Of a DNA stretch of 64,000 bases, positions 1 through 64,000 are shown piece by piece. This stretch comes from Phoronis australis (taxonomy: Eukaryota > Animalia > Phoronida): positions 287,982 through 351,981 of the forward strand of contig NMRA01000268.1 in NCBI GenBank assembly GCA_002633005.1, written 5' to 3'. Under the pieces are notes generated by a model. It saw only the letters and a program-made list of their open reading frames with translations. It was not told where the DNA came from and did no database searches. Positions within the stretch are counted from its first letter, which is position 1, and the number at the start of each line of letters is the position of its first letter. The translations under genes and the position numbers were made by a program.

Positions 1-2868
1 ACCGCAAATGACTTATTACCATTTATCATTGTGATTAACTATGCTGTTCGAGCGTTTTCTGGTGCTTCATCCTTGCCTTTTGGCATAAACCCAAATGTCC
101 CACTTTTTATCAGGATGTTCTACTTTTTCAGTCCAGATGTGCCATTTTTTCACTTTCGAATGTTGGCAACTTTATGACATACCTAAGGAGTTGCGAGGCT
201 GTCATTGAAAATCAGTCAACGAAATGCCACAAGTCATGCTACTAACCATATATATCAAAGGGAATGTGAAGCACATAGTCAAAAAAAGAAGAAGCAGTGC
301 TGAAGATTCAAACTACAGCCAACCAAGTATGAAAGTGCGCTGCCCACCTAGTCCTACATTTGCATTGTTGATACCGTGGCAACGACGTTATGCAAAAATT
401 TAAATCTCATCAGATGAGAATGTGTTATCAAATGAAAAATAAATGAAAGACGAGGACATCCAAGCTTCACGCAACTATCAGTGAGTAGTATAAGATGCCT
501 GCGATGTGTGGAATGATGAATGGGACAAGTGGAAATACGTGGCATGGGGGCACTCTCTGCTGACGCACAATGTCACAATAATTGCTTGCTTTCAACCTTT
601 GAAAAGCTTTTAACTTCTTAATTTTGATACATGTTTAAAAAAGTTATACCGGTAAACAAAAATATGATTGTAAGATTAAAGTTGCATTTCACCTTATTTA
701 TATAGTACAGCCACTGAATTATTAGACTTCGTCCGGTCTGCCTGAGCGTGACCAGGGGACAGACCGGAGAGTGAGGCGTGAATCAACTGTGACAGATGGC
801 GTTAGCCTACGCGTGACTCTCCCCGGAGCTTACCACGAGTTAGGCGTGAACGAAGCGTGAGTGCAGCGCGAGCCAGACGTGAGCCCTACATGAGTTTCCC
901 TGCCTTCTCTACAGTCGGGACAATCATTATTGCTATTGTCACTCGTTTAGCACGACTAGAACAAAGTACTGTAGTATCGTATTTCAAGAAACATTTCTCG
1001 GTGCTGGAATAGTAAACAACTGTAAGAACTTTGACAACATCGGTAAGAAATTCCCTACTGCGTCTGCAATGTACCGGTATATAGTACTGGTCAGCTATCC
1101 CATTCTATATGACCATTACGCAATCTAGTATACTATACAGTTCATTAAAACGTGTGGATGCACAGAATGGCCCACTTACTCAACTGGAAGTCAAAGCATC
1201 AAGAAGCGTAAAGTGAGTAATACTATCTTTAATGCCATAAAATCAACACAATTAATTATCAGAAATGTATCATAGATGTGTAATGAATTGCATGAAGCAT
1301 TGTAGATTAGTAGATTTATTATTTGACATTTATTCTTGTTATATTACATACAAACTGAAAACTGAGTATTATTTCTCATTGATGTTCATACTGGTAGATC
1401 AGAGGCAATAGTGCCGAAGTACTACTTAGTAGATTGATTTTAGTGCAGGTTTCTGACTGCACTTGAGAGCTCGCATTACTCTCTAGTAGTGCCATGAAGG
1501 TCACGTTTACATAAACTCAACAGGATATACAATGTATACTGATCCTGGTTATATGAGAGAGCTTCGGCTTTCAAAGTCTGAATTCAAGAGTGCCGCTTTC
1601 AGTGAAATGGTAACCGTGCGTTTGCCTTCACATAAAAAACGATACCAAAAACTTTGAATGAAAATAGACCAACTGCCACAAAAAACAGCTTCAACAGTGA
1701 AGATCAAATCACGTGCTAACTTACACACATACTTCTTTCTGTGTAGGCTATTATATCATCATGTAAGGCCGCAACAGGGATTGCCACTGAGCCGAGGGGT
1801 TACGTGTTGCCTACAACTTCTGTGTTCCAGTCTATGATTCGGCCATCCAGAAAATATAAGACGAGATTTTAGGGATAGGAATACGTTATTTGGTTTCATT
1901 TCATTTGGATTGATGTGATAACTGATAATCAATTGTTTTAGGGATAGTTAAATAATTAAGCTAGCAGATCACAAGATAATTTAATAGATTTTGATTTTTT
2001 ATAAATTGCACATTCAGTTGTACCCACTATCATTCCAAATCAAATCTTGAGCCAGTTCATCTGATGTTTCAAATGTATCAATCCTTCGATTAATTGGCCT
2101 TTTGTCGTCCACCTGCTCATCAATTTATTTTGTAAATGATATTACTATAGTGGTTGTTTTGTCATCCATCTTAGTTACTCATCATTTATGGTTTAATGTA
2201 AGCTATATCATACCTCGCACATGTCTATTTTCTATGACTATTTCGCACTCTTTACAATGTATACAGAGTGCACCAAAATCCAGTGATATACTTAGCCCAC
2301 TCGCCCAGTCGATTAGATATTTCATGGACATCACTAAGCTATCAGAACTGTTAACCTTTTCGTGTAATGTGCAAATATTTTAGCTGAAATTACTTTTGCA
2401 TCGTGCTTGATATTTATCACATGCGTAACTTGTCTTGTTATGGATAAACCAAGGGGTAAACTGTATGAGAACTTTTCACTCAGTCAGCTTTTCAACTGGC
2501 ATTTTTTCAACTGTAGTTCACCCCCCGTAATTTACCACCAGTAATCTGTCTACAGAATAGAATGATATCAACTTTAGATATGCATTTGGGAAACTTCAGG
2601 CAATGACAGTGACGATTTCATTATATTTCACTTTCCAATCAGTTAACCTGTAGTAACATAACATTTAGCATAAATTAACGATTAAATCTACAATTGGCCA
2701 GCTCGACCAAGTATCCAGTTGTTGGTTTTTCAAGTGACAGCATCAACATCTTGAAGTAATCAGTTCTCAATGTATACAAAGACAGGGGAAAGTAAATGTA
2801 ACCAGTAATGTGGCATTCCACCATAGTCCCCTACTACAAATTGTTTCTGTTGACATATACAGTTTCAG

Positions 2869-3135
2869 GGGTCTGTTTCATAAAAGTAACTAAAAGATAG
2901 AAACTCAGTCTTACGCTCCCATTTCACGATTGCTGTATAAAGATTTGGTCAAGTAATTATGAGTGCATCACAGTCCAAAACTAATTTATAAAAAATTATC
3001 TCAGTAACTAACAGTGATGTGTATATTCTCATAGAATTTTGCTCACGTGAGATTCAACTATTTTTCGGAAATCCTTACGTGGAGCGAAAGGCCAAATACC
3101 TTTCTCGATCTTAAGTCACTTCATGAAACAGACCC
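2869..3135. mobile_element. MITE with about 25-bp TIRs
   Basis: GGGTCTGTTTCAT..AAGT.ACT at the left end and its reverse complement at the right end; flanks CAG/GAG. Confidence 0.65.
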
Positions 3136-4031
3136 GAGGACTTAACTTCTCACTCGTTTATATTTGTTTTTCAAATAAGCATAGCAGCAATGTTGACACA
3201 CGTGAGTCTAACGGAAAAATTCAATTGTCTTCACGGTAAGCTACAGCATAGCGCATGAATTCTGCACGCATTTATCCCGAATTCAGCCATCACGCGGAGA
3301 ACGTGATCATGACCATTTGTCGAGTCAGAGAGGTTACTGCTATTATTATTTTAGTAAAGAATTCCCCCGGGACTACGTGGGCACAAAATACTAAATGCAT
3401 GGGGCTACACAAAACCCATACAAGGGGTTTGGGACTTAACATGCACTCGCAGTAACGAATGGAGATGCTACATGTACATGCCGTCAGCTGCAGAAGCGAA
3501 CTTATCGAAATTTTCTGTTCCACGAAAAGTGTGGTGCATGAATCCACGGAGTAACGATACATGAGTAGTGAGTCAAGATGCGATGGCTATTTTTAGAGCG
3601 AATTAAGTATATCCAGCTGTGATGAGTTTCATGGAGTCCCCCAGCCATGTAAACATCACTGTGAACGCAAGTAGAGGGTCTCGTTGGTTCGTCTTAACTT
3701 CAGGCCACTAAATAGTCTAAGTCTTTACTCACCACGGTTAAGTCGTTGATGGGACATGATTCGGAGTAATAAATTGGACTGCAAAAATTTCCATGCCATA
3801 GGAGTTAAAGGAGTTCGTTTGATTGACAAATATGAGAAATTATGGAGTTTGTCAGAACTCAGTGAATAAGATGCCAAAACAACGGATTACTGTACACACA
3901 TATCTAGATGTTACTTTTATTAGCCTGGTGCACCATCACGGTATGTTACCACAGATACAAAACTGGCAATGGAGAATACCGCAACTCATGAGCCAAGACA
4001 ACTCATGAGCCAAGACTACTGCACACATTAC

Positions 4032-4384
4032 CTGCATCAGTTCATCTTCAAACTTGAATGCCCCTCCCCCTGTTGCACACACTGTATCAGCCAAGCTGGG
4101 GAAGTGTTTTGCCTTGGCCATCTCAATGAATGCATGCATATCATTGGTTGGAAAGCGTATGAAGTGAAGTGTGCCGTGACGTCCGCCCAAATACTGTTCC
4201 CTCATTTCCAGATGAACGTCCCTGATACCTGTCTTGCCATAAGCAGTGTTGAGTGTCAGGTATTTACGAATGATCTTCACTGTCTCCAGCTCTTGCTCTT
4301 CCTCAAGTCGGTCCAAGTCCAGGGGCTCAAAGTAAATGAGTTTGGTCAGCGTGCCCCCAATGTCCATGCCCCACCACGGGAAGG
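4032..4384 (-). CDS. PANK: Pantothenate kinase (type II), major N-terminal catalytic exon (353 nt); downstream exons lie left of the window
   Basis: Encodes [21 protein letters not shown]...[12 protein letters not shown]...[10 protein letters not shown]...[11 protein letters not shown], typical eukaryotic PanK motifs; bounded by acceptor ttttccag and donor CAG|gtaatg. Confidence 0.95.
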
Positions 4385-4909
4385 CTGGAAAACAGTTACA
4401 GGAGTCGCTCATTTTGAGAACTGGTTATCAAAATATGGGACATCTTTAAGTGACTAATGCCAGAAAATAAAATGTAGCTGTAGATGGTATCGTGACAAAG
4501 TGTTTTTGGAAAACAATAACAACGCTGTCTACCCACTGTGGGCAATTGTGAAAAGGAAGGAAAAATTTACTTATTTAATTTTTGGATAAACTCTCTTCTA
4601 AGCCTATTAACATACCTTAATTACATTCTAGATTACTTAAATGTCTGAAGAAAATAATGCCATGCCAGCCTCGCCAACTGTCACAAAGACTGTGTATCTT
4701 CTTCACCTATTTACCACACAACATACTAGACAAAAGAATTTTTCTTCTTTAAATTTCTCAGCAGAAATGAAGATTAAGAAAATGTCAGTCACTCTATTAC
4801 TAGCTTGGCTTATACTGTGCAGATGTCGCAAAACAGCATTTGATATTTAAGTACTTTACATATTGTGTGAAGTTAGAGAAGAACTGCTGTAAATCAGTAA
4901 ATGTAACTC

Positions 4910-5660
4910 GCACCATGAGCTTACTAGCATACTGATGGATGGCTACGAGAGAGACTGCTCAACTCACCCTCAGCTTACTAGCATACTGATGGATGGCTAC
5001 GAGAGAGACTGCTCAACTCACCCTCAGCTTACTAGCATACTGATGGACGGCTAGGAGGGAGGCTGCTCAACTCACCTTAAGCTTACTAGTATGTTGATGG
5101 ATGACTAGGGCAACGCTGCTCAACTCATCAACTCACCTTGAGCTTACTAGTATATTGATGGATGGCTAGAAGAGAGGCTGCTAATCTCACCTTGAGCTTA
5201 GAAGTGTATTGATGGATGGCTAGAAGAGAGGCTGCTAATCTCACCTTGAGCTTACTAGCATATTGATGGATGATTAGGAGAGAAGCTGCTAAACTCACCC
5301 TGAGCTTAATAGTATATGACTAAGAGAGAGGCTGCTCATAACACCTTGAGCTTACTAGTAAATTGATGGATGGCTAGGGGAGAGGCTATTCAACTCACCT
5401 TGAACTTACTAGCATATTGATGGGTGGTTAGGAGAGAGGCTGCTCGCTACAGCTTGAGCTTACTAGGGTGGATGGCTAGGGGGAGGCATCTCGCTACACC
5501 ATGAGGTTACTAGTGTAGTGATGGATGGCTAGGGGGAGGCATCTCGCTACACCATGAGGTTACTAGTGTAGTGATGGATGGCTAGGGGGAGGCATCTCGC
5601 TACACCATGAGGTTACTAGTGTATTGATGGATGGCTAGGGGAGAGGCTGCTCAACTCCAA
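4910..5660. repeat. Minisatellite, about 52-56-bp unit (agcttactagcatattgatggatggctaggagagaggctgctcaactcaccttg)
   Basis: About 13 diverged tandem copies; partly repeated at 6048-6325. Confidence 0.9.
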
Positions 5661-8399
5661 CCATAATATGCTGAAGTTTATTAAATTTAAAACATAATGT
5701 GGTGGGACAGGGAAAAATATTTTATAAAAATTTTCAACAAAAGTAAACAGGAAGAAAATTTTACTTCATCATTTCCAAAGTTTATATTATACAACTTTCA
5801 TCAACAAACACACAATGAAATCTGAGCATTTTTAACACTACAGTGAATTTACTTGAAAGTTGAAGAAGTGACCATTTCGTTAATTGGTTTTGTTCGCATT
5901 TTAGGAAACTTTACCGCACTTATCATATGTCACGATGACGGTGCTTGCACACCGAGTAATGGATTTCTGAATGACAGTTAACACCAATTTGGCCATCTTA
6001 TGCACAGCACTGCTGTCGTTTTTTAAAAGTACTGCGGGAACATTTGNTAGAAGAGAGGCTGCTAATCTCACCTTGAGCTTACTAGCATATTGATGGATGA
6101 TTAGGAGAGAAACTGCTAAACTCACCCTGAGTTTAATAGTATATGACTAAGAGAGAGGCTGCTCATAACACCTTGAGCTTACTAGTTATTGCTGGATGGC
6201 TAGGAGAGAGGCTGCTCGCTACACCTTGAGCTTACTAGGATGGATGACTAGGGGGAGGCATCTCGCTACACCATGAGGTTACTGGTGTATTGATGGATGG
6301 CTAAGGGAGAGGCTGCTCAACTCCAACCATAATATGCTGAAGTTTATTCAATTTAAAACATAATGTGGTGGGACAGGGAAAAAATATTTTATCAAAATTT
6401 TCAACAAAAGTAAACAGGAAGAAAATTTTACTTCATCATTTCCAAAGTTTATATTATACAACTTTCATCAACAAACACACAATGAAATCTGAGCATTTTT
6501 AACACTACAGTGAATTTACTTGAAAGTTGAAGAAGTGACCATTTCGTTAATTGTTTTTGTTCGCATTTTAGGAAACTTTACCACACTTATCATATGTCAC
6601 GATGACGGTGCTTGCACACCGAGTAATGGATTTCTGAATGACAGTTAACACCAATTTGGCCATCTTATGCACAGCACTGCTGTCGTTTTTTAAAAGTACT
6701 GCGGGAACATTTGTCAGCTTGTAAATATCTGGTGCCATCACAGCTAGCTTGTGGACAAGTAATCTCAGCAATAATTTTAGTTTAAAGTGGTGACATTTAA
6801 TTTCACAGTGACTGGATGTTGCGTGCTTCGAGGATTTTTCGTGCAAAATATTTGTTAAGATGCATCAATATTTTTGTAGGGCATTTTTTATTCGTAATTG
6901 TAGCAAAAAGCATGCTACAGTGGCTCTGGCCTTCAATTCTGGTATGCTGAAGCGACAGGAGTTGTTTTCCAAACATATTGTGTTGATGTCACCAAATTAT
7001 ATGAGGTGTCAGAGGATGTTTATGAGCCAACAACCATCTGACAGTATATTTAAACAATGACAGTGCCGTAGATGAAATCCCTGAATTGTGCAGGTGTTTG
7101 GGTGAAATCGACATACTATCAGAATTTAATATTACTTTAAATAATTCTTATGTTGAAAAGGGAAGTAGATGAGAGTACCATGGGCAATTTGCTACAAGAA
7201 AATACAAGAAAAGACAACATGGCCAGACGACAAGTCTGCTTATATCTACAGCCTGTACGTTTTTTAAAATTTGAAAGCTCCATGCAGTGGCACATTTGAA
7301 AACCAATGCTTTGTTCAGGTTTTGGTTGAAACCATTTGTTTTAGTTCTGAATACTGTGAATTAGTTTTGCTAGTTGAAAAAGCATGTATCAAATAGAGTT
7401 AAAATGATTTAATAGTTAAAATTTAAGGTTGTTTTGTACCTTATTGACCAGCCTTTGTATTTAGCCAAATCTACAAAACCATAGATTTGAACTAGGTGAA
7501 ACTATACAGTTTAAGCTGAAAGTAAAAACATGTAGATTTTTACTTAATTTACCAATCCATAATAATTGGATCATGTGACCATGTCTTTTTTGTAAAATTT
7601 AGCAAAAAAGAAACTTAAGGTACATTTATAGCAAAACAACGGTATCGATAACATGATCAAATTTTATTGTTCAAGATGAGATCTCAAAAACTCTGTTATG
7701 CTTTCCTAAAATATCACTTCATTTTTGTTTTTATGAAAATTCAGTTTTTCATTAATCGTAAAAGTTGATAGCCCCTCATGAAAAGCTTGAAAATGTTAAA
7801 AACAATTCCCATCACCATTTTGGATAACAGTGCATAAAGCATACCATAGTATCTGAAGTATCGCACGAGTCTGATAACCCATTTCTGAGACATATTGTTT
7901 CGAATTATTTTTCTAGGCTCACATAACCTCAAATGGGAAGATTCGTCACTGCTAAATAGATTCAGTCCAGTTTGCAGTTTACAATTTCCTTGAGGCTCAA
8001 TCAACACTGAAAGTCTTCAACACATAAAAGCATTGTGAACAGAACTAAATAAAACAGTCAAAACTTGAATGACTGAACACAGCAAATTATTTACTAGTAT
8101 TTTTGTTATAAATGACTAAAAGTAGCGGATGCTGGGAATTCACATTTCCTAATACCTATGGAGAAAGTAAGACTACTATGACGGTTTGTTTAAAAACCTT
8201 GGGTTTCACACAGAAACAAATGAGAGCTGACAGATATGAAGGCAATATAATCAAAATATACCTGCAATTAGCAGTACAAATTCTAAAAAATTAATTACAT
8301 TTAGCATCCTAGGCAAGAGTAGTAGTGTCACAATAGTCACGGAGGTGACAGAACCAGTAAAACTTGCATACTTTCAACAGAAATACAGAGCCTACTCAC

Positions 8400-8466
8400 T
8401 TTTACGGCACATATCACTGCACAGCAGTAGCGTATACCAAACAAAACATCTGTACCTAATTTCCAT
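8400..8466 (-). CDS. Candidate alternative N-terminal exon of PANK (MEIRYRCFVWYTLLLCSDMCRK)
   Basis: Acceptor-like ttattgtcag directly before the ATG, open frame to donor A|gtgagt, phase 1 compatible with the 4384 exon; no homology support. Confidence 0.3.
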
Positions 8467-8647
8467 CTGACAATAATCAATAACAAGCAGGCGTAATAAT
8501 AACCACAAAACCAATAATACAGACCAAAAATACCTCAATATTGAAGTTCAACAACAAGTTGTATGGAGATAATTGTGTAGCAACTGTAAATATAATTAAT
8601 AATGCTACATAACAAGGATTGTGCAGACATGGTGAGACTTATTAATC

Positions 8648-8810
8648 ACACAGTTTGGCAGACAAGTGAAATTTTATGTTGTCACATTCTAAAGAGAAAT
8701 AAAAATTGAGAACATTTCATTTTGAGCTACAAGCAAAGTAAATTTTCCTGAATCATTTTTGTTGGAAATTAGACAAAATGAAATTTCACCTGTCCACCAT
8801 ATTGTGCCCT
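8648..8810. repeat. Fold-back inverted repeat of an interspersed family (related ends near 50950 and 56585)
   Basis: gacaagtgaaattttatgttgtc pairs with gacaaaatgaaatttcacctgtc. Confidence 0.55.
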
Positions 8811-10311
8811 AAACTGAAGAATTTGTACCGTAATTCCGGTGTTTTCCACGACCTCTTTTAATTCGACGCTGTAACGAGTTTGGATTTTGCCGCGTCGAGT
8901 TTGGAGAATGCGCGTCAAGTTTAGAAAGTGCTGCGCCAGGTTGGCACTTCAGCCCTCGGCACCTAAGCAGAGCCCGATTTAACCAACATCAAGCCCAATT
9001 CAGTACTTCTGATGCAGTTAACACTATATGTATAATTTTGTATGACACAAGAGTTTAAACTATAACTAATCATTCACAGAAAGATTTTTTCAAGCATAAA
9101 AATAACAAAAGCTGAACAATGGCTGAGATGCCAATGAAGCAGACTTCTGAGTAGACCACAAAAACTAAAAAAGACCACTAAACCTTTAAAAGTCTCTGGA
9201 CTCATCAGGTTAATCTCTAGGCATTTCTTACACCAATTTCAATGCCACCTACTAATGAAGAAAACCTACTTACCAATACATTTGGAATAAAAAGGGTTTT
9301 AATCAAGCCTCTTTTTCAAAGCAGTAAAAACCAAACATTACCTTGGTCAAGCAAATTCCATGAGATACAATGGAGTACTTATGAATGCCTACTTATTAGG
9401 ACAGCAGACAACAGGGTTATGAACTATGTCATAGGTCATTACCCTCTTTCTGAGATTTTTGACATCTTATTATGTGAGCTGAGGCAGGAACTTCATCACT
9501 TAACTGCAACTCCACCTAATCATCATTAGAAGGATGACTGCAGCCACCGATGGTTGAATACCTCCAATTTATTAGAAGTACACGATTGCGTCTCATGAAA
9601 TTTGTCTGATAAATGACTCACCAATCAGATGAAATTATTTAGTGAGACCAATTACTATGACTGAATCAAAAATTTGTTGCCGTTTAAATTTTTTTAGATT
9701 AAATTTGCTAATTATTCAAACAAGGACATTACTAGCCTCAGTTTCGTTTGATGTCATTAAGGTATAATAATATGCTTGTTTTTGTTATTATTCCCGCTTA
9801 TCCAACAATTTGAAAGGTTTCAGGAAACAGACATGCCCATTTTGTTTTGAACCTGCCTCCAAGTAACCTTGTTATTGTGGATCATTTCTGAAAAGCATGC
9901 GGAGCAGTTTCAGCTAATCATGTTCACCGAGTATTGAATAATGCAGCCTCCCCTCCCATCTAATAATTTCTAGTTGACTATAAACTTTCATCATCATAAT
10001 ACTCGTTTCAATCACCATTCCTTCAGTATAACTGAAGCTAGACTGTAAAATAAATCATCATTCCACATTTTTATTCAATCCAGTCAATCTTCATTCATTT
10101 TCAAGACTAAAGTAAAAATTTTTTGATAGTATGGTGCAAGATGATGAAAATTATTATCTTTTCGCATATTTTTACATGTCATATTTATTTATTTTATTTT
10201 ATTCAATTTATTCCTTGTTATAAAAGACATTGTTTACATTGGGCTGAGTTTCTTATGTTATCGATTTCATTTATGGTAGTTCTGGAACTGACTTTTCAAT
10301 GTGTTTTTAAT

Positions 10312-10489
10312 CAGCCTCGTAACATTCCTCACAGTCATAAAATTCCATTTCCATTACCATCAAAACCATTGACTAAACAAACGACTCAACAAATTACTGC
10401 AAAAATATTTCAGAGTTTATTGGGACTGGCCAACTCTTAATTGGTAATGGAATTGGGATCCCATAATGGTAAGGAATATTACGAGACTG
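10312..10489. repeat. Fold-back inverted repeat (MITE-like)
   Basis: cagcctcgtaacattcctcac...ccattacca pairs with tggtaatgg...gtaaggaatattacgagactg. Confidence 0.6.
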
Positions 10490-10604
10490 GTTTTATGAGA
10501 GCCAAAGGCCCAACTCGATTTTCATTTTTAACCAGAGACATGAAGCTTTAATGAACGAGTGCAAACAAGTTAACATCCTGGCGCATCCTGTCTTGCTTAC
10601 TTAC

Positions 10605-10662
10605 GTGGTGGGTTGTTGATGACAGGCATGGAATTCACATGCACTAGACCCAATTCTGCCAT
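10605..10662 (-). CDS. PANK: Probable first coding exon of PANK (MAELGLVHVNSMPVINNPP); whole exon including UTR 10605-10738
   Basis: Strong Kozak context ccaccATGG, donor C|gtaagt in phase 1 that joins the 4384 exon in frame (NPP-P-FPW), acceptor ttgttttgcag upstream. Confidence 0.75.
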
Positions 10663-12781
10663 GGTGGACCAATCACAGAACAGATGAGTCCAATGTGTAG
10701 ACAGCCATGTCCCAAGGTAATGACAACACTGTCCTGCTCTGCAAAACAATAATTGTCTCTAAAAGCAATGCATTAATACCTAAGGCTTATGTAAATTGAG
10801 ACAGATTATGTATGTAGTATCTCTCCAGTTATCTGACATGAAGAGGACAGGTCCAACCCCAAAATAGATAACAATGGTAAACAACTCTTGGATGGATTGA
10901 GACTAATATAAGAAGCTAATAAACTCTACTGACATATTTTCAACAACCAAGGTTGTTTTAAAAAGCCATCCGTTTCATATCAACACATCACCTTGAGTTT
11001 AGGTATTGCATCAGATATTTGCAATTAGTAATCGTGACAAATATCAACGTCACCATAGTCATCATACCCGTCACCATACCCGTTGGTTATATCACATGAT
11101 CAAATTACGGAAAGTCTGATAGCAGATGGGGCCTAAGAGAAGATTGAAATTCATATTACTAACCAACACTAACTGACCTCACATACAATTTAGGAGGACA
11201 ATCGGTAACCATAGTGCACTGTAATTCATATTGCCTTTTAAGGTCTGTGAATTAAACTAAATAACTAAAAAATTGTCTGTAAAAGTAAATATTTTCTAAA
11301 AGTACAATCCCTCTAGAACTAGATTTTTGACGTTATTATACCAAACTGCAATCACTTGGGTCAGGTGATCAAGCTTTTTAGAAAAATTTACCAAAGCAAG
11401 ATAGCAACCTGACCAAATTTCATTTGACATGCAGTTCGATAGAATCTCAAAAATGCTATAACAATTTTTTAAACAATCATTTCATTTTCGTAATATTACG
11501 GTTGCAACTTCCATTTTTTTATAAAAAATTAGATATCATATTTTGTAGCCCTTCATGCGAAATGGAACATTTTGAAAACAAATCCTAACAGTGTATTGGA
11601 GAACAATGCATACAGCATAGTATCTTTGAACGTTTTTATGTATCCGGTCAGCCATTTCTGAGACACGAGGCTCTGAAGTTAGCTAATTTTGGCCAAATTT
11701 CCAGGGTCTTACATAATGTTAATGTCCAATAATCAATTCTCATCAATTGTCACACATTCTAATATTCTAATCTCATCGCTATTCTCGTTATTCTAGTCTA
11801 CTATTGAATAGTCTTCTTTTTGTTAATTAGACAAAACAGTCATATTAATTCTATGGGCAGCATTTATGATCACATGGTCAAGTGCAATATTCACAAACAT
11901 AATATTGAATAGAAAAGGTTAATACACAAAAAAGAAACCAATATAAAACATGTTTCAACAATAACTGAATACATAAATTTGATTTAAATGTAAAGTTGTC
12001 TTAAAAACAAAGATTACAGAACGATAAACAATGCAGAAAAGGATTCACATTTCTGGGTCTCCTCTGTAAGCCATCTCCAGAGTCGAAGTCTTCAAAGCAG
12101 AGCACAATTGCTCAAATTGAAAATTCCTCAATTTGGGACAAAAATAATTGCTTAAATTGCTACATTTCTATTTTTCAGAGGCAGAACATATGGTTGTAAG
12201 GATTGCTGATGAAAGAAAGCAATTTAAGTGCACAATGTATTTTTGATGAGGTGAAAATTTCTGATTCGGTGACCAGATTTGGGCTAGGGCCTACCGCCTG
12301 CTTAAAATACACAGGGATGAAATTAACACAGAGACCGAGGGTGAGGGGCTAACGACTACGTGTAATTTTTGGGTAGGTAGCAAAACTTTAGAAAAGGTAG
12401 ACACTCATTAACTAGTCGATAAACCGACTCTTAAGGCAATAGGGTTGGAAGTCCACACAGTGAAAGTTTAGAATCAAGTGCCATACATAAAGTCGCGCGG
12501 ATGGCCCGCCATTTTGGGACAAGAATAAATATTTCCGAAATGAGTTTTTCATAGTCCACAAAATTGGTACAAGGTCCAAAAACTGTTTTTCAATGATCCT
12601 CGAATTTCGGACAATGTCATAAACATCGGATTTCTGTCCTGCGACTTTCGGACAAGGAACATTTTCGAAACGCTAACTTTGGATCGACGCAACTCTCGTG
12701 TCATTAAAGCGTTCAATGGATGATTACTGCTCTACAAGGCTTGAATCTGAAAATCGGTGCAACGGGCTCTGTAATTTTTAC

Positions 12782-12960
12782 CTTGTCTTGAAGATGTCAC
12801 GACTGTTACTTGGTTGTCTTGCGTTTAGCTTGTGTTTGGCGCTTTATCTATGAAGAGAATCACCGAGTCCCGAATGACGAAAATATCTGATGAAAATACA
12901 AATGGGAAATACACTGAAGGCTGCAACTTTTCGTTGTAGCGTGACATTTGCTCTGGTTTA
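12782..12960 (-). other. Candidate non-coding first exon (5' UTR) of PANK; 5' boundary uncertain
   Basis: Donor CAAG|gtaaaa on the minus strand within a CpG-enriched zone (about 12300-13650); YY1-like CCGCCATTTT near 12506. Confidence 0.4.
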
Positions 12961-15900
12961 ATTAGACCGTGCTGTTCGACTTCCGACTGTCACATTGAAC
13001 TTGCACACCTGACATCAACTTGGGTGCTTATGAAACTTTTTATTTTAAAAACGTCCTGGCCTTTGCAAATGCCCTTGTCAGTGGCTAAAATCTCCCGACG
13101 ACGTGTTCGGATTTTATCCTTGACGCGATGAGAAATATTTTTGTTTAGGTCCCCATACACAATACAGCCAAGCCTGTCCGTCAGATATCGCGCGTTCAAA
13201 GTAGTGTAGATAGTGAACAGCAGTAGCCGAAAGAAACGGGGGCCAAAGAAAAGCTGGTTACAAAGCAAACACAATTAAGTCGCACACCGCGTGAGTCCGA
13301 CCGAGGCTGCATCGTGCACGGGAGATTTTAAGTTTCTTCCTCTTCAGTCGATTAACTATCGTCGGACAATAAGTTTTGACACCGGGACCCCTTGGCACTC
13401 TCTGTCTGCGGCGACTAAGAAAATCCTCCACTAATTTTGAAAAATGCCGACAAGTCAGTTGAATCAGATTTGGTATAGTCGTTGCTTCTTGTGGTTTTAC
13501 GGGTAGGTTAACAAGAATACAGGACCCGCAGTCCGATGCAACGGGCCTGGAACCTGATAGGTGTTTACAACCCTTAGTTCCATATATAATTTCTACAGAA
13601 CCTTGTCTTTTTGTCCATGTCACCGCCTTCAGTTGATAATTTTGAGACAAAAAAAGAAATGTGATCTTAAACTAAAAAATGTGGTTTTTGTATTACCTAA
13701 GGTAGTTTTAGGAGCATTTCAGCTGTAAGTATATTTAATTGTGTTTGATTCGAAAGAGATGACAGTTACATTGCTAATTATTATTGTTCTATTTTTACCT
13801 GAGGTGATGCGTAACCTGCAGCAAGGGTAAACAATTTTGGAAAGTATTACCAGCGATTTCCGTATATAAGTTTGGGAAACCAAAAGTCGGAAGTAAAAAT
13901 ACACCACGGCCTATACTCGGCAATGCCGAATACACGAACAAAGTATAAATACTGTAACTCGCCCTAAATATATCCTAGTGAGAACAGCATTATTTTTAGA
14001 TTTCAAACATGAATTTTTATTCTCAGATATGCATCCCAGGAATATTTTTGGGAAAAAAATTTAAGATACGCGAACTGTGGATATATTCTGCTGGACTTAA
14101 ATTCGAAAATCTACGGTGGATCTTCCTAAACCTGTAAACCATGAAAAATTCATTGAGACAGTTTTGTTCAACTAACATGTTCAACTAGCATGCCGTTCTT
14201 GCAAGTCGGTCAGAGCGTTCGCGTTGAAGGCGTTATTGCAACAGGTAAGTGTTGTTTTGATTTTTGTTTGGTGTTTCCATATTTTATTTTGTTATGTATT
14301 CCAATCTTCATATAGTCATTGTTCTTCTTCAGAAGAAACAGCCCTGTTATGATTATCAGTTTTATTTCATCCACAAACAGATTTCACAAGAGTTTTCACC
14401 GTCAGCAGTTAAGCTTGTGGTTAAAAACGTAAGCGAAACCCTGATGTGTTAGATCATCTCAGTTTCATGAAGACGCGCCAGTGTGTCACTGAGTTGACAT
14501 TGAGTGTTTCAAAGGCTGTGGATGAGAAAGGTTTCAATTGTAAAAAACGGTTGAGTGAATTTGATGTTGGTAGCATTTGAAATTGCATTCACTTTCTAGA
14601 CCACGCTCTTCTATATACAATATGTTAGTTAATCGTGCTCTTCAGCCGCGCAGCACTGTACGAGTCGACACATTCCCATCATTTGCAGTAGGCCTAAACA
14701 TGTAGAATGACAGTGATCCAGAGTCTGATGCGCTTCTTCAACAGATGACAACCACCAGAGCGACGAATGGGGATCATGAGTGGAAGAGAAACTACTCATT
14801 TAACTATCATGATTATCTTTGCACTCTATTTTGGTTAATTGTTCATTCGACGTTTTCATGTTGAAACTGAGCTTTCAGTTAATATGCAAATAAAGGTGTC
14901 ATAGTTAACTTGCGTTTCGGTTTGTAACTGGCAGACAATGCACGGATGCGTTTAACAAATATACATATATACCCTGTTCTCGTCATTGTTCGTCACTTTC
15001 TTCACTGAACTCGTTCCCACATCCATTACTGTTACGTTTAATGCAAAATTCGTTAAAATTGAGAAAGCGCATGTTTTGATGGTCAGGAACCCTCTTTGTG
15101 CGTCGAATACGCAAGTCCAGCTTTTTAATGGGAAACCACATTGAAAAAAGCCCTTATCAGGGCACTCTTTGTGCGTTGACAATGCAAACTCCACATTTTT
15201 ATTGAGAAGACACATTTTTACAAAAGAGAATCAGTTGTCTGGAACGTTTCATGTGTGTCAACAACGCAAACCAGACTGTCCTTGAAAAGCCCATGTTTGT
15301 CACCAGGAACACTCTTGTTTTTCACAACACACCCTGATATTTCAAATGAGCACATTTTTGAAAGAAATTCCGTCACTTGCCGAGAAAAGTTTTTGAGTAT
15401 CGGCAATGCAAGCCGAATATTTCATATTTTTCAGGGCTTGGAATGACCAATGACAAAAAAAGCGGAAACTTTTACGGCACAAAACATGAGCCTTGAAATA
15501 GTCGATGTGAACCTTTCGCCGACAAAAATCGAGTGGACTAAAAAAAAAAAAACCACCATCAGTAGCACACACATCTGCGTCTTTTTAGCTTGACCGTCCA
15601 CTCCCACCCCACGCATCCACACGATTTTGGCTACAGAGCCGCAGTATTTTGTCACACGAGACGCCATTGAAAATCCCACCACGCTATTCCAGATGCCCAG
15701 GCAATGTTGACAATTTACGTTCCTCAGAAACATAAAGAGCAACTTCCGCTTTTCGAGGTGAACGTCGCCGGCAACGTCGCGGTAAGAAAGGAATTTGCCG
15801 CGGAAATTTTAAATCAAATCCGATTTTTTTTACGTGGAAATATAATAAAATGCGTGGACAGAACATTTGAAATTAGCGGAAATCCGCGTTTCCGTGGAAA

Positions 15901-16419
15901 ATTCCAAGCCTTGATTTTTGAAAAAAGAACCAAAACTTGTCGGGAATGTTCTTTGTGCATCGACAACGCACATTTCTTATTGGGAAAGCCAGTTTTTCAA
16001 AAATTAATGGCGCAGACCGTTTAGTCCCGTTGACCAACACTTATACTGCTATCAAATGGCTGATACTACGACTGCTCAGCAAAATAATGTACACTTATGA
16101 AATTCGGACACGAGTTGAAACCCAAATTTGGAGGTCCGCCAAATTCGGACACCACAAAAATGATGTTTCGCGAGATTCGTCCAAGAATGAATTTTTTCTA
16201 TTGAAATTAATTTTTAGAGTCCGAAAATCACGCGACTTTACCACACATACACCGAATTGCTCATAAAATATTAACCTGCACATGTCAAAATTGAATACAA
16301 CACAAATATATGAGTAGGGTATATATAAAATTGCCAGTTTGTCGCCTAAAGTCACGATGTCGATGACGCCGTCCATTCGTAATTCATCGGTAATTTCCGT
16401 ACCGTCCTTGACCTAAGAT

Positions 16420-18157
16420 AGGGTGAGCAAACCAATATGGCGGAAATTCAGCAAGAGCGAAATTTTGCCATTTTTCATGATTTTCACAAGCTCATATCTA
16501 TTAGCATACTAAGTGGTGGAAAATGAAAAGTATGCCAGTGAAATATTTAATTTTTCTTCTTTCTATTGATATCCATTACAAAATATTTGGCCACTTATGA
16601 GTATTTTTAAAAATTGAAGTAAAGCGAGCACCTCACACATTTTCCACTCACCGGTAAATTCTTGTGACTTTCAGTAGGGGTCAAACTTTCAGCTGTTAAA
16701 TGGCTGTTACTGAACCGATTTTAATGATATTTATATCAAACTGTTTGCTACAAAATTCTGCTTTCAACCCTGAGTGTACACTTTTTATTTTTTTGACAAA
16801 AATATGAAAAAATCTACTTTTTTTAATTTAATGCCTCGCCACTCTCTCACCTGGAAAAATCCTAAAAGTGTACACTCAATGTCATTATCACTTATCATGT
16901 CCTAATCCATTCCTGATCAAATTTTTTCACTTTATCTCACCATTTCCATTTAGGAACACTTCTAAAAAGGTAACTTCAGTCATTTTTCAAGAACCATGTT
17001 GACCTTTGCAGGGTTCAAACTAAACTCGAACCTGATTGGTCAAATGCATTCAACAGAACCAGTCAAAACTTCTCTAAATTACAAAAAGTGGCCCAAACCT
17101 GGTAAAATATTTTCTTTAAATATAATATAGAATACTTTTAAAATTTAATTTACTTCAATTTTGGGGATAGAGTCATTTTTTTCTATTTTCTTCAAAAATA
17201 TTTTCTGTTACACTTTTACTATCTCGTGGGGGCGCTGTGATCAGTTTCATTTTTAAAAAGTTACATATTTCACGAAAATAAATCTTCAGTCACCGCTGCA
17301 GTGCATCAAAACATTTTAGAATACAAATATGCTCTTTTTGGATAGTCACCAACACAACACCTCTCAGTTTCTATATTATTTGACAGGAATGAAATTGATT
17401 TAAAATTCGTTGAAATTTTAGGGTCCAATTTAATTTTGTTTAATTAAAAATGCATATTATCATTTTTTGTCATTTGGAGTGCAACTTAAGATTGTGAAAA
17501 CATTGATCTTACTTGGGAAAAAAGATTAATATACATAACCTCATAAATAACGAAATACTCTGAAAAAGACTAGTTTTCTGGTTTTTGCTCATTTTGAATT
17601 CATTTGCTATGCAAATTTCATTTTTTAGAATTATTTCAAAATCTTTTGGAGCAAGAGAAACATGTTCACTAAACCATAGTAATTCTTGAAATGTTTTGTC
17701 ATTTTCAAGGTAATAAGTTGCTCTCTTTTTAAAACATCACTTGTTCAACTTAGCTTCAGGGGCAAAAATGTCCTGTCACAATTAAAAAAAAAGTCGATGG
17801 TGAATTTTTCAATTTTTGTTGTTCTTGTTCGTGCAAAATATAATAATTTGTGGTTTGGTGTTTATGCCATGTTGTTAACCTACTTGCAAAGGACTCTCCA
17901 TCTTGTTTAAAGAACACTGTGAGCTATGAATTCCCAAATATAGTTGTCTAAACTTGCCATTTTCTGTGGCCTGAAATTTCTGGGTGCCGTTTGCTGAAAA
18001 AAAGGCCATTTTTGAGGCTCTAAAATTCAAATAACTCGGGAACCACCGAACCGATTTGAAAAATTCAAAAAGTTGTATAAACGGCATATCTAAAGCTATC
18101 ATTTAACACTCTTTTCAAGTGTTTCTGATGAAATTTGTATTTGAGTTTGCTCACCCT
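16420..18157. mobile_element. Non-autonomous DNA transposon with short TIRs
   Basis: 13-bp perfect TIR AGGGTGAGCAAAC; ACCTAAGAT duplicated at 16411-16419 and 18158-18166; AT-rich non-coding interior. Confidence 0.85.
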
Positions 18158-18276
18158 ACCTAAGATGGAAGTGTGTTTGGGCTTTTTGTGAACATTTTTG
18201 TTCTTTGACTGCGAATTTCTTATGAAGTCGCCGGAACAGGACACCGTGAAGAAGAAAGAACAATTGCCAATGGTTT

Positions 18277-18428
18277 TGTTGTAGATGTGCTTCCGGTGAA
18301 TTATATGAGCCTCTGTTAGCTACTCGCTAACGGGCAATTGCCTATTAGCTGAATGGTTAGCACGCTTGCCGGTTTTATGGGGGTCGCGGGTTCGATCCCC
18401 GAGTCGGGTGATCTCCGCTATTACTACA
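18277..18428 (+). mobile_element. Solo LTR of the tRNA-like TRIM
   Basis: 152 bp, TGTTGTAG...TACTACA, reverse complement of the array LTRs; 4-bp TSD GTTT on both sides. Confidence 0.92.
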
Positions 18429-18596
18429 GTTTGTTGAAACCTTGTTTTGTGTAAACTTATTGAGTTTTATGTTAGCTATGGAGGGCTGAAATGAAGCACC
18501 CGTGGAATTTCTAGTCGGGAGTGTCATACCTTGTAGTATTATATGTAGTGTATTGGGGACGATCAGAAGCTGAGGAGGCCTGTGCCTTGCCCGGCC

Positions 18597-18672
18597 CTTG
18601 CCGGTTTTATGGCCATGGCCATGGGGGTCGCTGGTTCGATACCCGTGTCGGGTAATCTCGGCTATTACTACA
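18597..18672 (+). mobile_element. Degenerate 3' half LTR of the same TRIM
   Basis: cttgccggttttatgg...ggttcgatacccgtgtcgggtaatctcggctattactaca matches the LTR 3' half with a small insertion. Confidence 0.8.
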
Positions 18673-19173
18673 CAGTTTTGACAATCTCCATAAGATCGGC
18701 CCTTCATTTTCACTTGAATTAATAACTTGAATTTTTTACTTAATCGTTTAACTTACCAGTTAAGCTTCGATTAGACCCAGTCTTTGTCTTCATCAACTTA
18801 AAAAGTGCATCGTAGACTGTGCACACAAATGAAACACCGGAAACAAATTCATCATAAAAAACTAAAATAGTTTTCGTCAGCTCAGCTTTATTTAAAAAAT
18901 AACTCTTTAAATTATCCATAATACCAAAAAATATACAAATAAGCATAAAATATAATAAAAAGTACTTCTTTGAAGATAATTAACAAAACATTCGAAAGGA
19001 TTCAAATTACGGCTGTGTTTACAATGGTAAAAGGTCAAGTTGTGGCTTCTACGTGCACTGGATGCACTCGGTCAGTTTAACATTGAGCAGTGACCACGGC
19101 GTGCTTTCGGGTAGCAGCTTCCTTTGTTGGAGGGACGCGCAACAGCAGTCTCCTCTTGATTCCTATTAACTCG

Positions 19174-19251
19174 ATGGCTACCGTTCCACGAAGTATCATC
19201 GATGCTGGGAAGAAAGCTGCAGCGTACGCTGCAGTAAATGATCACATTAAG
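19174..19251 (+). CDS. RPIA: Ribose-5-phosphate isomerase A exon 1
   Basis: MATVPRSIIDAGKKAAAYAAVNDHIK (KKxAAxxAV motif); donor AAG|gtactg, phase 0. Confidence 0.88.
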
Positions 19252-22000
19252 GTACTGTCTGTAGGCCTACTGTGTAGTGTGCATGCTGTATGGTACTGTA
19301 TTTAGGGAGAACAACATTTTTCAAAAATTTTAGAAAATGTGCATGTAATATACATCACGAGAAAGCTCTCTACAAGACTAAAAGAACGGTGCAAAAAATT
19401 TTTAAATCGGACTTACGGTTCCGGAGAAAATGGTGTTTTTGTGTCAAATTTTTTGGTAAAAATTCTGTCAAATCAAATTTGTGAGTTTGAAATATAATGG
19501 TTACAAATCTACGTAACCTAGACAGACATGTTATACATCATTTCAAAGAAAATTTTATGATGAATAATTTGCAAAAAAGAACATTCCGATTGGACATTCC
19601 TGTGCGAAGATATTGACCTTAAAGTCAACAAAGTCGACGAAGAAAAGTCATTACGTTCAATTTTGTCGTTTCAAATTGGCATAAAATAACAATCACTCAA
19701 GAAAAAAAAATAAGCTAGTATCATTTCAAGATTTTTCATCAGGGAAGTTGAAATCTGATAATTGGTTTGGGCAAATTATTAATATTATTTTGTGACTTTT
19801 TTGTTGACATGCAGTTTGCGACTTACTTAACTTTGTCAAAATGCATTACTTAAAAAAATTAAAGATAAACAACATCATTTCAAATATGTATTGATGAAAA
19901 GTATGATAAACAAAAATTTTAATACAAGCTTCATACAGTAAATAGAAATTAAACATACTTTCCACAACAATGTAACAAAATGTAGACCTTGTCTTGAGCC
20001 ATGCAGGAAAGTTCATGCTATGCCGGAAACGACAACTGCAATATTATTTCCAAAGTTGTCTTGATATGAACACATAAAGGTATGTATGATGGGCAGATAA
20101 ATAAAGTTCTCAAGGCATCCTCAAGGAAGGAAGGTCAAACCTTTTCACTGATTATTGACAGTGAGTACCTTCAAGTAAACAGACAGTCAGTGGAGTTCCT
20201 TACACAGACTTGTGGCCTCTTCAAGGGGCCAAACCCTTTCACTGACTATCGAAAGTCAGTGGAGTGCCTTACAGACTTATGGCATTCTCAAGGAAGGGGG
20301 GGGCAAACACTTTCACTAAGTCAGTGGAGTACTTCACAGAGTTGTATCATCCTCCAGGAAGGGGGCTGTTAAGTCAGTGGAATACCAATACACAATATGG
20401 AGCACGCCAGCACTTCGAGGTCCTCTTGACCAAAATCGTCCATCACCCGAAAGGTGCGCACAGCCTCATCTTCATCGTAGTGGGTATTGAGCCAAACTCA
20501 CTTGCTGACTGCAAGTAGAATCGGTAGAAGCAGGACAGAAGAAGGATCTGGACCAAGAGCTAGCCTGGTCTGATGAGACAGAAATGCGAGCTGAGACATG
20601 ATGATATGTATTATAGTAAACTGACAAATAGGAATGAAATTATCAGAAAAAATGATGAAGAAAATAACAACTGGTTTGGTCCACAGCATTTTCCAACAAA
20701 GGTTACGTGAAAGATATAGGCCAGGCTGAGATATATAACAATCTAGACGAACCTCTGAATTGTTTTGTAAAAACTATATTCATGGTAAAAAAATATTGAT
20801 AGCATGTATAGTTTTTCATGGTAGTAAACATACAGTTTTGGTTGAAAACACAGCACTGGAGTAGAAATGCACAGTTGTAATATTTGTTTACTCTAAAATT
20901 AAAATGTTTTCATTTTCTATCTTGACATATGCTGGCTAAACTGTCTTTGCCAGTATGGGTGGTCCTGTCTGGCCACAAGTCAGGTCTTAGTGGCCTGACC
21001 TACAAAAATGTGAGGCAAAAATAGGAAAAAAGAACCTTAAATAAGAGATTCATTGTTCTCACAACGAGAAATTACTTTTTGGGTCTCTTTTACATTAACT
21101 TTTCAACAGGAAAAGTTGAAATGCTTTAGTTTGGGAACCAAAAATTCGCCGCGATTCGAAGGAGCACCCCTAGCGGCAGTACCCGGAACTACGAAGTGAG
21201 TCAGAAATACGCCCGATTGTCAGAAATCGACGAAGGGCCCGTTTGCAACAAGTGTTTGAAATAGTTCATTGATGAACCCTTTAGTGCGCAATACGATTCA
21301 TTATGTGCGCAAATTAGGAAATGTACCAATTAATTCAGATCAAAGTTGAAGGTCGTGGGAACTGGCAACTTTTTCAACTTTTAAGACGACGAAAGTGAAA
21401 ACTACTTACGTAATAACGTGCGCAAGGGTTTCCTCTACAAGTTCATGAAGTTTCACGCCAAAATTCGAGAGTTTAGTCTTCTCCTGAGTTGAAAATCAAA
21501 TACCAGTTGTTTTTACCGGCGACCATTTTGCTTTGAAATGTCGGTCACGTTGCTGCAAAAAACTCGTGCAAAGTATTATTAAACGGATTTTGCGACGAAA
21601 AAAGACTAACATTTAAGTAAAATAACGTACTATTTCATACTTTGTATTAATTTTTATTCACATTTATTGCATTTTTGAGTGATTTTTTGCCGATTGTAAT
21701 GTGCAAATTTTACACGGTGACAGATACGCGAAGCGATTTGGTGACGTATGTTGTCCTCGCTACTGTATTATGTCTGTGGTGTCCCATTGCCATATTGTTT
21801 TTCACCTGTCTTTGGCCTGAGCAAAAAACTGAAATGTTCAGACAGTCATCCAGTTGAGTTATGAGTTTCACCCATCTATCAATGGCGTGAATTTTAATTT
21901 TTAAGCCTGTAAATAACGTAGAAAAAAATCCGAAACTTAAAAAGAGGCGATCCAGATCCTCAGTCTAAAGAATACACTAGTGTTTCGAAAAGTAGAATAA

Positions 22001-22284
22001 ATATACGTAAATAAAACAACAAAAATGGATCACTGAAATTTTCGGATATATAACATTCTTCGTGTACAGAAACCTTGAAACTATTGGATTGAACATAAAG
22101 ACTTCTTAAATTATATCTTTACTTTTTTCCACAACAATGACAATGTATCATGCTCATTACACCATATATCAGATGTCAATTGTCATATAGTGTTTGATTT
22201 TACTTTATTTCTCTTTCTGTTGACGAAGGATGTTATTACATCTGAAAATTTCAGTGATCCATTTTTTTGTTTATTTACGTATAT
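22001..22284. repeat. Inverted repeat with about 65-bp arms
   Basis: atatacgtaaataaa..aaaaatggatcactgaaattttc pairs with gaaaatttcagtgatccattttt..tttatttacgtatat. Confidence 0.7.
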
Positions 22285-23263
22285 TAAGCCTGTAAACTAA
22301 TGCTAAAAGTGTGAGGGTTTCTTTTGTACTTTGTAGCACATATTACACTTGCAGTATAAATGGAAGCAAGACTCTTCTGCTCAGCAGAGATGATGGAGCT
22401 TCTATAGGAGCTTCATACACCGAAAGTTTTTTGGCAAATTATCCACTGACTAAAGCATCAAAGCCGCGTAATTGTTATTAATGCCTTTTGCGCATAGATA
22501 GACACCATAGGAGGTCGTTGAAGTATTTAATTCCTTTCAAGTTGAACAAATGCTCTTGTTATCAGACTTTTTCTTCGAGCAGTCCCTTGTTCAGTTCCAA
22601 AAACCGGTAACTCGCCATTTTCACACTGCACATGGGTATAAGTACGTCATGCCACCGGCCGGGCGCAGTGTGGTTGCTGACACGAACCCCTGGACACTTT
22701 CCATGGAGCAAATGGTGGTGATAATTAAGGCTTCAACTGTGCAGGTAGGCAGCTCGCATTGCCTTTCTGCTGCTGCTTACCAGAGGACAAAGCAGGCTCG
22801 TATTTATGCATATATGGGATAAATGGACAATAATCCTTATGGCAGTTTTATTTGTAATAACAGCAAATTCGTGGAATGCTGAAGCCAAGAAAACATTTAG
22901 TACAGTAGTTTTTGATATAAACTGGACGAGGTTAAAAGAGGCCTGAACTACATGTTTCAGCATTTTAATATGAATTTTGAAAGTATAAAGGTTGGTTACT
23001 GGCATCCATGTACAGCACACATCACGAATTTTTGGCCGACCGGTCGGAAATTGGTCGACGACCGGCCGTCGACCGGTCGTCTAGCCGCCCAGCAGCCGAC
23101 AAACAACGGTCGGCTAGGAGCCGTCTGCTGNCAAGCGCTGTACAGCACAAAGAGATATAGGTCATTAGCCTTGCAAGTACGTAGTCCAGTTGACAGATCA
23201 ACATGTGCATACTCACAGCCTTTTTTGTTTTTCTTTCCTGCGACTTTGATTCATGCCAGGGCC

Positions 23264-24070
23264 TAGCCAGCCAGCTAGCTGTATGAAGACTATCTTCAAA
23301 ATACAACTAGGTACCAGTAGCACTGTGTGTTGAGGTCCGTTAGATTCCGAAATTTCACATAGCCCGGGTAGTTCTGCTCGTCACCTCGTCCCGAAAGTTA
23401 TATCAACATGTAGAGCTCTAAACCGGCAGGGGAGCGTGCAAATATCTGGGTGTCAACCGACACTCACCTTGCCCGCTGGAGCAATTTAAGTGAAAAACAA
23501 TCTAGTAAACATTATTTTATTTCATAATTCTCAGCCTTTTGTTACAAAGAAAACAGTACGCTCAACACACGCTATTTTCTAAAAATTTGCGATATCTGCC
23601 GGGAAATGATGACAGCTTCGCAGGAGCAATTTTTTATGGTATTAAAATACCAAAAACTTGTAAGGAAATGAAATCAGCTCTAGTAATTTGTTGTGACATG
23701 TACACAACTTCGAAGAACAGTTCGATCGCTTGTTATACTTGGAAGAACAACTCGGGGAACGAAACTGGCCAATAAGGCAACAGGTGGCGGTGCCGAAAGC
23801 TGACCTTAAAGAGCGCACCCAAATTTTAGCAGCAGAGTGAACGGCAGAACGTCAACTTTTTCAACACCAGTCAATAATTTAGTTTACTCAAGGAACAGTG
23901 TAATTTTTAATGTCACTAACTTTGTGTCAGATTTTGTTCGATCAGTTTTTACCCACGTCAGTGCCACGGCCGCTGTATATTTACTATACAGCTTGCACGG
24001 TGAGTTCTGATATAGACTTTATTCATCAATTAAATTACATTAAAAATACATGTTATTGTATTTCAGGAAC
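23264..24070 (+). repeat. Interspersed repeat, homologous to 57140-58045 in inverted orientation
   Basis: Colinear shared blocks such as gccagccagctagctgtatgaagact, gggtagttctgctcgtcacc and aataatttagtttactcaagg. Confidence 0.8.
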
Positions 24071-24316
24071 CTTTTAAAGTTGGATGAATTTTTGATCCAC
24101 AAAATCGCCACTAAATACCCTTTTCTTTTTACTAGTTTGACGTGATAGGTATTCTTCCATGCACTATGTTGAAATCGCGGCAACTAACCTTGCGCTTAAT
24201 TAAAAAAAGTAATAACGGCTAAGTGTAATGACGTCTTGTCAAACTCTAACTTAAGTTCGAGAAACTGTTTGGTGTCATGAGTCATGGGTATGCTGTTGGA
24301 ATGTTAGGAGTTCTCA

Positions 24317-26127
24317 TTTTTATGCGCCCACATATTTACATGTGGACGCATTATGCCATCATCTCCTTCCGTCCGTCCGGGGGGCGTCCGTCCATCGTCC
24401 GCTGCTCTATCTCCAAAACACTTTGACTTACGTTCATGAAATTTGGCACATATGCTCCATTCATGAATGGGACGGCATGAGCGATTTTTCGAACGGATCC
24501 GACGACCGGTGTGTCCCCTAGTGGCAATTTTAGTTTTTTACGCTTACCTTTGTATCTTCAAAAGTCCTGAATGGATTTTCATGAAATTTGGTGTGTTGGC
24601 ACCTATTAGTGAGACGACGCTATCCTGCAGTTTTCGGATGGATCCGACGTAGTTTGCGTCACCTAGTTGCCATTTTTACTGTTTTTGAGTCTGTTTTTTG
24701 CGTCCGCCCCTCTATCAACCAAACCGCTCAAAGGATGATTGTGAAAATTGGCATGTATGTGCTTACTGTAAAGAGGATGGTTGACGATGATTTTCTGATG
24801 ATTTCGACTACTGCGGCGTCTCCTAGAGGCAGTTTTGTTTTTGTTGCGCCTATGGCTGTATCTTTTTTTCACAATTAATACATTTATTACAAAAGACAAA
24901 TACATATACAAATATACACACAACACAACACAACAACGTACAGAGCTGTGCATAAAAATAACGAGAAAGCACTTCATTGTTACTTCGAAGTTAAAAAGTA
25001 CTACTTAAGTTTCTGTTCTGGCATCTGGTCAACTCTCTGGGTCCCCTCATGTTTCAAAAACACATTTCCAATCTTCCCATTTTTCGTATCATTAAATTTC
25101 CGTGTGTTTAACGAAGCACTAAGTTCTACATTAAAACACTCATTCAAAAAATTTTTAAGACATCCTAAATTAGGTTTGACGTTAGCAAATTTCCTTTTAA
25201 TAATGAAAATTTTAGTTTGTAAAAGAAACCATTTCAAAATTCTATTCTTTTCGTTTTGGAGACCAAATATTATGGTGGTTTTGTCTATTTCAAAATTTAC
25301 TTGCATTGCAGTCGTTAACCAGAGACGTACCCCATGCCAGAAAGAATTAACATGTTCACATTCAAAGAATAAGTGTTCTAGAGTTTCGGGAAAGCATGTA
25401 TATGATCTCCTAAACCGTTCGCAGGATCTTTACTTAATTTAGCAAGTGTATTTATATGATGTTGACTACGGAAGACGACGACTTTCGGACAGATCTGACT
25501 ACTGCTGTGCCCTCTAGTGTCAATTTTAGTTTTTTATGTTTAACTCAGTATCTTCAAAGGTCCTCAACAGATTTTCATAAAATTTTAAATATAGGCATCT
25601 ATTGGCGTGATGATGCTATCTTCCTGTTTTTGGATGGAATCAAGGTATTTTGCACCACCTAGTGGCCATTTTTGCTATTTTCAAATCTTGTTTTTGGCGT
25701 CCACCCCTGTATCAACCAAATCATTTGAAAATTGGCAAAAATGTTCTCAGTGTGAAGACAACCTTTGATGATGGTGAGTGACTACTGTGGCGCCTCCTAG
25801 TGGTAGTTTTGTTTTGCTCCCATAGTTGTATCTCCTAAACCCACTGCAGGATGTTTACTAAATTTAGTAAGTGTATTTATATGAAGATAACAACAGACGA
25901 CGACGACTTTCTGGTGGATTCAACGGACACTGTGCCCACTAGTGGCAATTTCATTTTATTCTGTTTTCCTTTGTTTCTCTGAAGTTCCTTGACAGATTTT
26001 TATGAAATATGGCATGTTCCTGTTTTTGGATGGATTGTATTGGCCATTTTTATGATACAAATAACCCTAAAAGCACACCATTTGCAATGCATTCGTGGGC
26101 GCATTTCAACGCTCCGCGTTGCTCTTG
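24317..26127 (+). mobile_element. HINE / DINE-1-like non-autonomous Helentron element, copy 1
   Basis: 5' TTTTATGCGCCCAC with adjacent inverted repeat, (GTCC)n microsatellite, central repeats, 3' TGGGCGCAT subTIR and CAACGC-TCC-GCGTTG stem-loop. Confidence 0.82.
24864..25404 (-). mobile_element. 5'-truncated L1/Tx1-like retrotransposon inserted in HINE copy 1
   Basis: Minus strand encodes ETLEHLFFECEHVNSFWHGVRLW...IIFG (zf-RVT-type C-terminus), then a 3' UTR with AATAAA and a short poly(A); ATCT is duplicated at the junctions. Confidence 0.72.
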
Positions 26128-26785
26128 TTTCTTGAACCTTATTGTTTTGGTGTTTTTTTGGAACAAGTTTATTATCACTAAAATAGCTTGCTTAGAAAAA
26201 ATGCTGTTGACTGCATAATCCTCTGATGTCATCAGTCAGGTCACCATTTGCGACAAGCCTTTTTGACTCCAAAATGTGGTACAACCTCTTCGTGCTAAGT
26301 TGACAGTAGAGCTGTTCTGGTCTGCATCACAACAAGCATGATGTCTGCTCTGCCACTTCTTTTAAACGTCTTTCTGCATTACAATGTTCCTTGCCTATGT
26401 TGTCAGGAGTCGATGAACCGATTAATCAGGGAACCCCCTTGCGCCAATTTGGACAGAGAAAGTCCATGCAGACCAACCCGTGGCCTAGACTGCTTGTTCT
26501 AGCTTAGCATTCATTGTTAAAGGCGAAGGCAACCTTTTTCCATGTCATTTTGAGCTAAAATAAGGTTGGTTGGTTATCCTAGACATATTTTCCACTTAAT
26601 TACAGCTTTTCGTAATTTTATTAATTACTCGTCCGCTACTGCGGAAGTGACGTTTTAGGAGGCAAGCATTTCGCGCCAATTTCTTTTCATATAGTCCGAC
26701 TGTGAGAGCTGCCAAGTCAGTCATTGTTCTACCTCGGTTGTGTTAAGTTCCGTCGTCGTTTGCTTTCATTTACTTGTCAGACAAC

Positions 26786-27560
26786 ATGCCACACTGTTGC
26801 TGCGTACCAGAATGTACATCGGCTCACGCACGCTTTGGGAGTACCTTTGCATCGCTTTCCGATGGATGACACACTTAATTCGCCGTACTTGGCTCGTTCG
26901 TGTGAAGAACGCAGCGTTACCTGTCCACGCAACGTACAAAGCAGTGAAGAATTACCGTGTGTGCGGCAAGCAATTTCTGCCCTCCGGTTACGAAAGGGAT
27001 TTGTACTCTGAACTGATGAAGGTCCCTGCGAAACAACGCCTGAAGAAGGATGCCATTCTGTCTGTGTTGATTCCCGGCAGTGCCCCGTCGCCACCCCCGA
27101 GAAGTGCGTTTTTAAAGCGAGAAGCCTCGCGAGCTGTGGCCAGTACAGTGACTGGAGCCAGTGGAGGCACTTCATCTACTGTCACCCATGCCTCCGAATG
27201 TACCCCAGAGCGTGCAATTCCTGGAACCAGTAGTGATTGCCCTGTGCTGTTTTCTCCAGCCCAGAGCCTCTAAGCAGCCCTGCAACGATACTGAGTAGTG
27301 GGAGTGATTACAGGCCCAGTTCGACACCCAGTGAAGAGGACAGTTTGTCGTTCAGTGAACAGATCGGTGAGCCAAACTTTGATAAGTTTATCGTGGACTT
27401 GTCTATTTAGAAGGTGCCAGGTGTGTGGCGAGGGAGTCACACGACACGATGTAAGCAGTTTGGGTGCTCAGGTCACCATCCAGTGGGAGTGTGTCGCGGG
27501 ACACTCTGGCAAGTGGGACAGTTGTTCCTCTGTCCGTGGTATGCCGGAGGTCCACTTAAC
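26786..27560 (+). pseudogene. Frameshifted THAP-domain transposase N-terminus
   Basis: Across frames: MPHCCCVPEC...LHRFP...RRTWL...RVCGKQF...RLKKDAI (THAP pattern, His replaced by Gln), then CQVC...WECVAGH..WDS; no DDE core remains. Confidence 0.75.
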
Positions 27561-27862
27561 CATGTCCAGTAGTGGCTTGGCCTCGTCGAACTCTGAACAG
27601 CACAAGCATTCCATTGAGGTAGGCATAACAACGCACACAGTGCATTTGCACCAAGATGTGTCACCACGTCTGTCCTCAGTAGCCGCCTCGTTTCTCTCAA
27701 CAGCTGCCTGTGCCTGTGCGTACTCTGCCTCGTTATACTCGGGCTCAAACATGTACCCACCCACTGAATGTCCGTGAAAAAATTCCTCGTCACCACTGCT
27801 GTGAACAAGGTCTCCGTCACTCACACTACTGTCACTGTGATACGGGTCACCGACTCCAGCCA
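27560..27862 (-). pseudogene. Truncated KolX-like / P2X7-ballast-like cysteine-rich ORF
   Basis: YMFEP...RRGDTSWCKCTVCVVMPTSMECLCCSE fits the WCxCxxC...ECxCCxE zinc motif of P2X7-ballast-like proteins. Confidence 0.75.
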
Positions 27863-28751
27863 TTTTCAGCTTACAACACACTAAACAATCCCTAAATCCA
27901 ACGTAGTTGAGTTCTCTACTAACCTATCTTGCCGCAGAATACTCGCCGATGAAAAGTGGTGGCGACAATTGTTGAAAAACAGCACAAAACAAAAGTAGAT
28001 AGAATAGATTCGCACGGTAAAGTCAACGCAAAACCAAGTGGCGGGAAACGCTTCCCTCCTAAAAACGTCACTTCCGGAGTAGCGGACGAGTAATTAATAA
28101 AGTTACGAAAAGCTGTAATTAAATGGAAAATATGTCTAGGATAACCAACCCACCTTATTTTGGCTCAAAATGACATGGAAAAAGGTTGCCTTTGCCTTTA
28201 AAGTGTCGGAAAAAAACAGTCGTCTTCCAACGTCTGCTTTCATATTTCACTTTGAAATTCCTGCACCATCCATAATACCGATTAGGGTTTTTTGTGTACT
28301 TTGCCTGATGTTTTCTCACCAGGTCTAACAAATGATATGCTCCCCGTCCCTACACTAGGTCACTTAGTAACTATCACTACAATCCTTGCCTTCTCCAGAA
28401 TAATTGCCAGTTCCATTAATACCTTGTCATGTTGCCACCTATATCTACCCTGCGACAGAGCTGTCCTGATAACATGTCTCAGTGGACACCTGTTCTCTGT
28501 CAGACCCCATCTCATCTGCACAAGTTAGACAGTGTTTGTAATAGGTCGTACACGGACCTAAGTAAAACCTGTATTTTGAATGGTTCCATTCTCCATAGTT
28601 CAGACCTCGTTAACTTCCTGCTGTCTGTCCTTGTCCAAGTGCCCTGGACTCTTCTTCGCACCTTCTAATAGCCCGTTGCACCATTTGTCTTCTTGCCATT
28701 TTTCAGTAGCTTTCAAAAGACTTACATTGTGTATTTTTCTCTGTTATGCAG

Positions 28752-28812
28752 GATAAGCAAGTCATTGGTATTGGAAGTGGGTCAACAGTTGTGTTTGCTG
28801 TGGACAGGATTG
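28752..28812 (+). CDS. RPIA: RPIA exon 2
   Basis: DKQVIGIGSGSTVVFAVDRI (GxGSGST phosphate-binding motif); tgcag acceptor, G|gtaaaa donor. Confidence 0.93.
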
Positions 28813-29371
28813 GTAAAATTTGATGCTTCTGAACAGGATTTATGCATCTAAAAGTAGTTTATTGAACATACATTTTGCCATTTCTTCCAAAGGAATTTCA
28901 TGATGGTATTAAGATTATACCTTACTTTGATTGGGAGTCTAAAAACCAGTTCTTCATATTTTAAAATATACTGTGTTTCACCTGGTCTAAATATTAAAGT
29001 TTTGAAAATGCTAAGATTGGAAAAAAGTATTTTTTATCCACAGATTTTTTAACAAGTAGCCTTTATTCGAAATAATGATGGGCAATTGCTAATTGCCATA
29101 TACAATGGTCAGGCGTATCTTTTAAAGTGGGTATGTCTCATTTTAAATTTTGTGTTATTAAAAAATAACATTTCATACGAAATATTCTTCTGGTATTCTG
29201 AGCTTGACAGAACCAGTTACATAAAACGCGGATCAGTTTGAAAATTTCGTTTGAACTAAATTTTGTTCTGAAAACAAGAAGATGGCATTGTTTTGATTTC
29301 ATTGTCTTTAAATCTCAATCATTTTGTATGTCTGTGATTGGTCCAAATGATTTTACATTACTGTTTTACAG

Positions 29372-29487
29372 TGGCACGAGTGAAAGCTGAACACTTAGAG
29401 CTGGTGTGCATTCCTACATCCTTCCAAGCTCGTCAGCTCATCATAGCGGGTGGACTGAGGCTAGGGGACCTGCAAGCTTATCCTGAG
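29372..29487 (+). CDS. RPIA: RPIA exon 3
   Basis: [38 protein letters not shown]; ttttacag acceptor, GAG|gtatgt donor. Confidence 0.93.
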
Positions 29488-29790
29488 GTATGTCCATGTT
29501 TGCTGTGTAGTCCATTTTGTTTTAGTAATGAAACTGACACGTTTTACACAAAAGATTTTATGGTTTGGAAATAAATGGTAATTAAGACTGTTAGGTTATT
29601 CAGATCATTATTGAAGCAGTTACAAACTTGACTTGGATGTGATTTCTTGGCTTTGAAAGAACTGATAGCTTGAGACCAGGCTATATAAGTTGGCTTGTCA
29701 TTTTATGCGCCAAGCAGGTCTCAAAAAATAACGAACTTTCAATTTTTTTGCTAGTCCTTCTCGTGTCCGTAAAGAACAAGTTGAGATGCA

Positions 29791-31765
29791 TTTTTATGCG
29801 CCCACATATTTATATGTGGACGCATTATGCCGTCATCTCCGTCCGTCCGTCTGTACGGGCGGCGTCCGTCCGGCGTCTGGTGTCCGGCGTCCGCTGCTCT
29901 TTCTCCAAAACCCTTTGACATATGTTCATGAAATTTGGCACATATGTTCCATTTATGAATGGGACGGCATGTGCGAACTTTCGGACGGATCCGACTACCG
30001 GTGTGCCCCCTAGTGGCAATTTTAGTTTTTTACGCTTACCTTTGTATCTTCAAAAGTCCTGAACGGATTTTCATGAAATTTGGTATTAGGCACCTATTAG
30101 TGAGGTGACGCTATCCTGCCGTTTTCAGATGGATTCGACATAGTTTGCGCCACCTAGTGGCCATTTTTAATGTTTTCGAGTCTGTTTTTGTGCGTCCACC
30201 CCTCTATCAACCAAACTGCTCAAAGAATGATTGTGAAAATTGGCATGTTTATGCTTACTATGTAGAGGACGGTTGACCATGATTTTCCGATGATTTCGAC
30301 CACTGTGGCGCCTCCTAGTGGCAGTTTTGTTTTTTTTGCGCCTATGGCTGTAACTCCTAAACCGTTCACAGGATCGTTAGGAAATTGTGTAAGTATATTT
30401 ATATGATGTTAACAACGGAAGATGACGACTTTTGGATGGATCCGACTACCAGTGTGCCCCCTAGTGGCAATTGTAATTTTTTTACGCTTACCTTTGTATC
30501 TTCAAAAGTTTTGAACGGATTTTCATGAAATTTGGTATGTAGGCACCTATTAGTGAGATGACGCTATCCTCCCGTTTTCAGATGGATTCAACATAGTTTG
30601 CGCCACCTAATGGCCATTTTTAGTGTTTTCGAGTCTGTTTTTGTGTGTCCACCCCTCTATCAACCAAACCGCTCGAAGGATGATTGTGAAAATTGGCATG
30701 TATATGCTTACTATGTAGAGGACGGTTGACGATGATTTTCAGACGATTTGGACTACTGTGGCGCCTCCTAGAGGCAGTTTTGTTTTTTTTGCGCCTTTGG
30801 CTGTATCTCCTAAACCGTTCGCAGGATCTTTACGAAATTTAATAAGTGTGTACATATTATGTTAAAAACAGACGATGACGACTTTTGGACGGATCCGCCT
30901 ACCAGTGTTCCCCCTAGTGGCAATTTTATTTTTTTACGTTTACCTCTGTATCTTCACAAGTCCTTAATGGATTTTCATGAAATTTGGTATATAGGCACCT
31001 ATTAGTGCGATGACGCTATCCTCCCGTTTTCGGATGGATTCGACCTAGTTTGCGACACCCAGTGGCCATTTTTACTGTTTTTGAGTCTGTTTTTTGGCGT
31101 CCACCCCTCTATCAACCAAACCGCTATAAGTATGATTGTGAAAATTGGCATGTATGTTCTTACTATGAAGAGGACGGTTGACGCTGAATTTCCCATGACT
31201 TTGATTACTGTGGCGCCTCCTAGTGGCAGTTTTTTTTTGCGCCCATGGCTGTATCTCCTAAACCGTTTGCAGGATCTTTACTAAATTTAGCAAGTGTATT
31301 TATGTGATGTTGACAACGGACGATGACGACTTTAGGATGATTCTGACTACCGGTATGCCTCTAGTGGCAATTTTAGTATTTTACATTGACCTCTGTATTT
31401 TCATAGGTCTTCAGGTGTATACTTTGTGTTACTTCGTGACTATGAAGGAAAAGTTCCAAGTAGAAATTTGTTTCTGGCATTCTAATGCTGTGCTAATCTC
31501 GTATGTTGGTAAATTTGTTTTTAATTCTATGTTTCTGTGGTGCTTTAAGCAACTGATGTATAGGATGTGCTTGTATTATGAAGATCACTCACATTTTGCC
31601 CCTAGCCTATTGAGGAGACAATGACCATGCCTTTCCATTTTGCAAAGTAAAACATACTACATATATGCCCTCTACTGGTCACTTTATGGTACCAATAAAC
31701 AACCCTAGAAGGATACCGTATGCGGTGCAATTGTGGGCACATTTCAACGCTCTGCGTTGCTCTTG
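29791..31765 (+). mobile_element. HINE-like element, copy 2, with about 452-bp internal higher-order repeat
   Basis: Same terminal structures as copy 1; repeat units restart near 29986, 30438 and 30890. Confidence 0.85.
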
Positions 31766-32419
31766 TATAGTATTAAGTTGTTTGAATCAAAAGTTCATCT
31801 CTGACAAAATGCAGATTTTTAGTCGCATGAGAACGATGAAAAATGTTTGGTTTGCAGTCTGACACAACAAGATTTTATTGCACATTCAGCAAAAATGACC
31901 GTACCCTGACATTGAAAGGGGGATATATAAAATATTTTACCTACCGATCATCCCATATTAGAAGAATGAGCAAAGAGCAAGGGCAAATACAAGTATTTCA
32001 AGGGACTCGAAATAAAACAACAGCCAGACTGGAGTAACAGTTTATGAAAGTCTGATAGACCCGTTTTTCAGTATCTGGCAAACACGCGACATATGTCAGC
32101 ACCTAATAAAGTCTTCATGAGCCCTTCGAATCAATAGCACCATGTAATTAAAGCTGCATGTTACTGTGTTTAGTTGGCAAAGTACCAAAATAGAATTACA
32201 CCCGTCACTCTCATATAATTGGTCTCGTGATATTCCTTACTGTGACTGGGTTCTATTACCATTGCAAACAACATCAAAACCATCGGGGATTCAAAATTAC
32301 ACTTCAGAGTTTATTGGAATTGGCCACTCCTAAAATTACAAATTAGAAAATGGTAAGTATTTGCATTCCCTCTGACTTGAGTTGCTGACTCATTCAGCTA
32401 CTATTCAAATTCTGATAAA

Positions 32420-33060
32420 CAAGGTAATGTTTTTAAATCCCAAATCACCAAATCATCACAAAACCCAAAGACTTAGAAACCAAGCCCTGCCATTGAGTAT
32501 GAATGGAAGTCCAATTGAGAACATGAGTTTCTTTAAGTACCTGGGATTAACATATGATGAAAATCTTAAATTCTCTCACCACGTTGATTATATCTCGAAA
32601 AAGGTGTCTAAGAAAATTGGCGTATTGAAACGCATCAGTAAATTTGTGATCAGAGTAACACTGAAAACCCTTTTCAATGCTATCATTCGATCTCACCTAG
32701 ATTATTGCCTCCCGGTGGGGCATTGCATCAAACTAGGATATGAAAACCATCCAGGTTATCCAAAATAGGGCTGCCCAGATTATTCTGGGAGCTGGTGTGA
32801 GAGATATTAACATTGAAAACCTTCATACGGAGACTTGAATAATGAAAATACACACAAGACATAAATGCCTAAGTATCTGCTTGTTGTATGTACAAATGTT
32901 TGAAACGTCTTGTCCCAGCATACTTAAATTCTAAGTTTAAGATGACTTCTAATCGCTACAATACTAGGTCCTCATTATCATCCAACTTCAACCTTCCAAA
33001 ACCCAGAAACGAAACTGGGAAAAAATCATTTTCCTACAGCGGGCCCTGTTTATGGGACTA
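32420..33060 (+). mobile_element. CR1/L2-group non-LTR retrotransposon, degenerate RT C-terminal fragment
   Basis: FKYLGLTYDENLKFSHHVDYI.KK.SKKIGVLKR...IIRSHLDYC, IQNRAA, MYKCL..LVPAYL, RYNTRS, KSFSYSG..LW across frameshifts. Confidence 0.85.
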
Positions 33061-35075
33061 TCCTCATTGTAAATATTACATTACTAAATAATAATGTGGT
33101 TAAGAATTCAATGATGACAGCTCAGCAGTAATGAATCAAACGCCCTGCTAAGAGATCAGTATTTTCAGAAAACTTAGTCAGGGGTATTCATCATCCAAAC
33201 CTGTACATCTTTATGTCTAGTGTATCTGAAGTCAGGTCAGCCTCCATGGAAATTTCACAAATTTCTTATTTGTGTTTATGTGCACTTGACATTGCTATTC
33301 TAATTGCAGTTATTAACACATTATTTATATGCTACATATGCAAGCTCATTGGGATAACCTCGGTCAGCTTCAACTGCTTGGAAAACACTCACCAACCATT
33401 CTCAGCCTTTTTGAATTTTGACAGTTTTAATAGTCTTGAACAAAGATTTTATTAAATACATGTGCCCATTTGCACAAAAGTGAGCACAATTAGTTTAGAA
33501 TCTATGGAAAAGGGAAGGTTGACCCACTTTTTTGACTTCCAATTACCTTCATACAACAGAGGTATTGTTTGTCAAAAATGAAGATTTGGGATGTTGTAAG
33601 GTTATGTAGGACTGTAGAACAAAATGTCTGAATTTGGCTAAATTTGGAACATCAAATCTCAGAAATGGCTGTTCGGAATCATATGAAATTGTTAGTTACT
33701 ATGTTTCACGCACTGTTATGGAAAACTTGTTTAGGAATTGTTTTTAAAATGTTCCACTTTTGCTTGAGGCTATCAAAATAAAAAAGCACCTAAAAATCAA
33801 ATTCTGCAAGGTTTCTGTTTTTAGAAAATAAATACTTTTAGTGGGTTAACTTCCATAGTTTTATACGTACTTCGCTAAATACACAACGTTGTGGATAAAG
33901 TCCCACATAACTTGCCAGCTGATATCTCCATTGTTTCATGGTATTTCTTTGCAATACAACTACCCCGGTAGTTCAACTATATGAATCTCAAATATGAAAG
34001 TCGTTTTTAGTGTTAGTTTTCAGGAATGCATCAAATAACATCAAAGCAACTTCGGGACTGTTTAACCAATGCATTCATATTTTGCAGTTATCAAGATTTC
34101 AGAAAATTATGCTTTTGTGGGTTTGTAATGGACAGCTAAAAATTGTTCAATGAAAACATTTCCTGTTCTGTACAGGTAGTGTCCTGATCCACATTATGAA
34201 TGTAAAACCATTACTAAGCCTGCTTGTTCAGTGCTGTTCTCGGAAACTGATCCATTGTCAACTTGGAGGATGCACTTACAATAACCTTTGAGTTGATTGT
34301 GTAGTTCTCTATATAGAAGTGAATTTCAGGGAATGATATGATAAAACGTTATCTCCAGTGAAACTTGAGAAGGCCAGACTAGTATGTGCAAGGTGAAACA
34401 TTCTCAACAAAATCTGTTTACACAATTCAACCTATTGTTATCATGATTTCTACTGTGTACATAAATATTAACTTTCCATTGTGTGCAGAAAGGTAATCTG
34501 CATTGGAAAAGTGGAAAATTGAGAATTTTAGCAATGATTTTTGTGCGAAATTAGTGATGAATCATTATACTATCCCTAAACTTCCTATAGAGTCATTTTC
34601 CTGTATTTCTAGTTATGTATGGTAACATGCCTGATGAACAATATAGTGTTATTTTTATTATTATTATTATTATATTATTATTATTGTTGTTATTTTCACT
34701 TTACCTATATCCTGTTTTGTGGGTTGTATTCTCAAGTTTTGACTGACTAACATTTATTTTCTAGATTATGTTTTCCAAGAGAACACAAATATCCCATGCT
34801 TGTTCAACAATCATGACAACGAGGGCAATTTCTGGTCAGGAAAATTGCTAAGTAAACCGTGAGAAAATTGTAGATTTTTTTCAACATAATTGTTCACACA
34901 GGTCAATGTCTACACCACTGTAGTGTTAATTTATGCGAAATGGCATCATCGTGGATTCAGACTGGATGATTCAGGACAAACATAATTTTTGCCTTATCAC
35001 AATGTATAGCAAAAGTTTAAGAGACATGGAACTTGTAACACTAGGATGTTGAATTGTGCTTATTTATATGTTTAG

Positions 35076-35209
35076 CTGGATGTGGCACTAGATGGCGCTG
35101 ATGAGGTAGACAATAATCTGGATTGCATCAAGGGTGGAGGTGGGTGTCTTGTTCAGGAAAAAATAGTGGCATCGTGTGCTCGCAAGTTTATTGTGATGGC
35201 AGATTTCAG
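35076..35209 (+). CDS. RPIA: RPIA exon 4
   Basis: [45 protein letters not shown] with the catalytic DGADE and KGGGG motifs. Confidence 0.96.
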
Positions 35210-35661
35210 GTGAGGCATTGTTAGGTATTGTTTTGCTTGTATCTAGGCATTAGAGACATACTCCCAATGTAAAACAATAAATTTAATTTGATTAGTTGTT
35301 TAACTGAGAGACAATTTCTTTAGACCATTTGGATGGTTGAGTAGCAATGGGTTCTATGAATAACCTCTTGGCATGTTCTGAGCCAAGTCAGCAGGAGCTA
35401 AACAATATGTAGAATCAATGAGACTTTATTGGGAAATATTAAAGGGGCATTTGCCTGGAAATCACAGATAGCCAATGTGGGGTAAAATATTTTGGTGCAA
35501 CTGCTCATATTCAAATGGGTTTTGCTCTGCATGTGCTCAACCAGTCATACCAATGAATGATTGTATTTGGTGATACACAAGTTGCAATGAGGATGCAAAT
35601 CTTGATTGCTGTCTGGACTTAATGAATGGTAAACATGATTACGTGATTAATATACTTTCAG

Positions 35662-35803
35662 AAAAGACTCCCAAAAGCTGGGAGACAGCTGGAAAAGAGG
35701 GTTGCCAATTGAAGTCATTCCATCTGCCTACAGGGCAGTGTGTCTGAAACTTTCTAAGTATCTTGGTGGAAAGCCCGAGCTTAGGATGGCAGTGAAGAAA
35801 GCG
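35662..35803 (+). CDS. RPIA: RPIA exon 5
   Basis: KDSQKLGDSWKRGLPIEVIPSAY...LRMAVKKA; tttcag acceptor, GCG|gtaagt donor. Confidence 0.94.
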
Positions 35804-36266
35804 GTAAGTGTGTTCTGTTTCACTGGGTTATAGCTTACGTGCACAACTGTGTTTAAAGAGGAGACAAAATTTTTTGTCTGAGTTAAAATTGTCAAGAAAC
35901 TTTTGAAAAATTTTTTCAGTTTAATCTGATTATTCAAGGTCTCTCATAACGTTAATGAATTGGAGGACTTTTAAGCAATGAGATTTCATCAATAACGCAA
36001 AAGCGTGATAAGTTAAACCTCTAGGTCAAGTGAATTTTAAACTGTTACTGTGATTTCAAATGCAACTTTTCAACTCCAGTTAAAAACATTCCCCCTTGAA
36101 AGAAATTTGGACGCTTATTAGAACAAATATGGTGGTCATCTACGTTGTACTGTGTTTTATTATTTAGTTAAATATTCCTATAACAGTTTTAGTCACATTT
36201 TGTGGTCTAAACCTGTTTGGATTTCATCACCAATTAATGTCTTTGAAACTAATCATTTTTCTTCAG

Positions 36267-36366
36267 GGACCTGTTGTGACTGATAATGGTAACTTCATTA
36301 TTGATTGGGTGTTTGACAGAGCGCATGACTGGAAGGAGGTAGATACTACTATCAAGATGATTCCCG
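36267..36366 (+). CDS. RPIA: RPIA exon 6
   Basis: [33 protein letters not shown] (TDNGN motif). Confidence 0.95.
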
Positions 36367-37182
36367 GTAGGTGAAACTGGAGCATACGAGTTGATGTCTT
36401 CAGCAAGCCCTTATCATCATGCTTAAGTTTATGTAGAACCCCAGAAAATGTCCAAATTTGGCTGGAACATATTTTATTATATGACCACTGATAATGCTGC
36501 ATTGCCTCTTATTAGATTAAAACGTTCTCGCCTGTTTTGATGAACTTGTATCTTCTGCTCACTTTGTTGTCAGGGATTTATGGTTTAATGTCGTCTGAGT
36601 GGTAGCAACGTCCAGGGTGCATGCCATGGCCTAGCCTGTCGACATTGCCACACAATGAGAGTTATAAATAATGTGTCTTAGCAAATCAGGGGATAGAAGT
36701 ATCAGTGCTCATGTTATAAGATAATTTAAAACTCTATTTCTTTCTGTTTGTCTGTACGAAAACAATCTTTGCCTATAACCCCTACGAAATCGTTTAAAAA
36801 TTGCCATCACCCTGTCAGAATTATCTGTTTGTAGACACAAAGAACTGTGGTGCAAATGCTTCAGAAAATGACTGTGTGGGCTTGCCATTTCAAAATTTGA
36901 CTGCTTCAGATTATTCGTATTTTATTTCTTTATTCCAAATATATGTCAAACAAATCGATCATGGCAACAAAAGTTTAAAAGTGAATAGGCATTTTTCTGA
37001 TTTCATCTTCAGCCATTAAATAGACAGGAGGAAGCAGCTTTAAATCTTGACTTAAATTGGTAGTGTATTTGCTGTTACTGAAATAAATTAATAAGATTTT
37101 TGCCTTGAGTAGTGTTATGTGCAAATCTAAATCATCAAGTTTCACTTGGTTTCTCCATGTTGAAATCTGATATACTTTTCAG

Positions 37183-37328
37183 GTGTGGTTGAAACTGGAT
37201 TTTTTATTCAAATGGCACTCCAAGCTTACATTGGCACAACAGAGGGTGGAGTTGACGTTAGATCGAATGTCAAACTAGAAGCTCAAATGACAGTTGATGG
37301 AGTCAACCACAATGGCTTCAAGACATGA
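37183..37328 (+). CDS. RPIA: RPIA exon 7 (terminal); spliced CDS 777 nt, 258 aa
   Basis: GVVETGFFIQMALQAYIGTTEGGVDVR...GFKT-stop; all seven exon phases are mutually consistent. Confidence 0.92.
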
Positions 37329-38677
37329 GATGATTTGTTATAGTTAGTCTATTACGACTGGACAATCATGTCTCAACCGGTATTTTATAGGTACACTCAG
37401 AAAATTATTCCATTTGACTCTCATAATCATGGAGTGTACAAAATGAATAGTGCCCTGCAGCCCCCTCACCATGTATTAGTATATTTAGTACGCGTGTTTT
37501 AATCTTCACTACTGGTATGTTGATGTGGTGAAGTATAATTATTTTGAAGCAACTTTCCATTAATTAATAAGTTGTTGTACTTTAAATTGCCAGGAAAATT
37601 TATATGCTTTCACCAACTGACAAACCCTCCCTACGTTTTTTGCACTCGTGAAAATCCTAATTACTGTGAATAGCGCCTTGCAGCTGTCGATTCTTTTGTG
37701 CTCAAAATGTTGGTCTCCACTGTTCTCAAAAGGTGAGAACTGCAATATTCTGGGATCTTTTATTGGTTTTTCAATACTATTATAAAATTTTTTCAAATTT
37801 TGTGGGCAAGAGGGCATATGTTAAATTGATTTAGTTGGAATTTTAAATACGAAGTTGAATATTTTATTAGGGTAATTTATAGTGTTCACCTGTTGTCAAA
37901 GAAGCACATGGAAAAATGTTCAAGAGGAACGTTACATTTTTTGAAGGTTTTTGGTCAATTGGGTATAGTCATTTTCTATAAAAACAAACTTAAAGAAAAT
38001 AATTCTTCAATGAAACCATAAGTTTGAGCAAGTTGCACTATGCAAACACTATATCCCTGCATTCTAAGTTGTTATGTAGAGACTAGCACTCAAAATCGGC
38101 AGGCACCTTGGGCATTGAGCAGTTAATATCAGAAAGGAAAATTTTTGTTAGCGACGCAAATGGATTGCTTTGAAGTCAACGACAGTATTCTATGTGGCAA
38201 CTGCGGGATAGTGATCCTCGTGAATGATGTTTATTAGATAATTCTTCTGAACGGTTGCAACGACAGACAAGTTATTTATTGAGTACAGAAGATAAGGCGC
38301 TCTATAACGAGCGTAAATTTCTTGGTGAGAAAACCCAGTAAATTGGGTTTTAGTGGTTTGGACAAGTGAGCTTCGCACATTTTTCCAGTTTTTACCCATA
38401 TTGATTCCTAGATGTGTTTTGGCATTCAATCATATACTGTTAGGTGGTAGATTAATGGATTATTAATATGCTGTGAATATAACTAACATTGTATGATCTT
38501 GCTTGAGATAACAACATCCACTGAGCCTTGAGCAATTTCGATGTCTCTACTTTTCTACTTTTCATATAGAATTTATGGTATATATTGTAGGTCTAAAACT
38601 TTGCACAGGGTTTTCCTTTTGTAATCATTATGGTGGCTGAAGTACTCGACAGACACGCCTGTTGGCCAACCAACACA

Positions 38678-39730
38678 TTTTTATGCGCCCACATATTTAT
38701 ATGTGGACGCATTATGCCGTCATCTCTGTCCGTCCGTCCGTCCGGGCGGCGTCCGCTGCTCTATCTCCAAAACCCTTTGACATACGTTCATGAAATTTGG
38801 CACATATGTTCCATTCCTGGGACGGCATGTGCGAACTTTTGGACGGATTCGACTACTGGTGTGCCCCCTAGTGGCAATTTTAGTTTTGTACGCTTACCTT
38901 TGTATCTTCAAAAGTCCTGAACGGATTTTCATGAAATTTGGTATGTAGGCACCTATTAGTGAGATGACGCTATCTTCCCGTTTTCAGATAGATTCGACAT
39001 AGTTTGCGCCACCTAGTGAGTCTGTATTTTTGCGTCCACCCCTCTATCAATCAAACCGCTCAAAGGATGATTGTGAAAATTGCTGTGTATGTTCTTACTA
39101 TAAGGAAGACAGCTGACAATGATTTTCAGACGATTTGGACTACTGTGGCGCCTCTTAGTGGCAGTTTTGTTTTTTTTTTCGCCCAATGCTGTATCTCCCA
39201 AACCGTTTGCAGGATCTTTACTAAATTTAGCAAGTGTATTTATGTGATGTTGACAACAGACGATGACGACTTTAGGATGATTCTGACTACCGATATGCCT
39301 CTAGTGGCAATTTTAGTATTTGCCTCTAGTGGCAATTTTAGTATTTTACATTGACCTCTGTATTTTCATAGGTCTTCAGGTGTATACTTAGTGTTACTTC
39401 GTGACTATGAAGGAAAAGTTCCAAGTAGAAATTTGTTTCTGGCATTCTAATGCTGTTCTAATCTCGTATGTTGGTAAATTTGTTTTTAATTCTATGTTTC
39501 TGTAGTGCTTTAAGCAACTGGTGTATAGGATGTGCTTGTATTATGAAGATTACTCACATTTTGCCCCTAGCCTATTGAGGAGATAATGACTATGCCTTTC
39601 CATTTTGCTAAGTACAACATACTACATATATGCCCTCTACTGGCCACTTTATGGTACCACTAAACAACCCTAGAGGGATACCGTATGCGGTGCAATTGTG
39701 GGCGCATTTCAACGCTCTGCGTTGCTCTTG
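38678..39730 (+). mobile_element. HINE-like element, copy 3 (one internal unit)
   Basis: Same termini; highly similar to copy 2, including its 3' unique segment. Confidence 0.85.
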
Positions 39731-41034
39731 TCTGTGTAGTTAACATTGTTGTCTTCCATTTAGGCAGCTGATAGGCCTATTCAAATTCTTGTAGTCCCTA
39801 TACTGAGAAGTTACTTTTTCCACTAACTTCACATAAAAATCTTGAAGTTCGTAAAAAGAATTTGACCACAAACCAACCTAGTCAACACGTTTCCAAATGG
39901 TGCTATTTTGACATGTAATCAAGTGTGTACATTAATATCTCACCACATTATGGTGGATATGTGAAATTTCATAAGTTATGTACCACCAAATCCGTGCTTT
40001 TCCATGTTCAAACATTGAACCATAGCTATCATCAAACAATATTTTGAAAATTCACAGCCATTTGCAACAGTGTTAGAAGCCTTAGAAAATGAAAAAAACA
40101 GCAAATTTGGCTATTGTCCAAAATGGGTGAGATGTTATTGTATACAGAGTTGTTTTGGGAATTTTCATGATAAATTGAATTTCAGATGGTGCACTAATAA
40201 AATGGCCACCATAGTTGAATGGCATTTTAACTCAAGTTCACTTTTTAGGAATTGCTTGTAAAAATCTCAGATATGTGCATAACTGTAATAGTCAAAATCT
40301 ACCTATTTTGCTGATGGTTCTTTACCGATGAGACTCTCTTCTAAAGTATAAATAAAAGATTAGCTTTAAGGTGATGTTGGTGGCTGTCCACAAGCTTGAC
40401 ATGTATGGATGTGTTGCATTGCTCTTTCTTAAGTGTTATATTAATTGTTAAACATTTGATATATTTGTTCTCCATGATCATGCTTTAATAAATAATTTTT
40501 CATTGTAAGGTTTTATTATGACTTTAATTTTCTCATGTACTGCTAGTCCAATATTGCCACAAGTTTTGCTGCCTTCACCAGTGGTCACGTGCAGAGGAAT
40601 TCCCAGAATTACGTGACCACATTGCAAATGAATTGGTTCAAGTCTCGCACATATCTTTCAGTCAATTGTGCGAGGCTCGATTTTGGCAAAAATGGGTATT
40701 CACACAGTCCGTAAGTACTTTAAAGTGTAAATTGTAAGGTCCTAACACGCAAGCTATTGTTGTTCTGTTGTACCGTGTTCTAATAAACATGTTATTTAGT
40801 CTATTTTTTCAAAAGCGTAAAACTAAAAAATCCGCAAAAAATTCCCTTTGGCCTCTTGACGTGGTGTGCGGGAACAAAAAATGTTACCCTAATGCAAAAT
40901 AGCACTCCATAACAATACTGTTCAACAGCTGATTCGAAGAAGAGAAGACAACCTATTCTGTAGGATGTTATCAGACAAGTAGAATCGGCAGTCTGGAAAA
41001 GTCATGAATGGGAGAGAGCTCCAATTACGCCATT

Positions 41035-41192
41035 TGTGACCACTGTGTACCAGCACGACACCATGTCACAAATGTGATCACTGTGTACCAGCACGACACC
41101 ATGTCACAAATGTGATCACTGTGTACCAGCACGACACCATGTCACAAATGTGATCACTGTGTACCAGCACGACACCATGTCACAAATGTGAT
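41035..41192. repeat. 38-bp tandem repeat, about 4 copies
   Basis: tgtgatcactgtgtaccagcacgacaccatgtcacaaa repeated almost perfectly. Confidence 0.92.
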
Positions 41193-44100
41193 TCGCAAGA
41201 TGTCGCTTTCAATAATCGTTACAACAAGCGTGTTACAACACCTCAAACAATCAAACAACTTCATTCAGAGACGTACACATCTCTTTGTAGTCACAATATC
41301 AAAATAAAAAATTTATTCAAACATTCTGACACCATGTTTGTCCATGTGGGCCGTTTGCTTGCAAGTTACACTGTAATCACATCGTATATTGACTTGTTGA
41401 TAGAAGTTTGAGACAGGTATCTTTTACAAACAGTGTATATTTCTGTTAATACCGATACATAAACACAGTCACAAGGCAAGCTTAACATCTAGGTTAAAAG
41501 CAACAGACATTTAATTAAAAAATGGCAGTAGATACACAAAGCGTAAATATTTTGCAAATGACACCTGTTGAATCGAAATCATTTTATGTAACTTTCGTAA
41601 TTATTAACAATAAATGGAATGTTAAATTAATTACAAAGATTCAAAAAGGATATATGAATTTACTAAGACGGAATGTATCAATCTACAATTGTCTTGTAAA
41701 ATGGAATGTCTCATTGTTTCTACAAAATTGCTCTGCACAAATAGCAATTGTAAATAAGAAAATTGTCAATAAAACTTCAGATGTCTTCAGAAATGTGCTC
41801 ATGTGACAGAGACTAGTACATAGGAGACTATATCATTAAGAAAATTAACTACAATTTACAAAACACAGTATGAGTACAGGGCTGCCCTCTGAAGACCCGA
41901 GACTAACCATGCACATATGGCAAGAAAGATTTGATATATGGGGCACAACGGAAACTGAATTATATCCCATAAATCAACGTTTCAACATCACCGATCTATA
42001 ACTTTGGTGACTACCATTTCGCTAGGTTTTTATCAAATTCACAATGAACCATATAACTTTCACCTGCATGATTTTGTGTGATCACTCTTATCTCGCAAGA
42101 AACTTAAGCTACAGTATGCACATCAGGTCACTACAGTTTCTGTTAGATCTCTTGACCCAAGGTAAAAGGTTCCATATAAATCTACAAGAGCATTTACAAG
42201 AGGGTTCATGTATTTTTGGATAACACGTTAATGATTACTAATGACTCGCAACCAGTGACATGGATACCAAACCCCTAACTCAAAAGTATCATACCCCTGG
42301 CTCGCTCACATGCGACTGCATACCACTGCATCAATAGAAAATGACTCTTGGCTTAAGGGTACTAAATCTCAGGCATTATACACCTCACTAAAGAGTATCA
42401 GACCTCTACATCAAGGGTATGTGCCAACTAGATCAAGGTTACATGACCTCTGGCACGAGTGTACACCTCCAGGCACACAGCATTACATTAAGACACTATA
42501 CAACATAACACAAGATAACAGTGACCCTTGTATCAGGGGTACATTCCCTCAGGCCCAATAGTACAAGGCCCTAATCACAGCAGAGCACTAACCGAATGAT
42601 ACTGAACCTGCCACATTGTATACACTCACATTAGACCGTGTTCCATCAATTCTAACTCTCATCGACCAAACACATCATCTTCAGGTACGTAGTTGAGATT
42701 TATTTTTATACAACGTTGAGAGCATCACCATAACAACTTAAGTTTGAGCTAACAAAAGTTATCGTTTATTTCAAACTTACTATCTTTTGATATATGCTGA
42801 CATGTCTTCAGCCAGGAATAAAAAATCAACATGGGATTGTATAAAATAACCTTGATGAATGCGATGCATTTTTCTTAAAAAATACTCAGAACTAAGTTGA
42901 TGAACAGGGCATACTAAAATTCCACAAACTAACTAAAGCGTGCTTACCACACTAAATAATTGCAGTGAGCACCTCTATATATTGCTATTATAAAGTAAAA
43001 CAAAGCAAGCTATTCAAACTGACATTTTAATTCAGACATCCCTAAGGACCAGAAGCTGCAATGTTTGTTTAAAACATATCAATGTTGACATTTGTCTAAA
43101 TCATCTAAGAATCAATAAATTATTCCCATGATAAATAAATTAACTCAGACCATAGCACCAGTGAATTTCACAAACCTACAAGAACAAATGACAATCATTT
43201 GCACAACTTGTCAGTTGTGATCATAGTTCTCAATAACTAACAAAAATCAAGTCTTCAGGGAAGTAGGCTTTTTCAAATGAGGATTTTCATCAAGTTGGAA
43301 ATATCAAGTAAAGTTAAGATACCAACCAGTAAAACTCTAGCTGTACTTTTACAGGGTGGCAAGTCTTTCTTCCTCATATACATTTCCATAGCGTACTTTT
43401 GTCATGAATATCATTCATTTCTCAAGAACACTGTTAGCCTTCTCAAGCATCGCAGTTCTCATTTTGTGCACACATTTTAACCCGTAAAGCAGTTCTTTTC
43501 TAAAGAACAAAGCTCTGCTATAGAGTGCAAAAACCACTTTCCAAGAAAGAACTGGGGAGAGTGAGAAATTTGTGTCGAGCAAATTCGTGAGGAATAGTGA
43601 ATGAAAGGAACCTAGTTATCACATATAGCAGCCAGCTGGTGAACAATGCGAGTAAAAAATGGCAATTTTAGCGAAGCTCGCTCTTTCAATTCGCCACAAT
43701 TCTATTTTGCAGTTTTCGCTACAAAAAGTACAACGAAATATAGCATGTTCAACTGTGCATAAGTCTTTGCAACACCAGCATTCAATTAACACCTACCTTG
43801 TCCATTTAAATAACACCTACCTTGTCCATTCCGACTGCAAAAATGTATAAATACAATCTGAGCGTCATTTTCTTACAACACTCTCCTGCTTTTGTAAAAA
43901 AGAATGCCATACGTTTATTTCAAAACAGTAAGCTGACACTCACATGTGCCATTTGCTCAACTTTTGGTTTAGTAAAGTGTCATTCCTTGAGAGATGGTAA
44001 TCCCTTCACCAAAGCAAACTTTCAGTTGCTGGTAATGAAATACTCAAAACAACTAACGGAATGTAATTACCTCTGGCAATTAGTTGTGAACTTGTGAAAA

Positions 44101-44767
44101 AAAAGCATTGGATTGCAGAATCAGAGAAAAAAGAAATTACCCAACAGATGGGGCTCCATTTCATGACTGCTCCATAAATTTCACTTCAAAATACCGAACT
44201 AACTGCATTATTTTTGTGCCGCTAACCACCTTAGTTTACTCAAGAGAGTCTGCAGTTTTTAATGACAATTTTAACTTGGATTTAGTTTTGCTCACTTTTT
44301 ACCCAGATCGTTCCGAAGCTGTACAATAATACTGCTCTGCACCAAGGCTACGCTCACAGGAGAATCTAATTGATATTATGCTGATAACCAGGTTTTAAAT
44401 TAACACAAAATCAGCCATTTGTGACTCCCATTGCCTGTTATAAATTGAACATTTTAGACTGATTACGTATCATCATTTTGAATGCATCATTTGATTTGGT
44501 AGGTTAAGTTTAGCTGCTGTCATATATGCACATCAAACTTGGGTGACTAGTGTTGTTTCTTAATCAGTAGCATTAATTGCTGCACAAACTACATACCCTA
44601 TCTAATATTATCTAGCATTGTTTGAGAAACAAAAACATTTCTTTCATATTTTTGCTGATATACAAAACTTCACAACAGTAATTACTAAACCATCAATACA
44701 GTACAATTATCATGACTATGATATACGATAACGTAGGACAGGTTGGCGACAAGAGAACTAAGCCAGC

Positions 44768-45036
44768 CTAGTACATCATGATGCCGTCAATATTTTTATC
44801 AGTCATGGATGCCTTATAACTAACAGGACGGAAACGAGTGCCGGCCAACATGACAAAGATGATATTGATTGCAAAGCAGCCACTGGCTCCCACTACTAGC
44901 CAGAAAGAATAGCCGAAGTAAGTGCGACCATCCGACGTCCAAGAATCCTTTTGTTCATCCTCGGTCAGAACATTGGTTTTTAAGTCCACGTAGTACAGTA
45001 CAGTGAACATAATGACAGAGAGAAGCGTGAACAGGC
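44768..45036 (-). CDS. CLRN: Clarin terminal exon; spliced CDS about 810 nt, 269 aa
   Basis: TM3, FGYSFWLV motif, TM4 and C-terminal DGIMMY-stop typical of clarins; catttcag acceptor in phase 1. Confidence 0.92.
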
Positions 45037-45431
45037 CTGAAATGACAGGTTAGTAAACAATCAAAAATCAATTTCATAAGACTTTCTAGTTTCAGAAAAT
45101 ATGTACTTCTATGGAGCTAAAATCTATAGTTTTAAAGATATGTTGCTGAATACGCAGACTAGTCAGTATGCCCTACATAAACCTATGCCACAGACATAAA
45201 CAAGGTCACCGTAAAAAATTCAACAACTTCGAATTAAAATAAGTTTGCAAATGAAAACCAGCAGTAGAAGCAATCAGTGAGATCTCCACCATGCATAGAA
45301 TAGTCATCGAACATTAGTAAGGTTCATTAGCTCAGCAGCTTTTTTAGATGTTTCTAAAAATGGTATCATTCATGACTTTATCAACTGCAAATACTTGAGT
45401 TATCCTGCCTGTAAGATAACTGAAAATGTAA

Positions 45432-45920
45432 TACCCCCCGTCACACCAGAGGCGCGGTGCCCCTACGGTTTTTGGTCAAAACTGCCATCACCATAGTGAC
45501 ACCACCAGTAGTGTTTCATAGTTTTCCTCTACCTGTCACACATGTGTTTTTCTTCGCGCCACGGGATCACCATAGGGTCGCCAGTCTATGTTTTCAGAGA
45601 TTGCACGGCGGTTGTACTGCGGAAGCACGGCGGTGATGGAGGTGCTACTGCAATCCTTGTACAGCGCCATGGCAGTCATGAAGGTGTCGTGGCGAACCCA
45701 CTGCGGATTGGCTCAACCCGTGGTGGCACTGCGAAAGTTTTAAACATGTTCAAAGTTTCCGCGTGCCACCGCGAAGGTCCGCGGTTTCTACAAATTTTCC
45801 GCGGTGCTAAAGCGATCAATGACGCAACCACTGTGGAACCATGGCGATCGTGGCGGTGCCAGTGTGGTTTATGCTGTACAAGCACCGCAGTGGCACCGCA
45901 CCTACGGTGTGACGGGGGTA
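45432..45920. mobile_element. Harbinger/PIF-like MITE
   Basis: TIR TACCCCC(C)GTCACACC, 3-bp TSD TAA on both sides, GC-rich interior. Confidence 0.78.
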
Positions 45921-45957
45921 TAAATAATAAGTCCAGTCTATTAAAAGTAATTAAACA

Positions 45958-47200
45958 CAAGAGCAACGCGGAGCGTTAAAATGCACATACGAATGCATCG
46001 CAAATGGTGTGCTTTTAGAGTACAGTATTTATTTGTATCATAAAAATGGCCACTAGATGATGCAAAAACGTACAATCAATCCAAAAACGGGAACATGCCA
46101 TATTTCATAAAAATCTGTCAAGGAACTTCAGAGAAACAAAGGAAAACAGAGAACAAAATGAAATTGCCATTTGTGGGCACAGCGTCCGTTCCATCCGCCT
46201 GAAAGTCGTTGTCTGTTATTTTCATATAAATTCACTTACTAAATTTAATAAAGATCCTGCAGTGGGTTTTGGAGATACAGCTATAGGCACAAAATAAAAT
46301 AAAACAAAACTACCATTAGGAGGCGCCACAGTAGTCAGTCACCATCATCAAACATCCTCTTCACACTGAAAACATATATGCCAATTTTCAAAACCATCCC
46401 TAGAATGATTTGGTTGATCGAGGAGTGGACGTCAAGAACAAGATTTGAAAACACCAAAAATGGCCACCAGGTGGCGCAAAATACTGCGATTCCATCCAAA
46501 AACAGGATGATAGTGTCACCTCACCAATAGATGCCTAAATTCAAAATTTTATGAAAATCTGTTGAGGACCTTTGAAGATACAGACTGGTAAACTTAAAAA
46601 ACTAAAATTGCCACTAGGGGGCACACCAGTAGTCAGATCCATCTGAAAGTCGTCGTCGTCGTTCATTGTCATCATCGTATAAATACACTTACTAAATTTA
46701 GTCAAGATCCTGCGAACGGTTTAGGGGATATAGCCATAGGCGCAAAAATCCAAAAAACTGCCACTAGGAGGTGTCACAGTAGTCAAAGTCGTCGGAAAAT
46801 CATCGTCATCCATCCAGTTCATAGGAAGAACATACAAGCCAATTTTCACAATCATCCTTTGAGCAGTTTGGTTCGGGGTGGACTCGAAAACAGAGAAAAT
46901 GGCGTCAAATCCATCTGAAAACCGGAGGATAGCACCATCTCACTAATAGGTGCCTATATACCAAATTTTATGAAAATCCGTTCTGGACTTTTGAAGATAC
47001 AGAGGTAAACGTAAGAAACTAAAATTGCCACTATGGGGTACACCGGTAGTCGGATCCGTCCAAAAGTTCACGCATGTCGTCCCATCCACAGAAGGAACAC
47101 GTATGCAAAATTTCAATAACATACATTACGACGTTTTGGAAATAGAGCAGCAGACGCCAGACGGACGGAGATGACGGCATAATATGTGGACGCATAAAAA
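45958..47200 (-). mobile_element. HINE-like element, copy 4 (inverted, in a clarin intron)
   Basis: Reverse-complement match to copy 1 termini and internal repeats. Confidence 0.82.
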
Positions 47201-47330
47201 TGCTCAAGCTACTCGTGGTGACTAGTTCATGCCTTGCACAGGTTTGAATTCAACAAAGATAATGTAGGCAATAACAACAACAAATAGCAAGATGTGTGCC
47301 CTTAATTAGCCAGACTATGAAGATACTTAC

Positions 47331-47525
47331 AAGCTAGGGTATTCCACACGTATAACCCTGTGGGGCCTGTAATAGTCTCAATTGGACGCGTTGCCAGGTT
47401 GATGATTGCCAAGAATGAGCCAACCAAACCCCATACTATACCAAGGGCAGCGAACACAATGGTGCATACCCATAGCCCAAAGTTCAACAGACCAACATTT
47501 GAAGCAGCCGTGGCCTGGTCCTCGA
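47331..47525 (-). CDS. CLRN: Clarin exon 3 (TM2 and loop)
   Basis: GLLNFGLWVCTIVFAALGIVWGLVGSFLAIINLATRPIETITGPTGLYVWN, containing the clarin P.ETi.GP.GLY.WN motif; catttcag acceptor, T|gtaagt donor. Confidence 0.92.
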
Positions 47526-49075
47526 CTGAAATGAGACGTATGAAACAGTGAGATGAGGTATCGGGTACAGATGACTGGTGTGTGGACCAAGCAAGCCCCG
47601 GCAGAGTGAAGGGTGCAAGTCGCGATCTAAGGCAGCAACGAGGATAGCCATGGACCTGGAACACATAGAGATGCACACTGGCACTATACATACAAGCAAC
47701 AGAAATGAGGATAGCCTGGAACCAAGTAATGCACTGGTACTATACACACAGGCTGTAGATAAAGATGGGTAGAACAGACAGTGGTGTGCAATCAGTGATG
47801 GAAGACAGTGTGTGTGGAGTGAATGTGAATAGTATTTAACACACGTCTTGCTTTCCATATCTCTGCTAATTGACTGTTAGCACATAGACCACCAACTTAC
47901 ACAAAGCTGCGATGTCTGTTACTCCTTAGAGGTGGTGCCTGTTGAATTAACCCATCTTACTTCTGGTGTTTACGTCTACTGACTATGGTTTGTGCTGTTA
48001 GAGCTTGAATTTTGCACTTCCTGAATTAATGTCGAAATTACTCATGACACCAAGAATTCTACTACTGAAAGATGGTTGAATGGCCTTTCAAGGCCGAAAT
48101 GCTTTCTTTCATATTGCTCGGAAGTACAATAGGTACCAGAATTTCTTGTCCCAATACAGTAACGAAAAGCTAAGATTAGCACTTCCACGCGAAATTTATG
48201 AGAAAATATCAGAGCTCCAAAGCCTTGATCTATGATGTAGTGAAGCCCAGCACAGAGCCATGTTTAAAAATTTTTAGCCATGTTTGAAGTGCCATGGCTT
48301 TTCAGCTCTACATTACATTTTAGTGCGTTTCAAGTAGAATGGATCCGTCATGAACCAAATAAAAATCACACTAATGCGAAATCACACATTCCTTCAAGGT
48401 ATCTGGTTAGTTTGGAATACTAATAGCCAACTCTAAGCTTGAGCTTGGCCAGCAGTTGTGGAGTTGGATAGATGTTCAATAGAGTACTGGTTCAAAGGTT
48501 TCAGCTAAAGAAGCCACTGTGTTAATATAGCACAAGGCTAAAGAGCAGCATGGAAGTTGAGTGCCATTGACTAAGACAGGAAAGGATATTGAGTCGTCAG
48601 TCTACCAACAGGTGGCACACAAAGTGGAAGGTACCAGTACAAGAGAGAAGAGTAATATTCAACACAGATAAAAAAGTCTACGTTAAACAAGTTGTTAGGT
48701 AAGTTATAGGTAATAAGATTGAGTGAAAAATGCAGTTAACCTCGAACGTAATAAAAATGTTTCTCCACAATTCAATCACGCCAAACCAAATGCAATAGAA
48801 AAAGCTCTCACTGGTAGATCACGTTAATAAGAGAACAAAGAAACAAAGGCAATACAAACAGATAGAACAAAATTAATTTTAATACAGATAAATGCAGTAG
48901 TTAAAAGTCATACCAGAAAGTAAAAGAAAATCCCAGGACAAACTATCCCTTAAAATTTAGAAACTAAATGTATAGGATTCAAATGTCAGAAAAGTACAGA
49001 AAACAAAAGAATCGTATTAGTTTTGTTCTGCAGCTTAACAGGCAAGTTTGTCCATAGGATTAGGTTGTTAGAAAC

Positions 49076-49186
49076 CTGAGCTGTTTGCTTCCAAAGTATT
49101 AAGGATGCCTTCCAATTCCTTTATACGCTCATCTTCTGAGGTCAGCCCACTCCAGCCACACAGATTGTTGCCAGCATCACAAACAA
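49076..49186 (-). CDS. CLRN: Clarin exon 2, symmetric 111-nt exon in extracellular loop 1 (possible cassette)
   Basis: VCDAGNNLCGWSGLTSEDERIKELEGILNTLEANSS; acceptor ttctcaaacag, weak donor G|gtttct; phase 1-1 fits both neighbours. Confidence 0.65.
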
Positions 49187-50219
49187 CTGTTTGAGAATAA
49201 AACAGAACAGGCATGCAAACAGTGATGAGAAATGAGTGAAACAGTAAAAAACTAAACTCAATGACATACAGAAACAGAACTGTGGAACGTGCATTGAGGA
49301 AAACGAGGTACATTGAGACATTAAGACAAATTTTTCGACCAGGGCACACCAGTGTTGAACAGTTCATACTCGTTGCATGTTTTTGATTTACTGAAACAAT
49401 AAATATATAAAGCATGCTAAAAGCAGCTATAAACCTATCTTCCATCATAGAAATCAACCTTTGATTTAGATCCCTTGCTGTTATGAAATTGGTCTCAAAA
49501 TAGTTCCTTAGTCAAATTTGAGGTGATTTCAAGACATCATAAGAAATGACACTTTGCTATGCTCTGAAAATAAGCTCAGCAATTTGGCTTGTCATTGCGT
49601 GTCATAGTATGAGCAAGTATGGTCACAAAAAGTAAAGAATTGTCAGTTCTTTGCAAACACAGATGTCACTCATCATCCGAGTAAGAAACAAACTGAAATC
49701 ACCTTTACAGCAGATAGTGGTGGTCTATATCAAAGGTTCTTGGACAGATCTAAAGCTGCTTTGATACCTTTTTTTAATTTGACAAATTAACAGGAAATTT
49801 GGCTTGTTATGTCTTAGACTGGTGCAGAGTATATTCAGTCAGAGAATTTTTGAGGCTCCATAGGGTGGCATCATGCTGCTTTAATGATTTTGAAGTTGTA
49901 TTTTTGTGGTGCAGTTCATAACAAAAACAGCAGATTCTTGTTCTACGCTTACTTTTATACAGAATTTTACAACAATCTCCTCATTACAATTTTTGACATC
50001 TCAATGCACCCAACTTTCATGTACTCCATGTTACAGCATGTGGTCTGTGCCCACAGAGAATGAAAAGAAACAATTGACAGGAACTCAACTACAACAGGAT
50101 TGTTCCCAATTGTCCAGACAGTTTTGATACAAGGTATATATTTCTCTGCAAGATTCAAACACAACATAACAGAAAAGGAGAAACTTTGCTCAAACTTGAT
50201 CAATAAAGACATTATATAC

Positions 50220-50388
50220 GGTACTAGTACATATATACAAAAATTATATACTAGTACATATATACATACTAGTACATATATACATATAAACTAGTACATA
50301 CATACATATATACTAGTACATACATACATATATACTAGTACATATATACATATATACTAGTACATACATACATATATACTAGTACATC
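50220..50388. repeat. Low-complexity tandem repeat, about 18-22-bp unit (tactagtacatatatacata)
   Basis: Directly visible repeated units. Confidence 0.88.
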
Positions 50389-52332
50389 AGGAAACAACAC
50401 ATACACATCATTAATTTGAGCACTAGCAGAAAAAATGAAAGAAGTGACAAGAAGATTTAAGTGTAGAGTGGCATCCATGAAAGCATGATTTTAACCATGA
50501 GTTGAAATTAGGCATACATGCTGTTATTGGCTTTGAAATTGAGAATCTAGCACTCAATAGAACTAAAAATAAAGTTATGTTGAGCACTGTTAACATAATA
50601 TGACTATTACCTTGAGACACCCCATTTCAGTCAACGGCGAGTGTCGAATGGTCTAATTTATTTTGTTTCAAAATAAGACAAGTTAACACTTCTTATTTTT
50701 CTATGTTTGTACTTTGGAGGAAATGGAGCTCATAGAGATTAGCTTTGGGAAATAATAAACCACTTCATTCTTGTTTTATCTCACTTTAAGTAGGCAATTT
50801 TTGCTCGGCCAAAGCAGCGCTCAATATAAGTTTAAGCATATGTAAGTTTATCGATTCTGGCTTTCGCAGTCATGCTGTGAAAGTATGGCATGCTGTTACA
50901 CTGAAACTGACCATTTAGATTATGGTAAAAGTACTTCAGTTCGGGACACAATATAGCAGACAAGTGAAATTTCATTTTGCGGTATCACAGTTCTCAAACA
51001 GACTATCATCAAGTTTTCCGGATATTATATTTTAGCTTGGCTACTGCAGCTTAATTTCCACAGTATAACTATCACAAATGACATCTGGTACTCACAACAA
51101 TGTAGTGAACCACTGAAAAATACAGAGACCACAATTTATTAGCAATTATTTGTGTTCAAAACTGAAAAAATTAAAATGCGGAAGATTTCGCAGACCTAGG
51201 TATAAATTCTAAAAGTGGACAAGAGAAAATAAACCAGAGGATTGCCAGAACAATGATTATTTGAGAAAAGAATTGTTTGCAATGATTCTGAAAAGCAAAA
51301 TTAGTCAATTTACGGTACATGAAAAATCCAAAAATATTTAGTGTTTTGGTAAAATGCCTATTACCTTGGAAATCAGTTTCAAATGGCATTTGTCGAATAT
51401 TTGATTTAATTTTGAGCCATCAGCGTAACAAAATCAAGTTACTTAATTAATAAGGACAGTTAACACTGACTTCTTGTTTTTCATGAATACTGANTGTACT
51501 TTGGAGGAAATGGAGCTCATAGAGATTAGCTTTGGGAAATAATAAACCACTTCATTCTTATTTTATCTCACTTTAAGTTGGCAATTTTTGCTCGGCCAAA
51601 GCAGCGCTCAATATAAGTTTAAGCATTGTAAGTTTATCGATTCTGGCTTTCGCAGTCATGCTGTGAAAGTATGGCATGCTGTTACACTGAAACTGACCAT
51701 TTAGAATACGGTAAAAGTACTTCAGTTCGGGACACAACATAGCAGACAAGTGAAATTTCATTTTGCGGTATCACAGTTCTCAAACAGACTATCATCAAGT
51801 TTTCAGGATATTATATTTTAGCTTGGCTACTGCAGCTTAATTTCCACAGTATAACTATCACAAATGACATCTGGTACTCACAACAATGTAGTGAACCACT
51901 GAAAAATACAGAGACCACAATTTATTAGCAATTATTTGTGTTCAAAACTGAAAAAAATTAAAATACGGAAGATTTCGCAGACCCAGGTATAAATTCTAAA
52001 AGTGGACAAGAGAAAATAAACCAGAGGATTGCCAGAACAATGATTATTTGAGAAAAGAATTGTTTGCGATGATTCTGAAAAGCAAAATTAGTCAATTTAC
52101 GTACATGAAAAATCCAAAAATATTTAGTGTTTTGGTAAAATGCCTATTATCTTGGAAATCAGTTTCAAATGGCATCTGTCGAATATTTGATTTAATTTTG
52201 AGCCATCAGCGTAACAAAATCAAGTTACTTAATAATGACAGTTAACACTGACTTCTTGTTTTTCATGAATACTGAGCTTGAAATGGAGCTCAATTAGTTT
52301 CAGGTATGTTTGGCCTTATCAATCACTTTTAA

Positions 52333-52676
52333 AAGGACATGCAATAATCAGGTTAACGACCAAAAAAGATTTCGGGATTATTGTTGGATGGGATGGACTT
52401 CTTTAAGTTATTAGTCATAACCAGAGCTACAAAACCAAAAAATTCACGTTTTTTGTGTTTTTATAACAAATGCCCGGTTCTCACCGATGTCTGCCAGACA
52501 ATCACTGAAATCAAGGTGGTGACTTTATCAATTGAATATGTTTAAAATACTCTACCATTTATCGAGTGAGGTTTAGTTCCACCAACTTAGCCGAAAACCG
52601 ACTGTCGGAGTTGCAGGTTCCATTCCACATTGACGCTGACCTCAGAAATATCAATTTTCTCACTAATAATGTCCCT
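52333..52676. mobile_element. Possible Kolobok-type MITE
   Basis: TTAA-AAGGACAT ... ATGTCCCT-TTAA termini. Confidence 0.45.
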
Positions 52677-54176
52677 TTAACTTTCTTGTTTATTTTACTT
52701 GAAAGTTGGTCACAGTGCTGAGATCACAAAATAGTAGATACATACATAAAGTAAATACATGATAGGAGTAGAAGCTAAACCTATTTCAAAAGATCCAAGA
52801 TTTACAAAAAATGATCTAATATGTATACACTAAAGTCACAGCTAGGTGAACTAAGCACAGGGCAATGATAGATCCTTCAACTCTACCCAGGGTGCAACAT
52901 AATGAGCTGCAGGTTGCATCTATGACCTGAAATTTGGAAATGTGAGCTAAGATTTTAGACAACTCGTTATAGTCACTCTGGTGCAAATTGGGCACTCCAA
53001 CTCCAGCGAGCAGAGTAATTGTTGTATCTCCTGAAAATGACCAACAATGTTTTTTTCTATTCTGTAGTCACCACGCTTGATCAACTTGGCACCTGTCACT
53101 ATGTGAGTGCAAGCTGCATTTCGGAACTGCGAGCTGGGATTTAGGCCAGGTGGAAAAAAATGACCATACTGTCAAGGGATGCTACAAGTTGTTGTACTGA
53201 CAGACGAACTGCTCAATGGCTCCAGATGGTGACCAACATCTGTAGTCATTTTAGCTAAATTCAGACAATCATTAATAAGGGCCCCTGCACTGACCGATGA
53301 ATTAACACAGAGAGCACTGACCGTTGAACTTACTGAGTAATAACCAAGTCAATGACTGTTTCACACAGGTTCAACAGCCTTTAGTGCAGAAAGCGCAATT
53401 TTCTAATAATCAATAAAAATAGCAAAACCTTCTATCCAAGGAGAAAGGGGTTGTCACTTGGAGAGGCACATTCCGTTGAGATATAGGGCACAGAACAAAC
53501 GAAACACAACAAGCTTAGTCCACTGTCTCAAATACCAGTAAACTTCACTTTCCCGCAAAAATATTGAGTAAGTCAATCGCGTGGTGGATATCTCACCTGT
53601 TCGATTTCTCAAGCCCAGATCTTTACAGAGTCCAGGGCAAATGGGCTGCCTGAATGCTTGATACATTAGTTATTGATATATTATGCGACATTAATCAACA
53701 AGAATCTGTTCAAAGGTCTTTTAAACACGTTTTGCTAATTTTTAGACTTGCTGAAGAGAATGAACTGAATGAGTCGAAAAGCGTAGATAATTCATACATG
53801 CTCAGGACCACAGTCGAAGTGCGGTGAAAATGCATAAACAAAAAACAAATTCAAAAGTGTAAAGTATGGTTTAGTAGTATTTTTCATCACGAATTTGAAT
53901 AAAATATCAAAAGTGACCTCCGTCTCAAAGTTACGAAGTTGGTTGTGTTTTTACAACTGAAAACAACTAGGCTGAAGTAAAGTTTTATTAGTGGTCAATT
54001 GACAATGTACACAGATCATACTATGGGGATATTTATGTATTCGGATCTTATGCTGATAACTATACTGAAATCTTTTGTGCGCTACAGGACCCTTTGCTTT
54101 TTAAAATGCTGTGCGTTCCATCTTTACTTCACCAGGCTCTGCTGGGGGTATATATCTGTGATAAGCCACCCTAACA

Positions 54177-54390
54177 CCTTTCTTATATTGCGAGTAGGAG
54201 ATGGAAGCATATCAATAAGCCATATACAGTTTATCCTTTAATAACAACCCTTTCTTATAATGCGAGTAGGAGATGGAAGCATATCAATAAGCCATATACT
54301 GTTTATCCTTTAATAACAACCCTTTCTTATAATGCGAGTAGGAGATGGAAGCATATCAATAAGCCATATACTGTTTATCCTTTAATAACA
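54177..54390. repeat. 71-bp tandem repeat, 3 copies, ending at an N gap
   Basis: cctttcttataatgcgagtaggagatggaagcatatc... repeated; only one diverged unit in the duplicate block near 55372. Confidence 0.85.
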
Positions 54391-56654
54391 NGTTGTTGTA
54401 CTGACAGACGAACTGCTCAATGGCTCCAGATGGTGACCAACATCTGTAGTCATTTTAGCTAAATTCAGACAATCATTAATAAGGGCCCCTGTGCTGACGG
54501 ATGAATTAACACACAGAGCACTGACCGTTGAACTTACTGAGTAATAAACAAGTCAATGACACAGGTTCAACAGCCTTTAGTACAGAAAGCGCAATTTTCT
54601 AATAATCAATGAAAATAGCAAAACCTTCTATCCAAGGAGAAAGGGGTTGTCACTTGGAGAGGCACATTCCGTGGAGATATAGGGCCCAGAACAAACGAAA
54701 CACAACAAGCTTAGTCCACTGTCTCAAATACCAGTAAACTTCACTTTCCCGCAAAAATATTGAGTAAGTCAATCTCGTGGTGAATATCTCACCTGTTCGA
54801 TTTCTCAAGCCCAGATCTTTACAGAGTCCAGGGAAAATGGGCTGCCTGAATGCTTGATACATTAGTTATTGATATATTATGCGACATTAATCAACAAGAA
54901 TCTGTTCAAAGGTCTTTTAAACACGTTTTGCTAATTTTTAGACTTGCTGAAGAGAATGAACTGAATGAGTCGAAAAGCGTAAATAATTCATACATGCTCA
55001 GGACCAGAGTCGAAGTGCGGTGAAAATGCATAAACAAAAAACAAATTCAAAAGTGTAAAGTATGGTTTAGTAGTATTTTTCATCACGAATTTGAATAAAA
55101 TATCAAAAGTGACCTCCGTCTCAAAGTTAAGAAGTTGGTTGTGTTTTTACAACTGAAAACAACTAGGCTGAAGTAAAGTTTTATTAGTGGTCAATTGACA
55201 ATGTACACAGATCATACTATGGGGATATTTATGTATTCGGATCTTATGCTGATAACTATACTGAAATCTTTTGTGCGCTACAGGACCCTTTGCTTTGTAA
55301 AATGCTGTGCTTTCCACCTTTACTTCACCAGGCTCTGCTGGGGGTATATATCTGTGATAAGCCACCCTAACACCTTTCTTATATTGCGAGTACGAGATGG
55401 CCGCATATGAACAAGCCATATACTGTTTATCCTTTAATAACAACCAATTGCATTTCATGTATCAAACAATTATTCAATAAAATGTTTGGCAAAGAAAGAA
55501 AATAAATTAAAATATATTGAGTGCGGCACTTGTGGACCTTAATTAATACAAAATGAAATACGATGGACAGAAACAATTGTTCACATCATAAAAAAGAGTG
55601 GAAATTGTTTTTATTTTATGAAACCTGAAATATTCACTTCTGTACCCAACCATGTTTACTTACAGACCAGTAGTTATACAATCAACTGATGAGCATATTA
55701 AACAGTAGTGGTAAGAATAGGAAAGTTTCTCAGAATCGACAACAGGTGATGCCGTCTTACGCTACCAGACAAAATTTGTGTGCAGCCGAGGTGGCTTCGC
55801 CTCATTCGTGTGACCTTCAAAACTTTTTTAGCAACACCAAACAAATATTTCTGTGCAGCCTCACTTACATTAATTTTAATTAAATTCAGCTATATAGAAG
55901 AATCAATTTCACTGTATTGAAATAAATTTTGATTCCATGTTTTTCTTTAGCAATGATATCGGCGACAAACCGTTGAATCGTTGCTTCACTATTACACAGG
56001 GAAAAAGAACCTATTGATTTTCATCAAACCTGTTGCTAAGCTAAGCTTTTAACATATGTCAACATGACTGACAAACAGTTGAACTACAGGGTGGGCAGAG
56101 GAAGGAAATGTTTTGTAAATTCATAACTGATTCAGCACTGAGCCTGTAACTACCTGTTGTTATAGCTAGGTGGGGTCCATTCCAAGTAACTGGGTAGGTG
56201 TTGCAGAACATCTAAAATCCTGATTTTTAATGCAATGTCTATATGGGGTTTTACATCGTGTCGCATATATGCAGCGCCCTACTCACTAGCCTACATCGTA
56301 ATACATCCAATGATGCTAACGGTACTGAAGATGAATGCCACAAATTACAAACGTGTTTGCTCACGTCCTTTCATCATAGTGCAGTGTGCCGCTATATTAA
56401 AAAGTACAGACACAAGTTTACATGTCTACGTAACACTATGCTAAAAAACAACCGTTTCCTTCTTCAGTCCAATGAAAATCCCGCCTGTGTTAAACCTGGG
56501 AGTATTGGTACTATGTTAAACTTAGAAGAAATTGTAAACACTCAAGGAATTATGGGTAATTCTTTACCTGTCTCACACACGATATGGTGGACAAGTGAAT
56601 TTCATTTTGTCAAATTTCTCAATAAAAATGAAGATTAAGAAAAATTCAATAACT

Positions 56655-56865
56655 TGTTAGCCTGTTTGTATAGCGTAGATGTGATAAAACAACAGTGTTT
56701 AGCTTGTTCGTACTGTGTAGCTGTCATAAAACAACAGTGTTTAGCCTGTTTGTACTGTGTAGTTGTCATAAAACAAAAGTGTTTAGCTTATTTATACTAT
56801 GTAGATGTCATAAAACAACAGTATTTAGCTTGTTTGTACTGTCTAGATGTCATAAAACAACATTT
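56655..56865. repeat. 42-bp tandem repeat, about 5 copies
   Basis: tgtttagcttgtttgtactgtgtagatgtcataaaacaacag units; explains the repetitive ORFs at 56654 and 56695. Confidence 0.9.
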
Positions 56866-57139
56866 GGTTATGTTTCTATAAATTACAGCAAGGTAACCTG
56901 CCTTAGAAAATACTTGTGCAAAAACAGCTGGATCACCAGTACCCTAATGCAATGTGCAGACACATGTCCTCAACCTTAACTGCCATTATTCATGAGAAAC
57001 ATGTAATACCAGCATTATAACATCAAACAATGTAAAGTATGTTCATATCCTGGTACTAATCACAGGTGACTGGACAGACCAATTATTATTTCCTTTTTAG
57101 TAGCAACCAAGGGGTCACACGCATATAAGATTTCAAAAC

Positions 57140-58045
57140 CTGTGTTTGAATAACTAGCATGTATTTCAAGATTAGTTAAACGACATCAATTATTTAAAGC
57201 TCAGTAACATTTAGAAATCATTTCTTTTTAATACAAGCATGACAATGCGTAGCCTTGGTACAAAGCTGTATAAAAATATACAGCTTTGCACCGATGTGGG
57301 TAAAAAAGTGGCAAGATAAAATCTGACACAAAATTGGTGTCATTAAAAACTACAGTCTTCCTTGAGTAAACTAAATTATTTAACGGTGTTGGCAAAATTG
57401 GCGTTCTACCGTTATTCTGCTGCTAAAGTTGTGAAGCGATCTTTAGCGACGGATTTCGGCGCCGTGAAATTTTTAGAATTTTGATACCGAAAAATCAAAT
57501 TTCAGAAGAAATTTTGCTGCTGCCAAGCTATCATCATCACCCGAGAGATGTCGCAAAAATTTAGGAAATGGCGCGTGTGAGTGACACGAGCGTACTGTTT
57601 TCAAAACGACGAAATACTTTTCATTGTTAGAAAAGGCGGAGAGTTACACAAGAAAATGACGTTTATTGCATTGTTTTTCACTTAAACGGCTGTAACGGGA
57701 AAGGCGAGTGTTGGTTGACTCCCAGATTTTGCATGCACACCGTCCGGTTTTTAGCTTTACATGTTGATACAAGTTTCACGGCACGGTGACGAGCAGAACT
57801 ACCCAGGCTGTGTGCAATTTCGGGGTCTACAGAAGAAATACACACAGTGGGACCTAGCTGTATTTTGACGACAGTCTTCATACAGCTAGCTGGCTGGCTA
57901 GACAATGCGCAAAACATTAGAATATCATAAAGATATATGAAATGGCAACTCAAAATGTGCTTAGCCTCGAGAATCATTTATATTTGTTAGTTGCGTGGTA
58001 AATTTTTGCCAAGCGTGAGAAACGTTAAATGATAGTTTGCCTTAA
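57140..58045 (-). repeat. Second diverged copy of the 23264-24070 repeat family, ending at a TTAA
   Basis: Reverse-complement homology as above; terminus GATAGTTTGCC-TTAA. Confidence 0.75.
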
Positions 58046-58757
58046 AAATCTTGACATTTGGAGACAACAAGTGAAATATTGCACAAATATAGTGGCATCG
58101 TAAAATTGAAAATGTATAGAAGCGATTTTAGTTTCCAAATTGTAACTCAAGCGCCAATCTTGACCAGGATGCAACATAATCGATACAGTTAAACATAATA
58201 AATCATTTTGACAGCATAACTCTCACTATATAAGGTATACCACCACCTGTGACCAGGTTTAATACTTAATCCCTTAGCACAGATCAATATGCCAAGAATT
58301 TGGATGTTTGGGCTGAGATGATCGCACTCACAGGTTAACATCTCCACCCGTTAAACCAATAAAGATAACTACTCAGTGGTATCAAGTTCACTGAGCCGCT
58401 TTCACGCAGCTATGGTGAATAATCTGCATTCAGTGTTATAGTAAAATCTATCAAACAGTTTATTTGCTCATAAATATATTCTTGAAATTTTTTAAAAAGT
58501 GCAATTATGACAATTATTTTTGTTTGACATCGGTTAGAGTAGTCAAAATATTTCCTACCAAACTAAAATGGACCAGTAATGTAATTTAAACAATTTGAAT
58601 GTTGTAACAACAAAGATGGTAAGCTCACAATACAAACATGCAAAGAGCAATGCCAATCAAGTGTTTGGAAAAACATCTGGCATCTTCTACAAATGGTACA
58701 TTAACCAAATAAAAGAGCTATTATCACTTACTTTTATATTCTCCTCCTACTACAGTC

Positions 58758-58893
58758 AAGCGACCCATACATCATATTGCATGTTTTGGCACACTTTGCA
58801 TTATGGAAATACTATGGATGTCGTAAGCGACCCATACATCATATTGCATGTTTTGGCACACTTTGCATTATGGAAATACTATGGATGTCGTAA
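58758..58893. repeat. 66-bp perfect tandem duplication
   Basis: aagcgacccatacatcatattgcatg...ggatgtcgt present twice. Confidence 0.9.
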
Positions 58894-60421
58894 ATTCTTT
58901 ACAGAAACAAGACTTAGCTTTACGTAATTGCTGTTACAAAATCTTAACACCGAAAGCCATTGCTCTGACTGACCTTTAAAAAACACTACTTGTAAACCCT
59001 AGCCTTCGCACACAACACATTGCAGAAAACTTACTAACCATGTTATGGCCATAGTTTTTTGGTCACCAAATTGAAGCTTGTATGTTTGATATATTTACTG
59101 CTACAACATAGCTCTGTTCAAATGATGCAACGCCATAAAAACGAGAAAGTGTGGAACAAATATTGATGTCATTTATTTGTCAGATTATGCTTCATGTAAG
59201 AATTTATAAAAACATGCGATATTTAGGTCTGCCGATATTTAGTTCCGTCCAATATTTAGGTCCGTCCGATACTTAAGTAAATAATCTGTACAGCACACAA
59301 CAGAAAATTCTTAGTACTAATTTATTAGACAAAAACAAGTACAAACTCGGCACAAACACATTTGAATTGATTGACATTTTGTTGATACATAATCAGTCCA
59401 ATTTTAATTTTTAAAAATGCAATTATCATAATGCATTAGTTTCAGGGTTTGAATTTTACTTTCTTGCATATTTAACTGATAATACACTGAATTATTTCTA
59501 AACAAAACCAAACTCTGCATTGATGAGTTTGGTTAAAAGTGCAAAATTTGGTTGTTACTATTTGATCACTATTACTTCTTTGTCAAAAATCAAGTAAAGA
59601 CTGTACTCAACGCAGTATGCAAGAAGACTGGCAACATATGGGCTGTGAAAAATGTGGATGTTTTTGTGGCATAAATCAGTTCTGTAATAAGTATCTAACA
59701 TGCTGAGATCAAGTAAATCACTTCAATCAAGCATATGTTTTAACTTAAAGTGCAACATGTACATCATAGTCTACCAACCTGTAACCAGAATCTATGTAGA
59801 AAAGGCCATTGACATGTCTAATCTTCTTTCTTTTTTGAACTTCAGTATAATAAACTACGTAAAAATGGATTTCATCAACCATTTAATAAACTGGACATGC
59901 TGAAGTTATGTAACCTTGTTAATCTCACTTGTACGATGCATCGGTAGCATCCGACTTCTGCTACAAGTCGGATGCGTAGACATTAAAACACCACGCTCGT
60001 GACAGACATGTCATTTGCTTGATTTTTATTTCGATAAACAATGTCTTTCGAGAGATTTCAACAACTTCTCTAAAGCAAAATTTGCTCAGATACCAGCACC
60101 CTATTGCTAAAATACTTAAACCATATAACGCAGTGAAACCAACTCCTCTACTTTGTAGTGGATGATGTACAAACATGCTGAAAAAACCCTGTTGATTGAA
60201 GCATTGAAATTGGCCACCAGATGGTGTCCCATTTTGTAGCCTCAACGGTGATGCATATGAACACTATACAAAATGAAAATCAGAACAATGTCACAGTATT
60301 TGATTAGTATACTCAAGGAAATGATGCTTTCAACAACTTTAATTTTGCAACAGATACTATTTTGTTAACTTTTTAGTCAACATCATTCAGAAGGTGTAAA
60401 TTTGTATTTGTAACCCAACTT

Positions 60422-60567
60422 CGGGTAAAAGTGGAGTAAACGGGCCCCTCTTGAGAATGGCTGCCAGGAACCAGTTTTCACTGAGTAATGACAATGTCTG
60501 TTATCCAGAGTAAACTGGTTCCTGGTAGCCATTTTGAAGAGGGACCGATTTGATCCACTTGTACCCG
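60422..60567. repeat. Fold-back inverted repeat with about 56-bp arms
   Basis: cgggtaaaagtgga...aatggctgccaggaaccagttt pairs with aaactggttcctggtagccatt...tccacttgtacccg. Confidence 0.72.
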
Positions 60568-60628
60568 GCTTTGTACCAAAGCTAAGTTGTCATACGAAGG
60601 TAAGTAATAGACTCTGGTGTCAGTGTAA

Positions 60629-61939
60629 TGTAGTAATAGCCGAGATTACCCGACCCGGGGATCGAACCAGCGACCCCCATAAAACCGGAAAGCGTGCTAA
60701 CCATTCAGCTTATAGGCAATTGCCCGTTAGCGAGTAGCTAACAGAGGCTCATATAATTCACCGGAAGCACATCTACAACATTCCCCCCTTTCCTACGGAA
60801 TGGGCACGCGACAGGAAGGTGAACACCAGGATGTCTCGCATACAGGTCATCAACGTCCCTTGGTACCTTTACCACCACAACACAGGTGAACACAAGGTCG
60901 TCTCTCATACAGGTCCTTGACTCCTGGAACCTTCCACGCGCGCTGTCCCGAGGTCCGTGGGTACTAGTTGGCAGTGCTTCATCGGTAGATCATCCGTTTG
61001 CCGACTACGCCATTTGTTGTATTACCCGAGATTACCCGACCCGGGGATCGAACCCGCGACCCCCATAAAACCGGCAAGCGTGCTAACCATTCAGCTAATA
61101 GGCAATTGCCCGTTAGCGAGTAGCTAACAGAGGCTCATATAATTCACCGGAAGCACATCTACAACATTCACACCTTTCCTACGGAACGGGCACGCGACAG
61201 GAAGGTGAACACCAGGATGTCTCGCATACAGGTCATCAACGTCCCTTGGTACCTTTACCACCACAACACAGGTGAACACAAGGTCGTCTCTCATACAGGT
61301 CCTTGACTCCTGGAACCTTCCACGCGCGCTGTCCCGAGGTCCGTGGGTACTAGTTGGCAGTGCTTCATCGGTAGATCATCCGTTTGCCGACTACGCCATT
61401 TGTAGTAATAGCCGAGATTACCCGACCCGGGGATCGAACCCGCGACCCCCATAAAACCGGCAAGCGTGCTAACCATTCAGCTAATAGGCAATTGCCCGTT
61501 AGCGAGTAGCTAACAGAGGCTCATATAATTCACCGGAAGCACATCTACAACATTCCCCCCTTTCCTACGGAACGGGCACGCGACAGGAAGGTGAACACCA
61601 GGATGTCTCGCATACAGGTCATCAACGTCCCTTGGTACCTTTACCACCACAACACAGGTGAACACAAGGTCGTCTCTCATACAGGTCCTTGACTCCTGGA
61701 ACCTTCCACGCGCGCTGTCCCGAGGTCCGTGGGTACTAGTTGGCAGTGCTTCATCGGTAGATCATCCGTTTGCCGACTACGCCATTTGTAGTAATAGCCG
61801 AGATTACCCGACCCGGGGATCGAACCAGCCACCCCCCATAAAACCAGCAAGCGTGCTAACCATTCAGCTAATAGGCAATTGCCCGTTAGCGAGTAGCTAA
61901 CAGAGGCTCATATAATTCACCGGAAGCACATCCACAACA
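60629..61939 (-). mobile_element. Tandem TRIM (non-autonomous LTR retrotransposon) with tRNA-like LTRs, Helenus-like: 4 LTRs and 3 internal domains
   Basis: LTRs at 60629-60780, 61015-61166, 61401-61552 and 61787-61939 with TG...CA ends; 234-bp internal domains, 386-bp period; PBS TGGCGTAGTCGGCA; PPT GGAAAGGGGGGAA; TSD GTAA at 60625-60628 and 61940-61943. Confidence 0.93.
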
Positions 61940-62092
61940 GTAAAAACAGCATTCATCTAGCTTTCCATAAATGTGTACACAGGGGCATCTTACATGAAAA
62001 ATACTAAATACAGTCTGCCATATTGTAGGCCTAAATAGCTAACGAGACAAGGGCAAGGGCAAGGCATGGCATTTTTGTTTCCTTATACTTAC

Positions 62093-62327
62093 TCCATATT
62101 TCTTTTTCTCGCCCCTTTGTCCCTAAGCCAACATCAAACTCTTTTCCTCCGTGAAATAGACCAAAATGGAGCGTTCCATTTCCTTCATTCTTATTATCTT
62201 TCATCTTCACAGGCGTCGACTGGATCCAGTACTCAGTAGCCAGAGAAACCGATATCAACGCGATCCCAGCAACGCAAAAAATAAATGTCATAGTAATAAA
62301 AAAGCGTTTCTTTTTGTCCATCATCAT
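62093..62327 (-). CDS. CLRN: Clarin-family tetraspan membrane protein, exon 1
   Basis: N-terminal TM helix followed by SLATEYW and GTLHFGLFHG...G.G, the clarin/claudin-like first loop signature; donor A|gtaagt, phase 1. Confidence 0.88.
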
Positions 62328-62694
62328 CCTGGTAGTAGCTGTAGCGACAGGTGACTAAACTGTGTACGTACTCATAAAACCATCAAAATCTGAGGAATAT
62401 TAGTGCTGCACAGAGAAATCTATGATCAACGACACCGCTGCAACAGGAGCTGATAACAATAACACTTCCGCTCTGCTCATACCATAGTCTATGCTGTAGC
62501 ATAACCAAGAACGATATAATTTTGTAAATAATTCTGATAAAGAACAAAATATGTTGTGAAACCTCTGAATATAAGGAATTAGATGATTATTGTAGAATAT
62601 TAAATAGGATTTTAAAGTAACTGACTAAAGATAACACCTTTGTAAATAAATAGGTCAATTAATATCCCCTCGAGATTGGGGTAAATTTAGAAAG

Positions 62695-62710
62695 ATGGCG
62701 GCAACCTTGA
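62695..62710 (+). CDS. Candidate first coding exon (MAATL) of an unidentified gene divergent from clarin
   Basis: aagATGGCGGC (Kozak/YY1-like start) followed 16 nt later by consensus donor gtaagt; no downstream exon confirmed. Confidence 0.3.
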
Positions 62711-63064
62711 GTAAGTGTCGTGAAGAAATTTGTTTAACATTTTTAGCCTCGGTACTGCTTCTGTCTTTCATATTGCTGAATTTAAAAGAATTAAAAGTTG
62801 CACTAATCCTGTGACAATGCAGAAAATGAGAAATTCAAGGGTTGAAACATGAACCTATAGGAATGATATTCTCTCGCTTCCTCGACTGCTTCACTTCAAC
62901 AAGGGGGAATGCATGGACATTTAAAAGAGGATTGTTTGTTGTGGATTTTTGAGTGGCAGTATTCAATTGTAGATTTCTTTAAATTTTTGCGAGCATTTTT
63001 AAAGGCCCCGGGTATAGATCCATCTCTAGTGATTCTTCTATAATCCAGGCATATGTTTTGTAAC

Positions 63065-63446
63065 TGTAGTAATAGCCGAGATCACCCGACCCGGGGATCG
63101 AACCCGCGACCCCCATAAAACCAGCAAGCGTGCTAACCATTCAGCTAATACGCAATTGTCCGTTAGCGAGTAGCTAACAGAGGCTCATATAATTCACCGG
63201 AAGCACATCTACAACATTCCTCCCTTTCCTACGGAACGGGCACGCGACAGGAAGGTGAACACCAGGATGTCTCGCATACAGGTCATCAACGTCCCTTGGT
63301 ACCTTTACCACCACAACACAGGTGAACACAAGGTCGTCTCTCATACAGGTCCTTGACTCCTGGAACCTTCCACGCGCGCTGTCCCGAGGTCCGTGGGTAC
63401 TAGTTGGCAGTGGTTCATCGGTAGATCATCCGTTTGCCGACTACGC
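63065..63446 (-). mobile_element. Truncated copy of the same TRIM (3' LTR plus internal domain, broken in the PBS)
   Basis: LTR 63065-63216 and internal 63217-63446 nearly identical to the array units; 5' LTR absent. Confidence 0.9.
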
Positions 63447-64000
63447 TAGGGACGTGACAAAGTCTTATCTCAACGCTGATTGGCTTTTCCCAGATGTTGC
63501 GTAATGGCGATTATCGATTAGACAGCCATTGTTTCACGGTGGCTATAGTATTTCCACTCTCTCTCCTCCAGAAACCAAGAAAACAGGGAACCACATTATT
63601 GATGACGTAGACAGTAAATTCTTCTAATCATACGTCATTTTCTTTGTTGTGTTTTCATTCTTGTTAAAGCATGTGACTGGTGAGAAGTTGGGGGAATTTT
63701 TCGCTCCTGTTTGACAGCTTGCATTTTGAAAGGTAAGCTATTGATTCTTATGAAATGTAATATGTTTTCTTTTTTAATATCTCTTGCAACTGTTCACCAA
63801 GTTTCATTCCAATCAATTCACCGTATCATGATCTGCTAACTCCGTGAAAGTTAAGACCCGAGGCAGGCATTCTCGCTGACCAGCCATAACGGACCAGTGT
63901 ATCAGCATTGCCGTTTATGGTTAACAATTGCTCTTAAATTAGGTAGATTGACTAGTTTATGTAAATTAATAGCAGAATTGATCAATTTGGATGAAGTTCC

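Follow-up and report, generated by a model that had tools for sequence, protein, structure and literature searches.

What kind of element lies at positions 60629..61939 of this 64,000-nucleotide stretch of Phoronis australis DNA (the window), and how would an LTR element with a tRNA-like promoter inside its LTRs set the start and the stop of its RNA? We read it, with a probability of about 0.72, as a tandem, non-coding, miniature LTR element of the Helenus type that is primed by tRNA-Ser, likely transcribed by Pol III and likely mobilized by Gypsy proteins. A sequence-only reading of the locus had described a miniature non-coding element with TG...CA LTRs of 152 bp, a PBS, a PPT and the target site duplication (TSD) GTAA. 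All of these parts were found and no long open frame was present, but the tandem structure had been missed, and the LTR length holds for three LTRs and fails for the 5' LTR.

The element is a tandem array on the minus strand, composed of four LTRs and three internal regions (L4I3) that follow each other head-to-tail with a period of 386 and 97% matches, in the order LTR-internal-LTR-internal-LTR-internal-LTR from 61939 down to 60629. The two GTAA copies flank it at 60625..60628 and 61940..61943. The 5' LTR (61787..61939, 153 nt) has one extra G and the change G112T, inner LTR C (61401..61552, 152 nt) serves as the reference for LTR numbering, inner LTR B (61015..61166, 152 nt) has three private changes within the final 11 nt, and the 3' LTR (60629..60780, 152 nt) carries T70A in box A together with G112T; all four have TG...CA ends. 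Internal regions 1 (61553..61786), 2 (61167..61400) and 3 (60781..61014) are 234 nt each, and the second has two G>T changes in its polypurine tract. One two-LTR unit thus measures 152+234+152 = 538 nt. No coding frame was found in the array, the longest stop-free stretch in the doubled unit being 83 codons.

Each internal region begins with a 14-nt PBS complementary to the 3' end of tRNA-Ser, placed 2 nt (AA) after the LTR (61771..61784; also 61385-61398 and 60999-61012), and has at its end a polypurine tract adjoining the next LTR (60781..60794; also 61553-61566 and 61167-61180), all on the minus strand. The PBS occurs four times in the window against 0.14 expected, and it agrees at 14/14 letters with the human tRNA-Ser(UGA) 3' end that two published methods sections print. 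Since the PBS fits a genuine tRNA-Ser 3' end, self-priming by the tRNA-like part of the LTR was ruled out. When tRNA genes with the PBS complement at their end were sought, 120 sequence matches appeared, and ARAGORN called a tRNA at 0/121 loci. In internal region 1, a 32-nt direct repeat with 67-nt spacing and 87.5% likeness was also seen at 61589-61687; similar repeats occur in several Helenus internal regions.

The LTRs of the array differ from one another by 3-8 letters. Between the outer two there are 6 differences, which means that the insertion has some age. Both outer LTRs have T112 and both inner LTRs have G112, and each state is common in the family. Together with the TSD, the outer pair is consistent with a single integration. 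The inner units would have come from another variant, through a multimeric template or through later recombination. The three changes at the end of LTR B (61015-61026) give it terminal inverted repeats that match perfectly over 6 bp. The unit with LTR B and the polypurine tract with two G>T changes looks like a distinct variant.

A regular tandem of this kind might instead be a satellite, a SINE-derived tandem repeat or an assembly artefact. Its period of 386 with 97% matches would suit such an origin, and so would the result that no single read or contig bridged the full array among the matches of X2 and X8-X10. X2 contigs nevertheless entered both outer junctions (by 26 and 37 letters), the LTR units are not identical, and the PBS, the PPT, the TG...CA ends, the TSD, a solo LTR whose empty site was seen, and copies with two LTRs at other places are all features of an LTR element. 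As to class, this explanation is refuted, and we consider it hardly credible in any form. A tRNA SINE (SINE2) was likewise ruled out by the TG...CA ends, the PBS, the PPT and the precise 4-bp TSD.

The LTR element can be followed outside the array, and its anatomy, its boundaries, its 4-bp duplication against an empty site and its many dispersed copies are direct observations. A solo LTR of the same family stands at 18277..18428 on the plus strand with the TSD GTTT. The empty-site allele, in which exactly 156 = 152+4 bases are skipped and 4 letters fit either side of the joint, was seen in one contig of X2, in 7 X8 reads and in 7 X9 reads. The TSD is 4 bp in 2/2 complete insertions of the window. 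Loose contig ends gathered precisely where the LTR starts and stops, with mixed flanks (in X2, 72 contigs before 18277 and 24 behind 18428), and further contigs carried two LTRs, 224 and 248 letters apart. The summed X2 contig depth at the LTR centre was ~3e5 compared with 36-47 for unique-flank contigs, which is not a copy number but a rough sign that this Helenus-like family is present in high copy number.

Two further relatives lie in the window. The copy at 63065..63448 (minus strand) consists of an internal region and a 3' LTR and is broken off at the start of the PBS, where an unrelated sequence starting with TAGGG (plus strand) cuts in; its 5' LTR may lie beyond the window end. The copy stands ~740 bases upstream of the start codon of the clarin gene. 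The TAGGG start resembles some hAT ends, and no partner end of that sequence (63447-64000) was found within the window. The LTR-like relative at 18532..18672 (plus strand) is diverged: its 3' 52 nt are 90% identical and keep the T4 motif, its 5' half is different and lacks the palindrome described below, and no matching TSD was seen, so that it is possibly a second family. The solo LTR itself is nested in another repeat (18433-18478), and the X2 depth of ~75,000 to its right indicates that a second very high-copy family begins near 18440. Scans of genome-contig and viral-contig collections gave no matches to the element, and a single metagenome match with unrelated flanks was taken as chance.

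Do the LTRs carry a Pol III promoter, or a tRNA gene? In LTR C, box A occupies LTR 70-80 (61473..61483) and box B occupies LTR 113-123 (61430..61440), with a TTTT at LTR 97-100 (61453..61456) as the candidate Pol III terminator, all on the minus strand. Boxes A and B at tRNA spacing were matched 5 times in the window, always in this family, whereas the mean in 200 Markov resamples was 0.015, showing that the spaced boxes exceed chance; shuffled LTRs gave such a match in 3/20,000 cases. By the definition of Kojima 2024, the two boxes were present in 5/6 full LTRs of the window. The earlier claim of a degenerate tRNA gene in every LTR fared less well. ARAGORN found no tRNA gene in the LTRs at default settings or with -ps, and at a 70% threshold it assigned three different anticodons or none to the LTRs and also called internal regions. 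An Rfam search of the element at E<=10 returned no tRNA, no 5S and no ribozyme family, so there was no tRNA covariance score, an outcome that the sequence-only reading had named as one that would speak against it; a retrozyme was ruled out by the same search, which gave no hammerhead or other ribozyme family. The quoted A box is intact in 3/4 LTRs and altered by T70A in the 3' LTR, and the CGGG/CCCG T-arm stem is intact in 2/4, being broken in the outer LTRs by G112T, a change that makes up 52% of the X2 depth. Of a tRNA gene, the LTR keeps only the promoter boxes together with remnants of the D- and T-arms, so that the term degenerate tRNA gene says too much.

The boxes had further been expected to be better conserved than the rest of the LTR. 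We listed LTR positions that varied at >=8% in at least one run (23), and dropped 2 that were private to the reference copy, leaving 21. The T4, the palindrome, box A and LTR 113-120 contained none of the 21 (naive P 0.004), in agreement with that expectation, but P was 0.049 for the two boxes alone, and 0.11 when CpG sites were set aside. Position 121, a degenerate place inside the 11-nt box B, varied at 29%. The pattern is suggestive, short of proof, of a promoter that is kept while the tRNA fold decays. We infer Pol III transcription of the array from its letters, as Kojima 2024 (PMC10886601) likewise does for Helenus.

The array lies ~155 bases inside intron 1 of a clarin-like gene that has three exons, shares the array's strand (44771-62327, minus; exons at 62327-62094, ~47510-47330 and ~45045-44771) and is expressed in X8-X10. 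Exon 2 found its best match in Owenia (E 1.5e-18; next 1.6e-14; 9 matches), and exon 1 gave no homologue when searched alone but aligns to the matches of exon 2. Other features of the neighbourhood were recorded as well. For a pantothenate kinase exon, the nearest sequence is from Capitella (74%), and the exon groups with Capitella and Paralvinella at weak support (81/75). A MITE-like inverted repeat at 60422-60567, with 67-nt arms at 81% and an X2 depth of ~1,800 (multi-copy), ends 60 bases from the array. Two facing frames at 26695-27923 are likely the remains of a DNA transposon: one is P2RX7_C-like (E 8.8e-5, just under the cut-off), and the other, for which Pfam gave no hit, we take to be THAP-like. 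A separate tandem with a period of 453 (3.2 copies at 88%) occupies 29977-31403, with related pieces near 39000-39350.

RNA reads on the LTR stretch numbered 576 in X8 and 518 in X9, from 18-19% of each run. With the read strand set by the clarin exon, they were ~2:1 antisense, and 77% and 82% of them, respectively, continued into unlike sequence. No pile-up of read starts or ends was seen among them, at the predicted transcript ends or at any other place; standard RNA-seq may miss short Pol III RNA, so the missing pile-up counts neither for nor against such an RNA. The LTR reads are thus mostly passengers inside host transcripts. This result suits an ordinary Pol II TRIM, driven by a U3 promoter of its own or by host read-through, in which boxes A and B would be the relic of an old SINE insertion. 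The sense orientation in a gene intron, the absent tRNA score and a TATA-like TTATAT at LTR 25-30, ~30 nt ahead of the palindrome, speak for it too. The TATA-like word is nevertheless altered by T26C in 53% of the X2 depth, and the invariant letters of the boxes have no listed variant. The sense strand of the 386-nt unit has one T run, the TTTT at LTR 97-100 (its sole run of >=3 T), against four on the antisense strand, and conservation of the boxes is general among the Helenus families presented in PMC10886601. We therefore regard a Pol II origin as improbable and retain Pol III as the likely polymerase.

A feature absent from the sequence-only reading stands directly before box A. In LTR C, a U3 hairpin with a 6-bp stem and a 5-nt loop (LTR 39-55, 61498..61514) is followed by a perfect 10-nt palindrome, GGCAATTGCC (LTR 57-66, 61487..61496, minus strand, predicted 5' end of the transcript), by three bases, and then by box A. 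A 10-mer palindrome at this place has a chance of ~0.003. The cross-family tally of this module was made by eye from Data S1 of PMC10886601, not blind and on related families, and yields no valid P value. In that set, 54/76 LTRs of non-insect animal Helenus have a palindrome of 8-13 nt, then TTT and box A, nearly always behind a hairpin (vertebrate 18/18, bivalve 33/51, nemertean 3/3, brachiopod 0/3, ctenophore 0/1), and none was seen by eye in the wasp Helenus LTRs of Data S1. In the Phoronis family, TAT follows the palindrome where these relatives have TTT.

In 52/54 of these modules, the two halves pair to the centre with 0-1 unpaired base (the other two have one ambiguous letter and one imperfect pairing), and the even-length palindromes of Data S1 have 16 central tetramers, ten of them Watson-Crick (e.g. 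ATAT, CATG, TTAA, GATC) and six needing G.U. Such varied centres make a protein-binding site unlikely, since the change would not be tolerated; a paired centre makes a simple hairpin unlikely, since a loop needs no complementarity; and G.U without A.C indicates sense RNA as the acting molecule. The shared module, apparently kept self-complementary despite a changing core, is a lead rather than an established signal.

How might these parts work together? Pol III would start near LTR 56, where the palindrome has its 5' edge, ~14 nt ahead of box A. Some of the time it would pass the lone T4 of the 5' LTR and stop at the T4 of a later LTR. This would produce an RNA of ~430 nt whose R is short, about 45 nt, and more read-through would give multimers; with leaky T4 stops, abortive RNAs, unit RNAs and multimers would all be expected. 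The palindrome at both RNA ends may pair them into a panhandle or join two RNAs, and such end pairing could help minus-strand transfer over so short an R. A host tRNA-Ser would prime at the PBS, the PPT would prime the plus strand, and a Gypsy-type integrase would produce the 4-bp duplication; we infer this Gypsy helper for the array, as PMC10886601 likewise does for animal Helenus. LTR-LTR recombination would leave solo LTRs and build or mix arrays. The T4 inside the 5' LTR would shorten many transcripts, which counts against the proposed cycle. T4 is described as a weak terminator that is improved by adjacent RNA structure in yeast (PMC9278858), and degenerate T termination signals are described as leaky (PMC3141230).

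RNA folding was consistent with end pairing. For the predicted 431-nt RNA, which begins at G56 of one LTR and ends at T100 of the following one, the fold had a z of -3.7 with the ends paired; in the modelled panhandle, the 5' palindrome would pair with its 3' copy, and the box A sequence with the arms of the U3 hairpin. The end-pairing probability was 0.99 compared with a mean of 0.47 (max 0.87) over 40 palindrome shuffles, and the internal region alone folded no better than shuffles (z -0.45). Since any palindrome in R gives end pairing, the fold does not count as independent proof that the palindrome functions. A Pol III-transcribed Helenus could also carry the palindrome for a reason other than pairing, as a local termination hairpin in the 3' LTR or as a by-product of fold-back synthesis. 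A local 4-bp fold is possible (-4.9 kcal/mol), RNA hairpins beside short T tracts are described in PMC9278858 as boosting Pol III release, and a pyrimidine-rich 3' half could account for the excess of G.U. The duplex, however, is far more stable (-21.0 kcal/mol), and a hairpin loop needs no complementarity, yet the tallied modules pair to the centre across 16 different central tetramers. We consider a palindrome of this kind unlikely, though less so than a Pol II origin, and prefer a palindrome that pairs RNA ends.

In SINEs, box A lies at about +13 or +14 of the transcript, and in 5S genes, box A lies at +50. From the box A found here, the start is predicted at G56-G57. In both Ajax LTRs of Data S1, the 5S boxes are by eye preceded by the hairpin, the palindrome, TTT and a box A that is tRNA-like, and the start predicted from their 5S box A falls 0-2 nt from the 5' edge of the palindrome; tRNA-type and 5S-type promoters therefore both place the start at this edge. 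Tentatively, and with rather less than even confidence, we propose that most non-insect Helenus, Ajax and the present family are one old lineage sharing the hairpin and palindrome as a cis-module, in which the palindrome would be the minimal core of R that pairs RNA ends or two RNAs, and Ajax would be a Helenus with box B swapped for a 5S promoter. If true, this single-lineage reading revises the proposed multiple origins of Helenus and gives exact transcript ends. The module could explain how an LTR element driven by Pol III sets the start and the stop of its RNA and obtains a usable R. It predicts transcript ends to within a few bases, and LTR-11_DR of zebrafish, with thousands of copies, allows tests. 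The words palindrome, hairpin and dimer are absent from the main text of PMC10886601 (alignment figures apart), and the literature since 2024 on TRIMp3 and on Helenus with Ajax gave no description of the module, although subscription journals could hold one.

Helenus was defined by Kojima 2024 (PMC10886601) as TRIMs with a tRNA-derived LTR, in animals with a 4-bp TSD and a Gypsy-like PBS. According to the same paper, animal Helenus occur in six phyla, with Annelida absent from Table S1, form tandem arrays in zebrafish LTR-11_DR and mostly encode no working tRNA, and their Pol III function is unproven. The assignment to this type, already proposed from the letters, fits: the 538-nt unit is a non-coding TRIM under ~1 kb with two LTRs, the PBS and PPT stand at the 5' and 3' ends of the internal region, and the TSD is 4 bp at 2/2 complete insertions of the window. 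The array is a new family of this published class. Like animal Helenus (TRIMp3), it has LTR boxes without a working tRNA, a PBS, a PPT, a 4-bp TSD, solo LTRs and tandem arrays and, by eye in Data S1, the hairpin-palindrome block ahead of box A. Closest in build are Helenus-1_BaPl, -2_MoPh, -1_PiNo and -1_LiLo (bivalve, nemertean) and the fish LTR-11_DR in PMC10886601. Unlike the catalogued families, its LTR and PBS motifs were unmatched in Data S1 except for the generic box B (motif search of the whole supplement), its tRNA-Ser PBS is not among the PBSs of Fig. S2 of that paper, and it has TAT for TTT after the palindrome and its only T4 between the boxes. It adds a family and a primer tRNA to a class that a single paper describes and on which there is no experimental work.

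Several other systems resemble it in part. Cassandra, a plant TRIM, also has a Pol III promoter in its LTR (here predicted), and according to the summary in PMC10886601 it starts and stops inside the LTR, which leaves an R of 18 nt. It shares tandem arrays and predicted LTR-LTR pairing with the present element, and it has multi-unit transcripts (PMC7215508); it differs in being 5S-derived, in belonging to plants and in having demonstrated Pol III transcription, which is a prediction for the array. The 5S-derived promoter that marks Cassandra and Ajax was not found in the array LTR by Rfam at E<=10, and its boxes are of the tRNA type. Tandem TRIMs are described as common (PMC4717578, PMC6934838, PMC7215508): TA-TRIMs of plants and biv-TRIM of bivalves likewise form LnI(n-1) arrays within one TSD, but as described they have no small-RNA promoter, and biv-TRIM is without a clear PBS. 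The palindromes PAL and CYC5/CYC3 of Ty1, proposed for RNA dimers and end-to-end pairing (PMC4974528), are a functional analogy only, since Ty1 is a coding Copia element whose signals do not lie at the R boundary beside a Pol III promoter. Ajax, the nemertean 5S-type TRIMp3, shares the hairpin, the palindrome and the tRNA-like box A in the LTR, and differs in its 5S promoter in place of box B, its 5-bp TSD and its tRNA-Leu PBS, according to PMC10886601. The module matters more than the locus, as it ties animal Helenus to Ajax and predicts their transcript ends.

Follow-up and report, generated by a model that had tools for sequence, protein, structure and literature searches.

How does a tandem array of small LTR elements come to lie inside a single target-site duplication (TSD): is it integrated whole as a product of reverse transcription, or is it enlarged after an ordinary insertion? 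We addressed this question at one locus of Phoronis australis, within a stretch of 64,000 nucleotides (hereafter the window; all positions refer to it). A preliminary description of this DNA had proposed a TRIM array in which neighboring units share LTRs, with a period of 386 bp and one TSD pair, and each of these features is borne out. The tandem-repeat finder TRF returned a period of 386 with 3.4 copies and 97% matches, and alignment resolves four LTRs (152, 152, 152, and 153 bp) that alternate with three 234-bp internal domains (L4I3). The whole array covers 60629-61939 on the minus strand. The span first given for it, 60781-61786, does lie within the array, but it runs only from the first to the last internal base. 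Flank comparison places GTAA at both array ends (left TSD 60625..60628, right TSD 61940..61943), and the chance of such a 4-bp flank match is 0.4%. The element sense is the minus strand, on which the PBS, the PPT, and the A and B boxes all lie, and a plus-strand orientation was rejected for this reason. Fusion of two nearby insertions was also rejected, as the TSD would be lost, and so was a tandem SINE or satellite mimic, given that TG..CA ends, a PBS, a PPT, a TSD, and a solo LTR were all found.

The units of the array, all on the minus strand, are numbered from the 3' end of the element. LTR L1 (60629..60780, 152 bp), the 3'-most in element sense, has A at alignment column 41 (60669) and two private changes (60689 and 60711), the second of which falls in the A box. 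Internal domain I1 (60781..61014, 234 bp; PPT 60781-60794, PBS 60999-61012) has one private change (60801). The shared LTR L2 (61015..61166) has C at column 41 (61055) and three clustered changes at 61018, 61022, and 61025 that form the altered end TGTTGTATTACCC. Two changes (61170 and 61172) lie in the PPT of I2 (61167..61400; PBS 61385-61398). The second shared LTR, L3 (61401..61552), also has C at column 41 (61441) and is free of private changes, as is I3 (61553..61786; PPT 61553-61566, PBS 61771-61784), in which a 32-bp internal direct repeat occurs with a spacing of 67. Together, L3 and I3 equal the consensus of the family in the window. Finally, L4 (61787..61939, 153 bp), the 5'-most LTR in element sense, has A at column 41 (61827) and four changes absent from L1-L3 (61830, one extra C near 61832, 61846, and 61933). 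The altered end of L2 and a degraded PPT had been described as adjacent. Both are present, but they stand at opposite ends of L2, and the altered end faces the PBS of I1. At 61015-61029, the three changes make the end of L2 the reverse complement of the other end of the LTR (7 nt), and this 7-nt reverse complement is followed by a copy of a nearby 8-mer. The change is possibly either templated or an assembly error.

The identification as a TRIM holds, as the unit is short and non-coding and has two LTRs with TG..CA ends, a PBS, and a PPT. A monomer (LTR-I-LTR) would measure 538 bp, its longest ATG frame is 56 aa, and its LTR begins with TGT and ends with ACA. The LTR ends were set by family contigs that switch to unrelated flanks exactly at 60629 and 60780 (in contig set X1, 24 contigs diverge before 60629 and 35 behind 60780). 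The PPT is a 14-nt purine run that directly abuts the next LTR, and the TSD is 4 bp long in both complete insertions in the window (GTAA for the array, GTTT for a solo LTR). The PBS is 14 nt long, lies 2 nt from the 5' LTR, and matches the tRNA-Ser 3'-end template given in PMC3299991.

The LTR carries an A box (TRGCY..YGG) at sense position 70 and a B box (GGTTC) at 113, 43 nt apart. In L3, these parts are the A box at 61473-61483, a T4 run at 61453-61456, and the B box at 61431-61440, all on the minus strand; the A box of L1 is mutated. The B-box search pattern extends beyond GGTTC. The box pair occurred in 14 of 200000 shuffles, and all five matches in the window are LTRs of this family. The LTR-internal promoter of Pol III type that had been proposed is thus present as a pair of motifs, from which Pol III transcription is predicted. 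ARAGORN at default settings reported 0 tRNA genes in the LTR, a lowered threshold gave only a poorly paired fold, and an Rfam search yielded chance-level matches and none to tRNA.

By its anatomy, the element fits the animal Helenus TRIMs (PMC10886601). We compared it with parts 1, 10, and 11 of the 11 parts of the supplement of that paper and with Data S1 (parts 2-9) in passages, and added motif searches. The Table S1 rows examined include none with an LTR of 152 and an internal domain of 234, and the PBS, LTR-start, LTR-end, and A-box motifs gave 0 matches in the supplement, where line wraps can hide motifs. The element is therefore probably an uncatalogued, new Helenus family.

Other copies of the family occur in the window. 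A solo LTR (18277..18428, plus strand) has C at column 41 and its own 4-bp TSD, GTTT; a rearranged LTR fragment with A at this column (18621..18672, plus strand) lies about 190 bp from it. A further copy, here called copy B (63065..63446, minus strand), consists of one LTR with C at column 41 and an internal domain that ends inside the PBS, and has neither a second LTR nor a TSD. In shape, copy B resembles a cDNA before second-strand transfer, or the result of a deletion. It is situated about 740 bp upstream of a host exon and 1.1 kb from the array. Dozens of contigs have other flanks at identical LTR ends, indicating a dispersed family. Summed contig depth, which is not a copy number, reaches thousands of times the flank depth for the LTR and hundreds of times for the internal domain; the family is present in very high copy in its host. 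Searches of metagenome contigs and of viral contigs for the family returned 0 matches each.

What, then, do the LTRs say about the origin of the array? As reported earlier, the outer LTRs share a variant that the inner ones lack, namely the A at column 41. This column is the sole site at which a variant is common to two of the four LTRs, grouping L1 and L4 against L2 and L3, and no other LTR or internal change is common to several units. The closest match is not between the outer LTRs: 6 columns distinguish L1 from L4, compared with 3 for L1-L3, 3 for L2-L3, 5 for L3-L4, 6 for L1-L2, and 8 for L2-L4. Across the family, C accounts for 22-54% and A for 46-78% at column 41 (seven tallies, from DNA contigs and RNA reads), figures that are to be read with contig depth sums being rough and those at 61827 being biased by a nearby indel.

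Such a pattern could in principle arise by purely local expansion, in which unequal sister exchange turned a monomer into a dimer and then a trimer, and the middle LTR underwent a fresh A-to-C change at the dimer stage. The TSD would be kept, as observed, and unequal exchange is the usual published explanation (PMC4558846, PMC6934838, PMC13570524). We simulated this series from monomer to trimer with unequal sister exchange and point mutation only, at uniform timing and with no conversion (40000 runs at each of three rates). The outer/inner class made up 60% of the informative LTR sites and was found in 63-67% of the simulated arrays with exactly one informative LTR site. Because local growth alone yields this class so often, the class is not diagnostic. 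The full observed pattern, however, appeared in 3-6% of the local-only runs, and the mutation, a transversion, would have had to arrive again at a letter that is widespread in the family. We regard purely local expansion as quite improbable. The rarity of the pattern, together with the transversion to an allele already common in the family, argues that the inner LTRs probably derive from a different template than the outer ones.

Our preferred reading, to which we assign a probability of about 45%, is that a normal one-element insertion acquired the inner units when it recombined with a different family member. The starting point would be an integrated monomer with a 4-bp TSD and with A in its two LTRs, into which family DNA carrying C was brought by homology. 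The incoming DNA may have been cDNA, or a circle with a single LTR, that paired at the PBS or within the internal domain, as Tf1 cDNA does; alternatively, gene conversion by one of the dispersed copies may have supplied the C. Another such uptake, or unequal exchange, would then have produced the order A-C-C-A. Donors of C are plentiful, since both alleles of column 41 are common in the family. One candidate, copy B, lies only 1.1 kb off, yet its four other variants are missing from L2 and L3. There is precedent for both the route and its traces: in fission yeast, Tf1 cDNA recombines into resident Tf2 elements, and the resulting tandems have a single LTR in the middle and sequence of the resident on the outside (PMC11042837); of 97 tandem TRIM copies in sugar beet, 73 retain their TSD, which the authors read as recombination (PMC13570524).

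The distribution of private changes bears on the order in which the units arrived. Of the 12 private changes, 6 fall in the outer LTRs, which make up 305 of the 1311 bp (23%); for this excess, P=0.039 at equal rates, P is 0.12-0.24 if LTRs change three times faster than internal domains, and P=0.11-0.25 when outer and inner LTRs alone are compared. The unit formed by L3 and I3, next to the 5' PBS, has no private changes (P=0.015-0.08 for this unit, and 0.09-0.38 for some adjacent unit being unchanged), as would be expected if it was the last to arrive. The excess in the outer LTRs and the unchanged L3 and I3 lean weakly toward a later arrival of the inner units. Against recombination into a resident copy, I1 has only one private change, whereas a resident of the age of L1 and L4 would be expected to have more. 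As no other change is common to several units, the units could also have joined at about the time of insertion, which would suit the integration of a ready-made multimer as well.

That last scenario was the one advanced in the preliminary description, which took matching outer LTRs around different inner LTRs as a sign of reverse transcription of a multimeric template. According to it, reverse transcription itself yielded a trimer, either because the template was a read-through transcript of an older array or because the enzyme switched between RNAs packaged together, and this trimer was integrated whole, with outer LTRs that were identical at insertion and diverged later. A single TSD around the array agrees with this, as does the position of the sole informative site, which groups L1 and L4 against L2 and L3 and falls within U5, on the 3' side of the predicted R. 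The remaining changes are each confined to one unit, so that the units look of similar age. The one T4 in each LTR is the sole run of three or more T on the sense strand, and could give rise to read-through multimers if leaky; for Cassandra, transcripts of 2-5 units have been detected (PMC7215508). The criterion itself, a TSD combined with alike outer LTRs, was published by Sabot and Schulman (PMC1950507). The part of the argument that stands is that column 41 sets the outer LTRs apart from the inner ones, whose template was probably different. The step from there to a reverse-transcribed multimer is weakened by its dependence on one site whose two letters are both common in the family and whose class is not diagnostic, and by the outer LTRs differing at more columns from each other than L3 does from either of them. 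Moreover, recombination with cDNA of the Tf1 type likewise ends with the resident LTRs flanking newly arrived LTR sequence (PMC11042837). A read-through template would need an older mixed array, and copies the contrast between A and C but does not create it. Under this scenario the inner sequence should be no younger than the outer LTRs, yet it has fewer changes, although this weighs little. Among Triticeae elements, 2 template-switch complexes were counted against 20 recombinant ones (PMC1950507). On balance, we find integration of a ready-made trimer rather unlikely.

The array and its number of units are known from the assembly. The public runs listed are five contig sets and three sets of raw RNA reads, none of them recorded as long-read, and among the pieces aligned to two one-unit stretches none covers either stretch in full. 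The outer junctions are present, with the letters of the window, on short-read contigs covering 60517-60654 (X1 and X2) and 61903 onward (X2 and X3), a support that is not independent since these contigs come from one sample that may be the source of the assembly. The depth of the junction contig is 36, against 40-46 for the flanks (X2), which hints that both haplotypes carry the insertion, bearing in mind that contigs can join paths.

The true insertion might be only a monomer (or a dimer) whose two LTRs have A, its middle having been filled during assembly with consensus-like reads from other copies. Both the period of 386 bp and the array of 1.3 kb are longer than a short read, and the family is one of very high copy. 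L3 and I3 equal the window consensus, the three-change end of L2 is not visible in the contig tables of X1 and X2, and A-C-C-A is the order that such a mosaic would be expected to show. The window also contains four single-N gaps, two of them beside tandem repeats, which suggests a short-read assembly. On the other hand, there is no N within or beside the array, L2 and I2 have changes of their own and are not plain consensus, and the inner LTRs lack the four variants of copy B, from which stray reads would most likely have come. No conclusion follows from the missing L2 haplotype, as Logan contigs drop rare variants. Comparable arrays have been verified elsewhere, with PCR in maize (PMC4717578) and with long reads in rice (PMC11899658). 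We consider an assembly mosaic distinctly unlikely. The single-N gaps are at 6047, 23131, 51494, and 54391; that at 54391 abuts a 72-bp tandem repeat, and that at 6047 lies in a region of 53-bp satellite.

The anatomy of the element and the standard LTR cycle together suggest how it would multiply. Initiation by Pol III is expected about 7 nt ahead of the A box, in the tRNA-like part of the 5' LTR. The RNA would read through a leaky first T4 and stop at a later one, so that each end would carry an R of about 35-40 nt. The T4 between the A and B boxes (61453-61456 in L3) is the sole run of at least three T on the sense strand; three T3 runs occur on the antisense strand of the internal domain. 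A Gypsy helper, which the 4-bp TSD and the 3'-end tRNA primer suggest, would reverse-transcribe the RNA from a tRNA-Ser primer and integrate the product with a 4-bp TSD. The earlier proposal that a tandem is needed for a template with complete LTR information finds no support. In the standard LTR cycle, a monomer RNA with a short R is sufficient for reverse transcription to restore the two LTRs. The predicted R of about 35-40 nt would be enough for this without any tandem, and Cassandra is reported to manage with an R of 18 bp (PMC10886601, introduction).

RNA reads from three runs give a mixed picture. Over the internal domain, element-sense reads supply 65-66% of the depth in X7 and X8, while the two strands are nearly balanced in X6; over the LTR, the depth is mostly antisense. 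Family reads thus lie on both strands, mostly embedded in other transcripts, and 58-70% of the aligned reads continue into unlike sequence. One weak pile-up of read starts was seen (6 molecules in X7, at 61533). These three runs do not show Pol III transcripts or multimers, and libraries of this kind cannot reveal a Pol III start. It is possible, though we doubt it, that Helenus arrays in this host are mobile or self-growing units that grow via reverse transcription and not by crossing-over. The leaky T4 in the tRNA-like promoter of each LTR could yield monomer, dimer, and trimer RNAs, or cDNAs that end at the PBS, like copy B, could dock onto resident copies. In that event, this young, high-copy family, possibly in a host lineage without recorded Helenus, would allow these two routes to be separated genome-wide.

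The array lies in an intron of a gene that is expressed and spliced and is likely of the clarin family. It begins 153 bp inside this intron, which measures about 12.9 kb, behind a coding exon at 62093..62327 (minus strand, splice donor 62093/62092) of this likely clarin/claudin-family gene. Splicing of the exon is documented by 54 spliced reads in X8, and spliced reads connect 62093 to an exon near 49190 within a gene span of 47302-62327 on the minus strand. A further exon (47302-47739) matches Pfam Clarin-2 with E=1e-5, below the curated cut-off, and the match of 62093-62327 is weak.

Several other features were observed in the window. A palindromic 146-bp element with 67-nt arms that are 81% complementary (60422-60567) occurs at about 40-50 times the flank depth in contigs and is likely a MITE-type repeat. 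A long-period tandem (453 bp, 3.2 copies, 88% matches) occupies 29977-31403, with related sequence near 39000 and 46600, and a frame at 27468-27923, in a GC-richer stretch, has a weak match to P2RX7_C (E=9e-5) and is possibly part of a DNA transposon. The region 4029-4385 is a pantothenate kinase exon (Pfam Fumble) whose best named relatives, from spiralian invertebrates, are 70-74% identical; in a tree of 133 columns with 29 of the 120 listed relatives, it falls near annelid sequences with support of 0.26-0.31.

This locus adds a probable new family to Helenus and a further case to the TRIM arrays, in a normally spliced-out intron. Shared-LTR TRIM arrays with a TSD are already well known, the tandem arrangement having been described in plants (PMC4717578), bivalves (PMC6934838), and tapeworms (PMC4558846), and the idea that a TSD with alike outer LTRs marks a reverse-transcription product has likewise been published (PMC1950507). 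Whether tandem LTR structures originate by post-insertion recombination or by multimer insertion is stated to be open (PMC11899658, PMC7215508), with the rice study leaving both routes open (PMC11899658), and a single array with one informative site cannot settle this question. A young family of very small, high-copy elements in which diagnostic alleles are common nevertheless lends itself well to testing it. The literature searched, mostly main texts available without subscription and not including Repbase, contained no genome-wide test of outer versus inner LTRs for Helenus, and the available part of a meeting report (PMC12859917) held nothing further on arrays.

Among known systems, animal Helenus/TRIMp3 (Kojima, 2024; PMC10886601) is alike in its tRNA-like LTR boxes that do not form a functional tRNA, its PBS for a tRNA 3' end, its PPT, its 4-bp TSD, and its many solo LTRs, and the 538-bp monomer falls within its range of 311-1263. 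Tandem arrays were noted there too, for LTR-11_DR of zebrafish, and Pol III transcription of the Helenus LTR is unproven in the available text of that study also. Judged by eye, the nearest among the families compared are Helenus-2/3_PiNo. The tRNA-Ser type of PBS is, however, absent from Fig. S2 of that work, and several animal Helenus LTRs have an oligo-T after the B box, whereas the element of the array has its T4 between the boxes (PMC10886601). The TA-TRIMs (Gao et al., 2016, PMC4717578; biv-TRIM of bivalves, PMC6934838; sugar beet, PMC13570524) share the LnIn-1 structure, shared LTRs, and one TSD, with reported sizes from L3I2 to L58I57. Boxes of tRNA type are not reported for these families in the available texts, in contrast to the LTR of the Phoronis australis array.

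Arrays of Cassandra (Kalendar et al., 2020; PMC7215508) are also tandems of a TRIM with a Pol III promoter, with multi-unit transcripts, and their authors weigh both recombination and template switching. Cassandra is a plant element with a 5S rRNA promoter, whereas the promoter here is of tRNA type and its use by Pol III is predicted. The template-switch complexes of Sabot and Schulman (2007; PMC1950507) resemble our array in having a TSD around a multi-LTR complex, and the outer-LTR test applied to them is the one put forward in the preliminary description. Their outer LTRs are highly alike, whereas the present array has four LTRs and an outer pair that is not the most alike. Finally, integrase-independent recombination of Tf1 cDNA was shown for an autonomous element of fission yeast, whereas we infer the route for the array of Phoronis australis; the products are alike, being shared-LTR tandems with resident sequence outside and new sequence inside (PMC11042837).
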